In this document: in pieces, positions 1 through 64,000 of the stretch | Layout of the letters: each line of letters opens with the position of its first letter | Numbering within the stretch: position 1 is the stretch's first letter | DNA from: Candidatus Bathyarchaeia archaeon | GTDB lineage: Archaea > Thermoproteota > Bathyarchaeia > Bathyarchaeales > Bathycorpusculaceae | Assembly (NCBI GenBank): GCA_050010755.1 | Contig: JBEKKK010000001.1 | Location: forward strand, 672,001 to 736,000 | Length of the DNA stretch: 64,000 nucleotides | Direction: 5' to 3' | The notes under the pieces: model-generated | What the model saw: only the letters and a program-made list of their open reading frames with translations | What the model was told of the DNA's origin: nothing | Databases searched by the model: none | Translations under genes and position numbers: made by a program

Positions 1-145
1 CCACGACGGTATTTGCCGCTGATCCTCCGCATGTTTCTGCGAAGTCTGTTATGAAGCTCTCTTCTTCCGCTGCGGCTATTCTGTTCACTCTATAGAGTTT
101 GTCTACGTTGAGTGCGCCGAATCCTACAACGTCAAATTTGCTCAT
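1..145 (-). CDS. PfkB-family carbohydrate/nucleoside kinase, N-terminal part (runs off window start)
   Basis: Manual translation from ATG at 145: [20 protein letters not shown]...[10 protein letters not shown], the PfkB N-terminal G-x-x-N-x-D and GGSAAN motifs. The start overlaps the ftr stop (ATGA). Confidence 0.85.
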
Positions 146-1056
146 CGGAACAGCTCACGCAGGTAAATCTTGTGCTCGCCCAGTTTTCCCCCGTAGTTTC
201 CAGCCGACACCATCACAACGCCATCAACGCCCAGGCTTGCTTCAATCCCGGCCTTCATGGCCTCTTTCACCGCCCGCATCGAAACGCCGTTAATCACTAT
301 TTCAGGGATATACTTGACCACGTCAGGCACTTTTGAATCTCTGCCCAGCTTCTCCTTCAGCGATGGGCAATAGGGATGGTTCGTCGTCGGTCCAATCAGC
401 GGAAACTTGGTCTCAGTCTTCGACCCTGCTGAACAGACGTCAAAAGGCGTAATCACCCCCTCAACCCTGCCGATGGCTTCTAATGCGGCCTTTCCTGCCT
501 CCGTGACCGACTGTTTCGTTCCGCACATAATCCAAAAATTACCTCCCGAAATCCCCCTCGCATAACCAACGTACCTTTCTATGAGAAAGTCGGGCACCAT
601 CAACGGAACAGCAATCATGCGCCGACCGTAAACACGCTCCTCCCACTCATACCCGTCACCGCAGTGCCCAACCCTTTCCACCATGTCCATCCTTCCCAAG
701 GGCTTATCCTGCAACGCCTCAAAAACCGCCGTGAACGGCTTCACCAGAATATCCTGCCTAATCCGATAAGAAAGCTCCCGTTCAAACCGCTCGACAACGC
801 CTTCCAAGGGCTTATCCTTCTCAAGGCCCTTCCAAAGCTGCAGAATAGCGCCTTTCCGTTTGTCCGGCGTTTCCTTTTCGCTCAGCCATTTTTCAATTCC
901 ACCCTCAAGCCTGCCTATCACCGTCGAAGGCGTGGCCGTAGCGTCCTCCGATGCCTTCTTCAACGTTTCCTCATCGTCCGCAGTGACCAAGAGTCGCACG
1001 TAGAGGCCGTCAAACGCCTCAGCATAAGTGTCCTCAACCAAACCCTTTTTAACCAT
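142..1056 (-). CDS. ftr: Formylmethanofuran:tetrahydromethanopterin formyltransferase (Ftr family)
   Basis: [43 protein letters not shown] and [10 protein letters not shown] motifs. ATG at 1056 chosen as start. Confidence 0.9.
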
Positions 1057-1240
1057 CCCAGCCCAACCTGTCATACTCGTTAGCAAATTTTCAATTTGTG
1101 TTTTTTGGTCCCAGCTTCCAGTGTAGCTGCAACATCACACTACGCACTCTTATAAATTCCAGTTACCTCTTGGTGAAGAGGGATGTGTTTATGAGATCGT
1201 ATGCTTGCGCTGGTTCAAAAAGCCAATCGGGGAAGATATC

Positions 1241-1915
1241 ATGAGTTCTCAAATAGATTTGTACCGTGATATCCACAAGGGCCAGCGCCGTAGGTTTTTC
1301 AACATTGCAACTCAAGCTGGAATCCTCGACTATAGCGATCCGAAGGCTCTTGACACACTGTACGATGAACTATATGCCTTCAGGGAGCACATGCGCCTTC
1401 ACGCTCATGTGGAAGAGGAATTCATTCACACTGTTCTGTCTCAAAGAGTTCCAGGCGGTGCCAGGCAACTTGAGGAGGATCACCGCGCCATACATCAAGA
1501 ATTCGACGACCTAATAGCGCATTTCGACGGCATAAGAGCCAAACCTGTTGACTTCGAAAAACGTGGAGAACTCGCCCTCGAATTCTACCGAGCGTGGAGC
1601 CGCTTCATCGCATTCTACTTTATGCACATCAACAGAGAAGAAGAACAGATAATGCCCGTCCTTTGGAAACTCTGCACAGTCAAAGAGCTTTTTGAAATAC
1701 ACAAATTGATGATCACCAGCCAAAAACAGGAAGAACTCGTCGAAGACTTCGAGATGATACTACCGAACGCGAACCTGCAGGAACGCGTTGAAATTCTCGG
1801 GATGCTTCGCGTTTTAACGTCACCCGAGGTATACCAAGAGTTCCTCAAGCTTGCAGAACGCATACTCGAACCAAACGAATGGGCAAATCTGAAGACAGAA
1901 CTCGGACCTACATAG
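1241..1915 (+). CDS. Hemerythrin/HHE cation-binding domain protein
   Basis: H...HxxxEE...H...HxxxEE pattern (IHKG, HAHVEEE, EDH, HINREEE). ATG at 1241 likely. Confidence 0.8.
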   Translation: MSSQIDLYRDIHKGQRRRFFNIATQAGILDYSDPKALDTLYDELYAFREHMRLHAHVEEEFIHTVLSQRVPGGARQLEEDHRAIHQEFDDLIAHFDGIRAKPVDFEKRGELALEFYRAWSRFIAFYFMHINREEEQIMPVLWKLCTVKELFEIHKLMITSQKQEELVEDFEMILPNANLQERVEILGMLRVLTSPEVYQEFLKLAERILEPNEWANLKTELGPT

Positions 1916-2122
1916 ATAGCGCACGCGCAAGATTATGGAAACGCCCGGAAGACTGGAATGCAAGGTCTGTAATGCTCGCTGCTGAACAGATGAAAGATTG
2001 CGGTTGAACCGACGAACATCAAAGAACTCGCAATTTTCGTCATCACCTGGACACCTTCCACCAGTCCTCTTAACGCCCGCTTATTAACCTGTTTGAAGTA
2101 ACTTAGATGCGGATGTGAGTCT

Positions 2123-2764
2123 TTGTCGGGACCGCTTGACATAGTGCGCTCGTTACACAATGCGTTTAGGCGTGATGTTTCCCAGATCGATAATTCAGTC
2201 TTTACGGTAGCACGTAGTGGTGGTGATTTAGCACCCGTTTTTGATCGTCTCCATATAATGGGCGAGGTTCTGGACTATCACGCTAGGGGTGAGGAGGCGG
2301 CGGTTTTCCCCGCTGTCGACAAAGTAGCACCTCTCGTGGCAAAAGCCTACCTAATGGATCATCGTGAACTTGACACCATGGTTGGTGGGCTGGAAACGAT
2401 GCGGAAGACACCTGATCCTCTCACAACGGTCAGGGCCACAGCAGTTTTAGCTTCGCATTTAAGAATCCACTTGAACAAGGAGGATGCCCATCTGTACCCG
2501 ATCCTGAGAGAGCGAACAACAGAGACTGAACAGGCTTCCATCGGTGGACTCATGTCAAAAAACGTGCCGCCTGACAGGTTTCCCACTCTAGTTCAATGGC
2601 TGTTCCCTCTACTCGACCTTGAAGACCGAATCGTGGTAACAAAGGGCTGGATGACTCTGATGCCGCCACAGGTCTTTGCCGGCCTCAAACCCCTAATAAG
2701 AGAGAGCGTTGGCCAAAACTGGAGTGAACTGTCGCAGCGAATCCCAGAGCTCGAAAACAAGTGA
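2123..2764 (+). CDS. Hemerythrin/HHE cation-binding domain protein
   Basis: LHNAFRRD, HARGEEAAVFP, DH and HLNKEDAHLYP motifs. Confidence 0.8.
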   Translation: MSGPLDIVRSLHNAFRRDVSQIDNSVFTVARSGGDLAPVFDRLHIMGEVLDYHARGEEAAVFPAVDKVAPLVAKAYLMDHRELDTMVGGLETMRKTPDPLTTVRATAVLASHLRIHLNKEDAHLYPILRERTTETEQASIGGLMSKNVPPDRFPTLVQWLFPLLDLEDRIVVTKGWMTLMPPQVFAGLKPLIRESVGQNWSELSQRIPELENK

Positions 2765-2974
2765 ACCTGCAAGACCTTCCCAAACGTTGGTCAGTTGATC
2801 AAGTCTAACCCAATCACCATCTCACAAAGCACACTCGTTACTTTTCGGCATGAACAATGTGTAATCCATAAAAAACAGGAGGGCTGACGGCCCTTTCAAC
2901 GCGCGGTAGGCATCTTCCCACACGCTTTCAACGAGTGGCTGCCGACGCACTGCAGTCAAATTGTCCGTTGTGTA

Positions 2975-4333
2975 CTACGCCGGTGGAGGTCGGCTTCCCA
3001 GCGTCACTGCGACGTTAATCGTCTGGTTGTTTCGCACGATCGTGGCGTTTACCGTTTGGCCCGGCAGCGTGTTCTCTTCCATGTAGCTTGACATGGCATC
3101 TCCGTTCGCGATTCTCGTACCGTTGAACGCTATTATTATGTCGCCTCCGATAACGTAGGTGTTTCCTAGAAAGTCGGTGAACTGCGTCGTACCACCTTCT
3201 AAGCCCGCTGTGGCAGCAGGTCCTCCGCTCGTCACATCAGAGATCAACCAACCGTACGTTACAGTCGTGTTCATCGCCTGCGCAAGCTCATAGCTCATGT
3301 CGACGCCGTCTGCTCCCAGATAGGGATGACTGCTGTACGAACCGTTTATGATGAGTGACGGAACCTCCCGCAGTATCGAGCTGGATGGAATCGCCAGACC
3401 GAGCCCCTGAGCCGCAACGCCTTCGTAAGTGGCAGTGTAAGAGGTTATTCCAACAACCTCGCCCGCATAATTCAACAGCGGCCCTCCTGAATTACCAGGG
3501 TTTATCGGCGCCGAAGTCTGTATGCAATCAGATATGGCGTAAGTGGTCCAGTCAACCGTAACCGACCTGTGCAAAGCGCTTACTATGCCCGAAGTCATCG
3601 AACCAGTCAACCCGAGAGGATTGCCCACCGCGAAAACTGGGTCACCAACCTGCAGCGTTGACGAGCTTACGATTGTGAGAGGATGATACTCGCTCTCGGG
3701 CGCCGTCGTTGACAGCGTGGCCAGATCCGAGTAGAGATCCGTACCCGTCACATTGGCCGAATAGGTGTCTCCGTCCGTGAAGGTGACAGTGATGTTGGCT
3801 GCGCCTTCCACAACGTGATAGTTTGTTACGATTGCAAACTGCCCCGTCATGTTAGTGACGAAGCCCGAGCCCTCTACTTCTCCGTAGACGGGTGTGCCGA
3901 AATAGTATCCTGCCAGCACTATTCCTTGAACCATGACTATCGAGCCACTGACCTGATCGTACAACTGAGAAAGCGAAACGTTCATCCCCGAAATCGAAAT
4001 GTTGATGACAGATGAGTTTTGCACTGCCTGAAGTTCCTGCTCCAAATTTGATACCTGAGTCTCGAGGCTGCTGATTTGGGTCGAGTTTGATTGTAGTTCC
4101 TGTTCCAGGTTTCCTATTTGAGTTTGTAGGTCTCCTATCTGCGTCGAGTTTGACTGCAGTTCCTGCTCCAGGTTCGATATTTGACTCTTGAAGTTGTTAA
4201 TTTGATCCGAAGTGGCAAAGTTGCTCATCGCGTAGCCCAGTACTCCGCCTACCAGCAAAGCTACAAGGGCTATTCCTATCAAAACTGTGGCAAGACTGCG
4301 CGTTCTTGGTTTTTCGCTTGGCTCCGGCATCAT
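2975..4333 (-). CDS. HtrA/DegP-like membrane-anchored serine protease with coiled-coil stalk and PDZ domain
   Basis: N-terminal TM helix, GSGF, TNYHVV, SDLA and INPGNSGGPL (catalytic Ser), then a C-terminal PDZ (GGPA...GDII). Confidence 0.92.
   Translation of the reverse strand: MMPEPSEKPRTRSLATVLIGIALVALLVGGVLGYAMSNFATSDQINNFKSQISNLEQELQSNSTQIGDLQTQIGNLEQELQSNSTQISSLETQVSNLEQELQAVQNSSVINISISGMNVSLSQLYDQVSGSIVMVQGIVLAGYYFGTPVYGEVEGSGFVTNMTGQFAIVTNYHVVEGAANITVTFTDGDTYSANVTGTDLYSDLATLSTTAPESEYHPLTIVSSSTLQVGDPVFAVGNPLGLTGSMTSGIVSALHRSVTVDWTTYAISDCIQTSAPINPGNSGGPLLNYAGEVVGITSYTATYEGVAAQGLGLAIPSSSILREVPSLIINGSYSSHPYLGADGVDMSYELAQAMNTTVTYGWLISDVTSGGPAATAGLEGGTTQFTDFLGNTYVIGGDIIIAFNGTRIANGDAMSSYMEENTLPGQTVNATIVRNNQTINVAVTLGSRPPPA
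4029..4185 (-). repeat. Imperfect 63-bp (21-aa) tandem repeat, ~2.5 copies, encoding a coiled coil
   Basis: AGTTCCTG(C/T)TCCA recurs at 4032, 4095 and 4158. The protein has NLEQELQ three times. Confidence 0.85.
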
Positions 4334-4565
4334 GATCGACTCCTGAGGCTTGCCAAATCTCTTGTCCGTGAGGGATTTCTCGCGAAATGTGCGGTGCCAT
4401 TTTTCGTGCTTATGGTTATGTTTTTCATTTTGTTCACCGTTTTAGTGGCTACTATAGGCTATAGTAGCGAACTTTATAAACCTTACAGCCGCCGACAGCA
4501 ACGCGTCGGCCAAACAGCAAAAAGCTACTGCCGAGAAAAACATCAGGGGGCGGTCGGCGCCGTGT

Positions 4566-6389
4566 TCATTTTAGTCTGCGGTTGAAGAAGTCAAGAATAA
4601 TCTTGAATGTTCGGGTACGCATCGACATGTCCGTGTAACCGCCGTGTCCTTCTTCGCCGAACTCGACATACTCAAAGTCTTTTCCCTCTTTCTTGCCCAG
4701 CTCAACCAGTTTATCCCTGAACTGTCGACTCTCCTCCACCGGACACCTCGGATCGTGCACACCGTGAATCATCAAGATTGGACACTTGATATTCTGTGCA
4801 AAATTCAAAGCGCTTCTCTCTTCCCACAGCTTCGAATTCTTTTCAGGATCGCCCATGAACATCCTGACAAAATACTTGTAGTGCGGCAGGGAGCGTTCAT
4901 AGAACGTTTTGAGATTCGAAATTCCTACCCACGCGCAAGCGGCAGCCCACAACCTGGGTTTTTTGGTCACAGCCATGAAGGTCATGTAACCTCCGTAACT
5001 TCCACCGAATATCCCCATCCTCGCCTTGTCCCCGTATGGCAGGGACCTGAGATACTCAGCGCCCGAGGCGACGTCTTCGAGATCTTTACCTCCCCAATCC
5101 ATGAGGTTCATGTCCTGAAACTCTCTGCCGTACCCAGTGCTTCCTCTAACGTTGGGCAGCAACAAAACATAACCTTCGTTCGCCAACACCTGCCCAAACA
5201 TGTCAAAGTCGAAGAAATACTGACCCGTCGGCCCTCCATGCGGTATGATAAGCGTCGGAAGAGCCTTCCCACTCGGAATGTCCTTAGGCTTATAGAGTAT
5301 CGCAGGAATCTCAAGCCCGTCAGACGACGTGTACCAGATCCGTTCCGGAGTAACGAAAACGTTCGGATCTGCGCTTCCATACTGCGGCTCAACCAGGTAT
5401 TTTATGGTTTCAAGTTCAAAATCGTAGGCAACCAGGGCGCTCGGAATCGTCGGAGTGTTCAGAGGCGCTACCAAGAGCTGATCGCCTAGCGCGTACTGAA
5501 CGCTCGAGGCCAAGCCTTTCGGAAACCCCGTCTCAACACACTTTCCATTCTCAACATCGTAAACGACTGGAAGCACCGTCGCCTCATGATTTCTCAAACA
5601 CACCAGTTTCTTCCCATCCTCGGAAAAACCTGCAGCAGTCTCTTCACGTTCGCCGCCCAGAAGCCTCATTTTTCCAGTCTCAAACTCGTAAATGCCGGGC
5701 TGTTTCACAGCGTAAGCGTCAGTGGTAAAGGCAAGCAATCTGCCGTCGCTGCTCCATTCAACCGCATTGTCCTCAGAGCCCTCTTTCACACAGACTATTC
5801 TCTTCTTTTCGCCTCCATCCGATTTCACGAGCCAAATGTCCATGTTCCGCAGGTTTTTAGTCTCATTCACCCCGTAGGCTATCCAATCATGCTTCGGGTT
5901 CCAGGAACAGCCCCCCATCGTCGGGTTCGCATGATCAGTAAGTTGTTTCACCTCTTTGGTCTCAAGGTTCAACCTGAAGAGGTTAACCTGCCCCTTTCTC
6001 GTCGAAAGAATTACTAGGTACTTACCGTCTGCACTCGTGTCAATGGCATAGTTTTGAACCCCAACGGTTTCGGTGAGCGGCTCAGTCTTTCCCGAGTTGA
6101 TATTGATTCTAATCAGGTTGTGGTTTTCGTCGCCATCTTTGTCTTTGGCGAAAATCAGATATTCACCATCTCTCGTCCAAACGAACCCAGCCCGAATAGC
6201 CCTGGGGCACTCACCGTGACTCACTTGCCGTATCTCGTTAGTCTTCAAATCCAAAGTATACAGTTCCAACTTGCCAGTCTTATCCCAGTAAAAGGCCACT
6301 CTGTCTCTTGAATGATTAACCATCGGCGCAAGGACTTGAGGGATTTTTGCCAACGTGTCTACCGAATGTTCCTTCTCGTTCATACGCAT
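4566..6389 (-). CDS. S9 prolyl oligopeptidase/acylaminoacyl peptidase family protein
   Basis: Beta-propeller N-terminus, HGGP, NVRGSTGYG, GGSYGG nucleophile elbow, DPRC and EGHG. Confidence 0.93.
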   Translation of the reverse strand: MRMNEKEHSVDTLAKIPQVLAPMVNHSRDRVAFYWDKTGKLELYTLDLKTNEIRQVSHGECPRAIRAGFVWTRDGEYLIFAKDKDGDENHNLIRININSGKTEPLTETVGVQNYAIDTSADGKYLVILSTRKGQVNLFRLNLETKEVKQLTDHANPTMGGCSWNPKHDWIAYGVNETKNLRNMDIWLVKSDGGEKKRIVCVKEGSEDNAVEWSSDGRLLAFTTDAYAVKQPGIYEFETGKMRLLGGEREETAAGFSEDGKKLVCLRNHEATVLPVVYDVENGKCVETGFPKGLASSVQYALGDQLLVAPLNTPTIPSALVAYDFELETIKYLVEPQYGSADPNVFVTPERIWYTSSDGLEIPAILYKPKDIPSGKALPTLIIPHGGPTGQYFFDFDMFGQVLANEGYVLLLPNVRGSTGYGREFQDMNLMDWGGKDLEDVASGAEYLRSLPYGDKARMGIFGGSYGGYMTFMAVTKKPRLWAAACAWVGISNLKTFYERSLPHYKYFVRMFMGDPEKNSKLWEERSALNFAQNIKCPILMIHGVHDPRCPVEESRQFRDKLVELGKKEGKDFEYVEFGEEGHGGYTDMSMRTRTFKIILDFFNRRLK

Positions 6390-6559
6390 CGGCTCACAGG
6401 AAATGTTGAAACGACTAGTTTAAGAATTGTACTGTACGCACGTTTGGGATAAAACTATCCTTTCTCTCATTCGCCTGTTCCACGTGTGCCGGTTCGAGAC
6501 GCAACGGCCCTGTTCTGTGCAGAATCCAAATATTCAAGTCGGTCGAAGTTAACCTTGAA

Positions 6560-7078
6560 ATGAAAATAACCATCGAACCCGAAACTGAAGGCGATTACGA
6601 ACAGATAAATGGGCTTCACACATTAGCGTTTGACGGAGATCGCGAAGCAAGACTCGTGGCGAAATTGAGAAGGACGCCAATTTACATTCGCGAATTATCT
6701 CTTGTCGCAAGATACAGAAACGCGATTATTGGACACGTATTGTTCTACCCGATAAAAATCCGTACAAGCAGAAAGAAATGCGGCTCATTGGCCTTGGCAC
6801 CCGTTTCCGTGATTCCTAAATTTCAAAACAGAAAAGTCGGCAGCAGATTAATCAAGGAAGGCTTAGAGAAGGCTCACAAACTCGGATTCAAGTCCGTAAT
6901 AGTTGTTGGACACTCCAAGTATTATCCGAGATTTAGGTTTGAGAGAGCCAGCAAATACGGAATCTCAGCACCATTCAAGGTCCCTGACACAGCTCTCTTT
7001 GCCATCGAGTTAGAGAAAGACGGATTGAAAAACTGCAACGGAACAATAGAATATCCCATCGAATACGACGGAGTATAG
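6560..7078 (+). CDS. GNAT N-acetyltransferase (YhbS-like)
   Basis: LALAPVSVIPKFQNRKVGSRLI and VVGHSKYYPRF motifs. Confidence 0.88.
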   Translation: MKITIEPETEGDYEQINGLHTLAFDGDREARLVAKLRRTPIYIRELSLVARYRNAIIGHVLFYPIKIRTSRKKCGSLALAPVSVIPKFQNRKVGSRLIKEGLEKAHKLGFKSVIVVGHSKYYPRFRFERASKYGISAPFKVPDTALFAIELEKDGLKNCNGTIEYPIEYDGV

Positions 7079-7221
7079 TTTATCCTATTCCAGGGCCAGA
7101 AAGGCATGGACGACAACGAAAAAAACAATTCTTGCGTAATACTTCAGAGCGTTGAATGCCTGTTCGCGTTTGCAGAAAAGTTATAGCCGAACTTAAAACA
7201 ACTATCGATTGGTGAATCGGG

Positions 7222-7779
7222 TTGCTTGAAGGAAAGAACGTAAATTTGAGGGTCTTGGAAAAAGAAGATGTTGATTTTGAAGCTGAATGCTTTAATGACA
7301 TAGATTTCTGGGGAGAGCATAACAGCCCTGCTTTTGGGCAGATTTCAAAATCAACCTTGATGCAGCTATTCGATAATCCTTCAGACTTTCAAAAAGTGAC
7401 CGAGTGGAAGCTGTTCGTCATTCAGAAGAAGGATGGAACCAGGATAGGCCTCATCTATCATCGGATTTATCAGCCATACGGAGTGACGGGAATTGGATGC
7501 TTTTTGGTTCCTGGCCAAAGGGGGAAAGGATACGGAACAGAAGCCACTCAGCTAATGGTTGATTACCTTTTTCTCACCAAAGACATCGTCCGCATTCAAG
7601 CAACAACAAACGTCAAGAACGAGATGGCCAGGAGGGCTTTAGAGAAAGCAGGCTTCAAAACAGAGGGAACAATCAGAAAACTAAAATTCGTAAGAGGAGT
7701 CTGGACCGACTTCCATCTCCTCAGCATCCTCAGGGAAGAGTGGAAAGAACCAAGAATACTGACAAAAACCACCCGATGA
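7222..7779 (+). CDS. GNAT N-acetyltransferase, RimJ/RimL-like
   Basis: QRGKGYGTEA, N...RRALEKAGFKTEG and ILREEW motifs. Confidence 0.88.
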   Translation: MLEGKNVNLRVLEKEDVDFEAECFNDIDFWGEHNSPAFGQISKSTLMQLFDNPSDFQKVTEWKLFVIQKKDGTRIGLIYHRIYQPYGVTGIGCFLVPGQRGKGYGTEATQLMVDYLFLTKDIVRIQATTNVKNEMARRALEKAGFKTEGTIRKLKFVRGVWTDFHLLSILREEWKEPRILTKTTR

Positions 7780-7911
7780 AGGCTCGCTTATGGTTGAGTT
7801 CATTCCGTGGACGCTTCCCAGTCTCTCGTTTTTTTGTCCCGTCGCTGGTGTTCGCTGTGCTCACGAAAGGTTTATTCATAAAGGTGCCAGACTAGCAATT
7901 GAGGTATCGTT

Positions 7912-8646
7912 ATATCGTTTGAGTCAGGCAGAAAACTGGGTCTGACAGGAAGTTTAATAGAGGTTATCATTCCGATTGCGATCGTAGCGGCAGCGATACT
8001 TTACATCTGGTCAGTATTCTCATCTCTTGTCTCAACATCAATCCCGACGATTCCCTCATTCTATTCTACATCCTTGGTATTTCTGATAGTTTTTATTCTG
8101 CTCGGAATCATGATTTTCATTGGAATCTTCCTGTTCGTCATAGGTATGCGCCGCTTGTCGCGTTACTACGATGAGCCTCGCATTTTCAAGAATGCCCTAT
8201 ACGGTTTCATCTTAAACGTAGTTGGATCGGTAACTGCAACAGTCATAGAGTTCACTTTCGTGCTAGAATCAATAAGGAGCATCAATCAAACAGGCACCAC
8301 GCCGTTAGCTGCCACATTGGGGCCAGCCGTCTCGACAGTGGCGAGCGTTTCAACTGAGCTTACCATTGCATATTATGCAGCGCTAGCCATAGGCTTTGCG
8401 CTAGGAATAATAAGCGCCGTACTCTACATGCGCGCATTCAACATGCTAGCGGAAAAATCAGGTAAGGGTAACTTCAAAACTGTAGCACTCCTCTACCTTC
8501 TAGGCACAGCACTAACAATCCTGCTGATAGGAAGTTTACTCGTTTGGATAGCGTGGATTTATGCAGCGACAGGATTCAACTCGCTCAAACCAAAAGAAGC
8601 CTCAGCAACAAAGCCTCAGGTCCCTCTTCCACCCTCATGGTCGTAA
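7912..8646 (+). CDS. DUF996-like multi-pass membrane protein
   Basis: LSRYYDEPRIFKNALYG...F...LAEKSG...FKTVALLYLLG pattern. The frame is open upstream to ATA 7912 (SFESGRKLGLTGSLI) behind GAGGT. The first canonical start is TTG 8074. Confidence 0.7.
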   Translation: MSFESGRKLGLTGSLIEVIIPIAIVAAAILYIWSVFSSLVSTSIPTIPSFYSTSLVFLIVFILLGIMIFIGIFLFVIGMRRLSRYYDEPRIFKNALYGFILNVVGSVTATVIEFTFVLESIRSINQTGTTPLAATLGPAVSTVASVSTELTIAYYAALAIGFALGIISAVLYMRAFNMLAEKSGKGNFKTVALLYLLGTALTILLIGSLLVWIAWIYAATGFNSLKPKEASATKPQVPLPPSWS

Positions 8647-8866
8647 TAATCACCCCATAGTTAGTAGAGCGCCTTCACCGAGCTGATCCAGACATAGCGA
8701 CATTGCCTTTCCCTAGCTGAACAGTCAACCCGACTCACGATGAAGAGAAACTCCAGAGTCATGTTCCAGACGGGCAAGTGTCTAACAGAATCTTAAGGTT
8801 TCTGCACAACAGTTATGTTAGGGTGGAGAATTCACTACTTCGAAAGTTAACCGAGGAGATGTATGA

Positions 8867-9823
8867 TTGTCTCTCAGCGACGGGAAAATGGTTGAATTGT
8901 ATAAGGAAATGCTGAAGATAAGACGCTTCGAAGAGAGAGTCAGCGATTTATTCTCTAAAGGACTGATTCCCGGTTTCGTTCACCTTTACATAGGACAAGA
9001 AGCGGTCGCCGTTGGCATCTGCGCAAACTTGACGAAAAACGATTACATAACGAGCACACACAGAGGCCACGGACACTGCATCGCGAAGGGTGCAGATATG
9101 AAAAGAATGATGGCCGAACTCTTCGGAAAGAAGACAGGCTACTGTAAGGGCAAAGGAGGCTCAATGCACATCGCAGATTACAGCTCAGGGATACTAGGAG
9201 CAAACGCAATAGTGGGTGCCAACATACCCATCGCGGCTGGCGCCGCATTCGCAGCCAAATCGAAAGGAACCACTAACGTGTCAGTCTCTTTCTTCGGCGA
9301 CGGTGCGTCAAACACAGGAGCCTTTCACGAAGGAATTAACATCGCGGCGGCATGGAAACTACCCGTAATATTTGTCTGCGAAAACAACCTGTACGCAATT
9401 TCCACACGCACGACAAGATCCATGCCGATAACCAATATAGCTGATCGCGCCGCTTCCTACGGCATTCCAGGCGTAATCGCCGACGGCATGGACGTAATGG
9501 CGGTTTACGAAGCAGCTCACGAAGCCACAGACAGAGCAAGGAAGGGGCTAGGCCCAACGTTGATTGAATGTAAGACCTACAGGTTCTACGGATCATTCGA
9601 AGGCGATCCACAGCGCTACCGAACGAAGAGCGAGAGAGAAGAATGGCAAACGAAGGACCCGCTAAACTTCGGTGAAAAGCTAGTCAAACAGGGCATCATG
9701 ACCGATGCAGATCTCCAGAAAATCGATCAAGAGGTTAAGTCGGCCGTGGAAGAGGCGGTAGAATACGCACAGAACAGTCCGTATCCCGAAGCGGAAGAGG
9801 TGACAAAGGACCTGTTCGCATAG
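8867..9823 (+). CDS. TPP-dependent 2-oxoacid/acetoin dehydrogenase E1 alpha subunit
   Basis: HLYIGQEA, STHRGHGH, GKGGSMH and the GDGA...ENN TPP motif. Confidence 0.93.
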   Translation: MSLSDGKMVELYKEMLKIRRFEERVSDLFSKGLIPGFVHLYIGQEAVAVGICANLTKNDYITSTHRGHGHCIAKGADMKRMMAELFGKKTGYCKGKGGSMHIADYSSGILGANAIVGANIPIAAGAAFAAKSKGTTNVSVSFFGDGASNTGAFHEGINIAAAWKLPVIFVCENNLYAISTRTTRSMPITNIADRAASYGIPGVIADGMDVMAVYEAAHEATDRARKGLGPTLIECKTYRFYGSFEGDPQRYRTKSEREEWQTKDPLNFGEKLVKQGIMTDADLQKIDQEVKSAVEEAVEYAQNSPYPEAEEVTKDLFA

Positions 9824-9835
9824 GCAGGGGTTGGA

Positions 9836-10813
9836 ATGAACATGCGAGAAATAAATTATGTTGATGCACTTCATGAGGCCATACGCGAAGAAATGTTGCG
9901 GGACGAAACAGTGTTTGTCCTTGGCGAAGACATAGCCGTGCACGGCGGCGACTTCGGAGTCACGAAGGGGCTTCTGGAAGAATTTGGAGAAAACCGGGTT
10001 AGAGACACTCCAATCTCTGAAACAGCAATAATCGGCCTCTCACTGGGTGCGGCTTCCGCTGGAATGAGACCCATTGCGGAGATAATGTTTTCCGACTTTC
10101 TCGGCGTTTGCATGGACCAGATACTCAATCAAGTGGCAAAAATGCGCTACATGTCCGGCGGACAGGTGAAAACGCCGATAGTCATAAGAACAGCTTTCGG
10201 TGCAGGAATAAGCGCAGGTCCACAACACTCGCAGAGTCCTGAGGCATTTTTTGTGCACATTCCTGGGCTCCAAGTCGTCATACCGTCAAACCCGTACGAT
10301 GCGAAAGGACTGCTTAAAACCGCAATCAGGAGCGACAATCCTGTCGTCTTTTTTGAACACAAGCTGCTCTACAGCATTAAAGGCCCAGTGCCTGAAGCCG
10401 AGTACTGCATTCCATTTGGAAAAGCGGAAACCAAAAGAGAAGGCAAGGACGTCACGATTCTGGCCACTGGACTAATGGTAAACAAGGCCTTAGCGGCATC
10501 TCAGAAGCTTGAAAGAGAAGGAATCAGCGCGGAAGTAATCGACCCTAGAACCCTGGAACCTTTTGACAAGGACGCCCTCATGAATTCAGTCAAGAAGACG
10601 GGAAGGTTCGTCGTGGTTCACGAAGCTTGGAGGAGATGCGGTGTAGGCGCCGAATTCGCAGCGATGGTGGCCGAAGAGCTCATGGACTATCTGGATGCCC
10701 CCGTCAAGAGAGTCTGCGGGATGAGCGTTCCGGCTCCATTCAGTCCAGCGTTGGAAAAATACGTGATACCGAACGAGAACGACATTGTTAAGGCAGTTCA
10801 AGAAATCGTTTAA
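9836..10813 (+). CDS. 2-oxoacid/acetoin dehydrogenase E1 beta subunit
   Basis: GEDI, DTPISE, EIMFSDF, QHSQS and DPRTL motifs. Confidence 0.93.
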   Translation: MNMREINYVDALHEAIREEMLRDETVFVLGEDIAVHGGDFGVTKGLLEEFGENRVRDTPISETAIIGLSLGAASAGMRPIAEIMFSDFLGVCMDQILNQVAKMRYMSGGQVKTPIVIRTAFGAGISAGPQHSQSPEAFFVHIPGLQVVIPSNPYDAKGLLKTAIRSDNPVVFFEHKLLYSIKGPVPEAEYCIPFGKAETKREGKDVTILATGLMVNKALAASQKLEREGISAEVIDPRTLEPFDKDALMNSVKKTGRFVVVHEAWRRCGVGAEFAAMVAEELMDYLDAPVKRVCGMSVPAPFSPALEKYVIPNENDIVKAVQEIV

Positions 10814-10854
10814 TAAATGAAAGGCTGATCATCAAAAATTGGAGGAGGAAGAAA

Positions 10855-12069
10855 TTGGCAACCAAGGTGATTATGACTAAGCTCGGTCTAACCATGAAAG
10901 ACGGGACCGTCGTTAACTGGCTCAAAGAGGAAGGAGAACCGGTGCAGAAGGGTGAACCTCTTGTTGAGGTGGAAACTGAGAAAATATCCACCGAATTGGA
11001 AGCCCCAGCATCCGGCGTCCTTCTGAAGATCACAGCCAAAAAGGGTACGATCGTCCCAGTATCGGGACTGTTGGGAATAATCGGGGAGCCTAACGAAGAC
11101 GTTTCGTCGATTGAGAACACTGAAGCCGAGCCAGAAATCTCCGCTGCGGCGCCAGAAACAGAGAAAATTTTGAAACAAAGCGAGGTTGAGGTTTCTCCAG
11201 AGAAGGTGAGGATCTCGCCGTTGGCAAGAAAGATTGCTGACGAGCATAAAATTGACTTAACAAAAATCACGGGAACAGGCCCTGATGGCAGAATAGTCAA
11301 AGAAGACGTTCTGAAGGCCCTTGGAAACACAGAAACTGTTGGCCAACCAACAGCTTCACTATCAAAGGAGGGGGTTGAGGTGGCTGAAGTCATTCCGCTG
11401 GTCAGTATGAGAAAGACCATAGCGGAAAGATTGTTTCAAAGCTACAGTTCAGCTGTACACACCACGGTGATAGCCGAAATTGACATGACTGAAGCCTCAA
11501 AATTCCGCCAAGAACTCACAGCCAAAGTCAAAGAAGAAACAGGGATCTCTCTGACTTACACGAGTATTATAGTTAAGGCAGCAGCCTTGGCTCTGAGAGA
11601 ACACAAGATGGTGAATTCAACGTTGGAAGATCAAGAAATCAAGATTCTCAAGAACATCAACGTGGGAGTCGCTGTCGACATTGAAGAAGGATTGATAGTC
11701 CCCGTAATTCGTGACGCGGACCGAAAGTCGCTCTCTGAAATTGCACTGCTCTTGTCGAAGTTGGGTGAAAAAGCGAGAAATCGAACTCTTTCTATGGAAG
11801 AAGTGGCCGGAGGTACCTTCACCGTCACGAACCTGGGCATGCTAGGGGTGCACACTTTTATTCCGATAATAAACCCGCCTCAAGCGGCGATTCTGGGAGT
11901 GGGGGCTATCGAAGATAGGCCAGTGATTGTCGAAGGAAACATTGTGGCGAGATCGAGACTCAACCTGAGCCTCGTGTACGATCACAGAATTATAAACGGA
12001 GCAGGGGCAGCCCGGTTCTTGCAGACGATGAAACGAATTCTAGAAGCGCCATCGACGTTGAATGGTTGA
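10855..12069 (+). CDS. Dihydrolipoamide acyltransferase E2
   Basis: Lipoyl domain (VETEKI), PSBD (ISPLARKIA...GTGPDGRI) and catalytic DHRIING. Confidence 0.93.
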   Translation: MATKVIMTKLGLTMKDGTVVNWLKEEGEPVQKGEPLVEVETEKISTELEAPASGVLLKITAKKGTIVPVSGLLGIIGEPNEDVSSIENTEAEPEISAAAPETEKILKQSEVEVSPEKVRISPLARKIADEHKIDLTKITGTGPDGRIVKEDVLKALGNTETVGQPTASLSKEGVEVAEVIPLVSMRKTIAERLFQSYSSAVHTTVIAEIDMTEASKFRQELTAKVKEETGISLTYTSIIVKAAALALREHKMVNSTLEDQEIKILKNINVGVAVDIEEGLIVPVIRDADRKSLSEIALLLSKLGEKARNRTLSMEEVAGGTFTVTNLGMLGVHTFIPIINPPQAAILGVGAIEDRPVIVEGNIVARSRLNLSLVYDHRIINGAGAARFLQTMKRILEAPSTLNG

Positions 12070-12865
12070 GACAGTTCCAAAGCTGCTGACTCCAATGAAG
12101 AACGTAGAGACTTGGCGACTGCTCGATCTAGAATATTCAAACCCGTACATGAACTTGGCTCTGGAAGAAGCCATTCCGTGCAATGTGGGAAAGGGCACGT
12201 CTCCGAACTCTATACGTTTCTGGAGAAACTCGAATGCCGTCGTCATAGGCAACTTCCAGTCAGCAAAGAGAGAAGTCAACCTTGACTGGTGCAATAAGCA
12301 CCGAATTGCCGTTGGGAGGAGGTTTACGGGAGGAGGAGCCGTTTATCACGACCTTGGAAACCTGAACTGTTCAATCTCCGTACGCAGAGATCATCCATTG
12401 ATACAGACTGATCTCGAAGGTACCTTTGTTGAGCTCTCACATGGGGTGATCGAAGGCCTAAAACTGCTCGGTGCACCGGTGAGGTTTGAGCCTCCAAGCA
12501 GTATTCAAGTGAACGGGCGGAAGATTTCGGGAGGAGCCGGGGCTTTGAAAGGAGGGTTCGTTTTTCATCATTGTTCCATCCTGATCAGCTCGGACTTGAA
12601 AATGCTTTCAGAGGTCTTGAATTCAAGCGAAAATTCAGTCGGCGAGCCCTGTGTGCGCAGCGCAAAGAAAACTGTTTCAAACCTTTCGATTGAGCTCGAT
12701 AGAGAACTGACCATAACAGAGGTTAAGGATTCACTCATAATAGGCTTTGAAAAGGCCTTCGCGATTGAACTTGCAAAAGGCGAGACCACTACAGAAGAGA
12801 GGGTGCTTGCCGAGAAGTTATACAGCGAAAAATATTCAAAGGAAGAATGGAACTTCAAACGTTAG
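12062..12865 (+). CDS. lplA: Lipoate-protein ligase, catalytic domain only
   Basis: NLALEEA, RRFTGGGAVYHD and GRKISG motifs. It ends at WNFKR without the C-terminal domain. Confidence 0.88.
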   Translation: MVETVPKLLTPMKNVETWRLLDLEYSNPYMNLALEEAIPCNVGKGTSPNSIRFWRNSNAVVIGNFQSAKREVNLDWCNKHRIAVGRRFTGGGAVYHDLGNLNCSISVRRDHPLIQTDLEGTFVELSHGVIEGLKLLGAPVRFEPPSSIQVNGRKISGGAGALKGGFVFHHCSILISSDLKMLSEVLNSSENSVGEPCVRSAKKTVSNLSIELDRELTITEVKDSLIIGFEKAFAIELAKGETTTEERVLAEKLYSEKYSKEEWNFKR

Positions 12866-12940
12866 GCCTGTTTCACTCCTCAGCAAATCGTATAAGCTAA
12901 AGCTCATTCTGTCTAGCCTCTAAACAGAGTATTTGATCTG

Positions 12941-13948
12941 GTGAAGGTGGCCACGATGAAAAAACTTACCTCTGAAGAGACGAAGAGAGCTTCGGAGCTG
13001 CACAAAGAAGCAGTCATAGTTGATTCCCTGAACGCTTCGGTCATGTCGGACGAGTATTTCAGGAAACTTCAAAAAGGCGGCGTCACAGCCACAAACTATA
13101 CCATTGCTATGATGCACAACATGTCAGAGACAGTCAAAAGGATTCTCGACATGCAAGACATGATCGCTACAGAGAACAATACCGTTGTTCTGGGAACCAC
13201 AGCTGAAGACATAGTTAAGGCGAAGCGGGAAGGAAAAACTGCCATTCTTCTAGGCTTCCAGAATATTCAGCCCCTTGAGAATGACCTGAGACTGCTAAAG
13301 CTGTATCACTTTTTGGGAGTGCGAATAATCCAGTTGAGTTACCACTTCAGGAACGCAGCGGCTGACGGTGGCGGAGAACGAATAGACTCCGGACTTAGCC
13401 TTTTCGGAATCTCACTTATAGACGAGATGAACCGCTTGGGAATGGTTGTAGATCTTGCACATGTTGGGAGGCAGAGCGTCTTGGAGGCGGTGGAAACTTC
13501 GGAAGATCCTGTGATAGCTTCTCATTCTAACCCTCGGGCACTCGTGGATGCATTTCAAAACAAAACGGACGAAGAGATCAAAGCAATGGCTGAAAATGGC
13601 GGCGTCATAGGCGTGACGGCATTCCCGAGGCTCCTCGGTAAAGATCCGGACAAAATCAGTCTGGACAACTTGCTTGACTGCATTGACTATGTGGTTGAAC
13701 TCGTTGGGGCTGACCACGTTGGTATAGGGTTGGACTTCGCCGAAGGATGGGCAGAGTATCCGCCATCGAGAATGAGTCTTATGAAGATAGATGGAAGAAT
13801 CTATATCTATCCTCGAGAAATTGACACTGTAACCAAATTTCCGAATATCACAGTAGGCCTGATTGGAAGAGGGTACTCAGACGCGGAAACGAAGAAAATT
13901 CTGGGCGAGAATTTTTTGAGAGTGTTCGAGAAGGTTTTTGGGAAATAG
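12941..13948 (+). CDS. Membrane (renal) dipeptidase family M19 protein
   Basis: MNRLGMVVDLAH, SHSN, GGVIG, DHVGIGLDF and KILGENFLRV motifs. Confidence 0.88.
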   Translation: MKVATMKKLTSEETKRASELHKEAVIVDSLNASVMSDEYFRKLQKGGVTATNYTIAMMHNMSETVKRILDMQDMIATENNTVVLGTTAEDIVKAKREGKTAILLGFQNIQPLENDLRLLKLYHFLGVRIIQLSYHFRNAAADGGGERIDSGLSLFGISLIDEMNRLGMVVDLAHVGRQSVLEAVETSEDPVIASHSNPRALVDAFQNKTDEEIKAMAENGGVIGVTAFPRLLGKDPDKISLDNLLDCIDYVVELVGADHVGIGLDFAEGWAEYPPSRMSLMKIDGRIYIYPREIDTVTKFPNITVGLIGRGYSDAETKKILGENFLRVFEKVFGK

Positions 13949-14010
13949 AACTCGAGAATGAAGCCGCAAGTCTTGCTTGAGTCTCAACTGTTTGTGTCCA
14001 AATAGTTGGT

Positions 14011-14889
14011 TTATGTCTTGACCCCGATCCCTGCGGCTATTCCTTTCTTAATCCTTTCGGAGAAGAGCAGGTAAAGTACGAACAGCGGTATGGTGGAGAT
14101 TATTATTCCGGCTGACATTGCTCCGTATTGACGGTTGAAACCGTTCCAGAAATTGTTGTAGAGTGTGAGCTGCAGAGTGTTCGAGCTTGCCGTGTTGATG
14201 AGCACTAGCGGGTAGAGGAAGTCGTTCCAGACGAAAATGGCTTCCAAGATCATTCCTATAAGAACTGTTGGCATGGCGAGCGGAAGTGCTACCCTCCAGT
14301 ATGTTTGGAATGTTGATAGTCCGTCCACTTTTGCGGCATCTTCCAAAGACGAAGGAATGGATAAGAAACCGAGCCTTGATATGAAGACTGAGTAAGGCAG
14401 ACCTGAAGAAACATAGACCAGTATCAAACCCAGTAAGGAGTTTGTCAGGCTCAAGCCTCGGAGTAGAATCAGCAAAGGAATCAGTGAAACCTGAGGCGCT
14501 ATGTACATTCCAGCAATCAAAAGATACAACCACGTACTCTTGCCTCTGTACTCTGCTTGGGCCAGTGCGTATGCAGCCATCGGCGAAACGACAAACAATA
14601 TAACGATTGTTAGAGTCGTAACTATTACGCTATTCATGAATGCATTTCCCACACTCGTTGACCCACCGCTGCCTCCTGTGGTCCATGCGTAGATGTAGTT
14701 CTGCCATTGGGGACTGCTTGGTAAACCCCAGATGTTTGAAGTCAAAGCTTGATTTGTCTTGAGAGACGCGAGGATGGTCCATATAAAAGGGTATACTGCA
14801 GCGATTGACCATAGAATCAAGATTGCGAAGCCGACGGTTCTCGTGAACCTGCTTCTGAGCCAATTCCATGGACTGTACTCTGAAGTCAT
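14011..14889 (-). CDS. Carbohydrate ABC transporter permease (MalG-like)
   Basis: Multiple TM segments, EDAAKVDG (EAA motif), WNDFLYP. Confidence 0.92.
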   Translation of the reverse strand: MTSEYSPWNWLRSRFTRTVGFAILILWSIAAVYPFIWTILASLKTNQALTSNIWGLPSSPQWQNYIYAWTTGGSGGSTSVGNAFMNSVIVTTLTIVILFVVSPMAAYALAQAEYRGKSTWLYLLIAGMYIAPQVSLIPLLILLRGLSLTNSLLGLILVYVSSGLPYSVFISRLGFLSIPSSLEDAAKVDGLSTFQTYWRVALPLAMPTVLIGMILEAIFVWNDFLYPLVLINTASSNTLQLTLYNNFWNGFNRQYGAMSAGIIISTIPLFVLYLLFSERIKKGIAAGIGVKT

Positions 14890-15827
14890 TTCTCACTCCT
14901 CCCGCGAAAGAGTCTGAATTGAACGACAATTAGCACGATGCCTATCATGAGCATGAAAAAAGCAACGGCCGCAGGTTGTCCTCCTTCGTAGTATTTGAGA
15001 TAGCGGTACAGATAAAGTGAGATAACATCATCTGAAATATGTGGTCCCTCACCAGTCAACGTATAGACCAGATCAAATATCTTGAAGGAGGAAGAGAGAA
15101 CCAGAACAAGCGCTAAGGCTATTGTCTCCTTCATCATTGGCCATATTACCCGTGTGATCTTCTTCAGGTCAGAGAGTCCATCAATTTTCATCGAATCGTA
15201 GATTGATGGAGGAATTGTTCGAAGGCCTGCAGAGTAAATGATGGCGTACAGCCCTATGCCTTGCCAATTTGCCGCAAGGAGAACGGAGAGGAGCATTGTA
15301 TTCGGATTTGAGGTCAATGAAACCGGTATAGTTGGTAACCCCACGAACCTGAGCGCACCGTTTATGCGGAGGTAATTTATCATAGAATCCAGCAGGCCGA
15401 AAGATGGACTGTAGATCCACGTCCACATTAACCCCACTGAAACAAACGATAGAACAATGGGAATAAGAGCCACAGACAGGAAAACATCTCCCACTTTCCC
15501 GTATTTTCGTGCAAGCCAGGCGAGACCGAATCCAATCAGAAATTGTGCCACAGAATTTGCTGCCATAATTATCAGAGTATTTTCTAGTGCGTGCTGAAAC
15601 AGGGGATCTAACGCTACGAAAATGTAGTTTTGGAGACCGACGTAGGACGTGTGAGGAGTGAAGAATATGAAATAGTTCAAGGGGACCCTTATATCGTATT
15701 TGTAGAGTCCCATCGTCAACCCGTTGATTACGGGATAAACAAAAAAAAGGAGATAGAGAACCAGTGTTGGCGCCAATAACGCGTAAAGGACTAATGTTTT
15801 TCTCGTTTCCGCTTTTACCATTTTCAT
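14886..15827 (-). CDS. Carbohydrate ABC transporter permease (MalF-like)
   Basis: YVGLQNY, IYDSMKIDG and FKIFDLVYTLTGEGP motifs. Confidence 0.92.
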   Translation of the reverse strand: MKMVKAETRKTLVLYALLAPTLVLYLLFFVYPVINGLTMGLYKYDIRVPLNYFIFFTPHTSYVGLQNYIFVALDPLFQHALENTLIIMAANSVAQFLIGFGLAWLARKYGKVGDVFLSVALIPIVLSFVSVGLMWTWIYSPSFGLLDSMINYLRINGALRFVGLPTIPVSLTSNPNTMLLSVLLAANWQGIGLYAIIYSAGLRTIPPSIYDSMKIDGLSDLKKITRVIWPMMKETIALALVLVLSSSFKIFDLVYTLTGEGPHISDDVISLYLYRYLKYYEGGQPAAVAFFMLMIGIVLIVVQFRLFRGRSEK

Positions 15828-15844
15828 CTATGCCTTACGCATTT

Positions 15845-17179
15845 CTAGGTGACTGGTCCGATTATGTCTGTTGCTGTTGCCTCGATAGTTGTTGCAGCCG
15901 CTGAAGGTGTTGTTTGGCCTGTGAACACTAGCAGATTTTGGGTGTCAAGTTCGTAAGACAACGCGTCGGGAGCTAAGGTTCCTGGTCTAGTGAGCAACGG
16001 TTTCCCACTCGCTTCCGCAGCCGATATTGCATTCTCGATTGCTTGCAGTGTTGGCGGATAAGCCGCAGGATAGCTTGAGGACAGGACTTGAGCTACCGGG
16101 TTCTCTGTCAAATTCACGTACTCAGACAGCCATAACGGTTGCGATATAAAGCTCAGGAACTGCTCAGCTTGGGCAAAGTGTTTAGTTGCGTTTGCTATTG
16201 CAAAGCTTGTGTACTCTCCAAAGATGTATCCGTTCGCTGAGGGGTTACTTGCGTAGTAAGGCCATGGTACCGCGCCTAGCTGGAACTGTGAATCATCGGT
16301 AACCATTCCAACGCCCCATGTTCCCTGAATCCACATTGCGGCCGATCCGTTCTGGAACAGTGGGGCCGCATCTGCGTAATAATCTGCTGATTGCCAGCCT
16401 GGTTGGAAGTCGTTGCCGGCTACCCATTGCGCTATGTTAGTGTCGGTAGCGTTATATATTGTAGTGAAATTGGTCTCGCGGGCAAGAGCATTTGCAAATG
16501 CATCGGGTCCATTGGTGCGTTCAAGTATGTATTCTTCTGGAAAGGTCAAGGCCCAAGTGTTTGCACCACTCATCGCGACTGGAACAATACCGTTTGCTTT
16601 GAAAACGTTGCTGTCGGCTTGGAATTGATCCCATGTCCAGCCCGTGGTCATGTCGGGTATGGTTAAGTTGTACTTGTTGAAGAGCGCTTGGTTTATGAAC
16701 AGCCAATCGCTGTCGAGCTCATATGGAATTGCGTACTGAGCACCGTTCACGGTCTCCGTGGTCTTGGCAGCAGCAGGGATTTGGTTTTGGGCCCATGTTT
16801 GGCTGTACAGATTTGATATGTCGGCTACCGAGTTGTCAACAACGTATGTGGTTGCATCGGCACCGCCGTACGTCACGAAAAAGTCGGGCGGAGCGCCGCT
16901 TCCGAGTGCCGTTGCTAATTTTGTGAAGTAATTGTCACCTGAATACTCTGAAACCTGAACAGTAATATTGTACTGGTTATAGAATGCCTGAGTCGCATTG
17001 CCCCAGAATTCGTCTTCCCCGGACTCTCCCGCAAACGGAAGCCAGAAAGTGAGTGTTACATTACTACTCTTGCTTGTGCTCGAGCCGTGATTTTCGTAGA
17101 CATACCAGCCGGAAACTGCCGCAACCACTATAATGACGATGGCAACAATTGCATAGATATATTTTCTTTGCATTTTCAA
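15845..17179 (-). CDS. Carbohydrate ABC transporter substrate-binding protein, membrane-anchored
   Basis: N-terminal TM anchor, PPDFF, NGAQYAIP, NQALF, WTWDQF and FQNGSAAMWIQGTW. Confidence 0.88.
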   Translation of the reverse strand: MKMQRKYIYAIVAIVIIVVAAVSGWYVYENHGSSTSKSSNVTLTFWLPFAGESGEDEFWGNATQAFYNQYNITVQVSEYSGDNYFTKLATALGSGAPPDFFVTYGGADATTYVVDNSVADISNLYSQTWAQNQIPAAAKTTETVNGAQYAIPYELDSDWLFINQALFNKYNLTIPDMTTGWTWDQFQADSNVFKANGIVPVAMSGANTWALTFPEEYILERTNGPDAFANALARETNFTTIYNATDTNIAQWVAGNDFQPGWQSADYYADAAPLFQNGSAAMWIQGTWGVGMVTDDSQFQLGAVPWPYYASNPSANGYIFGEYTSFAIANATKHFAQAEQFLSFISQPLWLSEYVNLTENPVAQVLSSSYPAAYPPTLQAIENAISAAEASGKPLLTRPGTLAPDALSYELDTQNLLVFTGQTTPSAAATTIEATATDIIGPVT

Positions 17180-17286
17180 TACTTCTCCTTTTATCTTCCT
17201 CCTAGAGCGGGGGTAAGAGAGGTATCATGATATATTCTTTGCTATTCTCCTATCACCCTAAATGCATCTGTCAAACCGCAGGAAGG

Positions 17287-18633
17287 TTAATTCCCAAACT
17301 CGAAACGTTCTTTAACTTTCTCTTCTGCTTTCTCAATGACGTTCTTTTCGTTCACTGTTCGGACAGTGTCTGCTTGCACCACAATTCTGCCGTCCACGAT
17401 GACTGTTTCAACATCTCCTCCGTTGGCGCAGTAAACCAAGGTGCCGACTACATTGTTCAGCGGCCTCAGATGAGTCTTCTCCAAATTCACCAAGACCACA
17501 TCCGCCTTCTTACCCACCTCCAACGATCCTATCTGATCTTCAAGCCCAATTGCCCTAGCTCCTTCAATGGTCGCCATTTTTAACACGTCATTGGAAGAAA
17601 TGACTGAAGCGTCCATACTCGAAACTTTATGCAGAAAAGCCGCCGCTCTCATAGCTTCAAACATGTCCAAATTATCATTGCTCGCACACCCATCAGTGCC
17701 CAATGAAACAGTGATGCCTTTTCCAAGCATTTCCGGAATTGGAGCGATTCCTGATGCCAGTTTCATGTTGCTCTCAGGATTGTGTGAGACACTGGTGCTG
17801 GTTTTTTTCAATAAGTTAATCTCTCGATTGGAAACCCAGACGCAGTGGACCGCAGAAACATCGTTTCCTAAAAAGCCCAAGCTGTAAAGATATTCCACGG
17901 GCCGTTTACCAGTTTCTTTGGTGACCAGATCACGTTCGTATTTGGTCTCTGAAACATGTATTTGAATGTGCATTCTGTTCTCGTCTGCCAGCCCTCTTAT
18001 GTCCTGCAACAGTTCTTTTGAGCAGATAAAGGGTGTCGAGGGACCGTACATGCACAGTATTCGGCCATTCTCGGCCCCGTGCCATCGACTGGCAATTTGA
18101 TTGAACATCTGCATCATCTGATCTTTGGGAAGCAAAACTTCCGGGGGAACCCACTGGTCCGCCAAGCTCATCGCGTATACTCCGCGAATGCCCGTCTGTT
18201 TAAATGCTTCCGGCACTTTGGGGTTACGCAAGTTCATATCAACGATGCAGGTAGTTCCAGACCGCAAGGCTTCGATGCATCCGAGCATTGCTGCATAATA
18301 ACCGATTTCAAAATTTCCCTTCAATGAGCTCTGGAATTCCTCCTTGATTAAGGGCATTGTCACGTCGTACACCCAGTTTACCAGCGGAAGGTCGTCTCTC
18401 ATTCCCTTGAGCAGGTTCTGGTATAGGTGGGTGTGAGTGTTTACGAAGCCAGGCATGGCAGCTCTTCCCTTGGCATCTATCACGACTTCTGGAGAATACT
18501 GCTTCGTGACTTCCCTGCTATTGCCCACCGCAACAATTTTGTCGTCTTCTATCGCCACGGCGCCATCTTTGAGAATAGTATTTTGTTCGTCCATCGTCAC
18601 GATGATTGCGTTCTTGATTAGTAAGCTAGCCAT
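17287..18633 (-). CDS. Amidohydrolase, MTA/SAH deaminase-like
   Basis: PGFVNTHTH, IHVSE, VHCVW, HNPESNMKLASG and LGTDG motifs. Confidence 0.9.
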   Translation of the reverse strand: MASLLIKNAIIVTMDEQNTILKDGAVAIEDDKIVAVGNSREVTKQYSPEVVIDAKGRAAMPGFVNTHTHLYQNLLKGMRDDLPLVNWVYDVTMPLIKEEFQSSLKGNFEIGYYAAMLGCIEALRSGTTCIVDMNLRNPKVPEAFKQTGIRGVYAMSLADQWVPPEVLLPKDQMMQMFNQIASRWHGAENGRILCMYGPSTPFICSKELLQDIRGLADENRMHIQIHVSETKYERDLVTKETGKRPVEYLYSLGFLGNDVSAVHCVWVSNREINLLKKTSTSVSHNPESNMKLASGIAPIPEMLGKGITVSLGTDGCASNDNLDMFEAMRAAAFLHKVSSMDASVISSNDVLKMATIEGARAIGLEDQIGSLEVGKKADVVLVNLEKTHLRPLNNVVGTLVYCANGGDVETVIVDGRIVVQADTVRTVNEKNVIEKAEEKVKERFEFGN

Positions 18634-18814
18634 GTCATTCCTTCTGCCATCTTGAAAGAGGATGTTCGTTTGACATATCTTTTATTCTTTGCGCACCAGT
18701 CAAGCTGACCGTAGATGTGTAGCATTCGCCAAATTTAATGCTATGGAACGGGGAATAAGTTTTTAAAACAAAACCACATGATTAGTCGTCTTCAATATCA
18801 CGGAGATTCGAAAA

Positions 18815-19873
18815 ATGAGTTTTATGGAAAAGATGTTGAGGCGCTGGGAGAAAATAAGCATCAACCAACGCTGTCTCGAAATTATCAAAGAAATGATGAA
18901 GGAGAGCGACCGTCTAAACATTGGCGTGGAAGAGCTTAAGAACGGCACAACAATTATCGATTGTGGCGCAAAAGTTTCTGGCGGTTATAGAGCTGGAGAA
19001 CTGACCACACAAATAGCTTTCGGAGGATGCGGAGAAGCACACGTAAACGCCGTAACCTATGAGGACACGACGCTTCCAGTTTTGTTTCACTACACGGATA
19101 TTCCACCGTTCATAGCAGTCTCGATGTACGTGTGGGTCGGAGTGATTCCTCCTCCCCACGTTGGCAACAAAGGATTCACAGCTTGGATATCGGGTCCAGC
19201 AAAGGCCTTGGCTCAAGAACCCGCCAAGATATTTGAAAAATGGGCCTACAAAGACCCCCACCCCGACGCCGCTGTTCTCTTGGTTCAGACACGCTCACGG
19301 ACCGACGGGCTTCCGGACGAAAAATTCGCAAAAATTATCGCAGACAAGTGCAAGATAGGCCCTGAGAAGCTGTACTTGGTCCTGATTCCGACAGATAGCA
19401 TAACTGGGACGGTTCAAACCTCATCACGCGGAGTGGAAGACATATTCTGGCGGCTAACAGAATACTACAAGATTCCTTATACACGAATCGAAAATGTTAT
19501 GGGAACAACACCTGTTTCTCCGGTTTCGCCTCCCGCGTTGACTCAGCCTGGCAGCTGGCCTGATGATATGATAAGATACGGAGGTACTGTTCACTGCTGG
19601 GTCCGGTCCAACGAAGGAGAGGATCTTGACAGGATGGTGAAGGAATCAGTCATCGAGAATTATCCGAAAACCTACGGCACATCATTCTACCAGATGGCAG
19701 TTAAGGAACAGAAATACATAGACCCCACACTCGATCTGCACAAACTGGCAAAAGAAGGATTAGGGTTCATAGTCGGAGAAGTCTCACTGAGCGACACGCG
19801 AACAGGAATAGTTCACAAAGCGGGAAAAGTGCACTTGGACATGATAAAGAGGATCATGCAAAACCCATGGTGA
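18815..19873 (+). CDS. Divergent methenyl-H4MPT cyclohydrolase (Mch)-like protein
   Basis: ISIN..., NGTTIIDCG...GGYRAG, SGPAKALA, PTDSITGTVQTSSRGVE and DMIRYGG align with Mch. Other Mch motifs are missing. Confidence 0.75.
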   Translation: MSFMEKMLRRWEKISINQRCLEIIKEMMKESDRLNIGVEELKNGTTIIDCGAKVSGGYRAGELTTQIAFGGCGEAHVNAVTYEDTTLPVLFHYTDIPPFIAVSMYVWVGVIPPPHVGNKGFTAWISGPAKALAQEPAKIFEKWAYKDPHPDAAVLLVQTRSRTDGLPDEKFAKIIADKCKIGPEKLYLVLIPTDSITGTVQTSSRGVEDIFWRLTEYYKIPYTRIENVMGTTPVSPVSPPALTQPGSWPDDMIRYGGTVHCWVRSNEGEDLDRMVKESVIENYPKTYGTSFYQMAVKEQKYIDPTLDLHKLAKEGLGFIVGEVSLSDTRTGIVHKAGKVHLDMIKRIMQNPW

Positions 19874-20087
19874 ACGAAAGAACAACAAAGGCTACTAGCG
19901 AGCTTCGGGGTCCGGTTCGTAGTTCTCTGAGAATGAACCTAGGTGAAACTGAAAACAATTCGTCAAGCGCAGCAAGAATATATCAAACTCTTCGCCAAGG
20001 AGGGTTCAAGGCACAATGACGCCCTTTCAGCAAGCCTTAAGAAATGGCAGGTTTTCTTGGTCAGATAAATACAACGTGTGAAAGCAT

Positions 20088-21182
20088 TTGGTCAAGATCA
20101 CCCTGAAGAACGTCACCAAACAATTTGGAAAAGTGAAAGCAGTCGATAAGCTGAACCTTGAAATTGAAGATGAAGAATTCTTGGTCCTGCTCGGACCGTC
20201 TGGTTGCGGCAAAACAACAACTCTTCGAATGATAGCAGGACTTGAGAAGCCCACGAGTGGCGACCTTTTCTTCGACGACAAGCCGGTCACAACTCTTGAA
20301 CCCAAAGAAAGAAAAGTCGCCATGGTCTTCCAAGACTACGCTTTATACCCGCACATGTCAGTCCTTGATAATATCACACTCTGTCTTCAAGTCTCAAATG
20401 TTCCGGCCCAAGAAATAAAGAAAAGGGCACAGGAAACGGCAGAGTTGTTGCAGATCAGCGAGCTTATGGGTCGCAAACCAGGTCAGCTGAGCGGTGGACA
20501 GAGACAACGTGTCGCCTTGGCCAGAGCAGCAATCAGGAAGCCTTCCATTTACCTTTTAGATGAGCCCCTTTCGAACATCGATGCAATCCTGAGAATCAAA
20601 ATGAGAGGCGAATTGAAGAAACTACACGAAAGGCTGAAAACGACCACAGTTTATGTTACTCACGATCAAGCTGAAGCCATGGTGCTCGCAGATAGAATAG
20701 CCGTCATGAAAGATGGTTTACTATATCAAATCGACAAGCCCCTGGAGATTTATGATCATCCAGCGAACAAGTTCGTGGCCACTTTCGTGGGCATACCAGT
20801 CATGAATTTCGTCGATTGCCAAATTCAAGAAAAGAACGGCAAGTCATACGTAAACGCCGATGCTTTTCAAATGGAGATCACAGAAAACAGTCGGATCGCA
20901 ATGAAAGGACAGCAGTTTACAGCCCACGAAGCAGTAATGGGAATCAGACCAGAACACGTTTACGTGAGCAAAGCACCCTCCAAAAACGCTGTGGAGGCTA
21001 AAGTCGATCTTTTCCAACATTTCGGAGATACTGGATACGCAACCGTAGAAGTGGGGTCATCCCTGATCACAGCAAAAGTTGATCCCCTCCTCAGATTTGA
21101 AGAAGGAGAAAAAGTCTTCGTGAAGCTTAACAGCGAGCGCATTCACATTTTTGACAAAGCAACTGAGAAAACCATTTTTTAG
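20088..21182 (+). CDS. Sugar ABC transporter ATP-binding protein (MalK-like)
   Basis: GPSGCGKT, LSGGQRQR, LLDEP, YVTHDQ and a TOBE tail (GIRPEH). Confidence 0.95.
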   Translation: MVKITLKNVTKQFGKVKAVDKLNLEIEDEEFLVLLGPSGCGKTTTLRMIAGLEKPTSGDLFFDDKPVTTLEPKERKVAMVFQDYALYPHMSVLDNITLCLQVSNVPAQEIKKRAQETAELLQISELMGRKPGQLSGGQRQRVALARAAIRKPSIYLLDEPLSNIDAILRIKMRGELKKLHERLKTTTVYVTHDQAEAMVLADRIAVMKDGLLYQIDKPLEIYDHPANKFVATFVGIPVMNFVDCQIQEKNGKSYVNADAFQMEITENSRIAMKGQQFTAHEAVMGIRPEHVYVSKAPSKNAVEAKVDLFQHFGDTGYATVEVGSSLITAKVDPLLRFEEGEKVFVKLNSERIHIFDKATEKTIF

Positions 21183-21200
21183 TTGGGTTCGCCCTATTAT

Positions 21201-21977
21201 CTAAGACGTTGACCAACCGCCATCCATTACCAAGGCCGTTCCCGTGATGTATGAAGATCTCTTCGATGCCAAGAACAGTGCTGCTTGCGCGATTTCTTCG
21301 GGAGCAGCGACGCGTCTGAGCGGTATTTTTTCCAAGTTTCGGGCAAATGCAGCGTCATAGTCTCCAGATGTCATCATCACACGTTTGAACGTTGGAGTCA
21401 GGACGGAGCCTGGACAGATGCAGTTCACACGGACATTGTCGGAAGCGAAATCCAAGGCCATAGCTCTAGTAAGCGATATGACACCCCCTTTTGAGGCGCA
21501 ATAAGCAGCTTCACCTTTAGAACCTATCAGACCCAGCACAGAGGCAATGTTAATAATTGCACCGCCTCCACTTTCAACTATTCTTGGTGTGCAGTATTTT
21601 GAGCATAGAAATGTGCCTTTCAAGTTGATATCGATGACCCTGTCCCAGTTTTCCTCCGACACGTCTACGACAGAGCCTGTGGATTCGACTCCTGCATTGT
21701 TAACGAGGATGTTAAGCTTCCCGTATTGTTCAACAGTTTTCTCGGCCATCATCTTGGCACTTGCAGACTTGGATACATCTCCTTGCATGAAAATAGCGTC
21801 TCCACCCTCTTTCTTGATGAGATCAACCGTGTTCTTTCCATCAGCTTCGCTCAAATCAGCAACAACCACTTTCGCCCCTTCACGCGCGAAAAGAAGAACG
21901 ATGGCACGTCCGATTCCCGAACCTGCTCCAGTCACTAAGGCCACGGAATCACTTAATTCTCCTTGACGCATCGACAT
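21201..21977 (-). CDS. Short-chain dehydrogenase/reductase
   Basis: TGAGSGIG, NNAG, YCASK and DGG motifs. Confidence 0.93.
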   Translation of the reverse strand: MSMRQGELSDSVALVTGAGSGIGRAIVLLFAREGAKVVVADLSEADGKNTVDLIKKEGGDAIFMQGDVSKSASAKMMAEKTVEQYGKLNILVNNAGVESTGSVVDVSEENWDRVIDINLKGTFLCSKYCTPRIVESGGGAIINIASVLGLIGSKGEAAYCASKGGVISLTRAMALDFASDNVRVNCICPGSVLTPTFKRVMMTSGDYDAAFARNLEKIPLRRVAAPEEIAQAALFLASKRSSYITGTALVMDGGWSTS

Positions 21978-22134
21978 TCCTCAATCTCATCCAAAACTGA
22001 CTTTTGACTATTAACATTTTTCAAAATTAAACAAAGTCTCTAGGCGTGCTCGAAACACGGTGCAAATGGAGTTATGACAATATTTATGAAGGGTTACACA
22101 TGAATTCAAACGAGTCTTGAAGACGCGGGTATAG

Positions 22135-23655
22135 ATGGAGGATTATGTTTACTTGAAACCAGAATCGTCTATGAGAAAGAAATTGGCTGAAAAAATAGCT
22201 GATGAAACCATTTGTGTGCAGAAGGCATGGGTGGGCACGGTCAAAAAGAAGCGCGGTGGACGATTCAACATAAAAGATTGGCAGCCGATGCTCCAAGCAA
22301 AAGAGCGCCTTGTCCCTAGCGGAAATCAGTCGAAGGACGTTTTTGACCTCTATTCGGTTTCGGCGAAGGCCGCGTACGATGTTCTCAGTATGCTAACGGA
22401 TTATGTGCGTCCTGAAGATGAGCCTTGGCTGGAACATTATCAGACGACGACTGTTTTTGAAATCCTGTACGAGTTTGACCGAGATTTTAAGAGAGCTTCC
22501 CAAAAGATCGCAGAGGCTATTGAGAGTTCGACCGACCTAATCACCCAGGAAGTTCTGGCCCGATTTTGTGGTCGCTATGGGCCCGTTTGGATCGCAGACT
22601 ATGTGGCGACTCCAGGATCGTTCTCAAACGTCCTTAGAAAAATTGTCGATGAGCTTCCGATGAAAACCGAGTATAAATGGGCTTTTATCAACGCGGTATC
22701 GGCTGCTCGCAACACTAGTTACAGTGTAATGTTCGGCTCAAAGTTCATCTGCGTACTAGCAGAAACCAACGACGTCTCCAAAGCGGTTGAGGCGGAAAAA
22801 CAAATGATGAAAGAGATGTGGTTACACCCCATCGCAACCCAAGTTCAGCTTATGAAAGAAGTGAAGCAAGAATCCTTCGACTATGAAAAATGCATGACGA
22901 TGTTTAAGGATCGAATTTTCGATGCAACCGTCAAGGCCGCTGAAGCAGGCGTGCACTACGCAAACATCAGTTTGATTCCATTCTGGGCTGCTGGAGACTT
23001 CCACCACGTATCTCAAACCAGTTACAACCTGTGCAAAGGTGACATCGAAATGGCTATCCTCGAGAGCCTGACAGAAGCTTATGAAAGCACAATAAAAAGA
23101 GCTAAAAGAAACAGGCAGCTCGACAACCCCTCAGAAATACCAACGTGGGAGATAACAGCGGCCGGAGCGGCCCACATAATGCATCTCGACGGGTTTACTG
23201 CGGAGATGGTGAATGACCTGCTCACCAGAAGGTATTTCAACCTGCTGCTCGAAAATCCCAGAAAATTCGAGTATGAATGCATGAACGAGGAGTTCGTCAG
23301 CTTTCTAACGCAAGGAGAACACATACTCGGAAAGCCTCCAACCGGACTGGGCGGCCAAGTCAATGGCGTCAAAATCGACCTTCAACCCATAAATGACAAT
23401 GAAGTCTTGAAGAATCCGCAGAGATACTCGTGGCCAGAATGTCCAATCACCGCACGTTTCAGCGGCTTACTTCGGTTTGCAGATGATCCATTTCACCTGT
23501 ACAGTGATCCCATGATATGCTTGTATGGCACCGAACTCATAGCTCTGGAACCTCGAAAGCCGTACCTTCCATTCTTTTATTGCAAACAATGCCCTTCAGC
23601 GAGGCTGATGCCGAGCAAATGCAAATACTGCTTAGCTGAAAAACCTATAAAATAA
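22135..23655 (+). CDS. DUF2193-like protein with Cys-rich C-terminus
   Basis: Resembles DUF2193 from memory (EHYQT, YGP...DY...PGS.SN, PQRY.WPECPITARFS..L.FAD, C-terminal CxxC...CxxC). Confidence 0.6.
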   Translation: MEDYVYLKPESSMRKKLAEKIADETICVQKAWVGTVKKKRGGRFNIKDWQPMLQAKERLVPSGNQSKDVFDLYSVSAKAAYDVLSMLTDYVRPEDEPWLEHYQTTTVFEILYEFDRDFKRASQKIAEAIESSTDLITQEVLARFCGRYGPVWIADYVATPGSFSNVLRKIVDELPMKTEYKWAFINAVSAARNTSYSVMFGSKFICVLAETNDVSKAVEAEKQMMKEMWLHPIATQVQLMKEVKQESFDYEKCMTMFKDRIFDATVKAAEAGVHYANISLIPFWAAGDFHHVSQTSYNLCKGDIEMAILESLTEAYESTIKRAKRNRQLDNPSEIPTWEITAAGAAHIMHLDGFTAEMVNDLLTRRYFNLLLENPRKFEYECMNEEFVSFLTQGEHILGKPPTGLGGQVNGVKIDLQPINDNEVLKNPQRYSWPECPITARFSGLLRFADDPFHLYSDPMICLYGTELIALEPRKPYLPFFYCKQCPSARLMPSKCKYCLAEKPIK

Positions 23656-23672
23656 AAAGCTGACGCATAGTC

Positions 23673-24869
23673 CTAAGTTTGGCTTCTAAGCGCGCTTCTG
23701 TCAATTTGTGCGAGATTCTTCGTTCGCCTCCGCTTTGTTGACAGGAAGGGAAGAAGCACAGCAAGTCCTAGCACCGTTGTGATAGGCGGGAGAAAATGCT
23801 GGGCCAACACAGTTAAAGATTGACTTTCAGACCCGATGGGCGTTGCCGCAGTGTTGTTGGTGCTTGGGACATCCCAGAGAACTGTTCCAGAAGCTAACGT
23901 GTGGTCGTCCCAAGAAAAAATTATCTCGTACGGATTTTGTAGTGGGTGCTGATAGTACTGGGCGTCTGCACCAGGGTATTCTGCTCCTCCCCACATTAAA
24001 CTGTAGTCGAGATAGGAATGATCGCCTTCAAGTGACCACGCCCTGTCGACCAGAGTCCAGCCCGTCTGACTGAGCATTTTGGGCTCTTTCAGATCTACTT
24101 GCCAATAATTGTCGGCTATGGCTTGGCTGCTTATGACGCCGAACTGGAAATAGTTGGCGATTCTGCTGAGCGGAAACGGGTCAATAATCACGTTTCCATG
24201 GTAGAACTCCGGTATGATGTTTTGACAGTTGAGCGTGCCAACCACGTTTACCGAAATAAGATTTTCAACTTGTCCAGAAACAGATATCGAATAGTCCACG
24301 GAGCCGTTGCTATCCCAGCTTTGAAGCAGAGTAACTGGCGTCGATCTGTCGACTCCTGTGATTTGCCAAGTGTAAGCGTAAACAAGGCTTGACATGGCGG
24401 TCTGAATTGGAACCGTGGCTTCCTCTGTTTGATGAAGTCCCAAATCAACAAACATCCTGCCTGAGGCGTCGAGTACAAGCATCATGTAGAAGCCATAATC
24501 CACGAAGTTAAACACGTGATCCTGACTCTGAACGAACATGCCCCCTCCAAGCCAGCAGCCAGAAGGTAAAAGCTCTGGTTCAGTTGACGGAAAGCTAACC
24601 GTAACTGCAGTGGCCCTAACGGTGCCGTGCGCGGTCAAATTATCGGCCATAACATCGAAGCCACCTACGTAGGGCATGTTAGAATTCAGTCCAGCAACAT
24701 GATTGTCAGAAGTGAATGTCAAAATCAAATCGGAAGCTTTTACTCGAGAAACGGCCAACGCGCTCACAACCACGACAAGCATTAAGACGGTCGCAGCGTG
24801 CCCGCAACGTTTCAGTAGCTTGACCCCTTCCGCAATAAAGTTGCACTGTAGTTGATAAAATTTGCGCAA
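23673..24869 (-). CDS. Hypothetical exported beta-rich protein with C-terminal TM anchor
   Basis: Signal-like hydrophobic N-terminus, C-terminal hydrophobic helix followed by KRRR. The true start is probably slightly downstream. Confidence 0.65.
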   Translation of the reverse strand: MRKFYQLQCNFIAEGVKLLKRCGHAATVLMLVVVVSALAVSRVKASDLILTFTSDNHVAGLNSNMPYVGGFDVMADNLTAHGTVRATAVTVSFPSTEPELLPSGCWLGGGMFVQSQDHVFNFVDYGFYMMLVLDASGRMFVDLGLHQTEEATVPIQTAMSSLVYAYTWQITGVDRSTPVTLLQSWDSNGSVDYSISVSGQVENLISVNVVGTLNCQNIIPEFYHGNVIIDPFPLSRIANYFQFGVISSQAIADNYWQVDLKEPKMLSQTGWTLVDRAWSLEGDHSYLDYSLMWGGAEYPGADAQYYQHPLQNPYEIIFSWDDHTLASGTVLWDVPSTNNTAATPIGSESQSLTVLAQHFLPPITTVLGLAVLLPFLSTKRRRTKNLAQIDRSALRSQT

Positions 24870-24901
24870 ATCTTAACTTTAACAAGAAAAGACCTGTTTT
24901 C

Positions 24902-25405
24902 ATGGCTACACAGTACACGAAGCAGCGGGAGACTGTATCCATCGACGCGGCCTACCGCGCCTACTATCCGAATACATCTGATGCGGCCGCCAAGATATCT
25001 GAAACAAACACTGCAGGTACACTGATGATCATAGCCACGATGGCTTCATTGGTTATTTTCATTCTCTCAGCATATGCTCTGCAAGATATCTACAGATGGT
25101 ATCCTCCGCTCGTAGCTCAACGATGGTTCATCTACGACCAACTACTCACCGTCTTCTCATTGCTAGGACTGATATTCGGGGGCCTAGCAGCTTCATTCAT
25201 ACTATCAAGGAGAAGTTTCAGAATGGCAGTTACATTAGCAACGATTTGCACCCTGTCTGGCGCAAGCGCCTTTGTAATTACCCTGATCCAGCCCCTAGCA
25301 GTACTATGGGTATCATTAGTCTTCTACTTCCTACCGCTATTCGTAATACCATTTACTGGAACTGTCCTGACCTATCTACAAGGAGAGCGCGCGCGACCAC
25401 AATGA
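24902..25405 (+). CDS. Hypothetical membrane protein (~4 TM)
   Basis: Long hydrophobic segments in a 167-aa ORF. Confidence 0.6.
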   Translation: MATQYTKQRETVSIDAAYRAYYPNTSDAAAKISETNTAGTLMIIATMASLVIFILSAYALQDIYRWYPPLVAQRWFIYDQLLTVFSLLGLIFGGLAASFILSRRSFRMAVTLATICTLSGASAFVITLIQPLAVLWVSLVFYFLPLFVIPFTGTVLTYLQGERARPQ

Positions 25406-25595
25406 CACTGATTGAACCTTTCTCGCATGCGTAATGACCCTTAGCTACCAATCTTTTTCTTCTGTATGTCGTGGTTGCGTGTGCTTGGCAGTTAAGGTAT
25501 ATAAGTGATGTTGAGAATACTTGGATGCGCGTTCCATATCTATTATTTTGACGATGGAGTTGCGCGTTAAAAAAAACAGAGTGGAAACAAGTTAG

Positions 25596-26261
25596 ATGGC
25601 GAAACGTGTTTGGAGAGGGAGAGGCAGGCCTCTTAAGGGCATGCATTCATACGAAGATGGAAGGGTTTTGGAGAATCTTGCCAAAATCGCAGTGTTGCAT
25701 AATGTTGATGCGGGCGAATTTTTCAATCGCATAGTGGAAGCTTGGGACCACCAGCGGTCAAAATGTGAGCAGGTGATTATAGAATGTCGCGAGAGGACGA
25801 AGAATTCAGCGATTTTCCTCTTTACCGCCAATCGAATGGTTGTAGCTCAATTTCCGATATCGATTACCGTCCTGCAGGGAAAGCATCAGCTCGAAAGTTA
25901 CACGAAGACTATTTTGGCCGGAATCTCCTCAGTGAAGAATCTCACACGTGCAGACTCTAAGATTGGGAACTTGAAAGTTGGAATGAAGAAGGTCAGCCTA
26001 AAAGCAGAGGTGCTTGAGATTCCAAAATCTAAAATCGTTTACACGAGATACGGAACAACCGCTTGTATATCAAACGCGCTCATCAGAGACGAAACCGGTT
26101 CAATGAAGATGAGTTTATGGAACCAGCAGATAGACACAGTTCATAAGGGCGACGTAATTGACGTCAAAAATGGCACAGTAGCTTGGTTCAGCGGCGAAAT
26201 GCAGTTGCGACTGGGAAAAACTGGAAGCTTAAGCGTCATCAAATGCGCGCTCGCATCCTAG
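25596..26261 (+). CDS. OB-fold ssDNA-binding (SSB/RPA-like) protein with extra N-terminal domain
   Basis: KIGNLKVGMKKVSLKAEV...IRDETGSMKMSLWNQQ...GDVI...LRLGKTG is the SSB OB fold. Confidence 0.82.
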   Translation: MAKRVWRGRGRPLKGMHSYEDGRVLENLAKIAVLHNVDAGEFFNRIVEAWDHQRSKCEQVIIECRERTKNSAIFLFTANRMVVAQFPISITVLQGKHQLESYTKTILAGISSVKNLTRADSKIGNLKVGMKKVSLKAEVLEIPKSKIVYTRYGTTACISNALIRDETGSMKMSLWNQQIDTVHKGDVIDVKNGTVAWFSGEMQLRLGKTGSLSVIKCALAS

Positions 26262-26273
26262 AAGGTAGTTTTT

Positions 26274-26831
26274 ATGCCGAAGACTAAAGCAATAATAAAA
26301 ATTCAAAACGTTGTTTCCGCGGCCACTCTCAACCAAAGGGTTGACCTGAACGCGGTTGTGAAGGGTTATCCAGGTGTCGAGTATCGACCGGAACAGTTTC
26401 CGGGACTAGTGTTTAGGCTTAAGAGACCGAAGACAGCCACGCTGATTTTCAGCTCTGGAAAAATGGTATGTACAGGAGCAAAATCGGAAAAGGAATCCCG
26501 CAGAGCAGTCATGACAGTTGTCAAAGAACTGAAAAAAGGTGGAATAATCATCATCGGCAAGCCGGACTTGAAGGTTGTGAACATCGTGGCTTCTGCAAGC
26601 CTAGGCGGAAAAGTAGATTTGGAAGCAGTTTCAACGCATGGAAAAACCATGTACGAGCCGGAGCAGTTTCCAGGGTTAATCTACAGAATGGACGAGCCCA
26701 AGGTGGTCATACTGGTATTCGCAAGCGGGAACCTTGTTTGCACCGGAGCGAAAAAAGAACAGGACATTCATGACGCGGTGCACAAGCTTCATGCAAACTT
26801 GGAAGAACAAAACCTCATATTCTACGAATAA
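26274..26831 (+). CDS. tbp: TATA-box binding protein
   Basis: Two TBP repeats: IQNVV...YRPEQFPGLVFR...LIFSSGKMVCTGAK and VNIVAS...YEPEQFPGLIYR...VFASGNLVCTGAK. Confidence 0.95.
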   Translation: MPKTKAIIKIQNVVSAATLNQRVDLNAVVKGYPGVEYRPEQFPGLVFRLKRPKTATLIFSSGKMVCTGAKSEKESRRAVMTVVKELKKGGIIIIGKPDLKVVNIVASASLGGKVDLEAVSTHGKTMYEPEQFPGLIYRMDEPKVVILVFASGNLVCTGAKKEQDIHDAVHKLHANLEEQNLIFYE

Positions 26832-26869
26832 ACGCTTCACAGTTTAATCCCAATCGACTCCACGAGAGC

Positions 26870-27907
26870 TCAGCGGGCGCTAATTGTCACGACGGCTTTG
26901 AGCCCTTTGCGTTCAGCTAACACGTCTATGGCCGTTAGAACTTGGTTTAGCCTGAACTTGTGCGTTATCAACTTGTCGACGTTTACCCTTTTGATGCCTA
27001 TCAGTTGAAGAGCGTTGGCAAAAGTGATGTGTGAGAACCCGAAAGTTCCGGTGATTGTGACCTCTGAATAATGGATTAAGTTCGGATCGAGTTTGAGTTC
27101 TGACTGGCTTGGAAAACCTCCGAAAAAGTTGATTATCCCGCCCTTTCTGACCATTTTCAGGCCTTCCTCCGCCGCTGCTACGCTGCCTACTGCAACGATG
27201 ACCGCGTCCGCCCCTCGATTGTCTGTCTCCTCCATGACTTTCTCGACAGGTTTTTCCTCAGTTTCGTTGACCGTAACGTCGGCGCCAAGTTCCTCTGCCA
27301 ACTTCAGCCGCTCATTTAACTGACCGCTGAGAATCGTTTTCGTCGCTCCCTTGACTTTTGCCAGCTGCAGATGCATTAGGCCTATCGGGCCGTCGCCGAC
27401 GATAGCGATGGAATCGCCCACGCCGACGTGGCATTCTTCGATTCCGTGAAGGCAACAGGCCAGTGGCTCCGTGAGAGATGCCTCCTCATACGAAACCGTG
27501 CCAGGTATCTCAAGCGTTCCCTTCTTCACAATGTTATCAGGCACTTTTACAAATTCTGCAAACCCTCCGGGTGTAGGTGTCTGATCATAAAGTCCGCTGC
27601 ACATCGTGTATCGTCCATGCAGACAATAGTAGCAAGTACCGTCTGGAACATACGGGGCGACGACGACGCGCTCGCCTATCTTGTGCTCCATCACGTCTTT
27701 TCCCATTTTGACGATTTCGCCTGCTATTTCGTGACCGAGAACCGTTGGTGGTTTGATCAGCGGATGTCCTCTCATGACTGTTTTAATGTCTGTCCCACAG
27801 ACGCCGCAAGCATGAATCTTGACCAGGATCTCTTTATCAGCGATTTCTGGGACTTCGCTTTCTTCCAGTCTGACATCTCGAGGTCCATAGTACACCGCCG
27901 TCTTCAA
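26870..27907 (-). CDS. Zn-dependent polyol/alcohol dehydrogenase (sorbitol DH-like)
   Basis: CGTD, GHE, structural Zn D/C-C-C-C, EPLAC and GDGPIG motifs. Confidence 0.92.
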   Translation of the reverse strand: MKTAVYYGPRDVRLEESEVPEIADKEILVKIHACGVCGTDIKTVMRGHPLIKPPTVLGHEIAGEIVKMGKDVMEHKIGERVVVAPYVPDGTCYYCLHGRYTMCSGLYDQTPTPGGFAEFVKVPDNIVKKGTLEIPGTVSYEEASLTEPLACCLHGIEECHVGVGDSIAIVGDGPIGLMHLQLAKVKGATKTILSGQLNERLKLAEELGADVTVNETEEKPVEKVMEETDNRGADAVIVAVGSVAAAEEGLKMVRKGGIINFFGGFPSQSELKLDPNLIHYSEVTITGTFGFSHITFANALQLIGIKRVNVDKLITHKFRLNQVLTAIDVLAERKGLKAVVTISAR

Positions 27908-28013
27908 GTTTTTCCCTCTCGCAGGTAACAGTAAACAATAACGTATATAGCTTGTCAGGAAGTTTTGCTGAATTTTGTGTTTTCTAACAAATGAAGAGTG
28001 AGGAATCGATGGT

Positions 28014-29000
28014 TTAGACTAGAACCCTTTCTCTCATGAATTTTTCAAGCTCCTCCCGCGTGGGCAAAGCTTCTTGAGCCCCCATCTTGGTGGTTGCTAA
28101 AGCACCGGCGCAGTTCGCATAGGCTACTGCCTCTTCCAAGTTTTTTCCCGATGAAATGGCCACTCCCAACGCGCCGCAGAAAGCGTCTCCCGCGCCCGTC
28201 GTATCCACAGGAGTTACCTCGGGGCTCCTGACGTGAAATATTTCATCTTTTGTTCCGACAAGGGCTCCTATTTTTCCCATCGTGAGAACGACGTTTGCAG
28301 CTCCTTTTCTCAAGATTTCTTCAGTCGCCCTTTTCGCAGACGTCAAGTTCGTTATGTTGGTGCCGGTCAGTATCTCCGCTTCGCTTTCATTCGGAGTCAA
28401 CACGTACACTTTCTTTAGCACTTCTTCGGGCAACGTGTGAGCCGGAGAAGGGTTCAAGATCACCCTCACTCCATGCTGAAAGGCTTTCTGAACAGCGTGT
28501 TGAACAACTGGAATAGGCGTTTCCAGTTGCGCTAGGAGAATGTCAGCTGACGCTATAGTTGATTCGGCGCGGTCGATGTCTTCTTTGCTGCACTTTAGAT
28601 CCGCACCGGGAAAAACGGCGATGACGTTGTTGCCCTTCTTGTCAACCATTATCAGGGCTAACCCTGTCTGCGTTTCCGTGTCTTGAATGATGAAATTCGT
28701 GTCTATCAGATGCAGCCTAGCATTTCTCACAAGGTCCGTTCCGAAAGCCTCGGAGCCCACTCTGCCGATTAACGTGACGTTTGCCCCAAGTTTCGCTGCT
28801 GCCACAGCCTGATTCGCGCCTTTTCCCCCGGGGGACATCTTGAACTCGTCGCCGAGCACCGTCTCGCCTAAACGGGGAATCGTCTTAGCCTTGATAGTCA
28901 AGTCCATGTGCAGGCTACCCACAACCACGACGTTCGGTCTCTTGGCTTGATCTGGATTCTTATGAAAGCCTTCGCGATTTCTGCTTGATTCTTCTGACAC
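28014..29000 (-). CDS. rbsK: Ribokinase
   Basis: GGKGANQAVAAA, LLAQLE, TPNESEA and DTTGAGDAF motifs. Confidence 0.9.
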   Translation of the reverse strand: MSEESSRNREGFHKNPDQAKRPNVVVVGSLHMDLTIKAKTIPRLGETVLGDEFKMSPGGKGANQAVAAAKLGANVTLIGRVGSEAFGTDLVRNARLHLIDTNFIIQDTETQTGLALIMVDKKGNNVIAVFPGADLKCSKEDIDRAESTIASADILLAQLETPIPVVQHAVQKAFQHGVRVILNPSPAHTLPEEVLKKVYVLTPNESEAEILTGTNITNLTSAKRATEEILRKGAANVVLTMGKIGALVGTKDEIFHVRSPEVTPVDTTGAGDAFCGALGVAISSGKNLEEAVAYANCAGALATTKMGAQEALPTREELEKFMRERVLV

Positions 29001-30511
29001 TATTTTTCATTGCTCCCTCGAGTTCGAAGATGCGTTCCAGACGAATAGTACCGTTTAAAGTACTTTTTCAAGTGTAAATAGGCATCTTTGTACATTCGGA
29101 AAGACAAGTCGTATTTTTCAAAGAGATCCTTCTGTGGGTTGATTCTGCATTCCGTGTGCACCATTTCTTGAGCGGCCTTTCTCAGGTTTGGTTGGAGCCC
29201 AACGCCTATGGATGCTAGTATAGCTGCGCCGAGCGCCGAAGCTTCGATTTCCCGCGGAATAACTACCGTCTTTCCAGTTACGTCAGCTTTTATTTGTCCA
29301 AAGAATTTGCTTTTTGCAGCGCCCCCGCAGCTTCTGATTTCGTTGACATGGGCACCTAGCTTCTCAATTGTCTCTAGGTTGTGTCTTATCCCAAATGCGC
29401 ACCCTTCCAGCAGGGCCCTTGTCAGATGGTTGCGAGAGTGTTTTAATGATAGGCCTAGGAAGACCCCTCTGGCATATGCGTCCCAGATGGGGCTTCGTTC
29501 TCCCATCATGTAAGGGAGAAAGATAAGCCCGTCAGATCCTGGCGGCGCCTCTTCAGCTTCAGAGTCCAAGTCTTGGTATGATGCTTTGGGTTCGATGTTA
29601 TCTCGGAACCATCGCAGAGAAGCACCTGTTGTGGACATTGTTCCCCACGTGATCCAGAAATTGGGCAGCATAGGAAACTTTTCGCAGTGCACTCTTTTCT
29701 CTGGATCATGGATTTCGTGCCTTGAAGGAACCATCAGGCACGTGGAGCTTCCTGTTATCTCGCAGGTAGAGCCTATTGTCAGTGCATTTGCGCCTATCAT
29801 GGCCAGGTAAGCGTCGATCCCGCCTGCCGCAACTGGCGTGCCCTTCTTGAGGCCTGTCTCACGGGCAGCCGCGTCTGTCACGGTGCCGACAATCTCTGAT
29901 GAACGCAAGACGTTGGGAAGTTTCTCGACAGGTATCTTGAGCCGGTTCAAGAGGTCGGTTGGCCATTCATGCCTGTGATAATCGAAGTGAAATGTTCCTG
30001 CGTTGAGCCAGTCGGTGACGAAGTTCCCTGTCAGCTTGAACTCGATGAAGTCCGATGTCTGAACAAATTTGTAGGCCTTCTGGAAAACCTGTGGCCTGTT
30101 TTCTTTGACCCACGCCGCTTTCGGCAAGTTCATGGAAGGGTCATCAGCCACACCAATAGTCTGAGCCATCATCTCGGACTGTTCGATGGCACGTCTGTCC
30201 ATCCAGATGAGGGCATTCATCAATGCGTTGCCATGTTTGTCGACTGGAAGCAGGACAGGAGATTGACCCGAAACGCTGACGCAAGAAATTTCGCCTTGCT
30301 TCTTGGAAGTTTGTTTGACTACGTCTGCAACGCTTTTTCTAACAGCCTTCCACCAATGTTGAGGGTTCTGTTCGGCCCAAGTAGGCTGAGGAATCGTGAC
30401 TGAATACTGTTGGTACGATCGCGCAACAGATTCACCGCTGAGGTTGAACACTATTGCTTTGCAGCCTTCTGTTCCAATGTCTATGCCAAGCAGGCAGGTC
30501 GACGGCGTCAT
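29000..30511 (-). CDS. FGGY-family pentulose kinase (xylulokinase-like)
   Basis: GIDIGT, WAEQNP, IWMDRRA, LPYMMGERSP and GGAAKS motifs. ATG 30511 chosen as start. Confidence 0.9.
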   Translation of the reverse strand: MTPSTCLLGIDIGTEGCKAIVFNLSGESVARSYQQYSVTIPQPTWAEQNPQHWWKAVRKSVADVVKQTSKKQGEISCVSVSGQSPVLLPVDKHGNALMNALIWMDRRAIEQSEMMAQTIGVADDPSMNLPKAAWVKENRPQVFQKAYKFVQTSDFIEFKLTGNFVTDWLNAGTFHFDYHRHEWPTDLLNRLKIPVEKLPNVLRSSEIVGTVTDAAARETGLKKGTPVAAGGIDAYLAMIGANALTIGSTCEITGSSTCLMVPSRHEIHDPEKRVHCEKFPMLPNFWITWGTMSTTGASLRWFRDNIEPKASYQDLDSEAEEAPPGSDGLIFLPYMMGERSPIWDAYARGVFLGLSLKHSRNHLTRALLEGCAFGIRHNLETIEKLGAHVNEIRSCGGAAKSKFFGQIKADVTGKTVVIPREIEASALGAAILASIGVGLQPNLRKAAQEMVHTECRINPQKDLFEKYDLSFRMYKDAYLHLKKYFKRYYSSGTHLRTRGSNEK

Positions 30512-30587
30512 AATTTTCACTGGCAACTCCCTACACATTTTGGACAGTCATTTATTAAAAATATCCTTAACAACTTGCACACAGCAT

Positions 30588-31577
30588 TTACAGTTTACGT
30601 TGGCTAGCCGCTTTTGACAGACCTGCCATGGCCTTGATCAGGCTGCTGTCGACACTGCCAAAGTGATGCATTTCGCCAGTTGCCAAATCGTTAACGAAGA
30701 TTTCTGCAGGAGCGAAGAGTTTCAAGTCTATTCCTCTCAACCCTCCGTGTTGCTTTAACATGTCCAAAAAAGATTGGCCGTAGCATTTTGAGGTTCTTGA
30801 AGGCATCTCTCGGGCTATTTGCCGCAAATTTGTACCTTTCTCGGGCATTATGTAGAGGTGGACTATGCTTCCGTAGGAGAGCATATCATCAGGCAAGATG
30901 CGTCTCGATTTTAGTGGAGGCAATGGGGCAATTCCGCATGCATTTCTCACGTTGTTTCCATCATAGCCAAGAGTGTGCAATTTTACCATTGCGTTTTCAA
31001 CGCTTCTACCCGCCACCTGAATGAGCCCAGACATGCTTGAAAGCGGAGCTAAAACCACGTACAGATTTTCAGGGTTGACTTTGCACTTTTCAGCAAGCGA
31101 ATCAGCAGCCTTCTCATTCGGATACTGCTCCGATTGAAGGACTACCACCGCTTCTTCAGCTGAGTCCGCAAACGGAATCATTTCAAACAGTTTCTTCGGC
31201 TCGTGAACCAACGCTCTTGCAGGTCCACTCGCGATGGCATTGTACGAGCCGACGCTGAAGTTGATCCAGCCCTCCATCGCCTCTCGGTAACCGCCTGAAG
31301 CTTGACACAGGAGAGAAAGAATCGGAAAATCAGTTGAGACATCCACGGCGGGTAGTGTTATTCCTCCCAAATCCATCAAAGTGAGGGACACGTTTCCCAC
31401 GCCTCCTAAGCCTATTTTGGTCACGTACAAGCCTGCTTATACGCCTCCCGGGGCCTTGTGTCCGGTGTCAATCAAATGCGCTCCGCTTTCAAAACGGCTG
31501 CATTTGATGTTCAGCTCCTCTTCTTCATCCATCATCTTCTTGCAGATCGAAGCAGCTAACCTGTTGACGCTGAGCAT
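30588..31577 (-). pseudogene. Mch-like protein interrupted by an in-frame TAA at 31437-31439
   Basis: From ATG 31577: MLSVNRLA...GAHLIDTG...GGV*AGLYVTKI, continuing in frame into SGPARAL, QVAGRSVE and LFAPAE. Confidence 0.8.
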
Positions 31578-31627
31578 TTTTTCCACCACTTTAATATTTT
31601 TGAGTCTCACTTAAGCAGTTCAGACAG

Positions 31628-32644
31628 GTGAAGATGAGTATGGTTGGCAAAAGAGCTTTTGGACTGAACCTCGTGGGTTTCTCTCCCGCCTTGGACACGG
31701 CGAAATTGGCCAAGATAGCTGAAGCATACGGTTTTGAGTATGTGTGGATTGCGGACGAGAATCCTTCGCCACGTTGCAGGGACGTTGTGGTGAACATGAC
31801 AACTGTGGCCCTCAAAACATGCAAGATTAAGGTTGGAACGGGCATATGCAACTTCTACACGAGACACCCGGCCCTTTTGGCAGTGTTTATATCCACGCTC
31901 GAGGAAATGGCGAGTGGACGCGTTGTCGTGGGTGTGGGGCCGGGAGGAGAAATGCCCCTCAGACCCTTAGGAATAAAGATGTGGGAGAAACCTCTAGTCA
32001 CAGTGCGGGAGGGCATCAACGTCATGATTCGCGCGTTGGCAGGCGAAACTGTGGATCACGATGGAGAAATGATAACGGCGCACGGCCTTCATCTTTCCTT
32101 TCATCCGAAGACCAGAATTCCTGTTTATTTGGCGGCCAGAAGCCCCAAGTTTATGCAGTTGGTCGGCGAATTGGCTGACGGTTCGCTGCTGAACACGCCT
32201 TTTCATTACATCGAAAACGCTCTGAAAACAATTCAGGAAGGGGCCTCAAGAGCGGGAAGAAAAATGGATAAGATAGATGTTGGAAATATTCTTCCATTCG
32301 CCGTCGCCGAGAATGACTCAGAGGCCCGAAAGAAAGTGAGGCATTTGGCCACTTTCATGGCGGCTTTCACTTCGATTTCGGTGCATGAGACGTTGGGAAC
32401 GAAGAAAGAACGCGTAGCATCTATTCAAGAAGCTTTGTATAAAGGAAGGGAGGCTGAAGCGATGAGTTTGATGACGGATGAAATGATTGATGAGTTTTCG
32501 GTGGCTGGGAGACCGAGCAAATGCCTCGGAAGGGTTGAAGAATTCTTTAAGGCTGGAGTTACGCAAATGATCTTCGTCGTCCCTGATGGGAAGAAAGGAA
32601 TAATGTCAGCTGGGAAGGACATCATTTCATTTTTCAAGGCCTAG
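31628..32644 (+). CDS. LLM-class F420-dependent oxidoreductase, Mer-like
   Basis: AEAYGFEYVWIADE, KVGTGICN.YTRHP, SGRVVVGVGPG and IPVYLAA.SPK...GELADG motifs. Confidence 0.88.
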   Translation: MKMSMVGKRAFGLNLVGFSPALDTAKLAKIAEAYGFEYVWIADENPSPRCRDVVVNMTTVALKTCKIKVGTGICNFYTRHPALLAVFISTLEEMASGRVVVGVGPGGEMPLRPLGIKMWEKPLVTVREGINVMIRALAGETVDHDGEMITAHGLHLSFHPKTRIPVYLAARSPKFMQLVGELADGSLLNTPFHYIENALKTIQEGASRAGRKMDKIDVGNILPFAVAENDSEARKKVRHLATFMAAFTSISVHETLGTKKERVASIQEALYKGREAEAMSLMTDEMIDEFSVAGRPSKCLGRVEEFFKAGVTQMIFVVPDGKKGIMSAGKDIISFFKA

Positions 32645-32738
32645 CATCCTGAAAACTGGCGTTTTGCCTTTTTGTTTAAGCAGATTTATTTCTGGCAAAA
32701 CACATTGATAAATAACAGGTTCGGGAGCATCAACTATC

Positions 32739-34595
32739 GTGACATCGGGTTGGACGGGAAGAGCGCTTAACGTAGACTTGGCTTCTGGCAAGATTGAACC
32801 ATACAACCTTGAAAAGCCGATACTGAAGAAGTTCCTAGGCGGACGCGGCCTGACTTCTTACTACCTTTTTGAAGAGTTGAAAGAAAAAACAGACCCATTG
32901 TCGCCTGAGAACGTCCTGCTTTTTTCCGCAGGCCCCCTGGTTGGAACCATGTGGCCCACTTCTTCAAGAATAACAGTGGCGGCAAAATCACCCCTAACAA
33001 ATGGTTTAGGATACGCCCACGCTGGCGGCTACTTCGGTCCAGAACTAAAATTCGCCGGGTACGACCTGATACACATCTCAGGAAAGGCAAGAAATCCAAC
33101 GTACCTGCACGTTGAAAACGAAAAAGCCACTTTGAAGTCAGCCAAGCACATGTGGGGCAAGACAACGAGTGAAACGATAAAGACAGTTCAGGAGGAAACT
33201 GGCAGGTGCCGCGTCGCCTGTATTGGACCAGCAGGAGAAAACCTGGTTCTCATAGCCTCAATCATGACCGACAGGGATAGAGCCGCTGGCCGATGCGGAC
33301 TGGGCGCGGTCATGGGTTCAAAAAACTTGAAAGCGGTGGCGGTGACCGGAAAGAACAAGGTTGAGGCTGCACGTCCCGAGAAATTCCGCGAGCTATGCCT
33401 AGCTGCTCTCAAACAGTGGTCTCCTCAGAATCCTCGGCTGAAAGGTCTGAGCAATTATGGAACGCCGTGGTTAATTGCCACAAAGAACGAGACAGGAGAT
33501 CTTCCTGCCAAGAACCATCAGGCCGCCAGGTTTCCATGGGCTGAACAGATTTCAGGAGAAACTCTGAAGGAGAGATATTTCCTCAAACCAGAAACGTGTT
33601 ACTCGTGTCCCATCCACTGTCGAGCGTACGCAAGGGTTACAGAAGGAAAATACGCGCCTCTGGAAGGCTCGAGACCAGAGTACGAAAGCATAGATTCTTT
33701 GGGGCCGATGTGCTGGATCGCAGATTTCAGCGTCATCATGAAGGCCAACCAGCTCTGCGGTGAACTGGGATTGGACACCATATCAACGGGCGTGACCGTG
33801 TCCTTCGCTATGGAACTCTACGAAAGGGGTTTGATATCCAAGAAGGAAACTGGGTTGTCCCTAGAATGGGGAAACGCTGAGAGCACGCTGGAACTCATAA
33901 GGATGATTGCCTATCGCGAGGGATTCGGCGATGTCTTGGCGGAAGGCACGGCGAGAGCATCCGAAAGAATAGGCGGGCAGGCAAGCATGTTTGCAATGCA
34001 CGTCAAGAGAATGGAGATACCGAGACAGGAGCCGAGAACCCTGAAAGCCTTCGGCTTAGGACACGCCGTTTCTAACCGCGGAGCAGACCACCTCTACGCT
34101 CTACCGACGATTGATTCTGCCCGGAAAACGGATGTTGCAAAGCAGCTCTTCCCAGGAAAGCCCGTGGAAAAAGTCTTGGACACGAAGAACCCGAGGTACA
34201 AGCCTGAAATCGTGGTCTTCAGCGAAAACTATTGCGCAATCACGGACGCCCTAGGCGTCTGCAAATTTACTACGACGGAAACCTACGTTTTTATGCCTTC
34301 AGACCTGGCCCGAGCCCTCACAGCGCTGACGGGAGAGGATTTCACCGAAGAAGAGCTCCTGAACTGTGGAGAGAGGATAGTTAACTTGGAACGATGTTTC
34401 AACGTCCGAGAAGGGTTCTCTCGAAAAGACGATCAGTTGCCGCAGAGGTTCCTAAAGGAATCGCTCGAAGGAAGCACGGTTGAACTGGACCAGATGCTCT
34501 CAAAATACTATCGCTTACGCGGATGGTCCAACCAAGGAATCCCCCGAAAAGAAAAGCTCAGCGAACTGGGGCTGAAAACCTGCAGCGCCCGTTAG
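32739..34595 (+). CDS. Aldehyde:ferredoxin oxidoreductase (tungsten, AOR family)
   Basis: KSPLT, CIGPAGEN, GRCGLGAVMGSKNLKA, CxxCxxxC, PEYE, GLDTISTG and RGADH motifs. Confidence 0.93.
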   Translation: MTSGWTGRALNVDLASGKIEPYNLEKPILKKFLGGRGLTSYYLFEELKEKTDPLSPENVLLFSAGPLVGTMWPTSSRITVAAKSPLTNGLGYAHAGGYFGPELKFAGYDLIHISGKARNPTYLHVENEKATLKSAKHMWGKTTSETIKTVQEETGRCRVACIGPAGENLVLIASIMTDRDRAAGRCGLGAVMGSKNLKAVAVTGKNKVEAARPEKFRELCLAALKQWSPQNPRLKGLSNYGTPWLIATKNETGDLPAKNHQAARFPWAEQISGETLKERYFLKPETCYSCPIHCRAYARVTEGKYAPLEGSRPEYESIDSLGPMCWIADFSVIMKANQLCGELGLDTISTGVTVSFAMELYERGLISKKETGLSLEWGNAESTLELIRMIAYREGFGDVLAEGTARASERIGGQASMFAMHVKRMEIPRQEPRTLKAFGLGHAVSNRGADHLYALPTIDSARKTDVAKQLFPGKPVEKVLDTKNPRYKPEIVVFSENYCAITDALGVCKFTTTETYVFMPSDLARALTALTGEDFTEEELLNCGERIVNLERCFNVREGFSRKDDQLPQRFLKESLEGSTVELDQMLSKYYRLRGWSNQGIPRKEKLSELGLKTCSAR

Positions 34596-36532
34596 CCATG
34601 GGGTCTTGCCTTTTTTTCTTTCGGGAGGTTCCCCGTTTTCTCAAGATCGTCTGCAACGTTTTTCAGGCCGAGTTGCTCCAGCTTCTTCCGCGGTATTAAA
34701 CCAGTTTTGACGTTCCATCCACGTGTTCTGTAATACTCATCCAGCATCGTTTCGAGCTCTACTTTTTGTCCTCTGCATGGCCCGTCTGGGCTTGGTTCTT
34801 CGGTAAACCTTGCCGGCAGTTTATCGTCTTTGCGGGACAAGCCTTCGCGAATGTTGTATGCCCTCTGGAGATTGACTATGCGTTCTCCGGCCTTTCTCAA
34901 GGATTTCTCGGTGGCTTTCATCCCTGTCGCGGCTCCGACGGCATCTGCGAGATCCTTGAAGTAAAAGATTGGTGGGTAAGCGTATCCTCCAGTGAGGCAA
35001 AGCCCTAGCGAGCTCACGACGGCTGCAAAATCCTCGCAAACCTTGACCATCACTCCCTTGTACGTTTCGTCCAGCCTGTCTGCCATTTCGGGCAGATACT
35101 GCTTGCCAAAACGTTTCCCAACAGCCTCTTCAAACCCTATCTCGTCGAGAAAAGCGGAGGCGCGCAAATGATCTGCCCCCCTCGTTGAGACTGCGTGTGC
35201 AAGCCCCATCGACTTCTGTGCTCTCCCGTCCTGGGCGGGAATGTCCATTCCTTTAACATGCATAGCGTATTTTTCCGCGCCGCGATCAAGCTGATCCGCA
35301 ACTCTCTTTGTTCCTTCGGCCAAGAGATTGCCTATGCCTTCTCGGAACGTGATCTTTCTTATCAGTTCCAGAGCAAGGTCTTTGTCCCCCCACTCGAAGG
35401 CAATGCCTCCCGTGTCTGCCTTGCTGATTATCTTTTTCTCGTAGAGTTCCATCATGAACGCTATTACGCCGCCGGTTGAAATGGTGTCGATGCCGTAGAG
35501 GTTGCAGAGGACGTGCGCCTCTATTATCGAATCGAGATCGTCGTTTCCAATTCGGCTTCCGAAAGCGCATAGCGTTTCATATTCTGGATGATCGAGGATC
35601 ATTCCCTTGAAGCGGCCCGTTTTGACTCTGATGACATTCTTGCACGCAAGCCTGCATCCGAAGCATGCCTTGTCAGCGATTTTGTATTCTTTAACAAGCA
35701 CTTCGCCGCTGATCTTGTCAGCCGTTGGGCAGACTCCTGTCTGAAAGTTTCTGGTTGGAAACCTTCCGATCTCGTTCATCGCTCCGACTAGAATCGTTGT
35801 GCCGTACTTTCTGACTTCAGGCACGAAGGGGTCCGCTCTGATTCTCTTATCTGCCTCTTTGACGAGCGCGGTAAAACGTTTCGGATCTGCGATTTCCACA
35901 CGGAGACTTCCTTTCAAGGCGAGGGCTTTCAGGTTCTTTGAGCCCATGACTGCGCCTAGTCCCGACCGTGCAGCAAGACGGAAACGGTCGGTGACTATTC
36001 CGGCGTAGCGAACAAGGTTTTCCCCGCCTTGGCCTATGCAAGCCACTTGAGTTTTCTGACCGTGGTCTTGGCATATTATCGTCATAGTTTCCTCAGTGTT
36101 TTTTCCCCAAAGGTTCCCTGCGTCTCGAATCTGTACCTCACCGTCTTCTACGTAGACGTATACAGGCTTGGAGGCACGTCCTTGGATGATGATGGCGTCA
36201 TAGCCGACGCGTTTCATTTCAGGTCCGAAGCTTCCTCCAGAATTTGCTCCTCCCAGGATGTTGGTCAGCGGGCTCTTGCCACCGACCTCGTACCTTCCTG
36301 ACTCTGGCCACGTCGTGCCAGATAGAGGCCCGACTGCAAATACTATGCGGTTCTCTGGTCCAAAAGGGTCTGTTTCTGGACTGGTTTCGTTGTAAAGAAT
36401 ATTCGTGCAGAACCCTGTGCCGCCCAGGAACTTCTCAGCATCCTCAGGGGACAAGTCTTGCCTGCTTACCTTTCCTCCTGTCAAATCTATTCGGAGGATT
36501 TTCCCCGTGTACCCCTTGTACTTCAGTGCCAC
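34592..36532 (-). CDS. Aldehyde:ferredoxin oxidoreductase (AOR family)
   Basis: Same AOR motifs (KSPLT, GAVMGSKNLKA, CFGCRLAC, PEYE, DTISTG, RGADH). GTG 36532 chosen as start. Confidence 0.93.
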   Translation of the reverse strand: MALKYKGYTGKILRIDLTGGKVSRQDLSPEDAEKFLGGTGFCTNILYNETSPETDPFGPENRIVFAVGPLSGTTWPESGRYEVGGKSPLTNILGGANSGGSFGPEMKRVGYDAIIIQGRASKPVYVYVEDGEVQIRDAGNLWGKNTEETMTIICQDHGQKTQVACIGQGGENLVRYAGIVTDRFRLAARSGLGAVMGSKNLKALALKGSLRVEIADPKRFTALVKEADKRIRADPFVPEVRKYGTTILVGAMNEIGRFPTRNFQTGVCPTADKISGEVLVKEYKIADKACFGCRLACKNVIRVKTGRFKGMILDHPEYETLCAFGSRIGNDDLDSIIEAHVLCNLYGIDTISTGGVIAFMMELYEKKIISKADTGGIAFEWGDKDLALELIRKITFREGIGNLLAEGTKRVADQLDRGAEKYAMHVKGMDIPAQDGRAQKSMGLAHAVSTRGADHLRASAFLDEIGFEEAVGKRFGKQYLPEMADRLDETYKGVMVKVCEDFAAVVSSLGLCLTGGYAYPPIFYFKDLADAVGAATGMKATEKSLRKAGERIVNLQRAYNIREGLSRKDDKLPARFTEEPSPDGPCRGQKVELETMLDEYYRTRGWNVKTGLIPRKKLEQLGLKNVADDLEKTGNLPKEKKARPHG

Positions 36533-36537
36533 GCGGG

Positions 36538-37635
36538 TCAGCTCCTGAACTTTATAGCTTGCCGAGGACAAACGGAGTAGCAAAGACCACAGCTGAGACA
36601 TTTACGTTTGTGTGAGACTATCTTTCCATCACTCAGAGTCAATGCTTGATAGGGGCAGAGATTTACACAAAGTCCACACAAGGTGCAGGTTTCATGATTG
36701 ATTTGAGGGTGCAGTCTTTTCTTGCTTTCCCTCTTTTGTTTCTGCAGATTTTTTAGTGCGACCCCGCGCAGCTCCTGAATTGTCTTATAGCCCTTAAGCT
36801 CCATGAATTCAACGAGCTCATTTTCTATGCGATCAAAGATTTTCAAGCCATGGAGGATGGGCGCACTGCACAGTTCAACACAACTGGCGCCTGCCATAAT
36901 CATTTCAACGGCGTCTTGGCCGCTCGAAATTCCGCCTATGCCTATTACCGGTATCTTCACTCGCGCAGCTATTTCAGCAACGCATTTCACTGCCAATGGG
37001 TGAATAGCGGACCCGGAGAGCCATCCTTCGCCATCACGAGTGCCGAGATAGGGTTTTCCAGTTTCGACATCAATCGCCAACACGGGACTAGTAGAATCGA
37101 TAGCTGACACGGCGTCGGCCCCAAATTTTTCGGTCTTGACCGCTATTCTCAGAAGATTAAGCCAATTCGCGCTCACCTTAGCTATGACGGGAATCTTCGC
37201 CGCGGACTTGGCGGCTTTAACAGTCGGCAAAATCTGATTCGCATCGTAAGTGACTGTTTCGATGAAATCTGCCCCAGCCTCTTCCACCATCGGAGCGATT
37301 TTTGCTGCTTCTTTTGCCGTGAATCCGATGCTTGCGATTATGGGCACTCCGAGGCGTTTCACCGCTGGTATTTCATGAGTAATCCATGCTCGAAGAGGAA
37401 GATCGGACCACTTTTCGGCGTTGATCAACGTGTCCACACCTATCTTTGCAATGTTAGGAGAGGGGTTTTTGGCCGCTATGAGCCTGATCGTTTTTGTGGT
37501 GACAGCGCCAAAACCCGCTCTTACTGCGCGTTCCAAGGTCTCGGCGTCGCGTCCGAACGGTCCAGCAGCGAGAACTATAGGGTTTGTCAGGTTTACTCCA
37601 CACAACGAAACGGACGTTCGAACTGTTCTTGCCAT
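36538..37635 (-). CDS. Dihydroorotate dehydrogenase/PreA-like FMN protein with C-terminal 2[4Fe-4S] ferredoxin
   Basis: NPIVLAAGP, GFGAVTTKT, LSGSAIHP and IIGIGGI-like motifs plus two CxxCxxCxxxCP motifs. ATG 37635 likely. Confidence 0.85.
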   Translation of the reverse strand: MARTVRTSVSLCGVNLTNPIVLAAGPFGRDAETLERAVRAGFGAVTTKTIRLIAAKNPSPNIAKIGVDTLINAEKWSDLPLRAWITHEIPAVKRLGVPIIASIGFTAKEAAKIAPMVEEAGADFIETVTYDANQILPTVKAAKSAAKIPVIAKVSANWLNLLRIAVKTEKFGADAVSAIDSTSPVLAIDVETGKPYLGTRDGEGWLSGSAIHPLAVKCVAEIAARVKIPVIGIGGISSGQDAVEMIMAGASCVELCSAPILHGLKIFDRIENELVEFMELKGYKTIQELRGVALKNLQKQKRESKKRLHPQINHETCTLCGLCVNLCPYQALTLSDGKIVSHKRKCLSCGLCYSVCPRQAIKFRS

Positions 37636-37649
37636 TGCCGTTCGCTCTG

Positions 37650-38978
37650 TCAGGTTTTCCACAGCGTCTCTGCCGCTTCCATGCATCTTGTCCTCGCCTT
37701 ATCTTCATCCACGGTGAGTATTTCTTTGTTTCTCACTATTTCCTTGCCGGCTATCAGGACATTGCGAACCATGCTCCCGTTGCCGAAGACGACGAGCTGC
37801 TGAATCAGGTTTTCAGCCGTTACAGGCGTTGGAAACTTTAAGTCTACCGTTATAATGTCTGCCTGCTTATTGGGAGTTATCGAGCCTACCGTGTTTTCCA
37901 TGCGAAGGGCTCTTGCCGCGTCGATTGTCGCCATTCTAATGACGACGTCAGCTGGCATCACGCTTGCGTTTTGCAGATATCCCTTGTGTATAAGGAACGC
38001 GGCGCGCATCACTTCAAACATGTCCTGAATGTACCCGTCCGTTCCAAGCCCGACTGTAAGGCCCGTTTGCAGAAAGCTTGGAACAGGCGCTATGCCCCCG
38101 CCTACTTCACAGTTGCTCAGAGGCATGTGTGATACCTTCACATCGTGTTTCCGCAATAGTTTAGCTTCCCTCGGGAGCGTGTGCACGCACTGAGATGCCA
38201 GAACATCGGAACCTAAGAAACCTATTTCTTCGTAGAGCTCAACTGGAAGTTTCTGATACTTGGCGAGACAATGCTTCGACTCATAGGCGCCTTCTTCCAG
38301 ATGAATGTGTATTCCCGCATGGTACTCGTCGGCCTGTTCTCTCACTTTCTTCAGGAACTGCGGGCTGCAAGTGAAAGTTGTGTGTGTGCAAAACATGCCC
38401 CTAGTCAACGAATCGTTCTTTCCGTTGTGTTTCTTGATGAAGTCGATGTTTTCTTCAACTCCTTCCTCTCCATTCTCTTGGCTGATTCTTTCAGTAGCTT
38501 CGAAGCTCAGCACGGAACGCAAGCCAACCAGTTCCGTTGCTTGAGCCTCGACATCTAAGGCCCCTGGAATAGAGTTTGGTGCCTCCAAAATGTCAGAGCA
38601 GCACGTTGTTCCAGTTTTCGCCATGTGAATTGAAGACATGGTAGCAGCGGTGCTTATTTGGTCCCTGTTCAAGGCATTTTCGATACAAGGCCACCAGAAC
38701 TGCTCTAGAAAAGTGATGAAAGTTGACGTTGTTTGAGGAACGGGTAAGCCGTGCGACAGAATGCCGTACATGTGGTTGTGACTGCAAATCAGCCCTGGCA
38801 TGACGACGCATTCTTTGGCGTCGATTATTTCATCAGCGTCATAAGAGTCTTCGATTTTTTTTGCGGGTCCAACGTCCAGAATCTTGTCGCCTTCCACGAA
38901 AACGGCTCCTTTGGGAATCGTTCCGTGCTTCTTGTCCAGCGTTAGAACGTATTTTCCTTTGACGATTAATGATTTCAC
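37650..38978 (-). CDS. Amidohydrolase (SsnA/nucleobase deaminase-like)
   Basis: PGLICSHNH, HIHLEE, SHMPLSN and GLGTDG motifs. Confidence 0.88.
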   Translation of the reverse strand: MKSLIVKGKYVLTLDKKHGTIPKGAVFVEGDKILDVGPAKKIEDSYDADEIIDAKECVVMPGLICSHNHMYGILSHGLPVPQTTSTFITFLEQFWWPCIENALNRDQISTAATMSSIHMAKTGTTCCSDILEAPNSIPGALDVEAQATELVGLRSVLSFEATERISQENGEEGVEENIDFIKKHNGKNDSLTRGMFCTHTTFTCSPQFLKKVREQADEYHAGIHIHLEEGAYESKHCLAKYQKLPVELYEEIGFLGSDVLASQCVHTLPREAKLLRKHDVKVSHMPLSNCEVGGGIAPVPSFLQTGLTVGLGTDGYIQDMFEVMRAAFLIHKGYLQNASVMPADVVIRMATIDAARALRMENTVGSITPNKQADIITVDLKFPTPVTAENLIQQLVVFGNGSMVRNVLIAGKEIVRNKEILTVDEDKARTRCMEAAETLWKT

Positions 38979-39091
38979 GCTGAGCTTACTCCATTACTCC
39001 ATAAAATCCAACTCGGGATTAATATTTAGTGCCCAGCTGTTGTCCTATGTTTATATAACGATTCTCGCATGTTAGTTTTGAGCTGAAAAAT

Positions 39092-39988
39092 ATGCCAAAG
39101 CTCGTTCTGGATGGTATGTTCGTTCCCTGTGTCACTCCATTTACGCGTGCTGGTCGACTTGACATCGGCGGGCTCAGGGCATGTGTGCGGTTTTGGTTGG
39201 AAGGCGGAGTCTCGGGGCTGGTGCCCTGCGGCAGTAACGGCGAAGCCCCTTACCTAACTAGGCAAGAGAGGATAAGGGTGATTGAAACCGTGTTGGATGA
39301 GGTTAAAGGGAAGGTTCCTGTAATTGCCGGCACTGGCAGCATAAGCACCCAAGAGACTATCACCTTCACCAAGGATGCTGCCAACCTCGGCGTAGATGCT
39401 GCACTCGTGGTGACACCGTTTTACTTCAAACTGTCAAACAAGGAGATGCATGAACACTTTCGAGCAGTCTCAGAAGCTGTCGACATTCCCATCATCGTCT
39501 ACAATGTTCCCAAGTTCAGCGGCGTCTCTCTAGAACCCACTCAGATTCAGAACCTCGCGGTGGAAAACGAAAGGATAATCGGCATCAAAGACAGCGGTGG
39601 AAACCTCGGCACGATAACGGAAACCGTGAGGCTGATAGGCGACCGGATTTCAGTTCTGGCCGGAACGGCTGACGTGGCGCTGTCAACCCTGATGATAGGT
39701 GGGAGAGGCGCAGTGCTAGCAGTCGGAAACGTTTTTCCCACTTTGTGCAGTCGCTTATACGAGGCTTTCAAAAACAGGCGGTATGAAGAAGCAGGCAGGC
39801 TGCAGAGCCACTTATCCTTCGCAAACGAGGTACTCGTGAAGAAGTTCAATCAGGTTTCAGCAATAAAAGAGGCCATGAGACTGCATGGACTTGAAGCTGG
39901 CTACCCTCGAAAACCATCGTTGCCGTTGGACAGCGAAGGAAGGAAGGCCCTCGAAAACTTGCTCAAGGAAGTAAGTCTAGCCGCCTGA
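39092..39988 (+). CDS. DapA/NAL-family class I lyase
   Basis: VTPF, CGSNGE, VTPFY, YNVP and IGIKDS (Schiff-base Lys) motifs. Confidence 0.88.
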   Translation: MPKLVLDGMFVPCVTPFTRAGRLDIGGLRACVRFWLEGGVSGLVPCGSNGEAPYLTRQERIRVIETVLDEVKGKVPVIAGTGSISTQETITFTKDAANLGVDAALVVTPFYFKLSNKEMHEHFRAVSEAVDIPIIVYNVPKFSGVSLEPTQIQNLAVENERIIGIKDSGGNLGTITETVRLIGDRISVLAGTADVALSTLMIGGRGAVLAVGNVFPTLCSRLYEAFKNRRYEEAGRLQSHLSFANEVLVKKFNQVSAIKEAMRLHGLEAGYPRKPSLPLDSEGRKALENLLKEVSLAA

Positions 39989-40115
39989 GCGCAAGACTCG
40001 AGCTTCTGAAGAACTTATTCTTCACTGAAAGTGACGGTTTTAGAAACGAATTTATGAAAACGTTAACGGCGTTTTTGGATTTTCTTGGCAGAATCCTTTT
40101 CTAGGCAGAGCGGAA

Positions 40116-41042
40116 ATGGTGGATTGCATGGCAACCAGAGCGATTAGCCCTCTTAACGTCGTCTTGATGGTTTGTCTTATCACTTTTTGGGGCAGCTCGT
40201 TCGTGGTTGTGAAAACTACTCTTGGTGAAGGGTTGACGCCTATCGCCATAGCGACCTTCAGGTTTCTCACGGCTGGGGCACTCTTCGCTATAGCTCTCCC
40301 TCTGAATAAGAGCAGAAAAGCTGATTACAAGCTTCTTGTTGAAGGAAGAGATTTTCCGAAACTTGTGTTCCTCGCATTGACTGGTGTTACTTTCTTCTTC
40401 GTCGCACAATACACTGGAATACAGATGGCTAGCGCTTCAATCGCTGCTATTCTTGTTTGTCTTCTCTCGCCGATACTCATCAGCGTTTTTTCAACTCGGA
40501 TGTTCAAAGAACAGTTGATGGGCAAAAATCTCATTGGCATTGGTGTAGCCGCTGTGGGAACGTTTGCTGTCGTCACTGGAGGAGCTTTGAGCGTTCAGGG
40601 AAGCAGCAGCTTTCTGCTCGGAAGCGCAATCTTGCTTTTCACGCCTCTCATGTGGGCCTCTTACAGCCTGATGGGAAAAAGAATCATGGAAAAGTACGAT
40701 CCCTTTCTCGTCGTGGCCTACGTTAACATACTGGGAGGGCTTTTCCTTGTTCCCTTCGCTCTGGCACAAAACTCTTTCCGCGAAGTTTTCACGCTGAGCA
40801 TCAATGAGTGGTCCGCGATTCTTTACTTGGCCTTCACCTGTTCTCTTTTAGGTTATTTCATCTGGTTCCGCGTTATGAGACAGGTGAAAGCCTCGTTGAC
40901 CAGCTCGTTCATGTTCGGAGAACCTCTTATCACAGTGCTTCTAGCCTCAATTTTCGTCGGCGAGGGCAATGAAATCACGCCGTTCACCGTGCTCGGAGCC
41001 TTGCTGATCTTAGTGGGTGTTTACCTTGTCAGTCGGAGATAG
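40116..41042 (+). CDS. DMT/EamA family transporter
   Basis: FWGSSF...FRF motif, two EamA repeats, ~10 TM segments. Confidence 0.9.
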   Translation: MVDCMATRAISPLNVVLMVCLITFWGSSFVVVKTTLGEGLTPIAIATFRFLTAGALFAIALPLNKSRKADYKLLVEGRDFPKLVFLALTGVTFFFVAQYTGIQMASASIAAILVCLLSPILISVFSTRMFKEQLMGKNLIGIGVAAVGTFAVVTGGALSVQGSSSFLLGSAILLFTPLMWASYSLMGKRIMEKYDPFLVVAYVNILGGLFLVPFALAQNSFREVFTLSINEWSAILYLAFTCSLLGYFIWFRVMRQVKASLTSSFMFGEPLITVLLASIFVGEGNEITPFTVLGALLILVGVYLVSRR

Positions 41043-41817
41043 GTAAGGGCAATTTGTTTCCAAAGAAACTGAAAATCCGCCTCGGACTGAACACTCCTAT
41101 TCTTGCGTTTCTCAGGTTTTTGCCAATCCTTGGAATCAATCCGACTGCGTCGGTACCAAGCTTGCACACGATGGCATACTCGAAGCCGCCGAGCGGTTCG
41201 ATGCCGACTACATCGCGGCTGAACCCTGCTTGTTGAACAGCCGACTCAATCCCACTGTGAGATGCTCCTAAAATATACAGTCTGTCCAGCAGCGACTGTG
41301 TCCATGCTATGTATTGTCTTCGCTGCTTTTCCGCAACTTCGGCCACAAATTGACTCTTGTCTTCGTCGATGCTGTCGATTTTCAGTGTGACGGGCAGATT
41401 TTCAGTGAAGCCGTATAATTCAGTAATTTCCTTCAAGCTGATTTTTCTTCCATCGACGAGCTGAGCTTGTAATCGTGCCAACGGGATTACCGCATCGTAA
41501 ATGCGCGGAGAGAAGACTCCGATGTCCACTCGCAGTTCATCCTTGCTTTGGTCCAAATTTGTTATGCGCCCTTTGATGGTTGAGAACCTGTGAACGTCCT
41601 CAAAGCTAGATGGGCATAGTCCAATCATGTCGTCCAAGAAGTGAAGAGCTGCGTTTTCATCTTCCCCAGAAACTGATACTTGAATCCAGCCGCGCGCGGT
41701 TGCTCCACAGGTTTTGACTTCAGCCTTCAAGCCTTCCAGCATGGATTTTAAGGCCTTGTCGAAGCTGTCTAGTCGGCGATTGTTGTGCGTTTTTGCGAAC
41801 AGCGTTACGGTAGGCAT
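41029..41817 (-). CDS. DUF2110-like conserved archaeal protein
   Basis: Position after tfe and the HD-domain gene, plus the C-terminal CKLGTDAVGLIPRIG motif. ATG 41817 chosen as start. Confidence 0.7.
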   Translation of the reverse strand: MPTVTLFAKTHNNRRLDSFDKALKSMLEGLKAEVKTCGATARGWIQVSVSGEDENAALHFLDDMIGLCPSSFEDVHRFSTIKGRITNLDQSKDELRVDIGVFSPRIYDAVIPLARLQAQLVDGRKISLKEITELYGFTENLPVTLKIDSIDEDKSQFVAEVAEKQRRQYIAWTQSLLDRLYILGASHSGIESAVQQAGFSRDVVGIEPLGGFEYAIVCKLGTDAVGLIPRIGKNLRNARIGVFSPRRIFSFFGNKLPLPISD

Positions 41818-42347
41818 TCGCAGTCCCCGACCAGGATTAGCATTTCTTCGTGCAGTTTCCACAGTCTTTGGATGGCGGGCGCCGGCAGTTCTCGTGAAAG
41901 TTCTTCTATGGTCACCTCTATGGGCACTCGCCTGGAACCTTCGATGAGCTTGTCGGCGTACGAAACGATTTTTTCTTCAAGTGATAAAGGAACGTAAATG
42001 TCTCTAGGCCACCCGAGTTTCCGAGCTTCCGTTGCCGTTATTCCTCCGCCGACGTGCCTCTTGATTATCGACACCAGAGGCTCTGGTAGACCGAGAGATC
42101 TTGCAATCTCTGCTCCCAAGACTGCGTGGTGTACGGTGTGAGTTTTGCCGCGTCCGATATCGTGCAGAAGCGCGCCGATTTCAACAAGTTGCACGTCTAC
42201 GTTGTATCCTTTCTTCCGGCAGGCTTCGGCTATTTCAACTGCAAGCGCAGAAACCGCTTCACAGTGCCTTACTACGTTTTCCCGACAGCCGCTCTCTCTG
42301 AGAAACTCCAACGCCTGGGCTCTCGTCGGGAGCTTTTCACTCACCAA
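41805..42347 (-). CDS. HD-domain metal-dependent phosphohydrolase (TIGR00295-like)
   Basis: HCEAV, LLHDIG, HAVLG, RHVGGGI and EEKIVSYADKL motifs. Confidence 0.9.
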   Translation of the reverse strand: MVSEKLPTRAQALEFLRESGCRENVVRHCEAVSALAVEIAEACRKKGYNVDVQLVEIGALLHDIGRGKTHTVHHAVLGAEIARSLGLPEPLVSIIKRHVGGGITATEARKLGWPRDIYVPLSLEEKIVSYADKLIEGSRRVPIEVTIEELSRELPAPAIQRLWKLHEEMLILVGDCECLP

Positions 42348-42849
42348 GCTCCTTCCTTAGGATTTCAACTTTCTTGGCCAGTGATTCAAGAATTTTATCG
42401 TTGTCGCAATGCATCAACGGTTTTCCACATGTTGGACACTTGAAAACGAGTTCAACAGCTTCTTCGAAGGGAATTCGCTGGCAACCCGGCGTGGAACAGT
42501 AATAGAAATCATGGTTTTTTTCATAGTCCAGTCGAATGTCAAGTTTTTCAAGCACTCGACGTTTCTGACTGAGTATGAAACCCTCAAGCTGATCGGGCTG
42601 CAACCTCCAATGAAATATGAACCACCCCGTTTTCGGATCGCGCGTGCGCCTGAGGCTTACGAGAGAGTGGTCATAGAGTTTGTAGAGGATTTTTCGAACA
42701 GAGTTCAATCGTATGCCCGTCTTGGTTGCAATCTCGTCATCCGTTATTTCACCGGAGTTCTTCAGAATATCTATTAATTTGACCGCGTCTTCTTCTCCCA
42801 CGGCTTCAGCAACTTTGAGCAGGGTTGCATCATCTATGTTGGATAACAT
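42337..42849 (-). CDS. tfe: Transcription factor E (TFIIE alpha)
   Basis: wHTH (TDDEIA...VRKILYKLYD...TGWFIFHW) and Zn ribbon (CSTPGC...FKCPTCG). Confidence 0.93.
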   Translation of the reverse strand: MLSNIDDATLLKVAEAVGEEDAVKLIDILKNSGEITDDEIATKTGIRLNSVRKILYKLYDHSLVSLRRTRDPKTGWFIFHWRLQPDQLEGFILSQKRRVLEKLDIRLDYEKNHDFYYCSTPGCQRIPFEEAVELVFKCPTCGKPLMHCDNDKILESLAKKVEILRKELGE

Positions 42850-42944
42850 GGCAGACCTTTGCTTCCAGTAATCAGCATTATTACTTATATCATATATTTT
42901 GCAGGTTTAGACTTAAATCTCTTTATTAGGAAAAGCGGGGTTTT

Positions 42945-43511
42945 TCACGGTCTTTTCTCTACTACAACCTTTTTTCCTCTACGTTGAGGGATGATTTTCA
43001 CGTCTGCGTTCTGGAAGCTCTTGGCCAATTCCTCTCCTTTGAAGAAGCGGTCGAGGAAAACTGCCACGCTTGCGCATTCTGAGTGCGGCTGGTTCCCTAT
43101 GGCGACGTTGAAATCTGAAACGGCTTTCGAGAAGAATTCGCCTGGGACTTTTTGGCTTCCAACGATGACCAGAATGTTCTTTCCAGAAGCTCTGATGCGG
43201 GTCAACACGTCTGAAGTTTCAACGTTTTCTCCGTATGCTGTCATGTGCACGACCACGCCGTTTCGGGCTTTCCAGTCGCTTACAGCCTTTCTCCAGGAGG
43301 TTCCCATTTCGAAGAAGAAGGCCCCGCCCCAGCTTCGGGTGACCTCGTCTATCGTGTCCTTGAGTTTTCGGTCCTCTGTGTCTGAGAGGATTAGTCCAGA
43401 AGCACCTAGGGCGCGCGCTGCGAGGGCGACGTGCGTGGTGAGCCTTGCGTCTCTTGTCGGCCGGTGCCCCCATCTCAGCACAACGACTTCGGGCATAGTT
43501 TCTCTCTTCAT
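42945..43511 (-). CDS. trm56: tRNA (cytidine(56)-2'-O)-methyltransferase
   Basis: LRWGHRPTRDARLTTHVALAARALGA, VHMTAYG, VGSQKVP and NQPHSE motifs. Confidence 0.93.
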   Translation of the reverse strand: MKRETMPEVVVLRWGHRPTRDARLTTHVALAARALGASGLILSDTEDRKLKDTIDEVTRSWGGAFFFEMGTSWRKAVSDWKARNGVVVHMTAYGENVETSDVLTRIRASGKNILVIVGSQKVPGEFFSKAVSDFNVAIGNQPHSECASVAVFLDRFFKGEELAKSFQNADVKIIPQRRGKKVVVEKRP

Positions 43512-44758
43512 ATTTTCTCGACTTGTTGATTAAATTCTATTTTCACTCGGCTTCTAACCTTCTCAGCGAACGTGGGAGCCGATTCGAAAACCACGCAGAC
43601 GGAGTTTCCGTTGTAATCCGCTTTCTGAACGTCAGCATTTTCGAAAAGCCACGCCATGAACCGCATCGTCTTGTCGGTCAATGGAATGGTGAAAGTTGCC
43701 CTGACATAGTTCCTCAGCGTCTTCAGTATCTCCTGTTTCAACTGTTCCAGGTTGGTTTTGAACAATGCGGATATCGGAACAAGAGTCATCGCCTTGTCCT
43801 CCAGCGCTTTAATCTTCTGCTGAACCTCGGTTTCCGACATGAGATCAATCTTGTTCAACAAGGTAATCACCGGAACGCCTGAGGCTCCAATGCGGTCTAT
43901 GGTGTCCAAGCATGTCCACAGCTTCTTTTCGATAACGTTCATCGATTCACTCGCATCCACCAACAGGAGTATCAGGTCCGAGTAGATTGTTTCTTCAAGA
44001 GTTGAGTGGAACGCCTCTATCAGAGTTAAGGGCAGCCGATCTATGAAGCCGACGGTGTCGGTCAAGAGAAACTCTTTCTTCGAGAGTTTTACGAGCCGCG
44101 TCGTCGTCGAAAGCGTCGTGAACAATGCCGCGTCCACGGGAACTGTCTCTTCCGCAAGGGCGTTGAACAGAGAGCTTTTTCCGGCCTTCGTATATCCGGC
44201 GAGCGAAATTGACGTGAACCCCAATTCTTCCCTTCTGCGCCGATGCAGGACTCTCTTTGCCCGGATTTTTCGGAGCTTTCTGCGTATCGCGTGTACTTCT
44301 CTCTTTACGCTTTCGTAGTAGACGTCCACTTCGTAGGCTCCGAGCCCCATGAAACCCGGCTGTTCTCCCTTCTTGGCAAGGCGCACTCTCTCCTTGGCCT
44401 GGGTCAAATCGTATCGTAGACTTGCCAGTTTGATCTGCATCTGCGCCTCGGCAGTGGTGGCTCTCTTCGTGAAGATTTCCAGTATCAGCTGAAAACGGTC
44501 GATGATTTCGACGCCCGTTGCTTTTGCAAGGTTGTAAGACTGAAGAGGCCTCAGTAGGTTGTCGAAAATCACTTTTTCGGCGGCTTCTTTCTTTACGAGT
44601 TCGGCGAGTTCTTCCACTTTCCCGGAGCCTATCTGGTAGCGGGCGTCTCCCTGTCTGACTTGTTCCAGCCTGCCAACGATAGTGTAGCCCGCCGATTCAG
44701 CTAGACTTTCAAGCTCATCAAGGCCGTTCGGTTCGAATTGCTGGCGACGTTGGACTAT
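43508..44758 (-). CDS. hflX: GTPase HflX
   Basis: GYTKAGKSSL, FTTL, DTVGF, NKID and ISA motifs. The conserved N-terminus (ELESLAESAGY...GSGKVEEL) lies upstream of the first canonical start (44617), so the start is uncertain (ATA 44758 or ACG 44770). Confidence 0.9.
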   Translation of the reverse strand: MVQRRQQFEPNGLDELESLAESAGYTIVGRLEQVRQGDARYQIGSGKVEELAELVKKEAAEKVIFDNLLRPLQSYNLAKATGVEIIDRFQLILEIFTKRATTAEAQMQIKLASLRYDLTQAKERVRLAKKGEQPGFMGLGAYEVDVYYESVKREVHAIRRKLRKIRAKRVLHRRRREELGFTSISLAGYTKAGKSSLFNALAEETVPVDAALFTTLSTTTRLVKLSKKEFLLTDTVGFIDRLPLTLIEAFHSTLEETIYSDLILLLVDASESMNVIEKKLWTCLDTIDRIGASGVPVITLLNKIDLMSETEVQQKIKALEDKAMTLVPISALFKTNLEQLKQEILKTLRNYVRATFTIPLTDKTMRFMAWLFENADVQKADYNGNSVCVVFESAPTFAEKVRSRVKIEFNQQVEKI

Positions 44759-45309
44759 GATTGCCTTCGTCCAGCAGTATCCTCCTTCTCCTTGCCCTTC
44801 TTGTCCATCTGAATCAGATCTCCAAGGGTCATGTCCCGACCTGAAGCCCTGCCCAGTTTCGCCTGCGGGACTTTCTCTTCCTTGGCTGGAACGATTAGCT
44901 TGATTTTCAAAGCGTGCTCGAGCATCGTTGCAAGTCTGTTGTCCGGCGTCATCTTTCCAGTTTCAATTTTTCGCAGAAGCGACACTTTCTCGTTTATTTT
45001 CTTCCCCAATTCCTCGTGAGACAGCCCGAGTTTCTCTCTGGCTTGCCTTATTTTCAAATCGAAGTTCTCCACGAGTTCCAAGCTTGTGTCCACTTTCGGA
45101 GGCTGCGGCTTCTTGGTCTGAATCATCAGAGGCCTAGGCTTCGTCCCAGGCCTCAGACTTGTAACGCGCTGTTTAGGTTCCTCGTAGTATGGCTTTCCAA
45201 GCTTAGAGCACTCGATGCATACCGTTAGCTTTGCCCCTTCGATGATGACTTTTAGGGGTTTTCCGTTGATTCTGCGCCCACAGACTTCACATCGCAATTG
45301 TCCTTCCAC
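44755..45309 (-). CDS. mbf1: Multiprotein bridging factor aMBF1
   Basis: Zn ribbon CEVCG...CIEC, HTH IRQAREKLGLSHEELG...IETG and the TLGD motif. Confidence 0.92.
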   Translation of the reverse strand: MEGQLRCEVCGRRINGKPLKVIIEGAKLTVCIECSKLGKPYYEEPKQRVTSLRPGTKPRPLMIQTKKPQPPKVDTSLELVENFDLKIRQAREKLGLSHEELGKKINEKVSLLRKIETGKMTPDNRLATMLEHALKIKLIVPAKEEKVPQAKLGRASGRDMTLGDLIQMDKKGKEKEDTAGRRQS

Positions 45310-45393
45310 CTGAACTGTTTTTATTATCCATTTTATTATTCTAGTGATGTTTATAGTTGTCGAAACGGAATTCGGCCTTTGCTGGTGACAGGT

Positions 45394-45864
45394 TTGGAAG
45401 ATTCATTGAGAAGAGTTAGGAGCGTTGCTGATTATCAGTTCGGCAAGGGAGTTGGCAGGGTACTGTTCCCCGACGAGGTGAAGATCGTTTTTTCTAGGAA
45501 CACGGGCCGAATCCGCTACGTCTACCTTGAGGGTAAACGGCTTGGAACGATGCGGCCGACAGACGGCTTCTTTTCGTTGAGTATTTACGGAGCGAAAAGA
45601 GTTGTTGATGGTGGACAATCTGCGAGGTGTTTTGTTACTGTTCGTAGTGACGTTGCGAAGTTCATAGCTGAGGGTGGCGACGTTTTTGCTGCGCACATCG
45701 TGTCGGCTGATGACGAGGTTCGCGCTAGAGACGAAATCATCGTGCTCGACGAAGAGGGCGAGGTCTTGGCAGTTGGGCGGGCTGCACTTTCGGGTGAAGA
45801 AATGAAAGCTTTTAAGCGCGGCATCGCCGTGAAAGTTCGGCGCGGTTGTCTAGAGGAAGGTTAA
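45394..45864 (+). CDS. TGT-C2 + PUA domain protein (archaeosine TGT C-terminal-like)
   Basis: VADYQFG...SRNTGRIR...RPTDG, then PUA (GGDVFAAHI...AVGRA...VKVRRG). TTG 45394 follows GGTGA. Confidence 0.85.
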   Translation: MEDSLRRVRSVADYQFGKGVGRVLFPDEVKIVFSRNTGRIRYVYLEGKRLGTMRPTDGFFSLSIYGAKRVVDGGQSARCFVTVRSDVAKFIAEGGDVFAAHIVSADDEVRARDEIIVLDEEGEVLAVGRAALSGEEMKAFKRGIAVKVRRGCLEEG

Positions 45865-45910
45865 GTATATGAAGATTGAATTGCAAATGCTATGCATGTA
45901 GGGTGAGACC

Positions 45911-46264
45911 GTGCAAAGACGTGTGAACCCCAGAGAAGCAAAACGCATGATGCAACGTATGGGCCTGAACATGAATCCAGTGACCGACGTTGAGCAAGTC
46001 ATCATCAAAACTAACAGCAAACAGATCATTATAGAAGAGCCTGAAGTTGCGATGCTTGAAATGCAGGGACAGAAAATTTTCCAGGTGACAGGTGGAAAAA
46101 TCACTGAGAAAGCAGCAGAACGCAAACCGTCAGCCGTGGCTGAAGAAGACGTCAGGCTTGTAGCAGACCAGACTGGAAAAAACTTGGAAGAAGCGAGAAA
46201 AGCCCTGGAAGAATGTCAAGGAGATCTAGCCAAAGCCATCCTGTTGCTACAATCGAACGGCTAG
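45911..46264 (+). CDS. nac: Nascent polypeptide-associated complex protein
   Basis: NPREAKRMMQRMG...V.QVII...FQVTG and a UBA-like tail EEDVRLVADQTG...GDLAKAIL. Confidence 0.93.
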   Translation: MQRRVNPREAKRMMQRMGLNMNPVTDVEQVIIKTNSKQIIIEEPEVAMLEMQGQKIFQVTGGKITEKAAERKPSAVAEEDVRLVADQTGKNLEEARKALEECQGDLAKAILLLQSNG

Positions 46265-46561
46265 AAAGTAGCGCTCTCGCACAAACAATCTGAACTCATC
46301 GATGACGGCTAAGCCAACGTGAAAATCGATTTTCAAGAAAAAGCAAGATTGATCAAACTCTTTCAAAAGCATGACAAAAAAACATTCACTGACCTGAACT
46401 TCGCTAAAATAATACTTTCAATGAAGTTTGGAATGACTGCTTGAAAGTTGAAAGAGACTTCGGACACTGAGACGGGAGCTGAAAACTCGCGGCGGGATGC
46501 ATCCCAGAACATCTATAAGCAAATTCGTCTTTCCTTAATGCGACTATTTGAGGGGGCGCCC

Positions 46562-47707
46562 GTGAAGTATAGGAAATTTGGCAAGTTGGACTGGGAGGTT
46601 TCGGCTTTGGGGTTTGGAGCAATGAGACTGCCTATTATCGATGGGGATGCCTCGAAAATCAACGAACCCGAAGCTTTGAAGATGATCAGGTATGCGCTTG
46701 ACAGCGGCTTGAATTATGTGGATACTGCGTATCCTTATCACAGGGGAAACAGTGAGGGACTTGTTGGAAAGGCGCTGCGAGAAGGCTACCGTGAGAAGAC
46801 AAGATTGGCCACGAAGATGCCGTCTTGGCTCATCAAGTCCCAGGAGGACATGGACAAGTACTTGGATGAACAGCTCACTAGGCTCCAGCAGGACTACGTG
46901 GATTTCTATTTGTTGCACGGGCTCAGAAAGGATGGCTGGCAGAAACTCAAAGATTTGAACGTGTTCAAGTGGGCTGAAAAGAAGATGGACGAGGGAAAGT
47001 TTTTGCATTTGGGTTTCAGCTTCCATGATGACTATGGCACTTTCAAGAAAATCGTAGACGCCTACGACGGCTGGACATTCTGCCAAATCCAGTACAGCTA
47101 CATGGACGAACAGTACCAAGCTGGCACGAGAGGGTTGAAGTATGCCGCCTCAAGGGGCTTGGCAGTTGTCGTGATGGAACCCATAGCCGGCGGAAGGCTG
47201 GCAACTGTACCTCCCAAAGAGATCCAGGAATCTTGGAACAAAGCAGGTATCCAGAGAACACCCGCGGAGTGGGCGCTTCAATGGGTGTGGAACCATCCGG
47301 AAGTGTCCGTTGTCCTGAGTGGCATGAGCACGTTTCAACAGGTGAAAGAAAACCTGGACAGCGCAAACAGATCAGCCGCCAACAGACTCACAGCTAAGGA
47401 ACTAAGCGTCATCAGCCAAGTCAGACGCAAATACAAAAGGCTCGGCTTCATCGGTTGTACTGGCTGCAGATACTGCATGCCCTGCCCACAGGGAGTGAAC
47501 GTACCTGAGATATTCTCACTTTACAATGAATACTACGTACGGAATGAGGACGACGAGATAAAAAGCAAGTATTGGGAGCACATCACGCCGGAAAGCCAAG
47601 CAAAGAGATGTGAGAGATGTGGAAAATGCGAGGAAGTTTGTCCTCAGCACCTGCAGATCAGGGAAATTCTGAGCAGGGCCGCTTTTCTCTTTGAAGAGAA
47701 GACCTGA
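46562..47707 (+). CDS. Aldo/keto reductase with C-terminal Fe-S domain
   Basis: LGFGAMRLP, DTAYPYH, LATK, GFSFHD, CTGCRYCMPCP and CERCGKCEEVCPQ motifs. GTG 46562 chosen as start. Confidence 0.92.
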   Translation: MKYRKFGKLDWEVSALGFGAMRLPIIDGDASKINEPEALKMIRYALDSGLNYVDTAYPYHRGNSEGLVGKALREGYREKTRLATKMPSWLIKSQEDMDKYLDEQLTRLQQDYVDFYLLHGLRKDGWQKLKDLNVFKWAEKKMDEGKFLHLGFSFHDDYGTFKKIVDAYDGWTFCQIQYSYMDEQYQAGTRGLKYAASRGLAVVVMEPIAGGRLATVPPKEIQESWNKAGIQRTPAEWALQWVWNHPEVSVVLSGMSTFQQVKENLDSANRSAANRLTAKELSVISQVRRKYKRLGFIGCTGCRYCMPCPQGVNVPEIFSLYNEYYVRNEDDEIKSKYWEHITPESQAKRCERCGKCEEVCPQHLQIREILSRAAFLFEEKT

Positions 47708-48021
47708 AAAAGGATGCATGCACGAATTAGGATGGCTGCGCAGGAATAGCAGGTCTCGCGGGTGCTCATATTTTTAACGGGAGGAGACGAATGTCTGGAC
47801 TGCGCGTTCGCTTTAGGTCTTTGGGTGACAACCTCTTGGTGTCGCGTGATTTACGTTCAGTTCATGTCATCTATTTTGATGTAAAGTTTACAGATGATTC
47901 ACTTTTTTGAGAACGTGACCAAACTCTGATTGTTCTTTTTGCATTACTTGAGAACAAAGATTAAATAGTCTCTCCTCCATGAGTTAAGTCTTAAACTTTG
48001 GATTTAATCGAGGTGATACAA

Positions 48022-48234
48022 TTGGTGAGCGAAGGAAAGGGACGCTTGTTCAGAAGGAAAGACGGAAAGTATCTGCTCTACCTGCCCGTGGACTTGGCTG
48101 AGGATAGTATGTTTCCGTTCAAGGAATACCAGAGAACAAAGAGAGGAGCCGATTCAATCGCTGTTAAAATAAACTTCAAACATGGGGAGGGCAAGCTGAC
48201 AGTGGAAAAGTGGAAGGAACCAGCTGCACAATAA
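48022..48234 (+). CDS. Small hypothetical protein, possibly AbrB-like
   Basis: GAGGTG then TTG 48022. GRLFRRKDGKYLLYLP...KLTVEKW has a swapped-hairpin-like pattern. Confidence 0.6.
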   Translation: MVSEGKGRLFRRKDGKYLLYLPVDLAEDSMFPFKEYQRTKRGADSIAVKINFKHGEGKLTVEKWKEPAAQ

Positions 48235-48466
48235 TCTGGTCGAACAGTTGCAGTTAAGCATTCCCCACGTTAGAGCAAATCTGTCACTTGTTTCTGAACC
48301 ACCTACACTTTTTTAGGCATTAGCCCAGATTTACCAAGGCAGGCAAGTCGGGGCAGTGATTTTGAAAGTTCCGTTTTGGTGTGAGTGTATGCATACAAGA
48401 AGGACGAGAATGAGGGCAATTTTGATCTTTGCTGCGTGCAATCAGTGATCGAGAAGATCAAATCTA

Positions 48467-50434
48467 TTAGCCGTAGATTGAAACTCGGCAAAGACCTTTC
48501 TTTTCCAAGTCTTCTGCAATATCGGTAATCCCTAACTCTGTCAATTTCTCTTTTGTAGGTATTCCCCTGTCCAATTCCCAACCTCTTTCGTCGTAATACT
48601 CATCAAGAATCTCATGGACGTCGTTCCGGTTGAGAACCTTTTTGCCATAGTAATCTTTCATTTTGACCAACCCGTCAGGCGTCTTTCTCGGCTTAAGCCA
48701 TATTTCGGGAATCACGTCGTTTTTTCTTTCAAATCCTTCTCTGACATTCAAAACTTTAAGCAAGTTATGAACAAGCTCACCTGCTTTCTTGAGTTCTCTA
48801 GCATTAGTTTGAATCCCGGTTGCTGCTGAGTAGGCTTCGGCAAGAATGTCTATGCTCAAGATTCCTAGTACTGCATAGATCGTGCATATGCCTAAGGAAT
48901 TATAAACTGCGTAGGCATCCTCTGCATGTCTGGCGAGTCTGCCAGCGCTGAATCCCAGAGGATTTGACGGATTAAAAATCCTTTTCAAGGCGTCAGTATC
49001 TACACCCATCTTCTTGCAGTCTTTCCGAATCACATCTATTGATTGTAAAGGATTAATGCTCGCTGAATGAGCAGATGCACTGTGTGCCCCGCGAGGATGG
49101 ACAATTTGAGTGAGGGATATTGCATCAAATGATCTGAATCGTGCATCGTATATCGAGTCTGCACCCTTGACTTCTCCGCGACCTTGCAGGTATTCAGTGC
49201 TTGAGTCTATGCCAAGTGTCTCAGAAGTCGTTTTCCATCCATCTGCCAAAATATCTCCGAATCCCTCCTTATGGCTTATCATATCCGCCAATAGAACGTA
49301 AGTGTTCAAGTTTCTCTTCAGTTCTAGGCCACCAGTTTGTTCTCTGTTAATCTTGCCTTGTTCAAAGACTCTAGTTACAAAATCTACTAAACCAGAGAAT
49401 GTCATGCAGCATAGGCCGTATCTATTCAGTATATCCATTAATTCAATTGCATTTCTGTAATCAGCAATTTCCAATCTATTGCCCATCGCAGCTATCACAT
49501 CGAAGTGTCCTGTTTGCGTGCCATGTCCCTTGAATTTCCCACTTTTTATTTCAAATGAAGCTGCACAAGGCAGCATGCAAGCTGTACAAGCTAATATCTT
49601 TGTTTTTACTTTTGCAAAATTTTGGAACCCATAAAATTTATCATATGTCTCTTTATCCCAATTTCCTTCATTCATGGTCTCTATGTAAGTTTCCCATCCT
49701 GCCATCGTACCTAGGTCTTTCATTTTCTCGAAGGAAGGATGATTCAGGATTTGTCTGCGTATGCGGCCCACTACATTCATGAATTTTTGCTTTTCTCGTA
49801 TGTTTACACGTCCAGTGCCTCTGACAACGATTGCTTTGAGTCTTTTGGAGCCCATCACTGCTCCAAGCCCGCCTCTGCCTAAATGGTAGTTTTTGTCGAC
49901 TAGGCACAGCGAAAAACTCACTAAATTCTCGCCAGCGGCACCAATTGCTATTATTCCATTCTTGCCTTCATTGGTCAACTCATCGGAAACTTCATAGCTG
50001 TCTTTTCTTCCCCACAAATGTTCGGCATCGCAAATGCTGATTCGATCATCTATAATCTCCAAATACACTGGATTCTCCGATTTTCCAGTTATTATTAACT
50101 GATCGTAGCCTGCACTTTTGAGCATGAAACCAAATCTTCTGCTACCACTTACAGCTCCTGCAATCGTCCCCGTGAGAGGGAATTTTGTTGTTGCCACTAC
50201 CTTTGCAGCAGATGGGAACATTGTTCCTACAAGGGGACCGGCGCTGATAATTATAGGGTTGATTGCTGATAGAGGAGTTTCTTCGGCTTTTATCAGGGAG
50301 TAAGCTACTCTCAGGTCCAGCCCCCAACCTCCAATAAATTTTTTCGCCAAAGACAAGTCGAGGGATTTCATATCGATCTGTTTGGTTGCAAGATCCACGA
50401 AAACCGTGGTGCCAGCAAATCCGTGACATACCAT
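48467..50434 (-). CDS. Aldehyde:ferredoxin oxidoreductase family protein (divergent)
   Basis: KFPLTG, IGAAGEN, GRGGLGAVMGSKRLKA, CTACMLPC and LDEYYDERGW motifs. Confidence 0.9.
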   Translation of the reverse strand: MVCHGFAGTTVFVDLATKQIDMKSLDLSLAKKFIGGWGLDLRVAYSLIKAEETPLSAINPIIISAGPLVGTMFPSAAKVVATTKFPLTGTIAGAVSGSRRFGFMLKSAGYDQLIITGKSENPVYLEIIDDRISICDAEHLWGRKDSYEVSDELTNEGKNGIIAIGAAGENLVSFSLCLVDKNYHLGRGGLGAVMGSKRLKAIVVRGTGRVNIREKQKFMNVVGRIRRQILNHPSFEKMKDLGTMAGWETYIETMNEGNWDKETYDKFYGFQNFAKVKTKILACTACMLPCAASFEIKSGKFKGHGTQTGHFDVIAAMGNRLEIADYRNAIELMDILNRYGLCCMTFSGLVDFVTRVFEQGKINREQTGGLELKRNLNTYVLLADMISHKEGFGDILADGWKTTSETLGIDSSTEYLQGRGEVKGADSIYDARFRSFDAISLTQIVHPRGAHSASAHSASINPLQSIDVIRKDCKKMGVDTDALKRIFNPSNPLGFSAGRLARHAEDAYAVYNSLGICTIYAVLGILSIDILAEAYSAATGIQTNARELKKAGELVHNLLKVLNVREGFERKNDVIPEIWLKPRKTPDGLVKMKDYYGKKVLNRNDVHEILDEYYDERGWELDRGIPTKEKLTELGITDIAEDLEKKGLCRVSIYG

Positions 50435-50435
50435 C

Positions 50436-50660
50436 CTAGATCCAACTCACTGTTCTCAGCGCTTCAAAAGGACAATACTCAACGCAGAGTTTGCTTTCTT
50501 TGATGCATAGTTCTAAAAATACGATTTTCTCTTTGCTAACCGATATTCTTGATTTTGAGACGTTGAAACTCCCATTGTGTGCAAATGAGCAGATCAATTG
50601 GCAGCTCAAACACTCCCTACACTTCTTAGGAGACATGATTATGTTTGTCTTCTCATTCAT
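50436..50660 (-). CDS. Small 4Fe-4S ferredoxin-like subunit
   Basis: CRECLSCQLIC...C...CVEYCPFEAL, directly upstream of the AOR gene. Confidence 0.8.
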   Translation of the reverse strand: MNEKTNIIMSPKKCRECLSCQLICSFAHNGSFNVSKSRISVSKEKIVFLELCIKESKLCVEYCPFEALRTVSWI

Positions 50661-51083
50661 CCATAATAAAACCGCCGATCTTAATTATTAAACCTTGTCT
50701 GCCCAATCCTGTTGAGCTAGCATTTATTCTGATTAAGTCATCTGGCTTAAGAGCCTACAATAATCGTCTTTGTCGAAAACAACGTTAGAAACAATACGTA
50801 CTCCAAATTCATAATGGATAAATCAAATGTCCAAGTCTTTTTGACTATCAACGGGAGTCTTCAAGCAAAACCTGAATATGCAAGTTACCCATGGTAGAGA
50901 CGCAGAACATGGTATCTCCCCAAAGATGTGAAAATAGGCAGAAAATCTGATGTCACAGTTTGCCGATGTGCATGAGAGTCGTCCAAGCGCCAGACCTGAA
51001 AATCTGTCGAAAACACCTTAGAAGGGGAGTAGCTTTCACGACAACCGTTCCCATCGACCCATAGGTACAGGGGGCAAGGAAAT

Positions 51084-51551
51084 TTGGATGAAAATAACAG
51101 AATCCTGATAGTCGACGATGACGAAAGCATAAGGAAAATCTTGTCAGCGATACTGGAAGATGAAGGATATGTTGTTGAAACGGCGGAGAACGGTAGAGAA
51201 GCCATTGACAAATCTAACGAGAAAGTCTACAACCTTGCATTGATTGATGTGCGTCTTCCAGACATTGAAGGGGTGGTGCTTCTCGCGAAGCTTAGAGAAA
51301 CTATGCCCAGAATGCGAAAAATAATCATAACAGGATTTCCAACTGTCCAGAACGCCATAGAGGCCGTGAACAACAAGGCAGATGCTTACATGTTTAAGCC
51401 TTTTGAGGTTGTAAAGATTCTGGAAACGATCAAAGAGCAGCTTAAGAAACAGCTCGAAGAGAAGGAGTACAGCCAAAATAAAATTACAGAATTCATTGAA
51501 ACAAGAGTTAGAGAACTGGAGATGGAAAACGCTCCAAAAACATCTCGATAA
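51084..51551 (+). CDS. Response regulator receiver protein
   Basis: ILIVDDD, phospho-Asp in LIDVRLPD, IITG and KPF motifs. Confidence 0.92.
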   Translation: MDENNRILIVDDDESIRKILSAILEDEGYVVETAENGREAIDKSNEKVYNLALIDVRLPDIEGVVLLAKLRETMPRMRKIIITGFPTVQNAIEAVNNKADAYMFKPFEVVKILETIKEQLKKQLEEKEYSQNKITEFIETRVRELEMENAPKTSR

Positions 51552-51805
51552 AGTGTCCCTCCAACCAACCATCCATCCGACTGTACGGCAGACAGCCAAC
51601 CTCCATCTTTTGCACCATCCAAACGTTTTAATCGTTTGAATATTTGCAAGCGCCTCGTCAAAACCATGATTGCCATCCCCCTCCCGTCAGGGATAGGTGA
51701 ACAAAGATTTCCTGGCTTGCAAGAAACTGCTTCCGCTCCCCTTACACCCTACAATGCGGAATTAAATACTATCGAGTATTATGTTCTGGCGATCCATTAC
51801 AAGTC

Positions 51806-51818
51806 AAAAGATATTTAT
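51806..51818 (+). promoter_or_regulatory. Putative BRE/TATA promoter of tRNA-Glu
   Basis: AAAAGATATTTAT about 25-35 bp upstream of the tRNA 5' end. Confidence 0.5.
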
Positions 51819-51843
51819 CGTCAGGAGAAAACCATCTTTCGAT

Positions 51844-51958
51844 GCTCCGGTAGTATAGTCCGGTCAAACTTCGTTGAAGGACTAAGTATAGCGGCCTCTC
51901 GACCCCGAAAATTGGGAGACAGTCGCGGACCCGGGTCCAAATCCCGGCCGGAGCACCA
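51844..51958 (+). tRNA. tRNA-Glu(CTC) with two introns (51868-51885 at 21/22; 51902-51920 at 37/38) and encoded CCA
   Basis: Acceptor stem GCTCCGG/CCGGAGC, D stem GTAT/GTAT, anticodon arm GCGGC-CTCTCGA-GTCGC and T arm CCGGG-TCCAAAT-CCCGG after removing two BHB-like inserts. Confidence 0.9.
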
Positions 51959-51959
51959 A
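51941..51959 (+). repeat. att direct repeat, left copy (ATCCCGGCCGGAGCACCAA)
   Basis: Identical to 61050-61068. Confidence 0.92.
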
Positions 51960-52267
51960 TTTACCGGTAAATTTCATATGGATTCAAACGCCAATCTCCT
52001 TGGTGTGTTTTGGTTGGACAAGTACCGTTCGATTGGTCTTGGATCTTAGACCTGTCATTTTTCTGTAGGTTTATTGCATTCATGATCTGACCCAAGCATC
52101 TGAATTCTTGTATAAACCATTTTGCGGTTGTGTTTTCTTCGAAAATTCGGTGTATTCAATCTCTCGTCAGATTAGCGTGCGCTCTTGAAAAACATAGTTC
52201 CATCGCTTCTGGTAGTGTCTTTAATACTAGTTCAAGCCTCAGTGAGGATATAAGTGGAGGGGTTGGC

Positions 52268-55200
52268 TTGGGTAATCTTGCTGAGGAATTTGATAAAAGT
52301 TGGCAGGAGGAATCGAGAAGACATGCGGCGACCACAATCCGTAACGAAGTTGACGACTGGTGCGAATCCTACAGGTCCACAGCAGAGAAAAGGTGGCTTT
52401 ATGAATTACTACAGAATGCGATAGACACTGCAACGGAAAACATGATTCCCAGCTTGGACATAAAGGTTGAATTCAAAGGTGGAAACCTTTCGGTTAAGCA
52501 TAACGGAGGAGGTTTTCTTCTCAAAGAAGTCATTGCTCTTGTATCTGGTGGGACATCAAAGTACTTTGGCAGAGAAACTCTTGGAAGGTTCGGCAAAGGG
52601 TTTCTCGTAACTCATATTTTGTCCAAAGAAGTTGAAGTTGAGAGTTCGATAACTCATTTGGGAACCAAAAGGCCTTTTCAAATCAAACTAGATAGAAGAG
52701 GGGACGAAAAACTCATCGAGCAAAACATCAATGATTGCAAAGACCAGCTAGATGTTGTTGTAAATCGAGTCGAGCCTGTTAACCTCGACGAAACGACCTT
52801 TACTTACATAAACGCAGCAGTGGAGGAAGCCAACAATTGCAAGGTTCTCTGTCGTCCGTTGCCTTACGTTATGATTTTTAATCCCATAATTGAGAATATC
52901 GACGTAGATTTTGAGCTTGAAGATGGGCGCTTCAACGTTTTTTGGAAAAAAAGGAATCAGAACAATTTTGATTATAACGGGCAACAATTCGAAAAAATTG
53001 GCATATCGACCGCCACCGGCGAACTTACCTGCATTAAGATAAAAAGCACTAAATTGGAACTCGCAGTGCTATTGGCAACTTCAGGGGCTTCACCTGAAGT
53101 TATGGACACTAGATGCTTCCCTAGTTTTTACTGTAACCTTCCACTGTGTGATTCGGATTCAGCTAGCCTTTCTTTTGCGATTAACAGTTCGAGCTTCGGA
53201 ATTGACACAAACCGCTCTTTCATCAATGTCTCCGCTGAAAACTCCGAAATTCTCGAGGAGCTTCCAACATTGCTAAATTCTTTATTAGATTATCTTGTTA
53301 GTGCAGGGGCACTGAACTTGCACCTGCTAGGACATGTTGACTTTTCAAGACTTTCGGAAGAAAGAAAAACCTACTTACTGAAACAGTTTTTCTATCTTAC
53401 AGAGCAACTAAGTTCTAAACCGATCCTTCGTTGCAAAAATGAAAACATCGCTCCCAACTCATCACAGATACCTTCAGGTGATTATCTAGGCCAAAACCTT
53501 CCTAAATTGACACCTTTGATATATGGTCTTCTAACCCAGTGTCACGCAAATGTGCCTGAGCTGTACGAAGAATGGGAAACAATATCTAAAGAATGGGCAT
53601 TTCTAGGAGTCAATCTACAGATTCGCACCCTAGAAAATCTGTTGGAAAGTCTGCAAGCGGACATTAATCTTGTTCAACCAGGATCGGTGAAAGCGTATGT
53701 GATTTCATTAATAGAGGCTCTTTATTCGGGTCAACAAATCACAAAAAGCATTCCTCAAGAAATCTCACAGAGGAAAATATTGCTAAATCAAAAACTGCAG
53801 CTTGTTGCTCCTCAAGACGCTAACATCGACTTGCAAGTAGATGAGAAATTAAAGGAAATAGCCTCTGGAGTGGGATGGGATATAAAAGGGCAGCTTCTGG
53901 ATGGTGAGATTCTCAAAACTCTGTCACTGAAAGATTTTATCAGTAATACACTCTGCTCAGGCAGAGAAACCTTCACAAACGATCTTGTCTTGCGAAAACT
54001 GTGGGATTCCTATGTTTCTACCAGATGGAAAGAAAGTCAGAAACAAGTGACATACAAAGATGCTTTGATGGGTCTGATAATTTGGCTAACGAAAAACAAA
54101 AGCTCAGATGAAATAAGAAGTTTCGTGAATCCTGACCTGCTGCCCATTCTTTGCAGCGATGGCATCTTTAGATGCAACGAAGAAATGTCGCGATATCCTT
54201 TTTTGTGGTCTGTGGAACAGCTGGAAGATGAACTGCGGCAGTTTGTTAACCTGATCGGTTCAAGATGGATCATGGCAAACGAATACGTGACTTTGTTGCC
54301 GCCGGATGAGCGTACCAAGTTTTTTGAAGCGCTGTCGTCAATCAGCGTTTCTTTTGAAACTCCAATTTTTCAATGGTCCGATAAGCAACTTAATGAAAAG
54401 GAAGCAGACGCTCTAGCCAGCTCGACAACTTTTCCAACTGGAGCCAAGGTTGATGCGTGGGACCTTATAGGCTTGCAAGACATGACTTCCGCAGTCGCTG
54501 GAGGAAGGGATGCAGATCTCGCTTCAAAGGTCTTGGCATTTGTTCTTACCTACGTTATCAATCACGATGACTCATGGCTTAGTCCAACCTTAATCGGCGA
54601 TAAGGCAATCTACAGCTGTTATTGGCTAGCTGTTTTGAAAACGAAGGATTGGGTTCCGTCAATAGATGGAAAACATTTGGAATCTCTTAACAGAGAGAGT
54701 TGGGAACGGGTCCTCAACATCCCTGATCTGGAGCTTAACGGTAACATTGTGAGTTTCTTAGGAAAGCATTTTGGCATTAATTTGCCAGGGATTCTCGCTC
54801 TAAAATTGAAGGTCATGAATCCGCTCGATTATCGAACTATGATTATAGACAAGTTAATCACTCTTTCATCGGATGATGCATCAAAGATCGCAGCAGAAGT
54901 AGAGAAACGCCTAAATGATATTGAAAATGTCCGAAACAATCAAAAACTTGGTCGGATTGTGGAAGAAATAAGCAAACGTATTTTTGAGAAACGAGGATTC
55001 AAAACGAAATGGACAGGAATAGGTTCTGACTTTAGATTAGTCGAGCCTGATGATATTGGTTCATTGAAATTGCAGTCCTCGGAGAATAGCCAAGATTCCG
55101 GAGTACTGATAGAAGTAAAGGCAACTGCTAGAGAAATTACCCGCATGACAATGGTGCAAGCGAAAAAAGCAATTCAAACCGGAACAAGATACATTTTGTG

Positions 55201-55525
55201 CGTATTGGACGTAAGCGGAATTACAATCCCAGATGTTAAGGGCGAAGAACAAGACCCCAAAACAGTAGAGTTGGTTGCGAAGTCATTGAAATTCGTCACG
55301 GACGTCGGAAGCAAGATCGACGAAGCTGTCAAGAAAGCTGACGGCTTTCAAGATCATCAGGGAGAGTTGAAAGACGTGGAAATTCCTCCAGGCATTAAGA
55401 TACGTTTTGAGGAGACCGATATTAGGCTTGGCGTAATGAAAAAAATATGGGGCGAAGGATATTCATTGGAAGAGATTGTGCCCTATTGCGAAAGCATTGT
55501 CAGTACCAGATCGACAGGTACATAG
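52268..55525 (+). CDS. GHKL (sacsin/NOV-like) ATPase fused to a C-terminal DUF3883-type PD-(D/E)XK nuclease
   Basis: YELLQNAID, HNGGGF, GTSK and GRFGKGF at the N-terminus. GRIVEE...GSDF...IEVKAT...MT..Q...RYILCV at the C-terminus. TTG 52268 follows GGAGG. Confidence 0.82.
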   Translation: MGNLAEEFDKSWQEESRRHAATTIRNEVDDWCESYRSTAEKRWLYELLQNAIDTATENMIPSLDIKVEFKGGNLSVKHNGGGFLLKEVIALVSGGTSKYFGRETLGRFGKGFLVTHILSKEVEVESSITHLGTKRPFQIKLDRRGDEKLIEQNINDCKDQLDVVVNRVEPVNLDETTFTYINAAVEEANNCKVLCRPLPYVMIFNPIIENIDVDFELEDGRFNVFWKKRNQNNFDYNGQQFEKIGISTATGELTCIKIKSTKLELAVLLATSGASPEVMDTRCFPSFYCNLPLCDSDSASLSFAINSSSFGIDTNRSFINVSAENSEILEELPTLLNSLLDYLVSAGALNLHLLGHVDFSRLSEERKTYLLKQFFYLTEQLSSKPILRCKNENIAPNSSQIPSGDYLGQNLPKLTPLIYGLLTQCHANVPELYEEWETISKEWAFLGVNLQIRTLENLLESLQADINLVQPGSVKAYVISLIEALYSGQQITKSIPQEISQRKILLNQKLQLVAPQDANIDLQVDEKLKEIASGVGWDIKGQLLDGEILKTLSLKDFISNTLCSGRETFTNDLVLRKLWDSYVSTRWKESQKQVTYKDALMGLIIWLTKNKSSDEIRSFVNPDLLPILCSDGIFRCNEEMSRYPFLWSVEQLEDELRQFVNLIGSRWIMANEYVTLLPPDERTKFFEALSSISVSFETPIFQWSDKQLNEKEADALASSTTFPTGAKVDAWDLIGLQDMTSAVAGGRDADLASKVLAFVLTYVINHDDSWLSPTLIGDKAIYSCYWLAVLKTKDWVPSIDGKHLESLNRESWERVLNIPDLELNGNIVSFLGKHFGINLPGILALKLKVMNPLDYRTMIIDKLITLSSDDASKIAAEVEKRLNDIENVRNNQKLGRIVEEISKRIFEKRGFKTKWTGIGSDFRLVEPDDIGSLKLQSSENSQDSGVLIEVKATAREITRMTMVQAKKAIQTGTRYILCVLDVSGITIPDVKGEEQDPKTVELVAKSLKFVTDVGSKIDEAVKKADGFQDHQGELKDVEIPPGIKIRFEETDIRLGVMKKIWGEGYSLEEIVPYCESIVSTRSTGT

Positions 55526-55678
55526 CCAAGTCTGCAGCGGTCCGCGCGCGCTGAAAAGGGCGGATTGCCTCGGCTGTTTCCCAGTTCAGAGACACTTTCA
55601 CCTTATCCAAAATCGAAGAGCGAGGGGAACTAGTAGCCGTGTACAACCTTTCCAGAGCCTGGGAACGCATGAAACTTG

Positions 55679-57028
55679 CTAATTCTTGGGCAATAGGTCT
55701 TTTAGGATTTGTATTTTTGAGTTTGCCAATCTATCAACGATCAGTTCTATGTTTTTGTCATCATCTATTGCCTTCCTCACATAGCCTAGCCATTCGTTCA
55801 TGAACAAAGCAACATGACCCCGCCGCAATATGTACCATTGATCTGGCTTTAGTTCCTCAAGTTTTTTTACAGTCACACTTCTACAGAAGTCGCAATTGTG
55901 AGGCAATGCTCCAATATTTTCGTATATTTCCTTCATGACATCCCAAGGCCTATGTATTAACATGGTCGGATGAAGCCATTTGCCATAAGGCGCATACTTG
56001 CCAAAACTGTGTTCAATATCATAGTTTGTGAAAGAACTGGAAACAATGTCGAAACCAGCGAGAGGAGAGACAAAGCTTTGGCAATTATTTTCAAGAACAA
56101 CACATGCTCTATTTTTGAACGTTTTCGAGAAAAATTCTAGATTCGCCATAAAATCTCGATAATTGTCTCTCTCAGTTTGAAGTTCCTTATTGGTTAGGTC
56201 TAGATATTTGAATTTGAGCACTACTAAGGATTCCTTCGCATTTTCGGCGATGTACCTAAGAGCCTTGTCGAGCAATGACCAGCTAGCTAAGGCACTGCTT
56301 TTGAACAGAAAATAGGTAGCACAATGTTTCTTTCCTCTGGCCAGTTCTTTCGCGTTATCATTCATCTTTTGGGCTATCTCCAGCATTTCCTCTGAATCTA
56401 CCAGAGGAGTTGGAGGCAGAACAGCATCTGCATCATAATCTAAGTCACATTGTAGGAACGCTCGGATTATGTCAAGTCTATTTTGATTTGACTGGCTATT
56501 TTCCTCAGCAAGTCCTCGCCAAAATTCTCGATGATGTCTGTCGCGTTTGGATTCAAAGGATTTGTAAGCCTTCTTCTTCTCCCCTTTGTATCCAGACTCT
56601 TTTTGTAGTTTTTCAATTTCTTTGATGTAGTCAAGAATTACTTTTGGAGTGTATTGATTTTTCTTGAAGCCGTCCATTCTCGGTAGATAATAGAGGTATT
56701 CGAGACTAGGGTCGATAAGAAGAAGCTGTTGTTCGAAGAAGAGGCTATACTTGTCCTTGCGTACGTTCATCAATACATCCTTTGGTGTCTTCGGATGCAA
56801 TCTCCATAGAGCTTGACGCAAATCGACGAATCTTACTGTAGATGTTGTTAGTCTGTCGCTGACATGTTGCTCTCTCAAATTGATTAGAAAGTCTAGTTCA
56901 TCTGAATCTTGCAATTGTACACAGAAATTGGGCGTAGATACAATCTTTTGTCCAATTTTCGTTCTGGTTGTTCGGGCATAGCGATCACGACTCTCTGGTT
57001 TGACTTCTATTTTTAACTCGCTATCCAT
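55679..57028 (-). CDS. Divergent tRNA-guanine transglycosylase (TGT)-fold protein
   Basis: N-terminal YARTTRTKIGQKIVSTPNF resembles TGT ARTG...TP.FMPV. AGFDIVSS resembles GVDMFDC. C-terminal HNCDFC...RRGH...VRKAI resembles the TGT Zn site and final helix. Confidence 0.6.
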   Translation of the reverse strand: MDSELKIEVKPESRDRYARTTRTKIGQKIVSTPNFCVQLQDSDELDFLINLREQHVSDRLTTSTVRFVDLRQALWRLHPKTPKDVLMNVRKDKYSLFFEQQLLLIDPSLEYLYYLPRMDGFKKNQYTPKVILDYIKEIEKLQKESGYKGEKKKAYKSFESKRDRHHREFWRGLAEENSQSNQNRLDIIRAFLQCDLDYDADAVLPPTPLVDSEEMLEIAQKMNDNAKELARGKKHCATYFLFKSSALASWSLLDKALRYIAENAKESLVVLKFKYLDLTNKELQTERDNYRDFMANLEFFSKTFKNRACVVLENNCQSFVSPLAGFDIVSSSFTNYDIEHSFGKYAPYGKWLHPTMLIHRPWDVMKEIYENIGALPHNCDFCRSVTVKKLEELKPDQWYILRRGHVALFMNEWLGYVRKAIDDDKNIELIVDRLANSKIQILKDLLPKN

Positions 57029-57486
57029 TCGGAATCCTCCTTTTTCTCTACGAATTTATGTAAAGCGCTGAGAAAATTCCCCAAGTCTTTCATGTTTATC
57101 ATTACCCCTCCTTTGATGTGCGGGACTCGGCACTCATCTAATTCTTTCTCCTGTAAGTAGATGAATTTGCCTTCGTTGTTCTCCAACTTGTAGAAGGTAT
57201 AGGTTTTGTCAGTGTAGACAATGCTTTGAACGTCGGTTTCGTGAACAATCTTGCCGTTTTTGTAGTAGATGAACAGATTGCCTCGCTGGATTTTGTAGGC
57301 TTCTCCTATAGCGACCAGGACATCAAGATGTTTGCTAATGGTCATTCTATTGAAGTTAGTAGCAGAGGCAATTTGAGTAACTGTAATGCCTCCTTTGTCG
57401 TTTAGTCTGAGTATTTCAAGAATTACGTTGCGGGTATAGAAGTCTCTTTCTTGTGGAGACAAAACATGGATTTCTTCAGGAGACAA
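57013..57486 (-). CDS. Winged-helix DNA-binding protein with C-terminal PUR/Whirly-like domain
   Basis: ILEIL...GITVTQIASATNFNRMTISKHLDVLVAIG is a wHTH. KTYTFYKLENNEGKFIYLQE...VMINMKDLGNFLSAL has a PUR-repeat-like pattern. Overlaps the next gene by 16 bp. Confidence 0.7.
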   Translation of the reverse strand: MSPEEIHVLSPQERDFYTRNVILEILRLNDKGGITVTQIASATNFNRMTISKHLDVLVAIGEAYKIQRGNLFIYYKNGKIVHETDVQSIVYTDKTYTFYKLENNEGKFIYLQEKELDECRVPHIKGGVMINMKDLGNFLSALHKFVEKKEDSEWIAS

Positions 57487-57554
57487 TACTGTTCTCGGAA
57501 CGATTATGCGACTTCTTATCTCAAATTCCCTCCCTAGGTTCTGTTCAGCATTCT

Positions 57555-57586
57555 TGCTAAGCGAATATGCTAAGCATATCTGCTAA
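57555..57586. promoter_or_regulatory. Putative operator: TGCTAA x3 at 13-bp period including the palindrome ATATGC-TAA-GCATAT
   Basis: TGCTAA at 57555, 57568 and 57581. Inverted repeat at 57565-57579. A minus-strand TTAAATA lies at 57591-57597. Confidence 0.55.
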
Positions 57587-57713
57587 TCAATATTTAACAC
57601 TTTTGCTTAGAACCCATATATCGTCGAGGCGGCAGCACCCGCTACAGTATTTGTTTGCTGTAATATTCATATAAGACGCCATGTTAGAGGTAGAACAATG
57701 AGGATCACCGTTA

Positions 57714-59588
57714 ATGTCCATACCTTTTGAGGAACTTGATCCGAAGCAAAAACAAATCGTCCGACGCGCAACTAGTCCGCTTCTTGTTCTTGCTGGGCCG
57801 GGAACTGGTAAGACAGAAGTGTTGACACATCGAATTGCCTATCTTAATGCTCAAATGGGTGTCCCGCCAAATCGAATACTAGCCGTCACCTTCAGTAGGA
57901 AAGCCGCAAGTGAAATGCTTGATCGCCTGAGAAAATTTCCAGGACTTGAAACAACAGAGTTTCATGTCTTAACCCTTCATGCAGAGTCGCTGAAACTACT
58001 GAACGAGATTGGAAAACGTCGCAAGTTTCTTGTTGCAGATGATGAGGCACGGCTACTAATTAAAGACGCTGCTGAGGATCTGAATCTTGGACTAGACTGG
58101 AGAAACTTAAGCTCATTAGAAAAAAAAGTGAAACTAGCAAAAGCAAACAACCTCCTTCCTGGAGATATTCGAGATCAACCCTTGCAGCGTTTCTACCGAC
58201 GATACGAAGAACTCCTTGACTTTAACAACGCGATAGATCTTGATGGACTGGTTGTGAAAGTCACGAGAGCCTTGCTCTCAGAATCGCCTTCTGATGTTTT
58301 TGAAGGTCATCTCCTAGTCGATGAGTATCAAGACATAAACCAAGCCGAATACAAACTAATCCATATCTTGGCTAGGGAGGCCGAAAGTCTTTTCGTAGTG
58401 GGTGATGACGATCAGAGCATTTATGGTTGGCGTGGCGCGGATCCTAGCATAATCCGCAATTTTGAAGGAGCCTTCCAAAATGGACGCATCGAAATTCTTG
58501 AGCAGTCGCATCGATGCCCGGGGCACATACTTGCAGGTGCTTATGCGATAGTATCAAGAGATCCTGATTGCATAAAAAAGACTGTTCGTTCTTCGAAAGG
58601 TGATGGCAATCCTATTAATGTCCTGCTCTCAAAGAGCTGGAGTGTTGAGGCTATCTGGATAGCAAATTGGATAAAAGAATGTGTTTCCAAGGGTTCCGTT
58701 AAGCCCAGTGACATCGCAGTACTGACAAAAACACCAAGTTTAGCCGAGTTACTTGTGGACCAGCTCAGAATTGCAGAAATTGATACGGTGTACTGGAAGT
58801 CAGGAGGATTTTTTTCTGATAGGAATATCTTAGACATACTTGCATATATACGCCTAGTTGTCGACAAAGATGATAACTTGGCTTTGCGGAGATGTTTGAT
58901 GACCACAACATCAGGCATCGGAAACGTAGCCGACACAAGATTGCGCTTGCTGGCAGAAAGGAATGAATGCAGTCTATGGGAAGTCGTCGTTGATTACATG
59001 AAGTTTGTAGAACTTCGCAGGTGGCGCGGTTCATTGGGAAAATTCGTGGCAAGGTTCACGCAGATGGAAGAACGGTTCTCCGAACTTAGGGTGTATCAAA
59101 TTGTCCAATCTATCGCAAAAGAAATAGGTACGGACCGATCAGCTAACATAAAGAAGTTGCAAGACTTTGCCAAGGCATTGCCGGAAGACTTCGAATTAGA
59201 AGATTTTCTTGCAGAGATTAACAAAAACAGAGGCGTAGACCTTACTGGCGGGAGTCCAGAACCAGAGACGAACGCAGATGCTGTAGCTATAATGAGCATG
59301 CATTCTTCCAAGGGACTTGGATACAAAATTATCTTCATTCTTGGAATGGATGAGGAACTATTACCGGATATGAATCAAAATGAATGTGAGCAAAGGAGAC
59401 TATGCTACGTCGCAATGACAAGGGCAAAGGACGAACTTTTCTTATGCCATGCCAAAATGCGGAAAGGGCCTGCAGCAAAGGGGCTTAGCTTCTACAAACC
59501 ATCAAGATTCATTAGCAACATACCAAAGAGCCACATGAAAATCATTAACAATGAATACTTCAGACAAGGATCAGCTGGTGCAACATAA
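57714..59588 (+). CDS. UvrD/PcrA-like superfamily 1 DNA helicase
   Basis: LAGPGTGKT, VTFSRKAA, VDEYQD, VGDDDQSIYGWRGA, MHSSKGL and RRLCYVAMTRAK motifs. Confidence 0.95.
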   Translation: MSIPFEELDPKQKQIVRRATSPLLVLAGPGTGKTEVLTHRIAYLNAQMGVPPNRILAVTFSRKAASEMLDRLRKFPGLETTEFHVLTLHAESLKLLNEIGKRRKFLVADDEARLLIKDAAEDLNLGLDWRNLSSLEKKVKLAKANNLLPGDIRDQPLQRFYRRYEELLDFNNAIDLDGLVVKVTRALLSESPSDVFEGHLLVDEYQDINQAEYKLIHILAREAESLFVVGDDDQSIYGWRGADPSIIRNFEGAFQNGRIEILEQSHRCPGHILAGAYAIVSRDPDCIKKTVRSSKGDGNPINVLLSKSWSVEAIWIANWIKECVSKGSVKPSDIAVLTKTPSLAELLVDQLRIAEIDTVYWKSGGFFSDRNILDILAYIRLVVDKDDNLALRRCLMTTTSGIGNVADTRLRLLAERNECSLWEVVVDYMKFVELRRWRGSLGKFVARFTQMEERFSELRVYQIVQSIAKEIGTDRSANIKKLQDFAKALPEDFELEDFLAEINKNRGVDLTGGSPEPETNADAVAIMSMHSSKGLGYKIIFILGMDEELLPDMNQNECEQRRLCYVAMTRAKDELFLCHAKMRKGPAAKGLSFYKPSRFISNIPKSHMKIINNEYFRQGSAGAT

Positions 59589-59589
59589 C

Positions 59590-59746
59590 TAGCTCCAGCT
59601 TGTTTTTTACTACTAGTTTTTGTTCCTTCGTATATCTCCACAATATCTCCTACTTTCCAGTTCAAAACACTGATAACCTCTGGAGGTATTGCTATCGCCG
59701 CTGATCCGCGGCGCGCCTACGAAATAAGCCTACGTATGAATAGCAA
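59590..59746 (-). pseudogene. Degenerate AbrB/MazE-type gene
   Basis: Minus strand reads FIRRLIS*ARRGSAAIAIPPEVISVLNWKVGDIVEIY, then after a frameshift KEQKLVVK. Confidence 0.6.
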
Positions 59747-59825
59747 AAGCTACTACAGACGTTTGAAGCAAGTCATTATGACTCTTCTCCAGGGCGAAGC
59801 CCTAGCAGGGATTGAATTAGAAGAA

Positions 59826-60812
59826 TCAACAGCTAAAATATGGATGCCCATTTATCAATCTAAACGTAAGAACCTTAATTCCCAATTCTGCAAGTACTCC
59901 TCTGAAGTTTTTGCCTAGAACATCCGGAAATACTGCCACGAGCTGAGGGTTAATGCCTAACCTGATTGAGTTGAAGAAGAGTTGTCCTATTGCTGCGTAG
60001 CAACTCTGACGCTCTGTATCAGTCTTAACCTCGTATAACGTTTTTACCTCGTTCTTTTCACCAAGAATGTATAGGTCCATCCCATATCTGTTACCAACCT
60101 TCGATCCCTCAGAGATGAGCTTTTCTTCTAGACCCTTAACGATAATGCCATGATTGCATTTGGCTTCTATTTCACTATTGGAGCTGTAACGTTTTATTCC
60201 TGTAAATTCTTCTCTGAAAGCATCGAACGTTCGATCGGGTATGTGTAAATCAGACTTTTGATGTAAAGGTGCAATATATTTGATTCGTGCAACTTCATGC
60301 ACAAAGACACTCATTTGTTGCGGGAATTCTTTGCTCCCAAGCGACGCGACAAGTGCTAGCCTAGCTATATTATTGCCCTCTCGAACAGATACCCATTCGC
60401 CAATGAAATTATTAACGAAAAGCGACTTTCCAATGCCTTTTCTTCCGCCACCGATTATTCCTCTGTGCAATAGAAATAGTCCCTCCATTTCGTCCCCTAC
60501 TACGGCACCAGAAATCCTTCGGTTAAGGTTCTTAGGCAAATTGACCTCAACGACAATGCTATGAGGATACTTTTTGCCCCATTGAGGCTCTTGGAGACCA
60601 AAGGAGTTCCAGAACCTATCTTCTTCGTCCTTTGCTGTCCACCAAAAACCAAGATCTCTATTCCAGTAAGTCTCTCGAAACTGATGCCAACCTTTGCCAC
60701 CAATCATAATTCTACCATGCTTATCCAGAATAGACTTCAGTCTCTTTTCGAGTTGATCTTGAGCCTTTCTAACATCCGTCTCCTTTTCGATTATTCTTAG
60801 CATTTTTCCCAC
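59826..60812 (-). CDS. Hypothetical protein with C-terminal PD-(D/E)XK nuclease domain
   Basis: H..IV..L...MDLYI...LYEVKTD.....Y.AIGQL.F is a restriction-endonuclease-like motif. The N-terminal domain is unrecognised. Confidence 0.7.
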   Translation of the reverse strand: MGKMLRIIEKETDVRKAQDQLEKRLKSILDKHGRIMIGGKGWHQFRETYWNRDLGFWWTAKDEEDRFWNSFGLQEPQWGKKYPHSIVVEVNLPKNLNRRISGAVVGDEMEGLFLLHRGIIGGGRKGIGKSLFVNNFIGEWVSVREGNNIARLALVASLGSKEFPQQMSVFVHEVARIKYIAPLHQKSDLHIPDRTFDAFREEFTGIKRYSSNSEIEAKCNHGIIVKGLEEKLISEGSKVGNRYGMDLYILGEKNEVKTLYEVKTDTERQSCYAAIGQLFFNSIRLGINPQLVAVFPDVLGKNFRGVLAELGIKVLTFRLINGHPYFSC

Positions 60813-61049
60813 AATGTCTACGGAACGGCGTAGTAAATAAAAGCTTGAGGTAAGGCTATGCCAACCGCAAGGCAGTTTTACAAAAACGACGCATTCTTGA
60901 AAGACATGAAAAACCTTTTGATTTAGCCATAATTATTACATAATTCGCTCTTATGATGACCGCGGAACCCATAACCGATATAATAAAGAGAATTCAAACC
61001 CTCGCCAAGCAATGCGCAAGTATATTTTTACTGGCAAGAGCGTATTCCG

Positions 61050-61068
61050 ATCCCGGCCGGAGCACCAA
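61050..61068 (+). repeat. att direct repeat, right copy (tRNA-Glu 3' end duplication)
   Basis: ATCCCGGCCGGAGCACCAA, identical to 51941-51959. Confidence 0.92.
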
Positions 61069-61319
61069 ACTTTTAGTGCTGTTCTCCGCAATAATCGTTT
61101 TTTCTTGTATGGCGCCCCATCAGGTACCGACATAGCTCTGCTTTATAGAATCAAGCCACGGCAGAAAATGCTCCCGGTCAATAGTTTCTATTGGTCGGCG
61201 GTCTGGTGTCTAGAGCTTGTATGTTATTGTTGCCACCTTTGCGTGCGCAGAAAAGATGATAGTAGGTGAAAAAACTTGGAGAATAGATACTGCAAGACCA
61301 AGCTAGTTCAGCGGTTTAG

Positions 61320-61892
61320 TCAAGACTTTGGCGTTGCCAGTATCATGTAATGGTAGACGCCTTCTTTCTTTATCTCATTTATTTTGAAGCCTGCTGACTC
61401 TATAAGGCCAGAAGCTTTCTTTTCGTCGAATCGTATTTGTAAAGGTGGACCCAACCGCATGGGTTCCTTTTTCCAGTCCAGGTCTACAAGTCGGCCTGTC
61501 GGCTTCAGCATTTTCCTGGCGTTTGACAACACTTTGCTTGGATCCTCGAAGTCGTGAAGGACTATTCCAAAGAAAACAACGTCTGCGCATGAATCACAGA
61601 GTACGGTCTCTTCAGCCATTCCCGCTGCAAGCTTGAGGTTCCTCAATTTTTCTTTTGCAGCTTTTTCTTTCAACCTGCGTATCGCTTCAGGATCAGCGTC
61701 CAAACCGTAGACTCTTCCTTCGTCGCCCACTAGTCTCGCTGCAGGAAGCGCAAAGAATCCTTGGCCACAGCCTACGTCTACGAACGTGAGCCCTGCCCTA
61801 ACGCCCACGTCAACCAGAATGGCTTCAGGGTTTTGCCATTTTCTCCTTTCTTTTTCATCATCGAAGAACCTGCGGCCATGCAAGTCTATCAA
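61320..61892 (-). CDS. Class I SAM-dependent methyltransferase
   Basis: VDVGCGQG, VYGLD, VLHD and LKPTGRL..LDWKK motifs. Confidence 0.9.
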   Translation of the reverse strand: MIDLHGRRFFDDEKERRKWQNPEAILVDVGVRAGLTFVDVGCGQGFFALPAARLVGDEGRVYGLDADPEAIRRLKEKAAKEKLRNLKLAAGMAEETVLCDSCADVVFFGIVLHDFEDPSKVLSNARKMLKPTGRLVDLDWKKEPMRLGPPLQIRFDEKKASGLIESAGFKINEIKKEGVYHYMILATPKS

Positions 61893-62065
61893 CCTCGAAT
61901 GCTATCTAAGTCCAACACGATAATAGATTCATGCGCACTTGCTTTCAAGCTTTTCAATGGATGTGGTCAAATCCACGCACGCTGAGGAACGAATTATACG
62001 CAAAAGAAATAGACCAGAAGCTAGAAAAGGTATTCGATCTTAATAACTGGTGAGAGGTGTACTGT

Positions 62066-63052
62066 TTGGTTTCTCTCAGAGCTTTGGCACCGTCGTTAAC
62101 AAGAATAACTGTTGCCGGGGCTGTTGGAGCAGCGATGCATATCGGCCAAGGTGACGAACACTTGGTAGACTCAGACGCAGTCGAATTCTCGAGGGCGGTT
62201 CTGGCCCAGACAGATGTCGAGGGTGAGGTAATTGCCTGCGAGGGACCAAAGGACAACGCTCCAGCATTCATACGTAGAGAGAAAGTTGGAACCGGCAAAG
62301 GCCCGAAAGTCGAGTTTGTTGTCGATCCTGTTGATGGCACAACTGCCGCTTCCAAAGGGAGAAAGGACGCAATCTCTGCGCTTGCCTGCGCGCCAGCTGG
62401 CTGCTTTCAAGTTCTTCCGGACGATGGATACTACTTCAAAGTGGCCACTGACCGCCACGCGCTTGGAAAGATTTCCCTAGAAATGTCGATTGAAGAAATC
62501 GTGCGCACAGTCGCTCGGGAAAAGGGCTTGCCTGTTGAAAACTTCACGGTAATCATGCTGGAGCGTGAAAGGCACATAGAAATTCTAAATCGTCTAAGAA
62601 AGCTAGGCGTACGAATAATCCTCATAACCGACGGCGACATCGCGGGAGCAGTCGTCACGTGTCGACCGGGGTCAGGCATAGATCTCCTCTTAGGTGCTGG
62701 TGCGGGACCCGAGGCGACCATTGCAGCCACTGCCATTAAAATTCTGGGCGGCACTATGCTCGTGAAGGCTTGGAAGGATAAGAAAGACGACGCGAAAAGG
62801 ATGGACAGATTGAAGGCCGAAGGAGTTGACGCAGACAAAACTTATTGCCAAGACGAGTTGGCCAAAGGCAACGAACTTGTCTTTGCTGCATCTGGCGTGA
62901 CTAAAGGCGAACTGTTGGACGGCGTTCGGTTCATCCCAGAGGGGGCCATCGTTAACTCTCTTTGCATGAGATTGCCTAGCGGAACCGTGGAAAAGTCAGA
63001 AACAACCTTACGGTTTAAGGGGCATCCCGTGTACAAGCGGTTCATGCCCTAG
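62066..63052 (+). CDS. glpX: Fructose-1,6-bisphosphatase class II (GlpX family)
   Basis: EGPKDNAP, VDPVDGT, RERH, ITDGDIAG, PEA and FAASGVT.G.LLDGV motifs. Confidence 0.85.
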   Translation: MVSLRALAPSLTRITVAGAVGAAMHIGQGDEHLVDSDAVEFSRAVLAQTDVEGEVIACEGPKDNAPAFIRREKVGTGKGPKVEFVVDPVDGTTAASKGRKDAISALACAPAGCFQVLPDDGYYFKVATDRHALGKISLEMSIEEIVRTVAREKGLPVENFTVIMLERERHIEILNRLRKLGVRIILITDGDIAGAVVTCRPGSGIDLLLGAGAGPEATIAATAIKILGGTMLVKAWKDKKDDAKRMDRLKAEGVDADKTYCQDELAKGNELVFAASGVTKGELLDGVRFIPEGAIVNSLCMRLPSGTVEKSETTLRFKGHPVYKRFMP

Positions 63053-63109
63053 AATGCATTAAGGCGTTCATGTGGCACGGCACGAATCATCCTCAAATGG
63101 AGCAATGGC

Positions 63110-63259
63110 ATGGAAGAAAAAACAACGATTCTGCCATGTGGCTGCAAGTATCAGGACAACGGATACATGGTGGTGCGAGTCCATGAATGTGCTTACCATA
63201 AACGGAAGAGGACGACCAAGCGGCCGTATCGACCGAAAGCCGAATGCGTTAGACCCTGA
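63110..63259 (+). CDS. Putative 49-aa Zn-binding small protein
   Basis: GGAG then ATG 63110: MEEKTTILPCGCKYQDNGYMVVRVHECAYHKRKRTTKRPYRPKAECVRP*, with a CxC...CxxH motif and basic tail. Confidence 0.5.
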   Translation: MEEKTTILPCGCKYQDNGYMVVRVHECAYHKRKRTTKRPYRPKAECVRP

Positions 63260-63464
63260 GACTACACGATTAGACTTTCAACAGAATCTGGCAAACATGG
63301 AGCGAGTATAACAATGGATTGCATGATTCCCGATGCTAGAGGCAAGCAAGTGAATACTCAACGTGAAAATAGGTTCTCACGAAGAAAGAGGCAAGCAGGA
63401 AGAGGGCGCCGTTGCCCAAGTTTTATTCAAAACAATTCTCGATGTGGTCTCAGGTGGATTTCGC

Positions 63465-64000
63465 TTGTTTGACATAGTGTCCGTCGGTGATTTTTGCATA
63501 GATTCAATTTTCCTGCCCAATCGACAAACTGGATTCACTGTTCTGGGCGGCTCGGTGGCGTATGCCTCTTTTGCTGCAAGACGTTTGGATGCGAGGGTTT
63601 CGGTCATTTCAACTGTAGGTGCAGATTTCCCCGCCGCTTACAAATGGTGGCTCGAACAAGAGGGCGTAGATTTGTCTGGAGTTACCGACATGAAGGATGC
63701 GCTTACTACCCGTTTTGAGCTGAGATACAACAGTGACCTTTCAGACCGTACCCTCTGCTCAAAGAACAGGATGCCTCCTATTCGTATCGAAGACTTGCCT
63801 AACCCTCTGAAAGCCAGAGTAATACATCTTGCACCAATCGCAGGCGAAGTCACATATGAAGTGGCCGAGAAACTGAAAAACTACACAGAAATCATGTCCC
63901 TTGACCCGCAAGGACTCGTACGAAATTTCGACGAGAACGGAAACGTCACACTCAAAGAGCCTGAGGACAGACGCATCTTGGGCCTCGTTGACATCTTCAA
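63465..64000 (+). CDS. PfkB-family kinase, N-terminal part (runs off window end)
   Basis: From TTG 63465: MFDIVSVGDFCIDSI...LGGSVAYASFAARRL...STVGADF...SLDPQG. Confidence 0.85.
   Translation, partial: MFDIVSVGDFCIDSIFLPNRQTGFTVLGGSVAYASFAARRLDARVSVISTVGADFPAAYKWWLEQEGVDLSGVTDMKDALTTRFELRYNSDLSDRTLCSKNRMPPIRIEDLPNPLKARVIHLAPIAGEVTYEVAEKLKNYTEIMSLDPQGLVRNFDENGNVTLKEPEDRRILGLVDIF

Follow-up and report, generated by a model that had tools for sequence, protein, structure and literature searches.

Tiamat (TmtA) is an anti-phage system encoded by one gene (Millman et al. 2022, cited here after two 2026 preprints), and preprints of 2026, including bioRxiv 10.64898/2026.09.30.754977, report in their accessible text that the single gene is protective in bacteria. 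In the accessible part of the named preprint the B. cereus protein is an ATPase that cleaves ssDNA, helicases are the commonest neighbours (about 14% of curated prokaryotic Tiamats), and archaeal Tiamats number only 21. The five-gene island considered here lies in a 64-kb window (the whole stretch of DNA analysed) from a host that is archaeal, as the TBP, TFE-alpha, aTrm56, NAC, FTR and MCH genes elsewhere in the window indicate, and probably Bathyarchaeia-like, to judge by the genomes in which relatives of its TGT-like gene occur. A sequence-only reading had taken its genes for one unnamed defence system. The ATPase-nuclease among them matches Tiamat in PADLOC, an outcome which that reading had itself named as refuting it, and we consider it roughly 60% probable that the island is a mosaic of independent defence-type modules rather than one five-gene machine.

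The assignment to Tiamat rests on a strong match to PADLOC model PDLC03967, which covers residues 52-661 of the island protein (profile positions 6-625 of 1063). The domains named beforehand, a GHKL ATPase and a DUF3883 nuclease, are borne out: at its N-terminus the protein has a GHL/sacsin-like ATPase (E=1e-12 to the NCBIfam sacsin ATP-binding domain), followed by the Tiamat core in the centre and by a divergent PD-(D/E)xK nuclease of the NOV_C/DUF3883 kind, and it ends in an extension of about 105 aa. As in known Tiamats, the ATPase carries a catalytic Glu and N-box, and E92/N96/D99, HNGGGF and GKFGKGF are invariant in all seven members of the subfamily, as are D967, E995 and K997 of the D...ExK nuclease (ORF numbering from 52130). 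NOV_C itself scores weakly (E=0.11 in the window's Tiamat, 0.009-0.028 in three homologues); it matches four of the six members scanned, with a best E of 0.0094, and none of the seven reaches the Pfam threshold, a divergence also found in the 'Type I-A' of the preprint's accessible text (10.64898/2026.09.30.754977). The open reading frame had been begun at 52130, but the TTG at 52268 is the more likely start, as in database entry P0153 (1085 aa). The island protein differs from B. cereus TmtA in length (the latter has about 1500 aa) and from most known Tiamats in having an archaeal host.

An SF1 helicase of UvrD type, recognised as such from the start and confirmed by its Pfam domains, lies within five genes of the island's Tiamat, as in helicase-associated Tiamat neighbourhoods, and the post-nuclease extension of the Tiamat resembles the 83-100 aa of the helicase-recruiting Type I-G in the accessible part of 10.64898/2026.09.30.754977. 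Unlike the described neighbourhoods, however, the island has no methyltransferase, an unrelated two-gene operon separates Tiamat from the helicase, and the helicase (624 aa) has neither a NERD nor a nuclease domain. It is one of a separate subfamily of helicases about 605-635 aa long, with 15 representatives at E<=1e-98. Its matches to the PADLOC models GajB (E=4e-69) and RTasHel (E=4e-77), together with the adjoining nuclease genes, recall Gabija, but GajB models match generic UvrD helicases and GajA models match none of the five island proteins; the earlier distinction from Gabija, for want of an OLD-family ABC ATPase/TOPRIM GajA, thus stands. By analogy with B. cereus, the island's Tiamat would hydrolyse ATP and cut invader ssDNA or nick dsDNA. 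Adjacency, and the general statistics in the accessible text of 10.64898/2026.09.30.754977, make the short helicase its most likely helper, one that would unwind DNA to supply ssDNA.

The PD-(D/E)XK call for the gene nearest the right end is upheld by residues D246, E261, K263 and Q277, invariant in the family alignment, and by weak Foldseek matches to the nuclease domains of NucS, Can2/Card1 and XisH. The N-terminal domain of this 328-aa protein is beta-rich, with the motif HRGxIGGGRKGIGK. Fusions to MrcB_N (E=4.7e-19) or EVE (E=1e-3) occur among its homologues, and its atlas neighbours carry the automatic name 'McrB related'. By analogy, the family appears to resemble type IV (modification-dependent) restriction: the nuclease domain is C-terminal, members are joined to MrcB_N or EVE readers, the protein needs no methylase, and the gene is a stand-alone one in variable and often defence-rich contexts (alone in all four plasmid contexts inspected, from six matches to bacterial plasmids). 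It differs in that no described reader family includes its N-terminal domain and that no GTPase or AAA+ motor accompanies the protein. The suggestion that the whole island targets modified DNA is accordingly narrowed to this one gene, for which it is plausible given the McrB-N/EVE fusions, and which may act as a stand-alone, type IV-like restriction effector.

The island is bounded by two exact copies of a 19-nt direct repeat, ATCCCGGCCGGAGCACCAA, around five intact genes, as first described, and spans 9.1 kb (Table 1). The five proteins all align with homologues over 98-100% of their length. Even with up to three mismatches allowed, these two are its sole copies in the window, where shuffles predict 0.01 (at least two matches in 0 of 100), and beyond the 19 nt the flanks of the copies are not identical. 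ARAGORN, run over the whole window by default or with introns allowed, called no tRNA, and Rfam gave no match at E<=1 between 48000 and 64000. The segment ending within the left copy nevertheless has perfect 7-bp acceptor ends and a CCA, and in-silico excision of 18 and 19 nt yields a 78-nt tRNA-Glu(CTC) with an ARAGORN score of 116.3, the best of 13,183 splice combinations, some tRNA being called in 3,497 of them; the fold of the precursor has an energy of -45.2 kcal/mol (z=-3.1). The repeat is thus the 3' end of the tRNA, beginning in the T-loop and running to the CCA and 1 nt beyond. Such 3' ends are classical integration sites, and the proposal of a tRNA island with att copies on either side and no integrase of its own holds, the target being a tRNA-Glu(CUC) gene with two introns.

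Table 1. Positions of the island's features in the window, with the evidence for each
Feature	Position	Strand	Evidence or description
tRNA-Glu(CUC) gene, two introns, integration target	51844..51958	+	intron-removed ARAGORN score 116.3; fold z=-3.1
Intron 1 of tRNA-Glu(CUC), D-arm region	51869-51886	+	in-silico removal
Intron 2 of tRNA-Glu(CUC), 3' of anticodon loop	51903-51921	+	in-silico removal
attL, 19-nt core	51941..51959	+	T-loop end, T-stem, acceptor 3' strand, discriminator, CCA, plus 1 nt
Tiamat (TmtA)-type protein, 1085 aa	52268..55525	+	PADLOC TmtA E=5.5e-92
TGT-superfamily protein, 449 aa	55679..57028	-	AF2 pLDDT 88.9; Foldseek to PDB
wHTH protein, 157 aa, conserved partner or regulator of TGT-like gene	57013..57486	-	HTH_11 E=1.9e-5; ArsR/SdpR-type matches
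Operator-like repeats, GCTWAGC-type half-sites ~13 nt apart, divergent wHTH/UvrD intergenic region	57554..57610		inverted repeats
Short UvrD/PcrA-type SF1 helicase, 624 aa	57714..59588	+	Pfam UvrD-helicase E=1.7e-58, UvrD_C E=2e-41
Two-domain protein, 328 aa, C-terminal PD-(D/E)XK nuclease	59826..60812	-	invariant residues; AF2 pLDDT 89.7
attR, second 19-nt core copy, without tRNA body	61050..61068	+	exact repeat

As had been noted, profile searches find no integrase, DNA methylase or replication gene among the island genes; the 45 further ORFs of the window include no integrase, and no ORF longer than 74 aa spans the junction of the reconstituted circle, so that a split SSV-type integrase is absent too. 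The lack of an integrase would suit a view of the repeat as a chance match, or a piece of tRNA remaining from some unrelated rearrangement, with the enclosed genes ordinary chromosomal ones, and so would the left flank, whose GC content (0.41-0.45) is like the island's, so that base composition draws no sharp edge. We regard this as very improbable, since an exact 19-mer is present twice and coincides precisely with the tRNA 3' end, GC rises to 0.47-0.52 directly past attR, and the five enclosed genes are all accessory and patchily distributed. The island would then be the immobilised remnant of an element integrated site-specifically at the tRNA-Glu 3' end of a Bathyarchaeia-like archaeon or, alternatively, a cargo island mobilised in trans by a foreign integrase; the integration would have duplicated 19 nt of the tRNA, which thereby stays intact. 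The resemblance of the cargo to defence genes, claimed at the outset, is supported.

The uncharacterised new element of the island is the pair formed by the wHTH gene and the gene for a TGT-superfamily protein, whose start the former overlaps by 16 nt. Both folds were called correctly; the C-terminal half of the wHTH protein (about 90 aa), described beforehand as PUR-like, has no PDB or Pfam match. The TGT-like protein belongs to no Pfam or PADLOC family, and Pfam TGT is unmatched even at E<=10, but its best structural matches are archaeosine and bacterial TGTs (Foldseek to archaeosine TGT 1iq8, E=8.4e-9; TM 0.55-0.69 for tRNA TGT/arcTGT and 0.55/0.66 for bacterial TGT). D106 and D327 are invariant in the family and D201 nearly so, and a Zn site of the form (C/H)xCxxC...H is present; profile comparison with the PDB aligns the Zn-site region of arcTGT to the family (E=7.9e-6), and both the N-terminal 'DR..AR....TP' and the CxCxxC...H motif of arcTGT align. 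Unlike arcTGT and bacterial TGT, the protein carries a large helical insertion (about residues 129-197). With its acid/base and nucleophile aspartates and Zn subdomain retained, the enzyme is predicted to remove or exchange a guanine-type base in a nucleic acid (tRNA or DNA), for which preQ0, the host's archaeosine precursor, would be the obvious donor.

It is possible, though we think it doubtful, that the pair has no part in defence and is a regulated, tRNA-modifying paralogue of archaeosine TGT riding on the island. Its structure is nearer to tRNA TGTs, and viral DpdA-like proteins match it less well (best E=1e-3, TM 0.32-0.47). Moreover, hhalign matches E. coli Tgt in its Zn region (E=0.0026) and not phage 9g DpdA (E=0.61), and the AF2 model retains N-terminal beta-strands, a feature of TGTs that is absent from DpdA according to the accessible part of PMC10164549. 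Against it, the protein lacks the C1/C2/PUA tRNA-binding domains of arcTGT, while TGT_C2+PUA is encoded separately by the host at 45298-45864; and its own gene is a rare, island-borne accessory one that has a dedicated DNA-binding partner and is decaying in two of seven loci.

Two described systems also use TGT-family enzymes. Dpd (DpdA/DpdB), which places 7-deazaguanine modifications in DNA, shares with the island a TGT-superfamily TIM barrel with both catalytic aspartates and a structural Zn site, encoded on a mobile island beside nuclease and helicase genes; the TGT-like protein, however, has no sequence match to DpdA (none in PADLOC at E<=1), its partner is a small wHTH protein, and DpdB-like ATPase, DpdC and preQ0 genes are absent from the island. 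Cap10 of type IV CBASS, which acts in protein deazaguanylation (bioRxiv 10.1101/2025.04.06.647259), is likewise a TGT-family enzyme in a defence context, but it lacks a Zn site and its nucleic-acid surface is remodelled; the island protein, by contrast, retains the Zn motif, has no PADLOC match and lies near no CD-NTase, Cap9 (QueC-like) or Cap11 gene. A DpdA-like or Cap10-like identity was therefore rejected.

Members of the TGT-like family are very scarce (40 of 5.8 billion clusters), and relatives were found at seven loci among 185,579 species genomes, mostly Bathyarchaeia/Thermoproteota MAGs. When the five island proteins were compared with these loci by tblastn, a wHTH homologue lay directly upstream of the TGT-like gene in four (L001, L003, L004 and L006), whereas Tiamat, UvrD and PD-(D/E)XK genes were found within 10 kb in none of the seven. 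An all-against-all ORF comparison agrees, wHTH and TGT-like genes, with their overlapping frames, being the only island genes to recur together. The remaining neighbours differ in every locus: L003 has type I RM, CHAT and a ResIII helicase, L005 has a PLD nuclease, and L001 and L004 have housekeeping genes. The setting in L001 and L004 suits a non-defence accessory enzyme equally well. The TGT-like gene is frameshifted in L003 and reduced to a 3' fragment in L007.

These distributions bear most directly on the idea of one new multi-component system, in which two effectors (Tiamat and the PD-(D/E)XK protein) would be combined with a UvrD motor and a self-marking or sensing component, the TGT-like protein with its wHTH partner. 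The five genes share one att-bounded segment in which no gap exceeds 308 bp, the operator-like repeats lie in a promoter region common to wHTH and UvrD, and a TGT-family enzyme could stand in for the absent 'modification' arm, the role of DpdA in Dpd systems (accessible part of PMC10164549). Close relatives (77-86% identity) of the Tiamat, TGT-like and PD-(D/E)XK proteins on short metagenome contigs suggest that a related strain may carry the same island, and the whole gene set may have been transferred jointly. The genes nevertheless form no operon, being arranged in four transcription units of alternating orientation; none of the four inspected PD-(D/E)XK plasmid loci has an annotated helicase or Tiamat neighbour; Tiamat protects bacteria as a single gene and its helicase neighbourhoods have already been described (both from the accessible text of the 2026 preprints, for the latter 10.64898/2026.09.30.754977); and, a weaker point, the longest contigs listed for seven Tiamat homologues share no size with those of TGT-like or PD-(D/E)XK homologues. 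A single system is thus improbable.

Within the favoured mosaic, the wHTH and TGT-like genes would be coupled in translation and probably subject to autoregulation, with the GCTWAGC-type repeats in the wHTH gene's own promoter as the likely, putative operator bound by its product. GCTWAGC occurs 16 times in 194 kb, so that 0.019 occurrences are expected per 230 nt, and a cluster of it also precedes the wHTH gene in L001 and L003. The same layout, a small DNA-binding gene first, overlapping a larger enzyme gene behind palindromic promoter repeats, is that of classic type II toxin-antitoxin loci, and the pair might be such a module or an abortive-infection one, with a TGT-fold toxin that depurinates or base-swaps tRNA, rRNA or DNA and a wHTH protein serving as autorepressor and antitoxin. 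The additional C-terminal half of the wHTH protein, the patchy and decaying distribution, and the placement in islands with RM or nuclease genes would all fit. We hold this to be unlikely, somewhat more so than a tRNA-modifying role, as the full base-exchange active site is kept, which suits a modifying enzyme equally, and no TGT-fold toxin is known to us, a literature search having found none. Tiamat and its helicase neighbourhoods, then, are already known, and it is the wHTH/TGT-like pair that is uncharacterised.

The island is bounded by a 19-nt direct repeat, exact in both copies as the sequence-only reading had described it. At up to three mismatches the repeat occurs twice in the 64-kb window, against 0.01 expected from shuffles (at least two occurrences in 0 of 100 shuffles), and when the flanks of the two copies are compared the identity ends at 19 nt. 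A tRNA gene had also been placed at the island end, and in-silico splicing recovers one, a two-intron tRNA-Glu(CUC) that standard tools overlook. ARAGORN calls no tRNA in the entire window, either by default or with anticodon-loop introns allowed, and Rfam has no match at E<=1 between 48000 and 64000. By eye, 51844-51958 can be seen to hold a T-arm, CCA and an acceptor stem whose 7 bp all pair. When pairs of internal segments were excised in silico and the best ARAGORN score kept, 3,497 of the 13,183 combinations gave some tRNA call, the best spliced product being a 78-nt tRNA-Glu(CTC) with a score of 116.3; the unspliced precursor folds at -45.2 kcal/mol (z=-3.1) with its acceptor and T arms intact. 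Given this splicing result, the repeat is the last 18 nt of the tRNA gene plus one base. A repeat of a tRNA 3' end is the classical signature of site-specific integration, and here a direct repeat matching such an end bounds foreign genes, as in a tRNA-integrated island. One of the two introns lies outside the anticodon loop, and the T-loop is UCCAAAU, which puts C at position 55, a site almost always occupied by U (pseudouridine).

Neither the island nor the 57 window ORFs scanned (45 + 12) yielded an integrase family, and the intergenic gaps within the island are at most 308 bp. An SSV-type integrase split across the att sites is excluded because the junction of the reconstituted circle is spanned only by ORFs of up to 74 aa; the reported absence of an integrase is thus borne out for the island and the 57 ORFs, the split form included. 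GC content is 0.40-0.44 in the island, 0.47-0.52 directly after attR and, much as in the island, 0.41-0.45 in the left flank. The att core is absent from the seven fetched loci that carry a relative of the TGT-like gene (L001-L007). On the flank just beyond attR, which also carries glpX, lies the gene of a class I SAM methyltransferase. The enzyme is one that acts on small molecules and belongs to no DNA methylase family, so the claim that no methylase is present stands. The island, then, sits at a two-intron tRNA-Glu gene, without an integrase. The island shows that intron-bearing archaeal tRNA genes overlooked by standard finders act as integration sites, and such islands can consequently be expected to be under-called in archaeal MAGs.

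Coordinates of the island, its genes and other features of the window
Feature	Position	Strand	Length	Remarks
FTR gene	142-1086			
MCH gene	18815-19873			methenyl-H4MPT cyclohydrolase
MCH gene	30588-31430			methenyl-H4MPT cyclohydrolase
Aldehyde:ferredoxin oxidoreductase paralogues (three)	32739-36601 and 48467-50434			
TGT_C2 + PUA protein	45298-45864	+	188 aa	TGT_C2 (E=2.2e-29) and PUA (E=3.6e-19) only
tRNA-Glu(CUC) gene	51844-51958			two introns
Intron 1	51869-51886		18 nt	D-arm region; removed in silico
Intron 2	51903-51921		19 nt	just 3' of anticodon loop; removed in silico
attL	51941-51959		19 nt	exact direct repeat
Tiamat	52268-55525	+	1085 aa	
TGT-like protein	55679-57028	-	449 aa	
wHTH protein	57013-57486	-	157 aa	wHTH at residues 18-66, HTH_11 E=1.9e-5; ArsR/SdpR-type NCBIfam matches
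GCTWAGC-type half-site cluster	57554-57610			upstream of wHTH gene
UvrD/PcrA-type SF1 helicase	57714-59588	+	624 aa	Pfam UvrD-helicase E=1.7e-58
PD-(D/E)XK protein	59826-60812	-	328 aa	
attR	61050-61068		19 nt	exact direct repeat
Class I SAM methyltransferase	61320-61892	-		Methyltransf_31 E=1.1e-22, UbiE/COQ5-like; 250 nt beyond attR

The ATPase-nuclease had been taken as part of a novel system, and it proves to match a described one: the PADLOC TmtA profile PDLC03967 aligns at E=5.5e-92 and 307.8 bits, pairing residues 52-661 of the protein with positions 6-625 of a profile 1063 positions long, and six more TmtA models give weaker matches. Tiamat is an anti-phage system made up of one protein, the product of the TmtA gene (Millman et al. 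2022, cited in bioRxiv 10.64898/2026.09.30.755639). The ORF list starts the gene at GTG 52130, from which the nuclease residues are numbered here, and the database entry of the same protein, with 1085 aa, corresponds to TTG 52268. At the ATPase the NCBIfam sacsin ATP-binding domain scores E=1e-12 and 48.3 bits, just below its 50-bit cut-off, and Pfam HATPase_c is sub-threshold (E=0.034). In an alignment of the window protein with six homologues of 40-77% identity, E92, N96, D99, HNGGGF and GKFGKGF are invariant in all seven, the pattern of a GHL/HSP90-sacsin-type ATPase with its catalytic Glu and ATP-lid glycines. Protection from viruses by Bacillus cereus TmtA is reported to require the ATPase Glu (E44A; bioRxiv 10.64898/2026.09.30.754977, 10.64898/2026.09.30.755639), and the B. 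cereus protein to hydrolyse ATP, nick dsDNA weakly and cleave ssDNA (bioRxiv 10.64898/2026.09.30.754977). The nuclease residues E945, D967, E995 and K997 are likewise invariant in seven of seven subfamily members, and about 105 residues follow the nuclease in six of the seven. Pfam NOV_C stays below threshold (22.1 bits) throughout: the window protein scores E=0.11, and three of the five homologues scanned score 0.0094-0.028; the family alignment found nothing significant among PDB sequences. Searched against plasmids by tblastn, Tiamat gave only seven distant matches, all restricted to the ATPase region at 10-25% coverage.

The helicase encoded two genes (2.2 kb) downstream of Tiamat belongs, by exhaustive phmmer search, to a separate subfamily whose 15 representatives at E<=1e-98 are short, at about 605-635 aa; the ranking then continues with generic PcrA/UvrD proteins of 700-800 aa. 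It also scores on the GajB and DRT-helicase models of PADLOC. Such GajB-type matches are the only ones to Gabija, GajA, an OLD-family ATPase with TOPRIM, being matched by none of the five island proteins at E<=1 in PADLOC, in agreement with the initial view that the island does not encode that system. In a preprint survey of Tiamat (bioRxiv 10.64898/2026.09.30.754977), a helicase (SF1 UvrD, Upf1 or RecB, or SF2) is described as the commonest conserved neighbour, found near about 14% of the curated Tiamats of prokaryotes; some Tiamat-like PD-(D/E)xK domains are called too divergent for InterProScan ('Type I-A'), Type I-G members carry an 83-100-aa extension past the nuclease that is predicted to recruit a NERD helicase, and only 21 archaeal Tiamats are counted. 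The window protein fits this picture through its divergent NOV_C, its extension of about 105 aa and the UvrD gene two genes off. A complex prediction for Tiamat residues 925-1131 with UvrD, made from their family alignments (A3 and A4), scored 0.00 in both runs and is informative neither way. The archaeal Tiamat is probably helped by the UvrD protein. Tiamat is uncommon among prokaryotes and even scarcer in archaea. A compact archaeal form of 1085 aa, with a UvrD neighbour and on an island with clear boundaries, offers a useful natural variant to studies of the mode of action of Tiamat and of its relatives in eukaryotes (NO VEIN, sacsin).

The 328-aa protein at the far end of the island matches no family in Pfam, NCBIfam or PADLOC, and its homologues form 108 clusters, largely from bacterial MAGs. 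D246, E261, K263 and Q277 make up a PD-(D/E)XK motif that is invariant in 46 sequences, a catalytic core of the kind that type IV restriction endonucleases have, and the N-terminal domain has a conserved HRGxIGGGRKGIGK loop. Foldseek matches to its AF2 model (pLDDT 89.7) are only weak, the best at E=2.4e-3, and fall on nuclease domains, those of NucS, Can2/Card1 and XisH; the family alignment finds nothing significant among PDB sequences; the ESM Atlas gives scores of 0.97-0.98 with clusters auto-named 'McrB related'. Reader domains were seen in two of the six longer homologues scanned, as an N-terminal MrcB_N in P0060 (E=4.7e-19) and an EVE domain in P0058 that is below the cut-off (E=1e-3); the N-domain of the 328-aa protein itself matched no reader-domain family in Pfam and the other libraries searched. 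The family has six plasmid matches, and in all four of those inspected the gene stands alone, with no annotated helicase or Tiamat-like neighbour. On Microvirga terrae plasmid pR24_2 (locus L011, 5989-9284) a homologue adjoins TIR-domain and reverse-transcriptase genes and an HTH regulator, which is a defence-island context in a bacterium. From these sequence features the 328-aa protein is a predicted stand-alone, type IV-restriction-like nuclease.

Between Tiamat and the helicase lie the TGT-like and wHTH genes. For the TGT-like protein Pfam has no family even at E<=10, PF01702 (TGT) included, and NCBIfam TIGR00432 (arcTGT) reaches E=0.013 and 14 bits against a cut-off of 350. The family is rare, with 40 clusters among 5.8 billion, no functional names and six entries called 'hypothetical protein', and tblastn found no match in 72,556 plasmids or 50,697 phage records. 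The public entry for the gene, P0007, has 363 aa, its first residue being a Met within the present frame. Since homologues match the full 449 residues, the deposited gene model probably lacks the true start. The structural model has N-terminal strands at residues 8-39. That AF2 model, built from a 27-sequence alignment (pLDDT 88.9, pTM 0.89), has the TIM-barrel fold of the TGT type: Foldseek returned 184 PDB matches at E<=1e-3, the best 50 of the 184 all being TGT or arcTGT, among them arcTGT 1iq8 at E=8.4e-9 and Zymomonas mobilis TGT at TM 0.55/0.66. A profile search of PDB sequences found arcTGT (E=7.9e-6), which aligns over the N-terminal segment and over the Zn motif, the latter opposite CSCPVC, and hhalign with the family profile found the Zn region of Escherichia coli Tgt (E=0.0026). 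The best ESM Atlas score, 0.89, is under the 0.9 level and is a lead only. All 27 sequences share D106, D327, C379, C382 and H405, and at least 90% keep D201; at position 377 the consensus has Cys and the window protein His. The family therefore carries the aspartates and structural Zn site of the TGT superfamily, the roles of the Asp residues being assigned from order and local motifs, not superposition. Three aspartates (acid/base, base recognition and nucleophile) and a structural Zn site are described as invariant in TGTs and DpdA, and N-terminal beta-strands as a feature of TGTs that DpdA lacks (PMC10164549).

Two recruits of the same fold to genome conflict bear comparison with this family. 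Membership in DpdA is not borne out: the alignment of the TGT-like family against phage 9g DpdA gives an hhalign probability of 0.1% (E=0.61), and PADLOC, whose models we take to include those of DpdA, has no family for the protein at E<=1. Viral TGT-like folds match the model worse (best E=1e-3, TM 0.32-0.47) than do cellular TGTs. Genes for DpdB (a ParB-like ATPase) or DpdC/restriction functions were found neither among the island genes by Pfam, NCBIfam and PADLOC nor, as DpdB/DpdC-type genes, among 30 neighbours in the related loci. Cap10 of type IV CBASS is reported to have a TGT fold that deazaguanylates proteins and has lost its Zn site (bioRxiv 10.1101/2025.04.06.647259), whereas the present family retains the site; no CD-NTase or QueC-like Cap9 gene was found, and this assignment too is rejected. 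Taken together, the comparisons with Tgt, DpdA, the viral models and Cap10 lead us to class the protein as a deeply branching member of the nucleic-acid-type TGTs, with a base-exchange site that is apparently intact.

A genome scan with the TGT-like alignment gave seven loci with 10-kb flanks. Five come from MAGs of Bathyarchaeia/Thermoproteota or of unclassified archaea, one comes from a Nitrososphaerales MAG and one is labelled 'bacterium'; ten window proteins, the five of the island included, were compared with them by tblastn. In L001, L003, L004 and L006 the TGT-like gene is immediately preceded by a wHTH homologue, the two frames overlapping or abutting; in L002 and L005 the contig ends inside the TGT-like gene, and L007 holds only a 3' fragment of it and no wHTH gene. 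Tiamat, UvrD and the PD-(D/E)XK protein have relatives in 0 of the 7, and an all-against-all comparison of ORFs found only the wHTH and TGT-like genes in common, generic ABC ATPases aside. The longest contigs listed for homologues of Tiamat, the TGT-like protein and the PD-(D/E)XK protein include none of equal size, a weak proxy for co-location. In the window the five genes form four transcription units in alternating orientation. The lack of co-occurrence, the PD-(D/E)XK genes standing alone on four of four plasmids and the four transcription units leave a single five-gene system, as first proposed, unsupported; of the sequence-only reading the observation is confirmed and the interpretation only partly upheld. 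The island is instead a mosaic of an archaeal Tiamat, a probably autoregulated wHTH/TGT-superfamily pair and a predicted stand-alone, type IV-restriction-like PD-(D/E)XK nuclease; its parts belong to known kinds, and the wHTH/TGT-like pair is uncharacterised.

The surroundings of the pair differ from locus to locus. L003 is a second, different defence island, in which a CHAT protease, a ResIII/SWI2-SNF2 helicase and type I RM S and M subunits (11754-18687) neighbour a frameshifted TGT-like pseudogene (10001-11341, in at least two frames). Neighbours elsewhere include a PLD-family nuclease (L005), a cytidine deaminase (L002) and housekeeping genes (L001). The Nitrososphaerales fragment (L007, 9008-9472), a 154-aa ORF, covers only the C-terminal region with the Zn-subdomain (residues 322-447) and is either a remnant or a stand-alone domain. 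Downstream of the pair in L001, a 61-nt intergenic repeat occurs three times (12611-12671, 14648-14708 and 16281-16341; 69-100% identity) and could be a small repeat element. A 1173-aa ORF of L004 (15227-18748, minus strand) matches nothing in Pfam; within it a unit of about 300 nt is repeated seven times, so that its product is repetitive and probably a surface protein. No convincing att-like repeats surround the pair in L001, L003 or L004, and ARAGORN finds only a tRNA-Met in L001, a search that intron-bearing tRNAs would escape.

The host is an archaeon, as follows from the Pfam assignments of 45 further window ORFs, which include TBP, TFE-alpha, aTrm56, NAC, FTR, two MCH, three aldehyde:ferredoxin oxidoreductases and DUF2193; the AOR/MCH/FTR content is typical of a Bathyarchaeia-like metabolism, and the relatives of the TGT-like gene come chiefly from Bathyarchaeia/Thermoproteota MAGs. 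The TGT_C2 and PUA domains form the tRNA-binding C-terminal part of archaeosine TGT, and the stand-alone TGT_C2 + PUA gene suggests a split arcTGT and an active archaeosine/preQ0 pathway in this host.

In the pair itself the end of the wHTH gene overlaps the start of the TGT-like gene by 16 nt; a PDB sequence search with the wHTH protein gave nothing significant, and its C-terminal half, labelled PUR-like in the sequence-only reading, has no Pfam match. A cluster of GCTWAGC-type half-sites, spaced by about 13 nt, lies upstream of the wHTH gene in the window, L001 and L003, and is absent from L004 and L006, which are more distant. Across 194 kb there are 16 occurrences of the 7-mer, which gives 0.019 expected per 230 nt. 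The cluster looks like an operator, in the window in a region common to the wHTH gene and the divergent UvrD gene, and its position upstream of the protein's own gene would make the wHTH protein at least an autoregulator. A small DNA-binding gene placed first, gene overlap, an operator of its own and a patchy, decaying occurrence give a layout that fits the pattern of type II toxin-antitoxin pairs.

These observations allow the tentative proposal, to which we would give a probability of about 0.3, that the translationally coupled wHTH and TGT-like genes (57486-55679, minus strand) form a new kind of archaeal two-gene immune or addiction module, in which the enzyme would exchange or excise a base in DNA or tRNA and its DNA-binding partner would control or neutralise it, so that the island would pair a Tiamat-helicase restriction arm with a base-exchange arm not seen before. 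The enzyme might, for example, write a preQ0-type 7-deazaguanine into DNA without DpdB, or might depurinate nucleic acid as a toxin. No literature on the pair was found in the main texts of open-access PMC papers and bioRxiv. If the TGT-like enzyme acts on DNA, the TGT fold would have entered genome conflict independently for a third time, the other two cases being DpdA and Cap10; as a rare, well-conserved family with a seemingly intact active site, the pair is the part of the island that deserves experiment.
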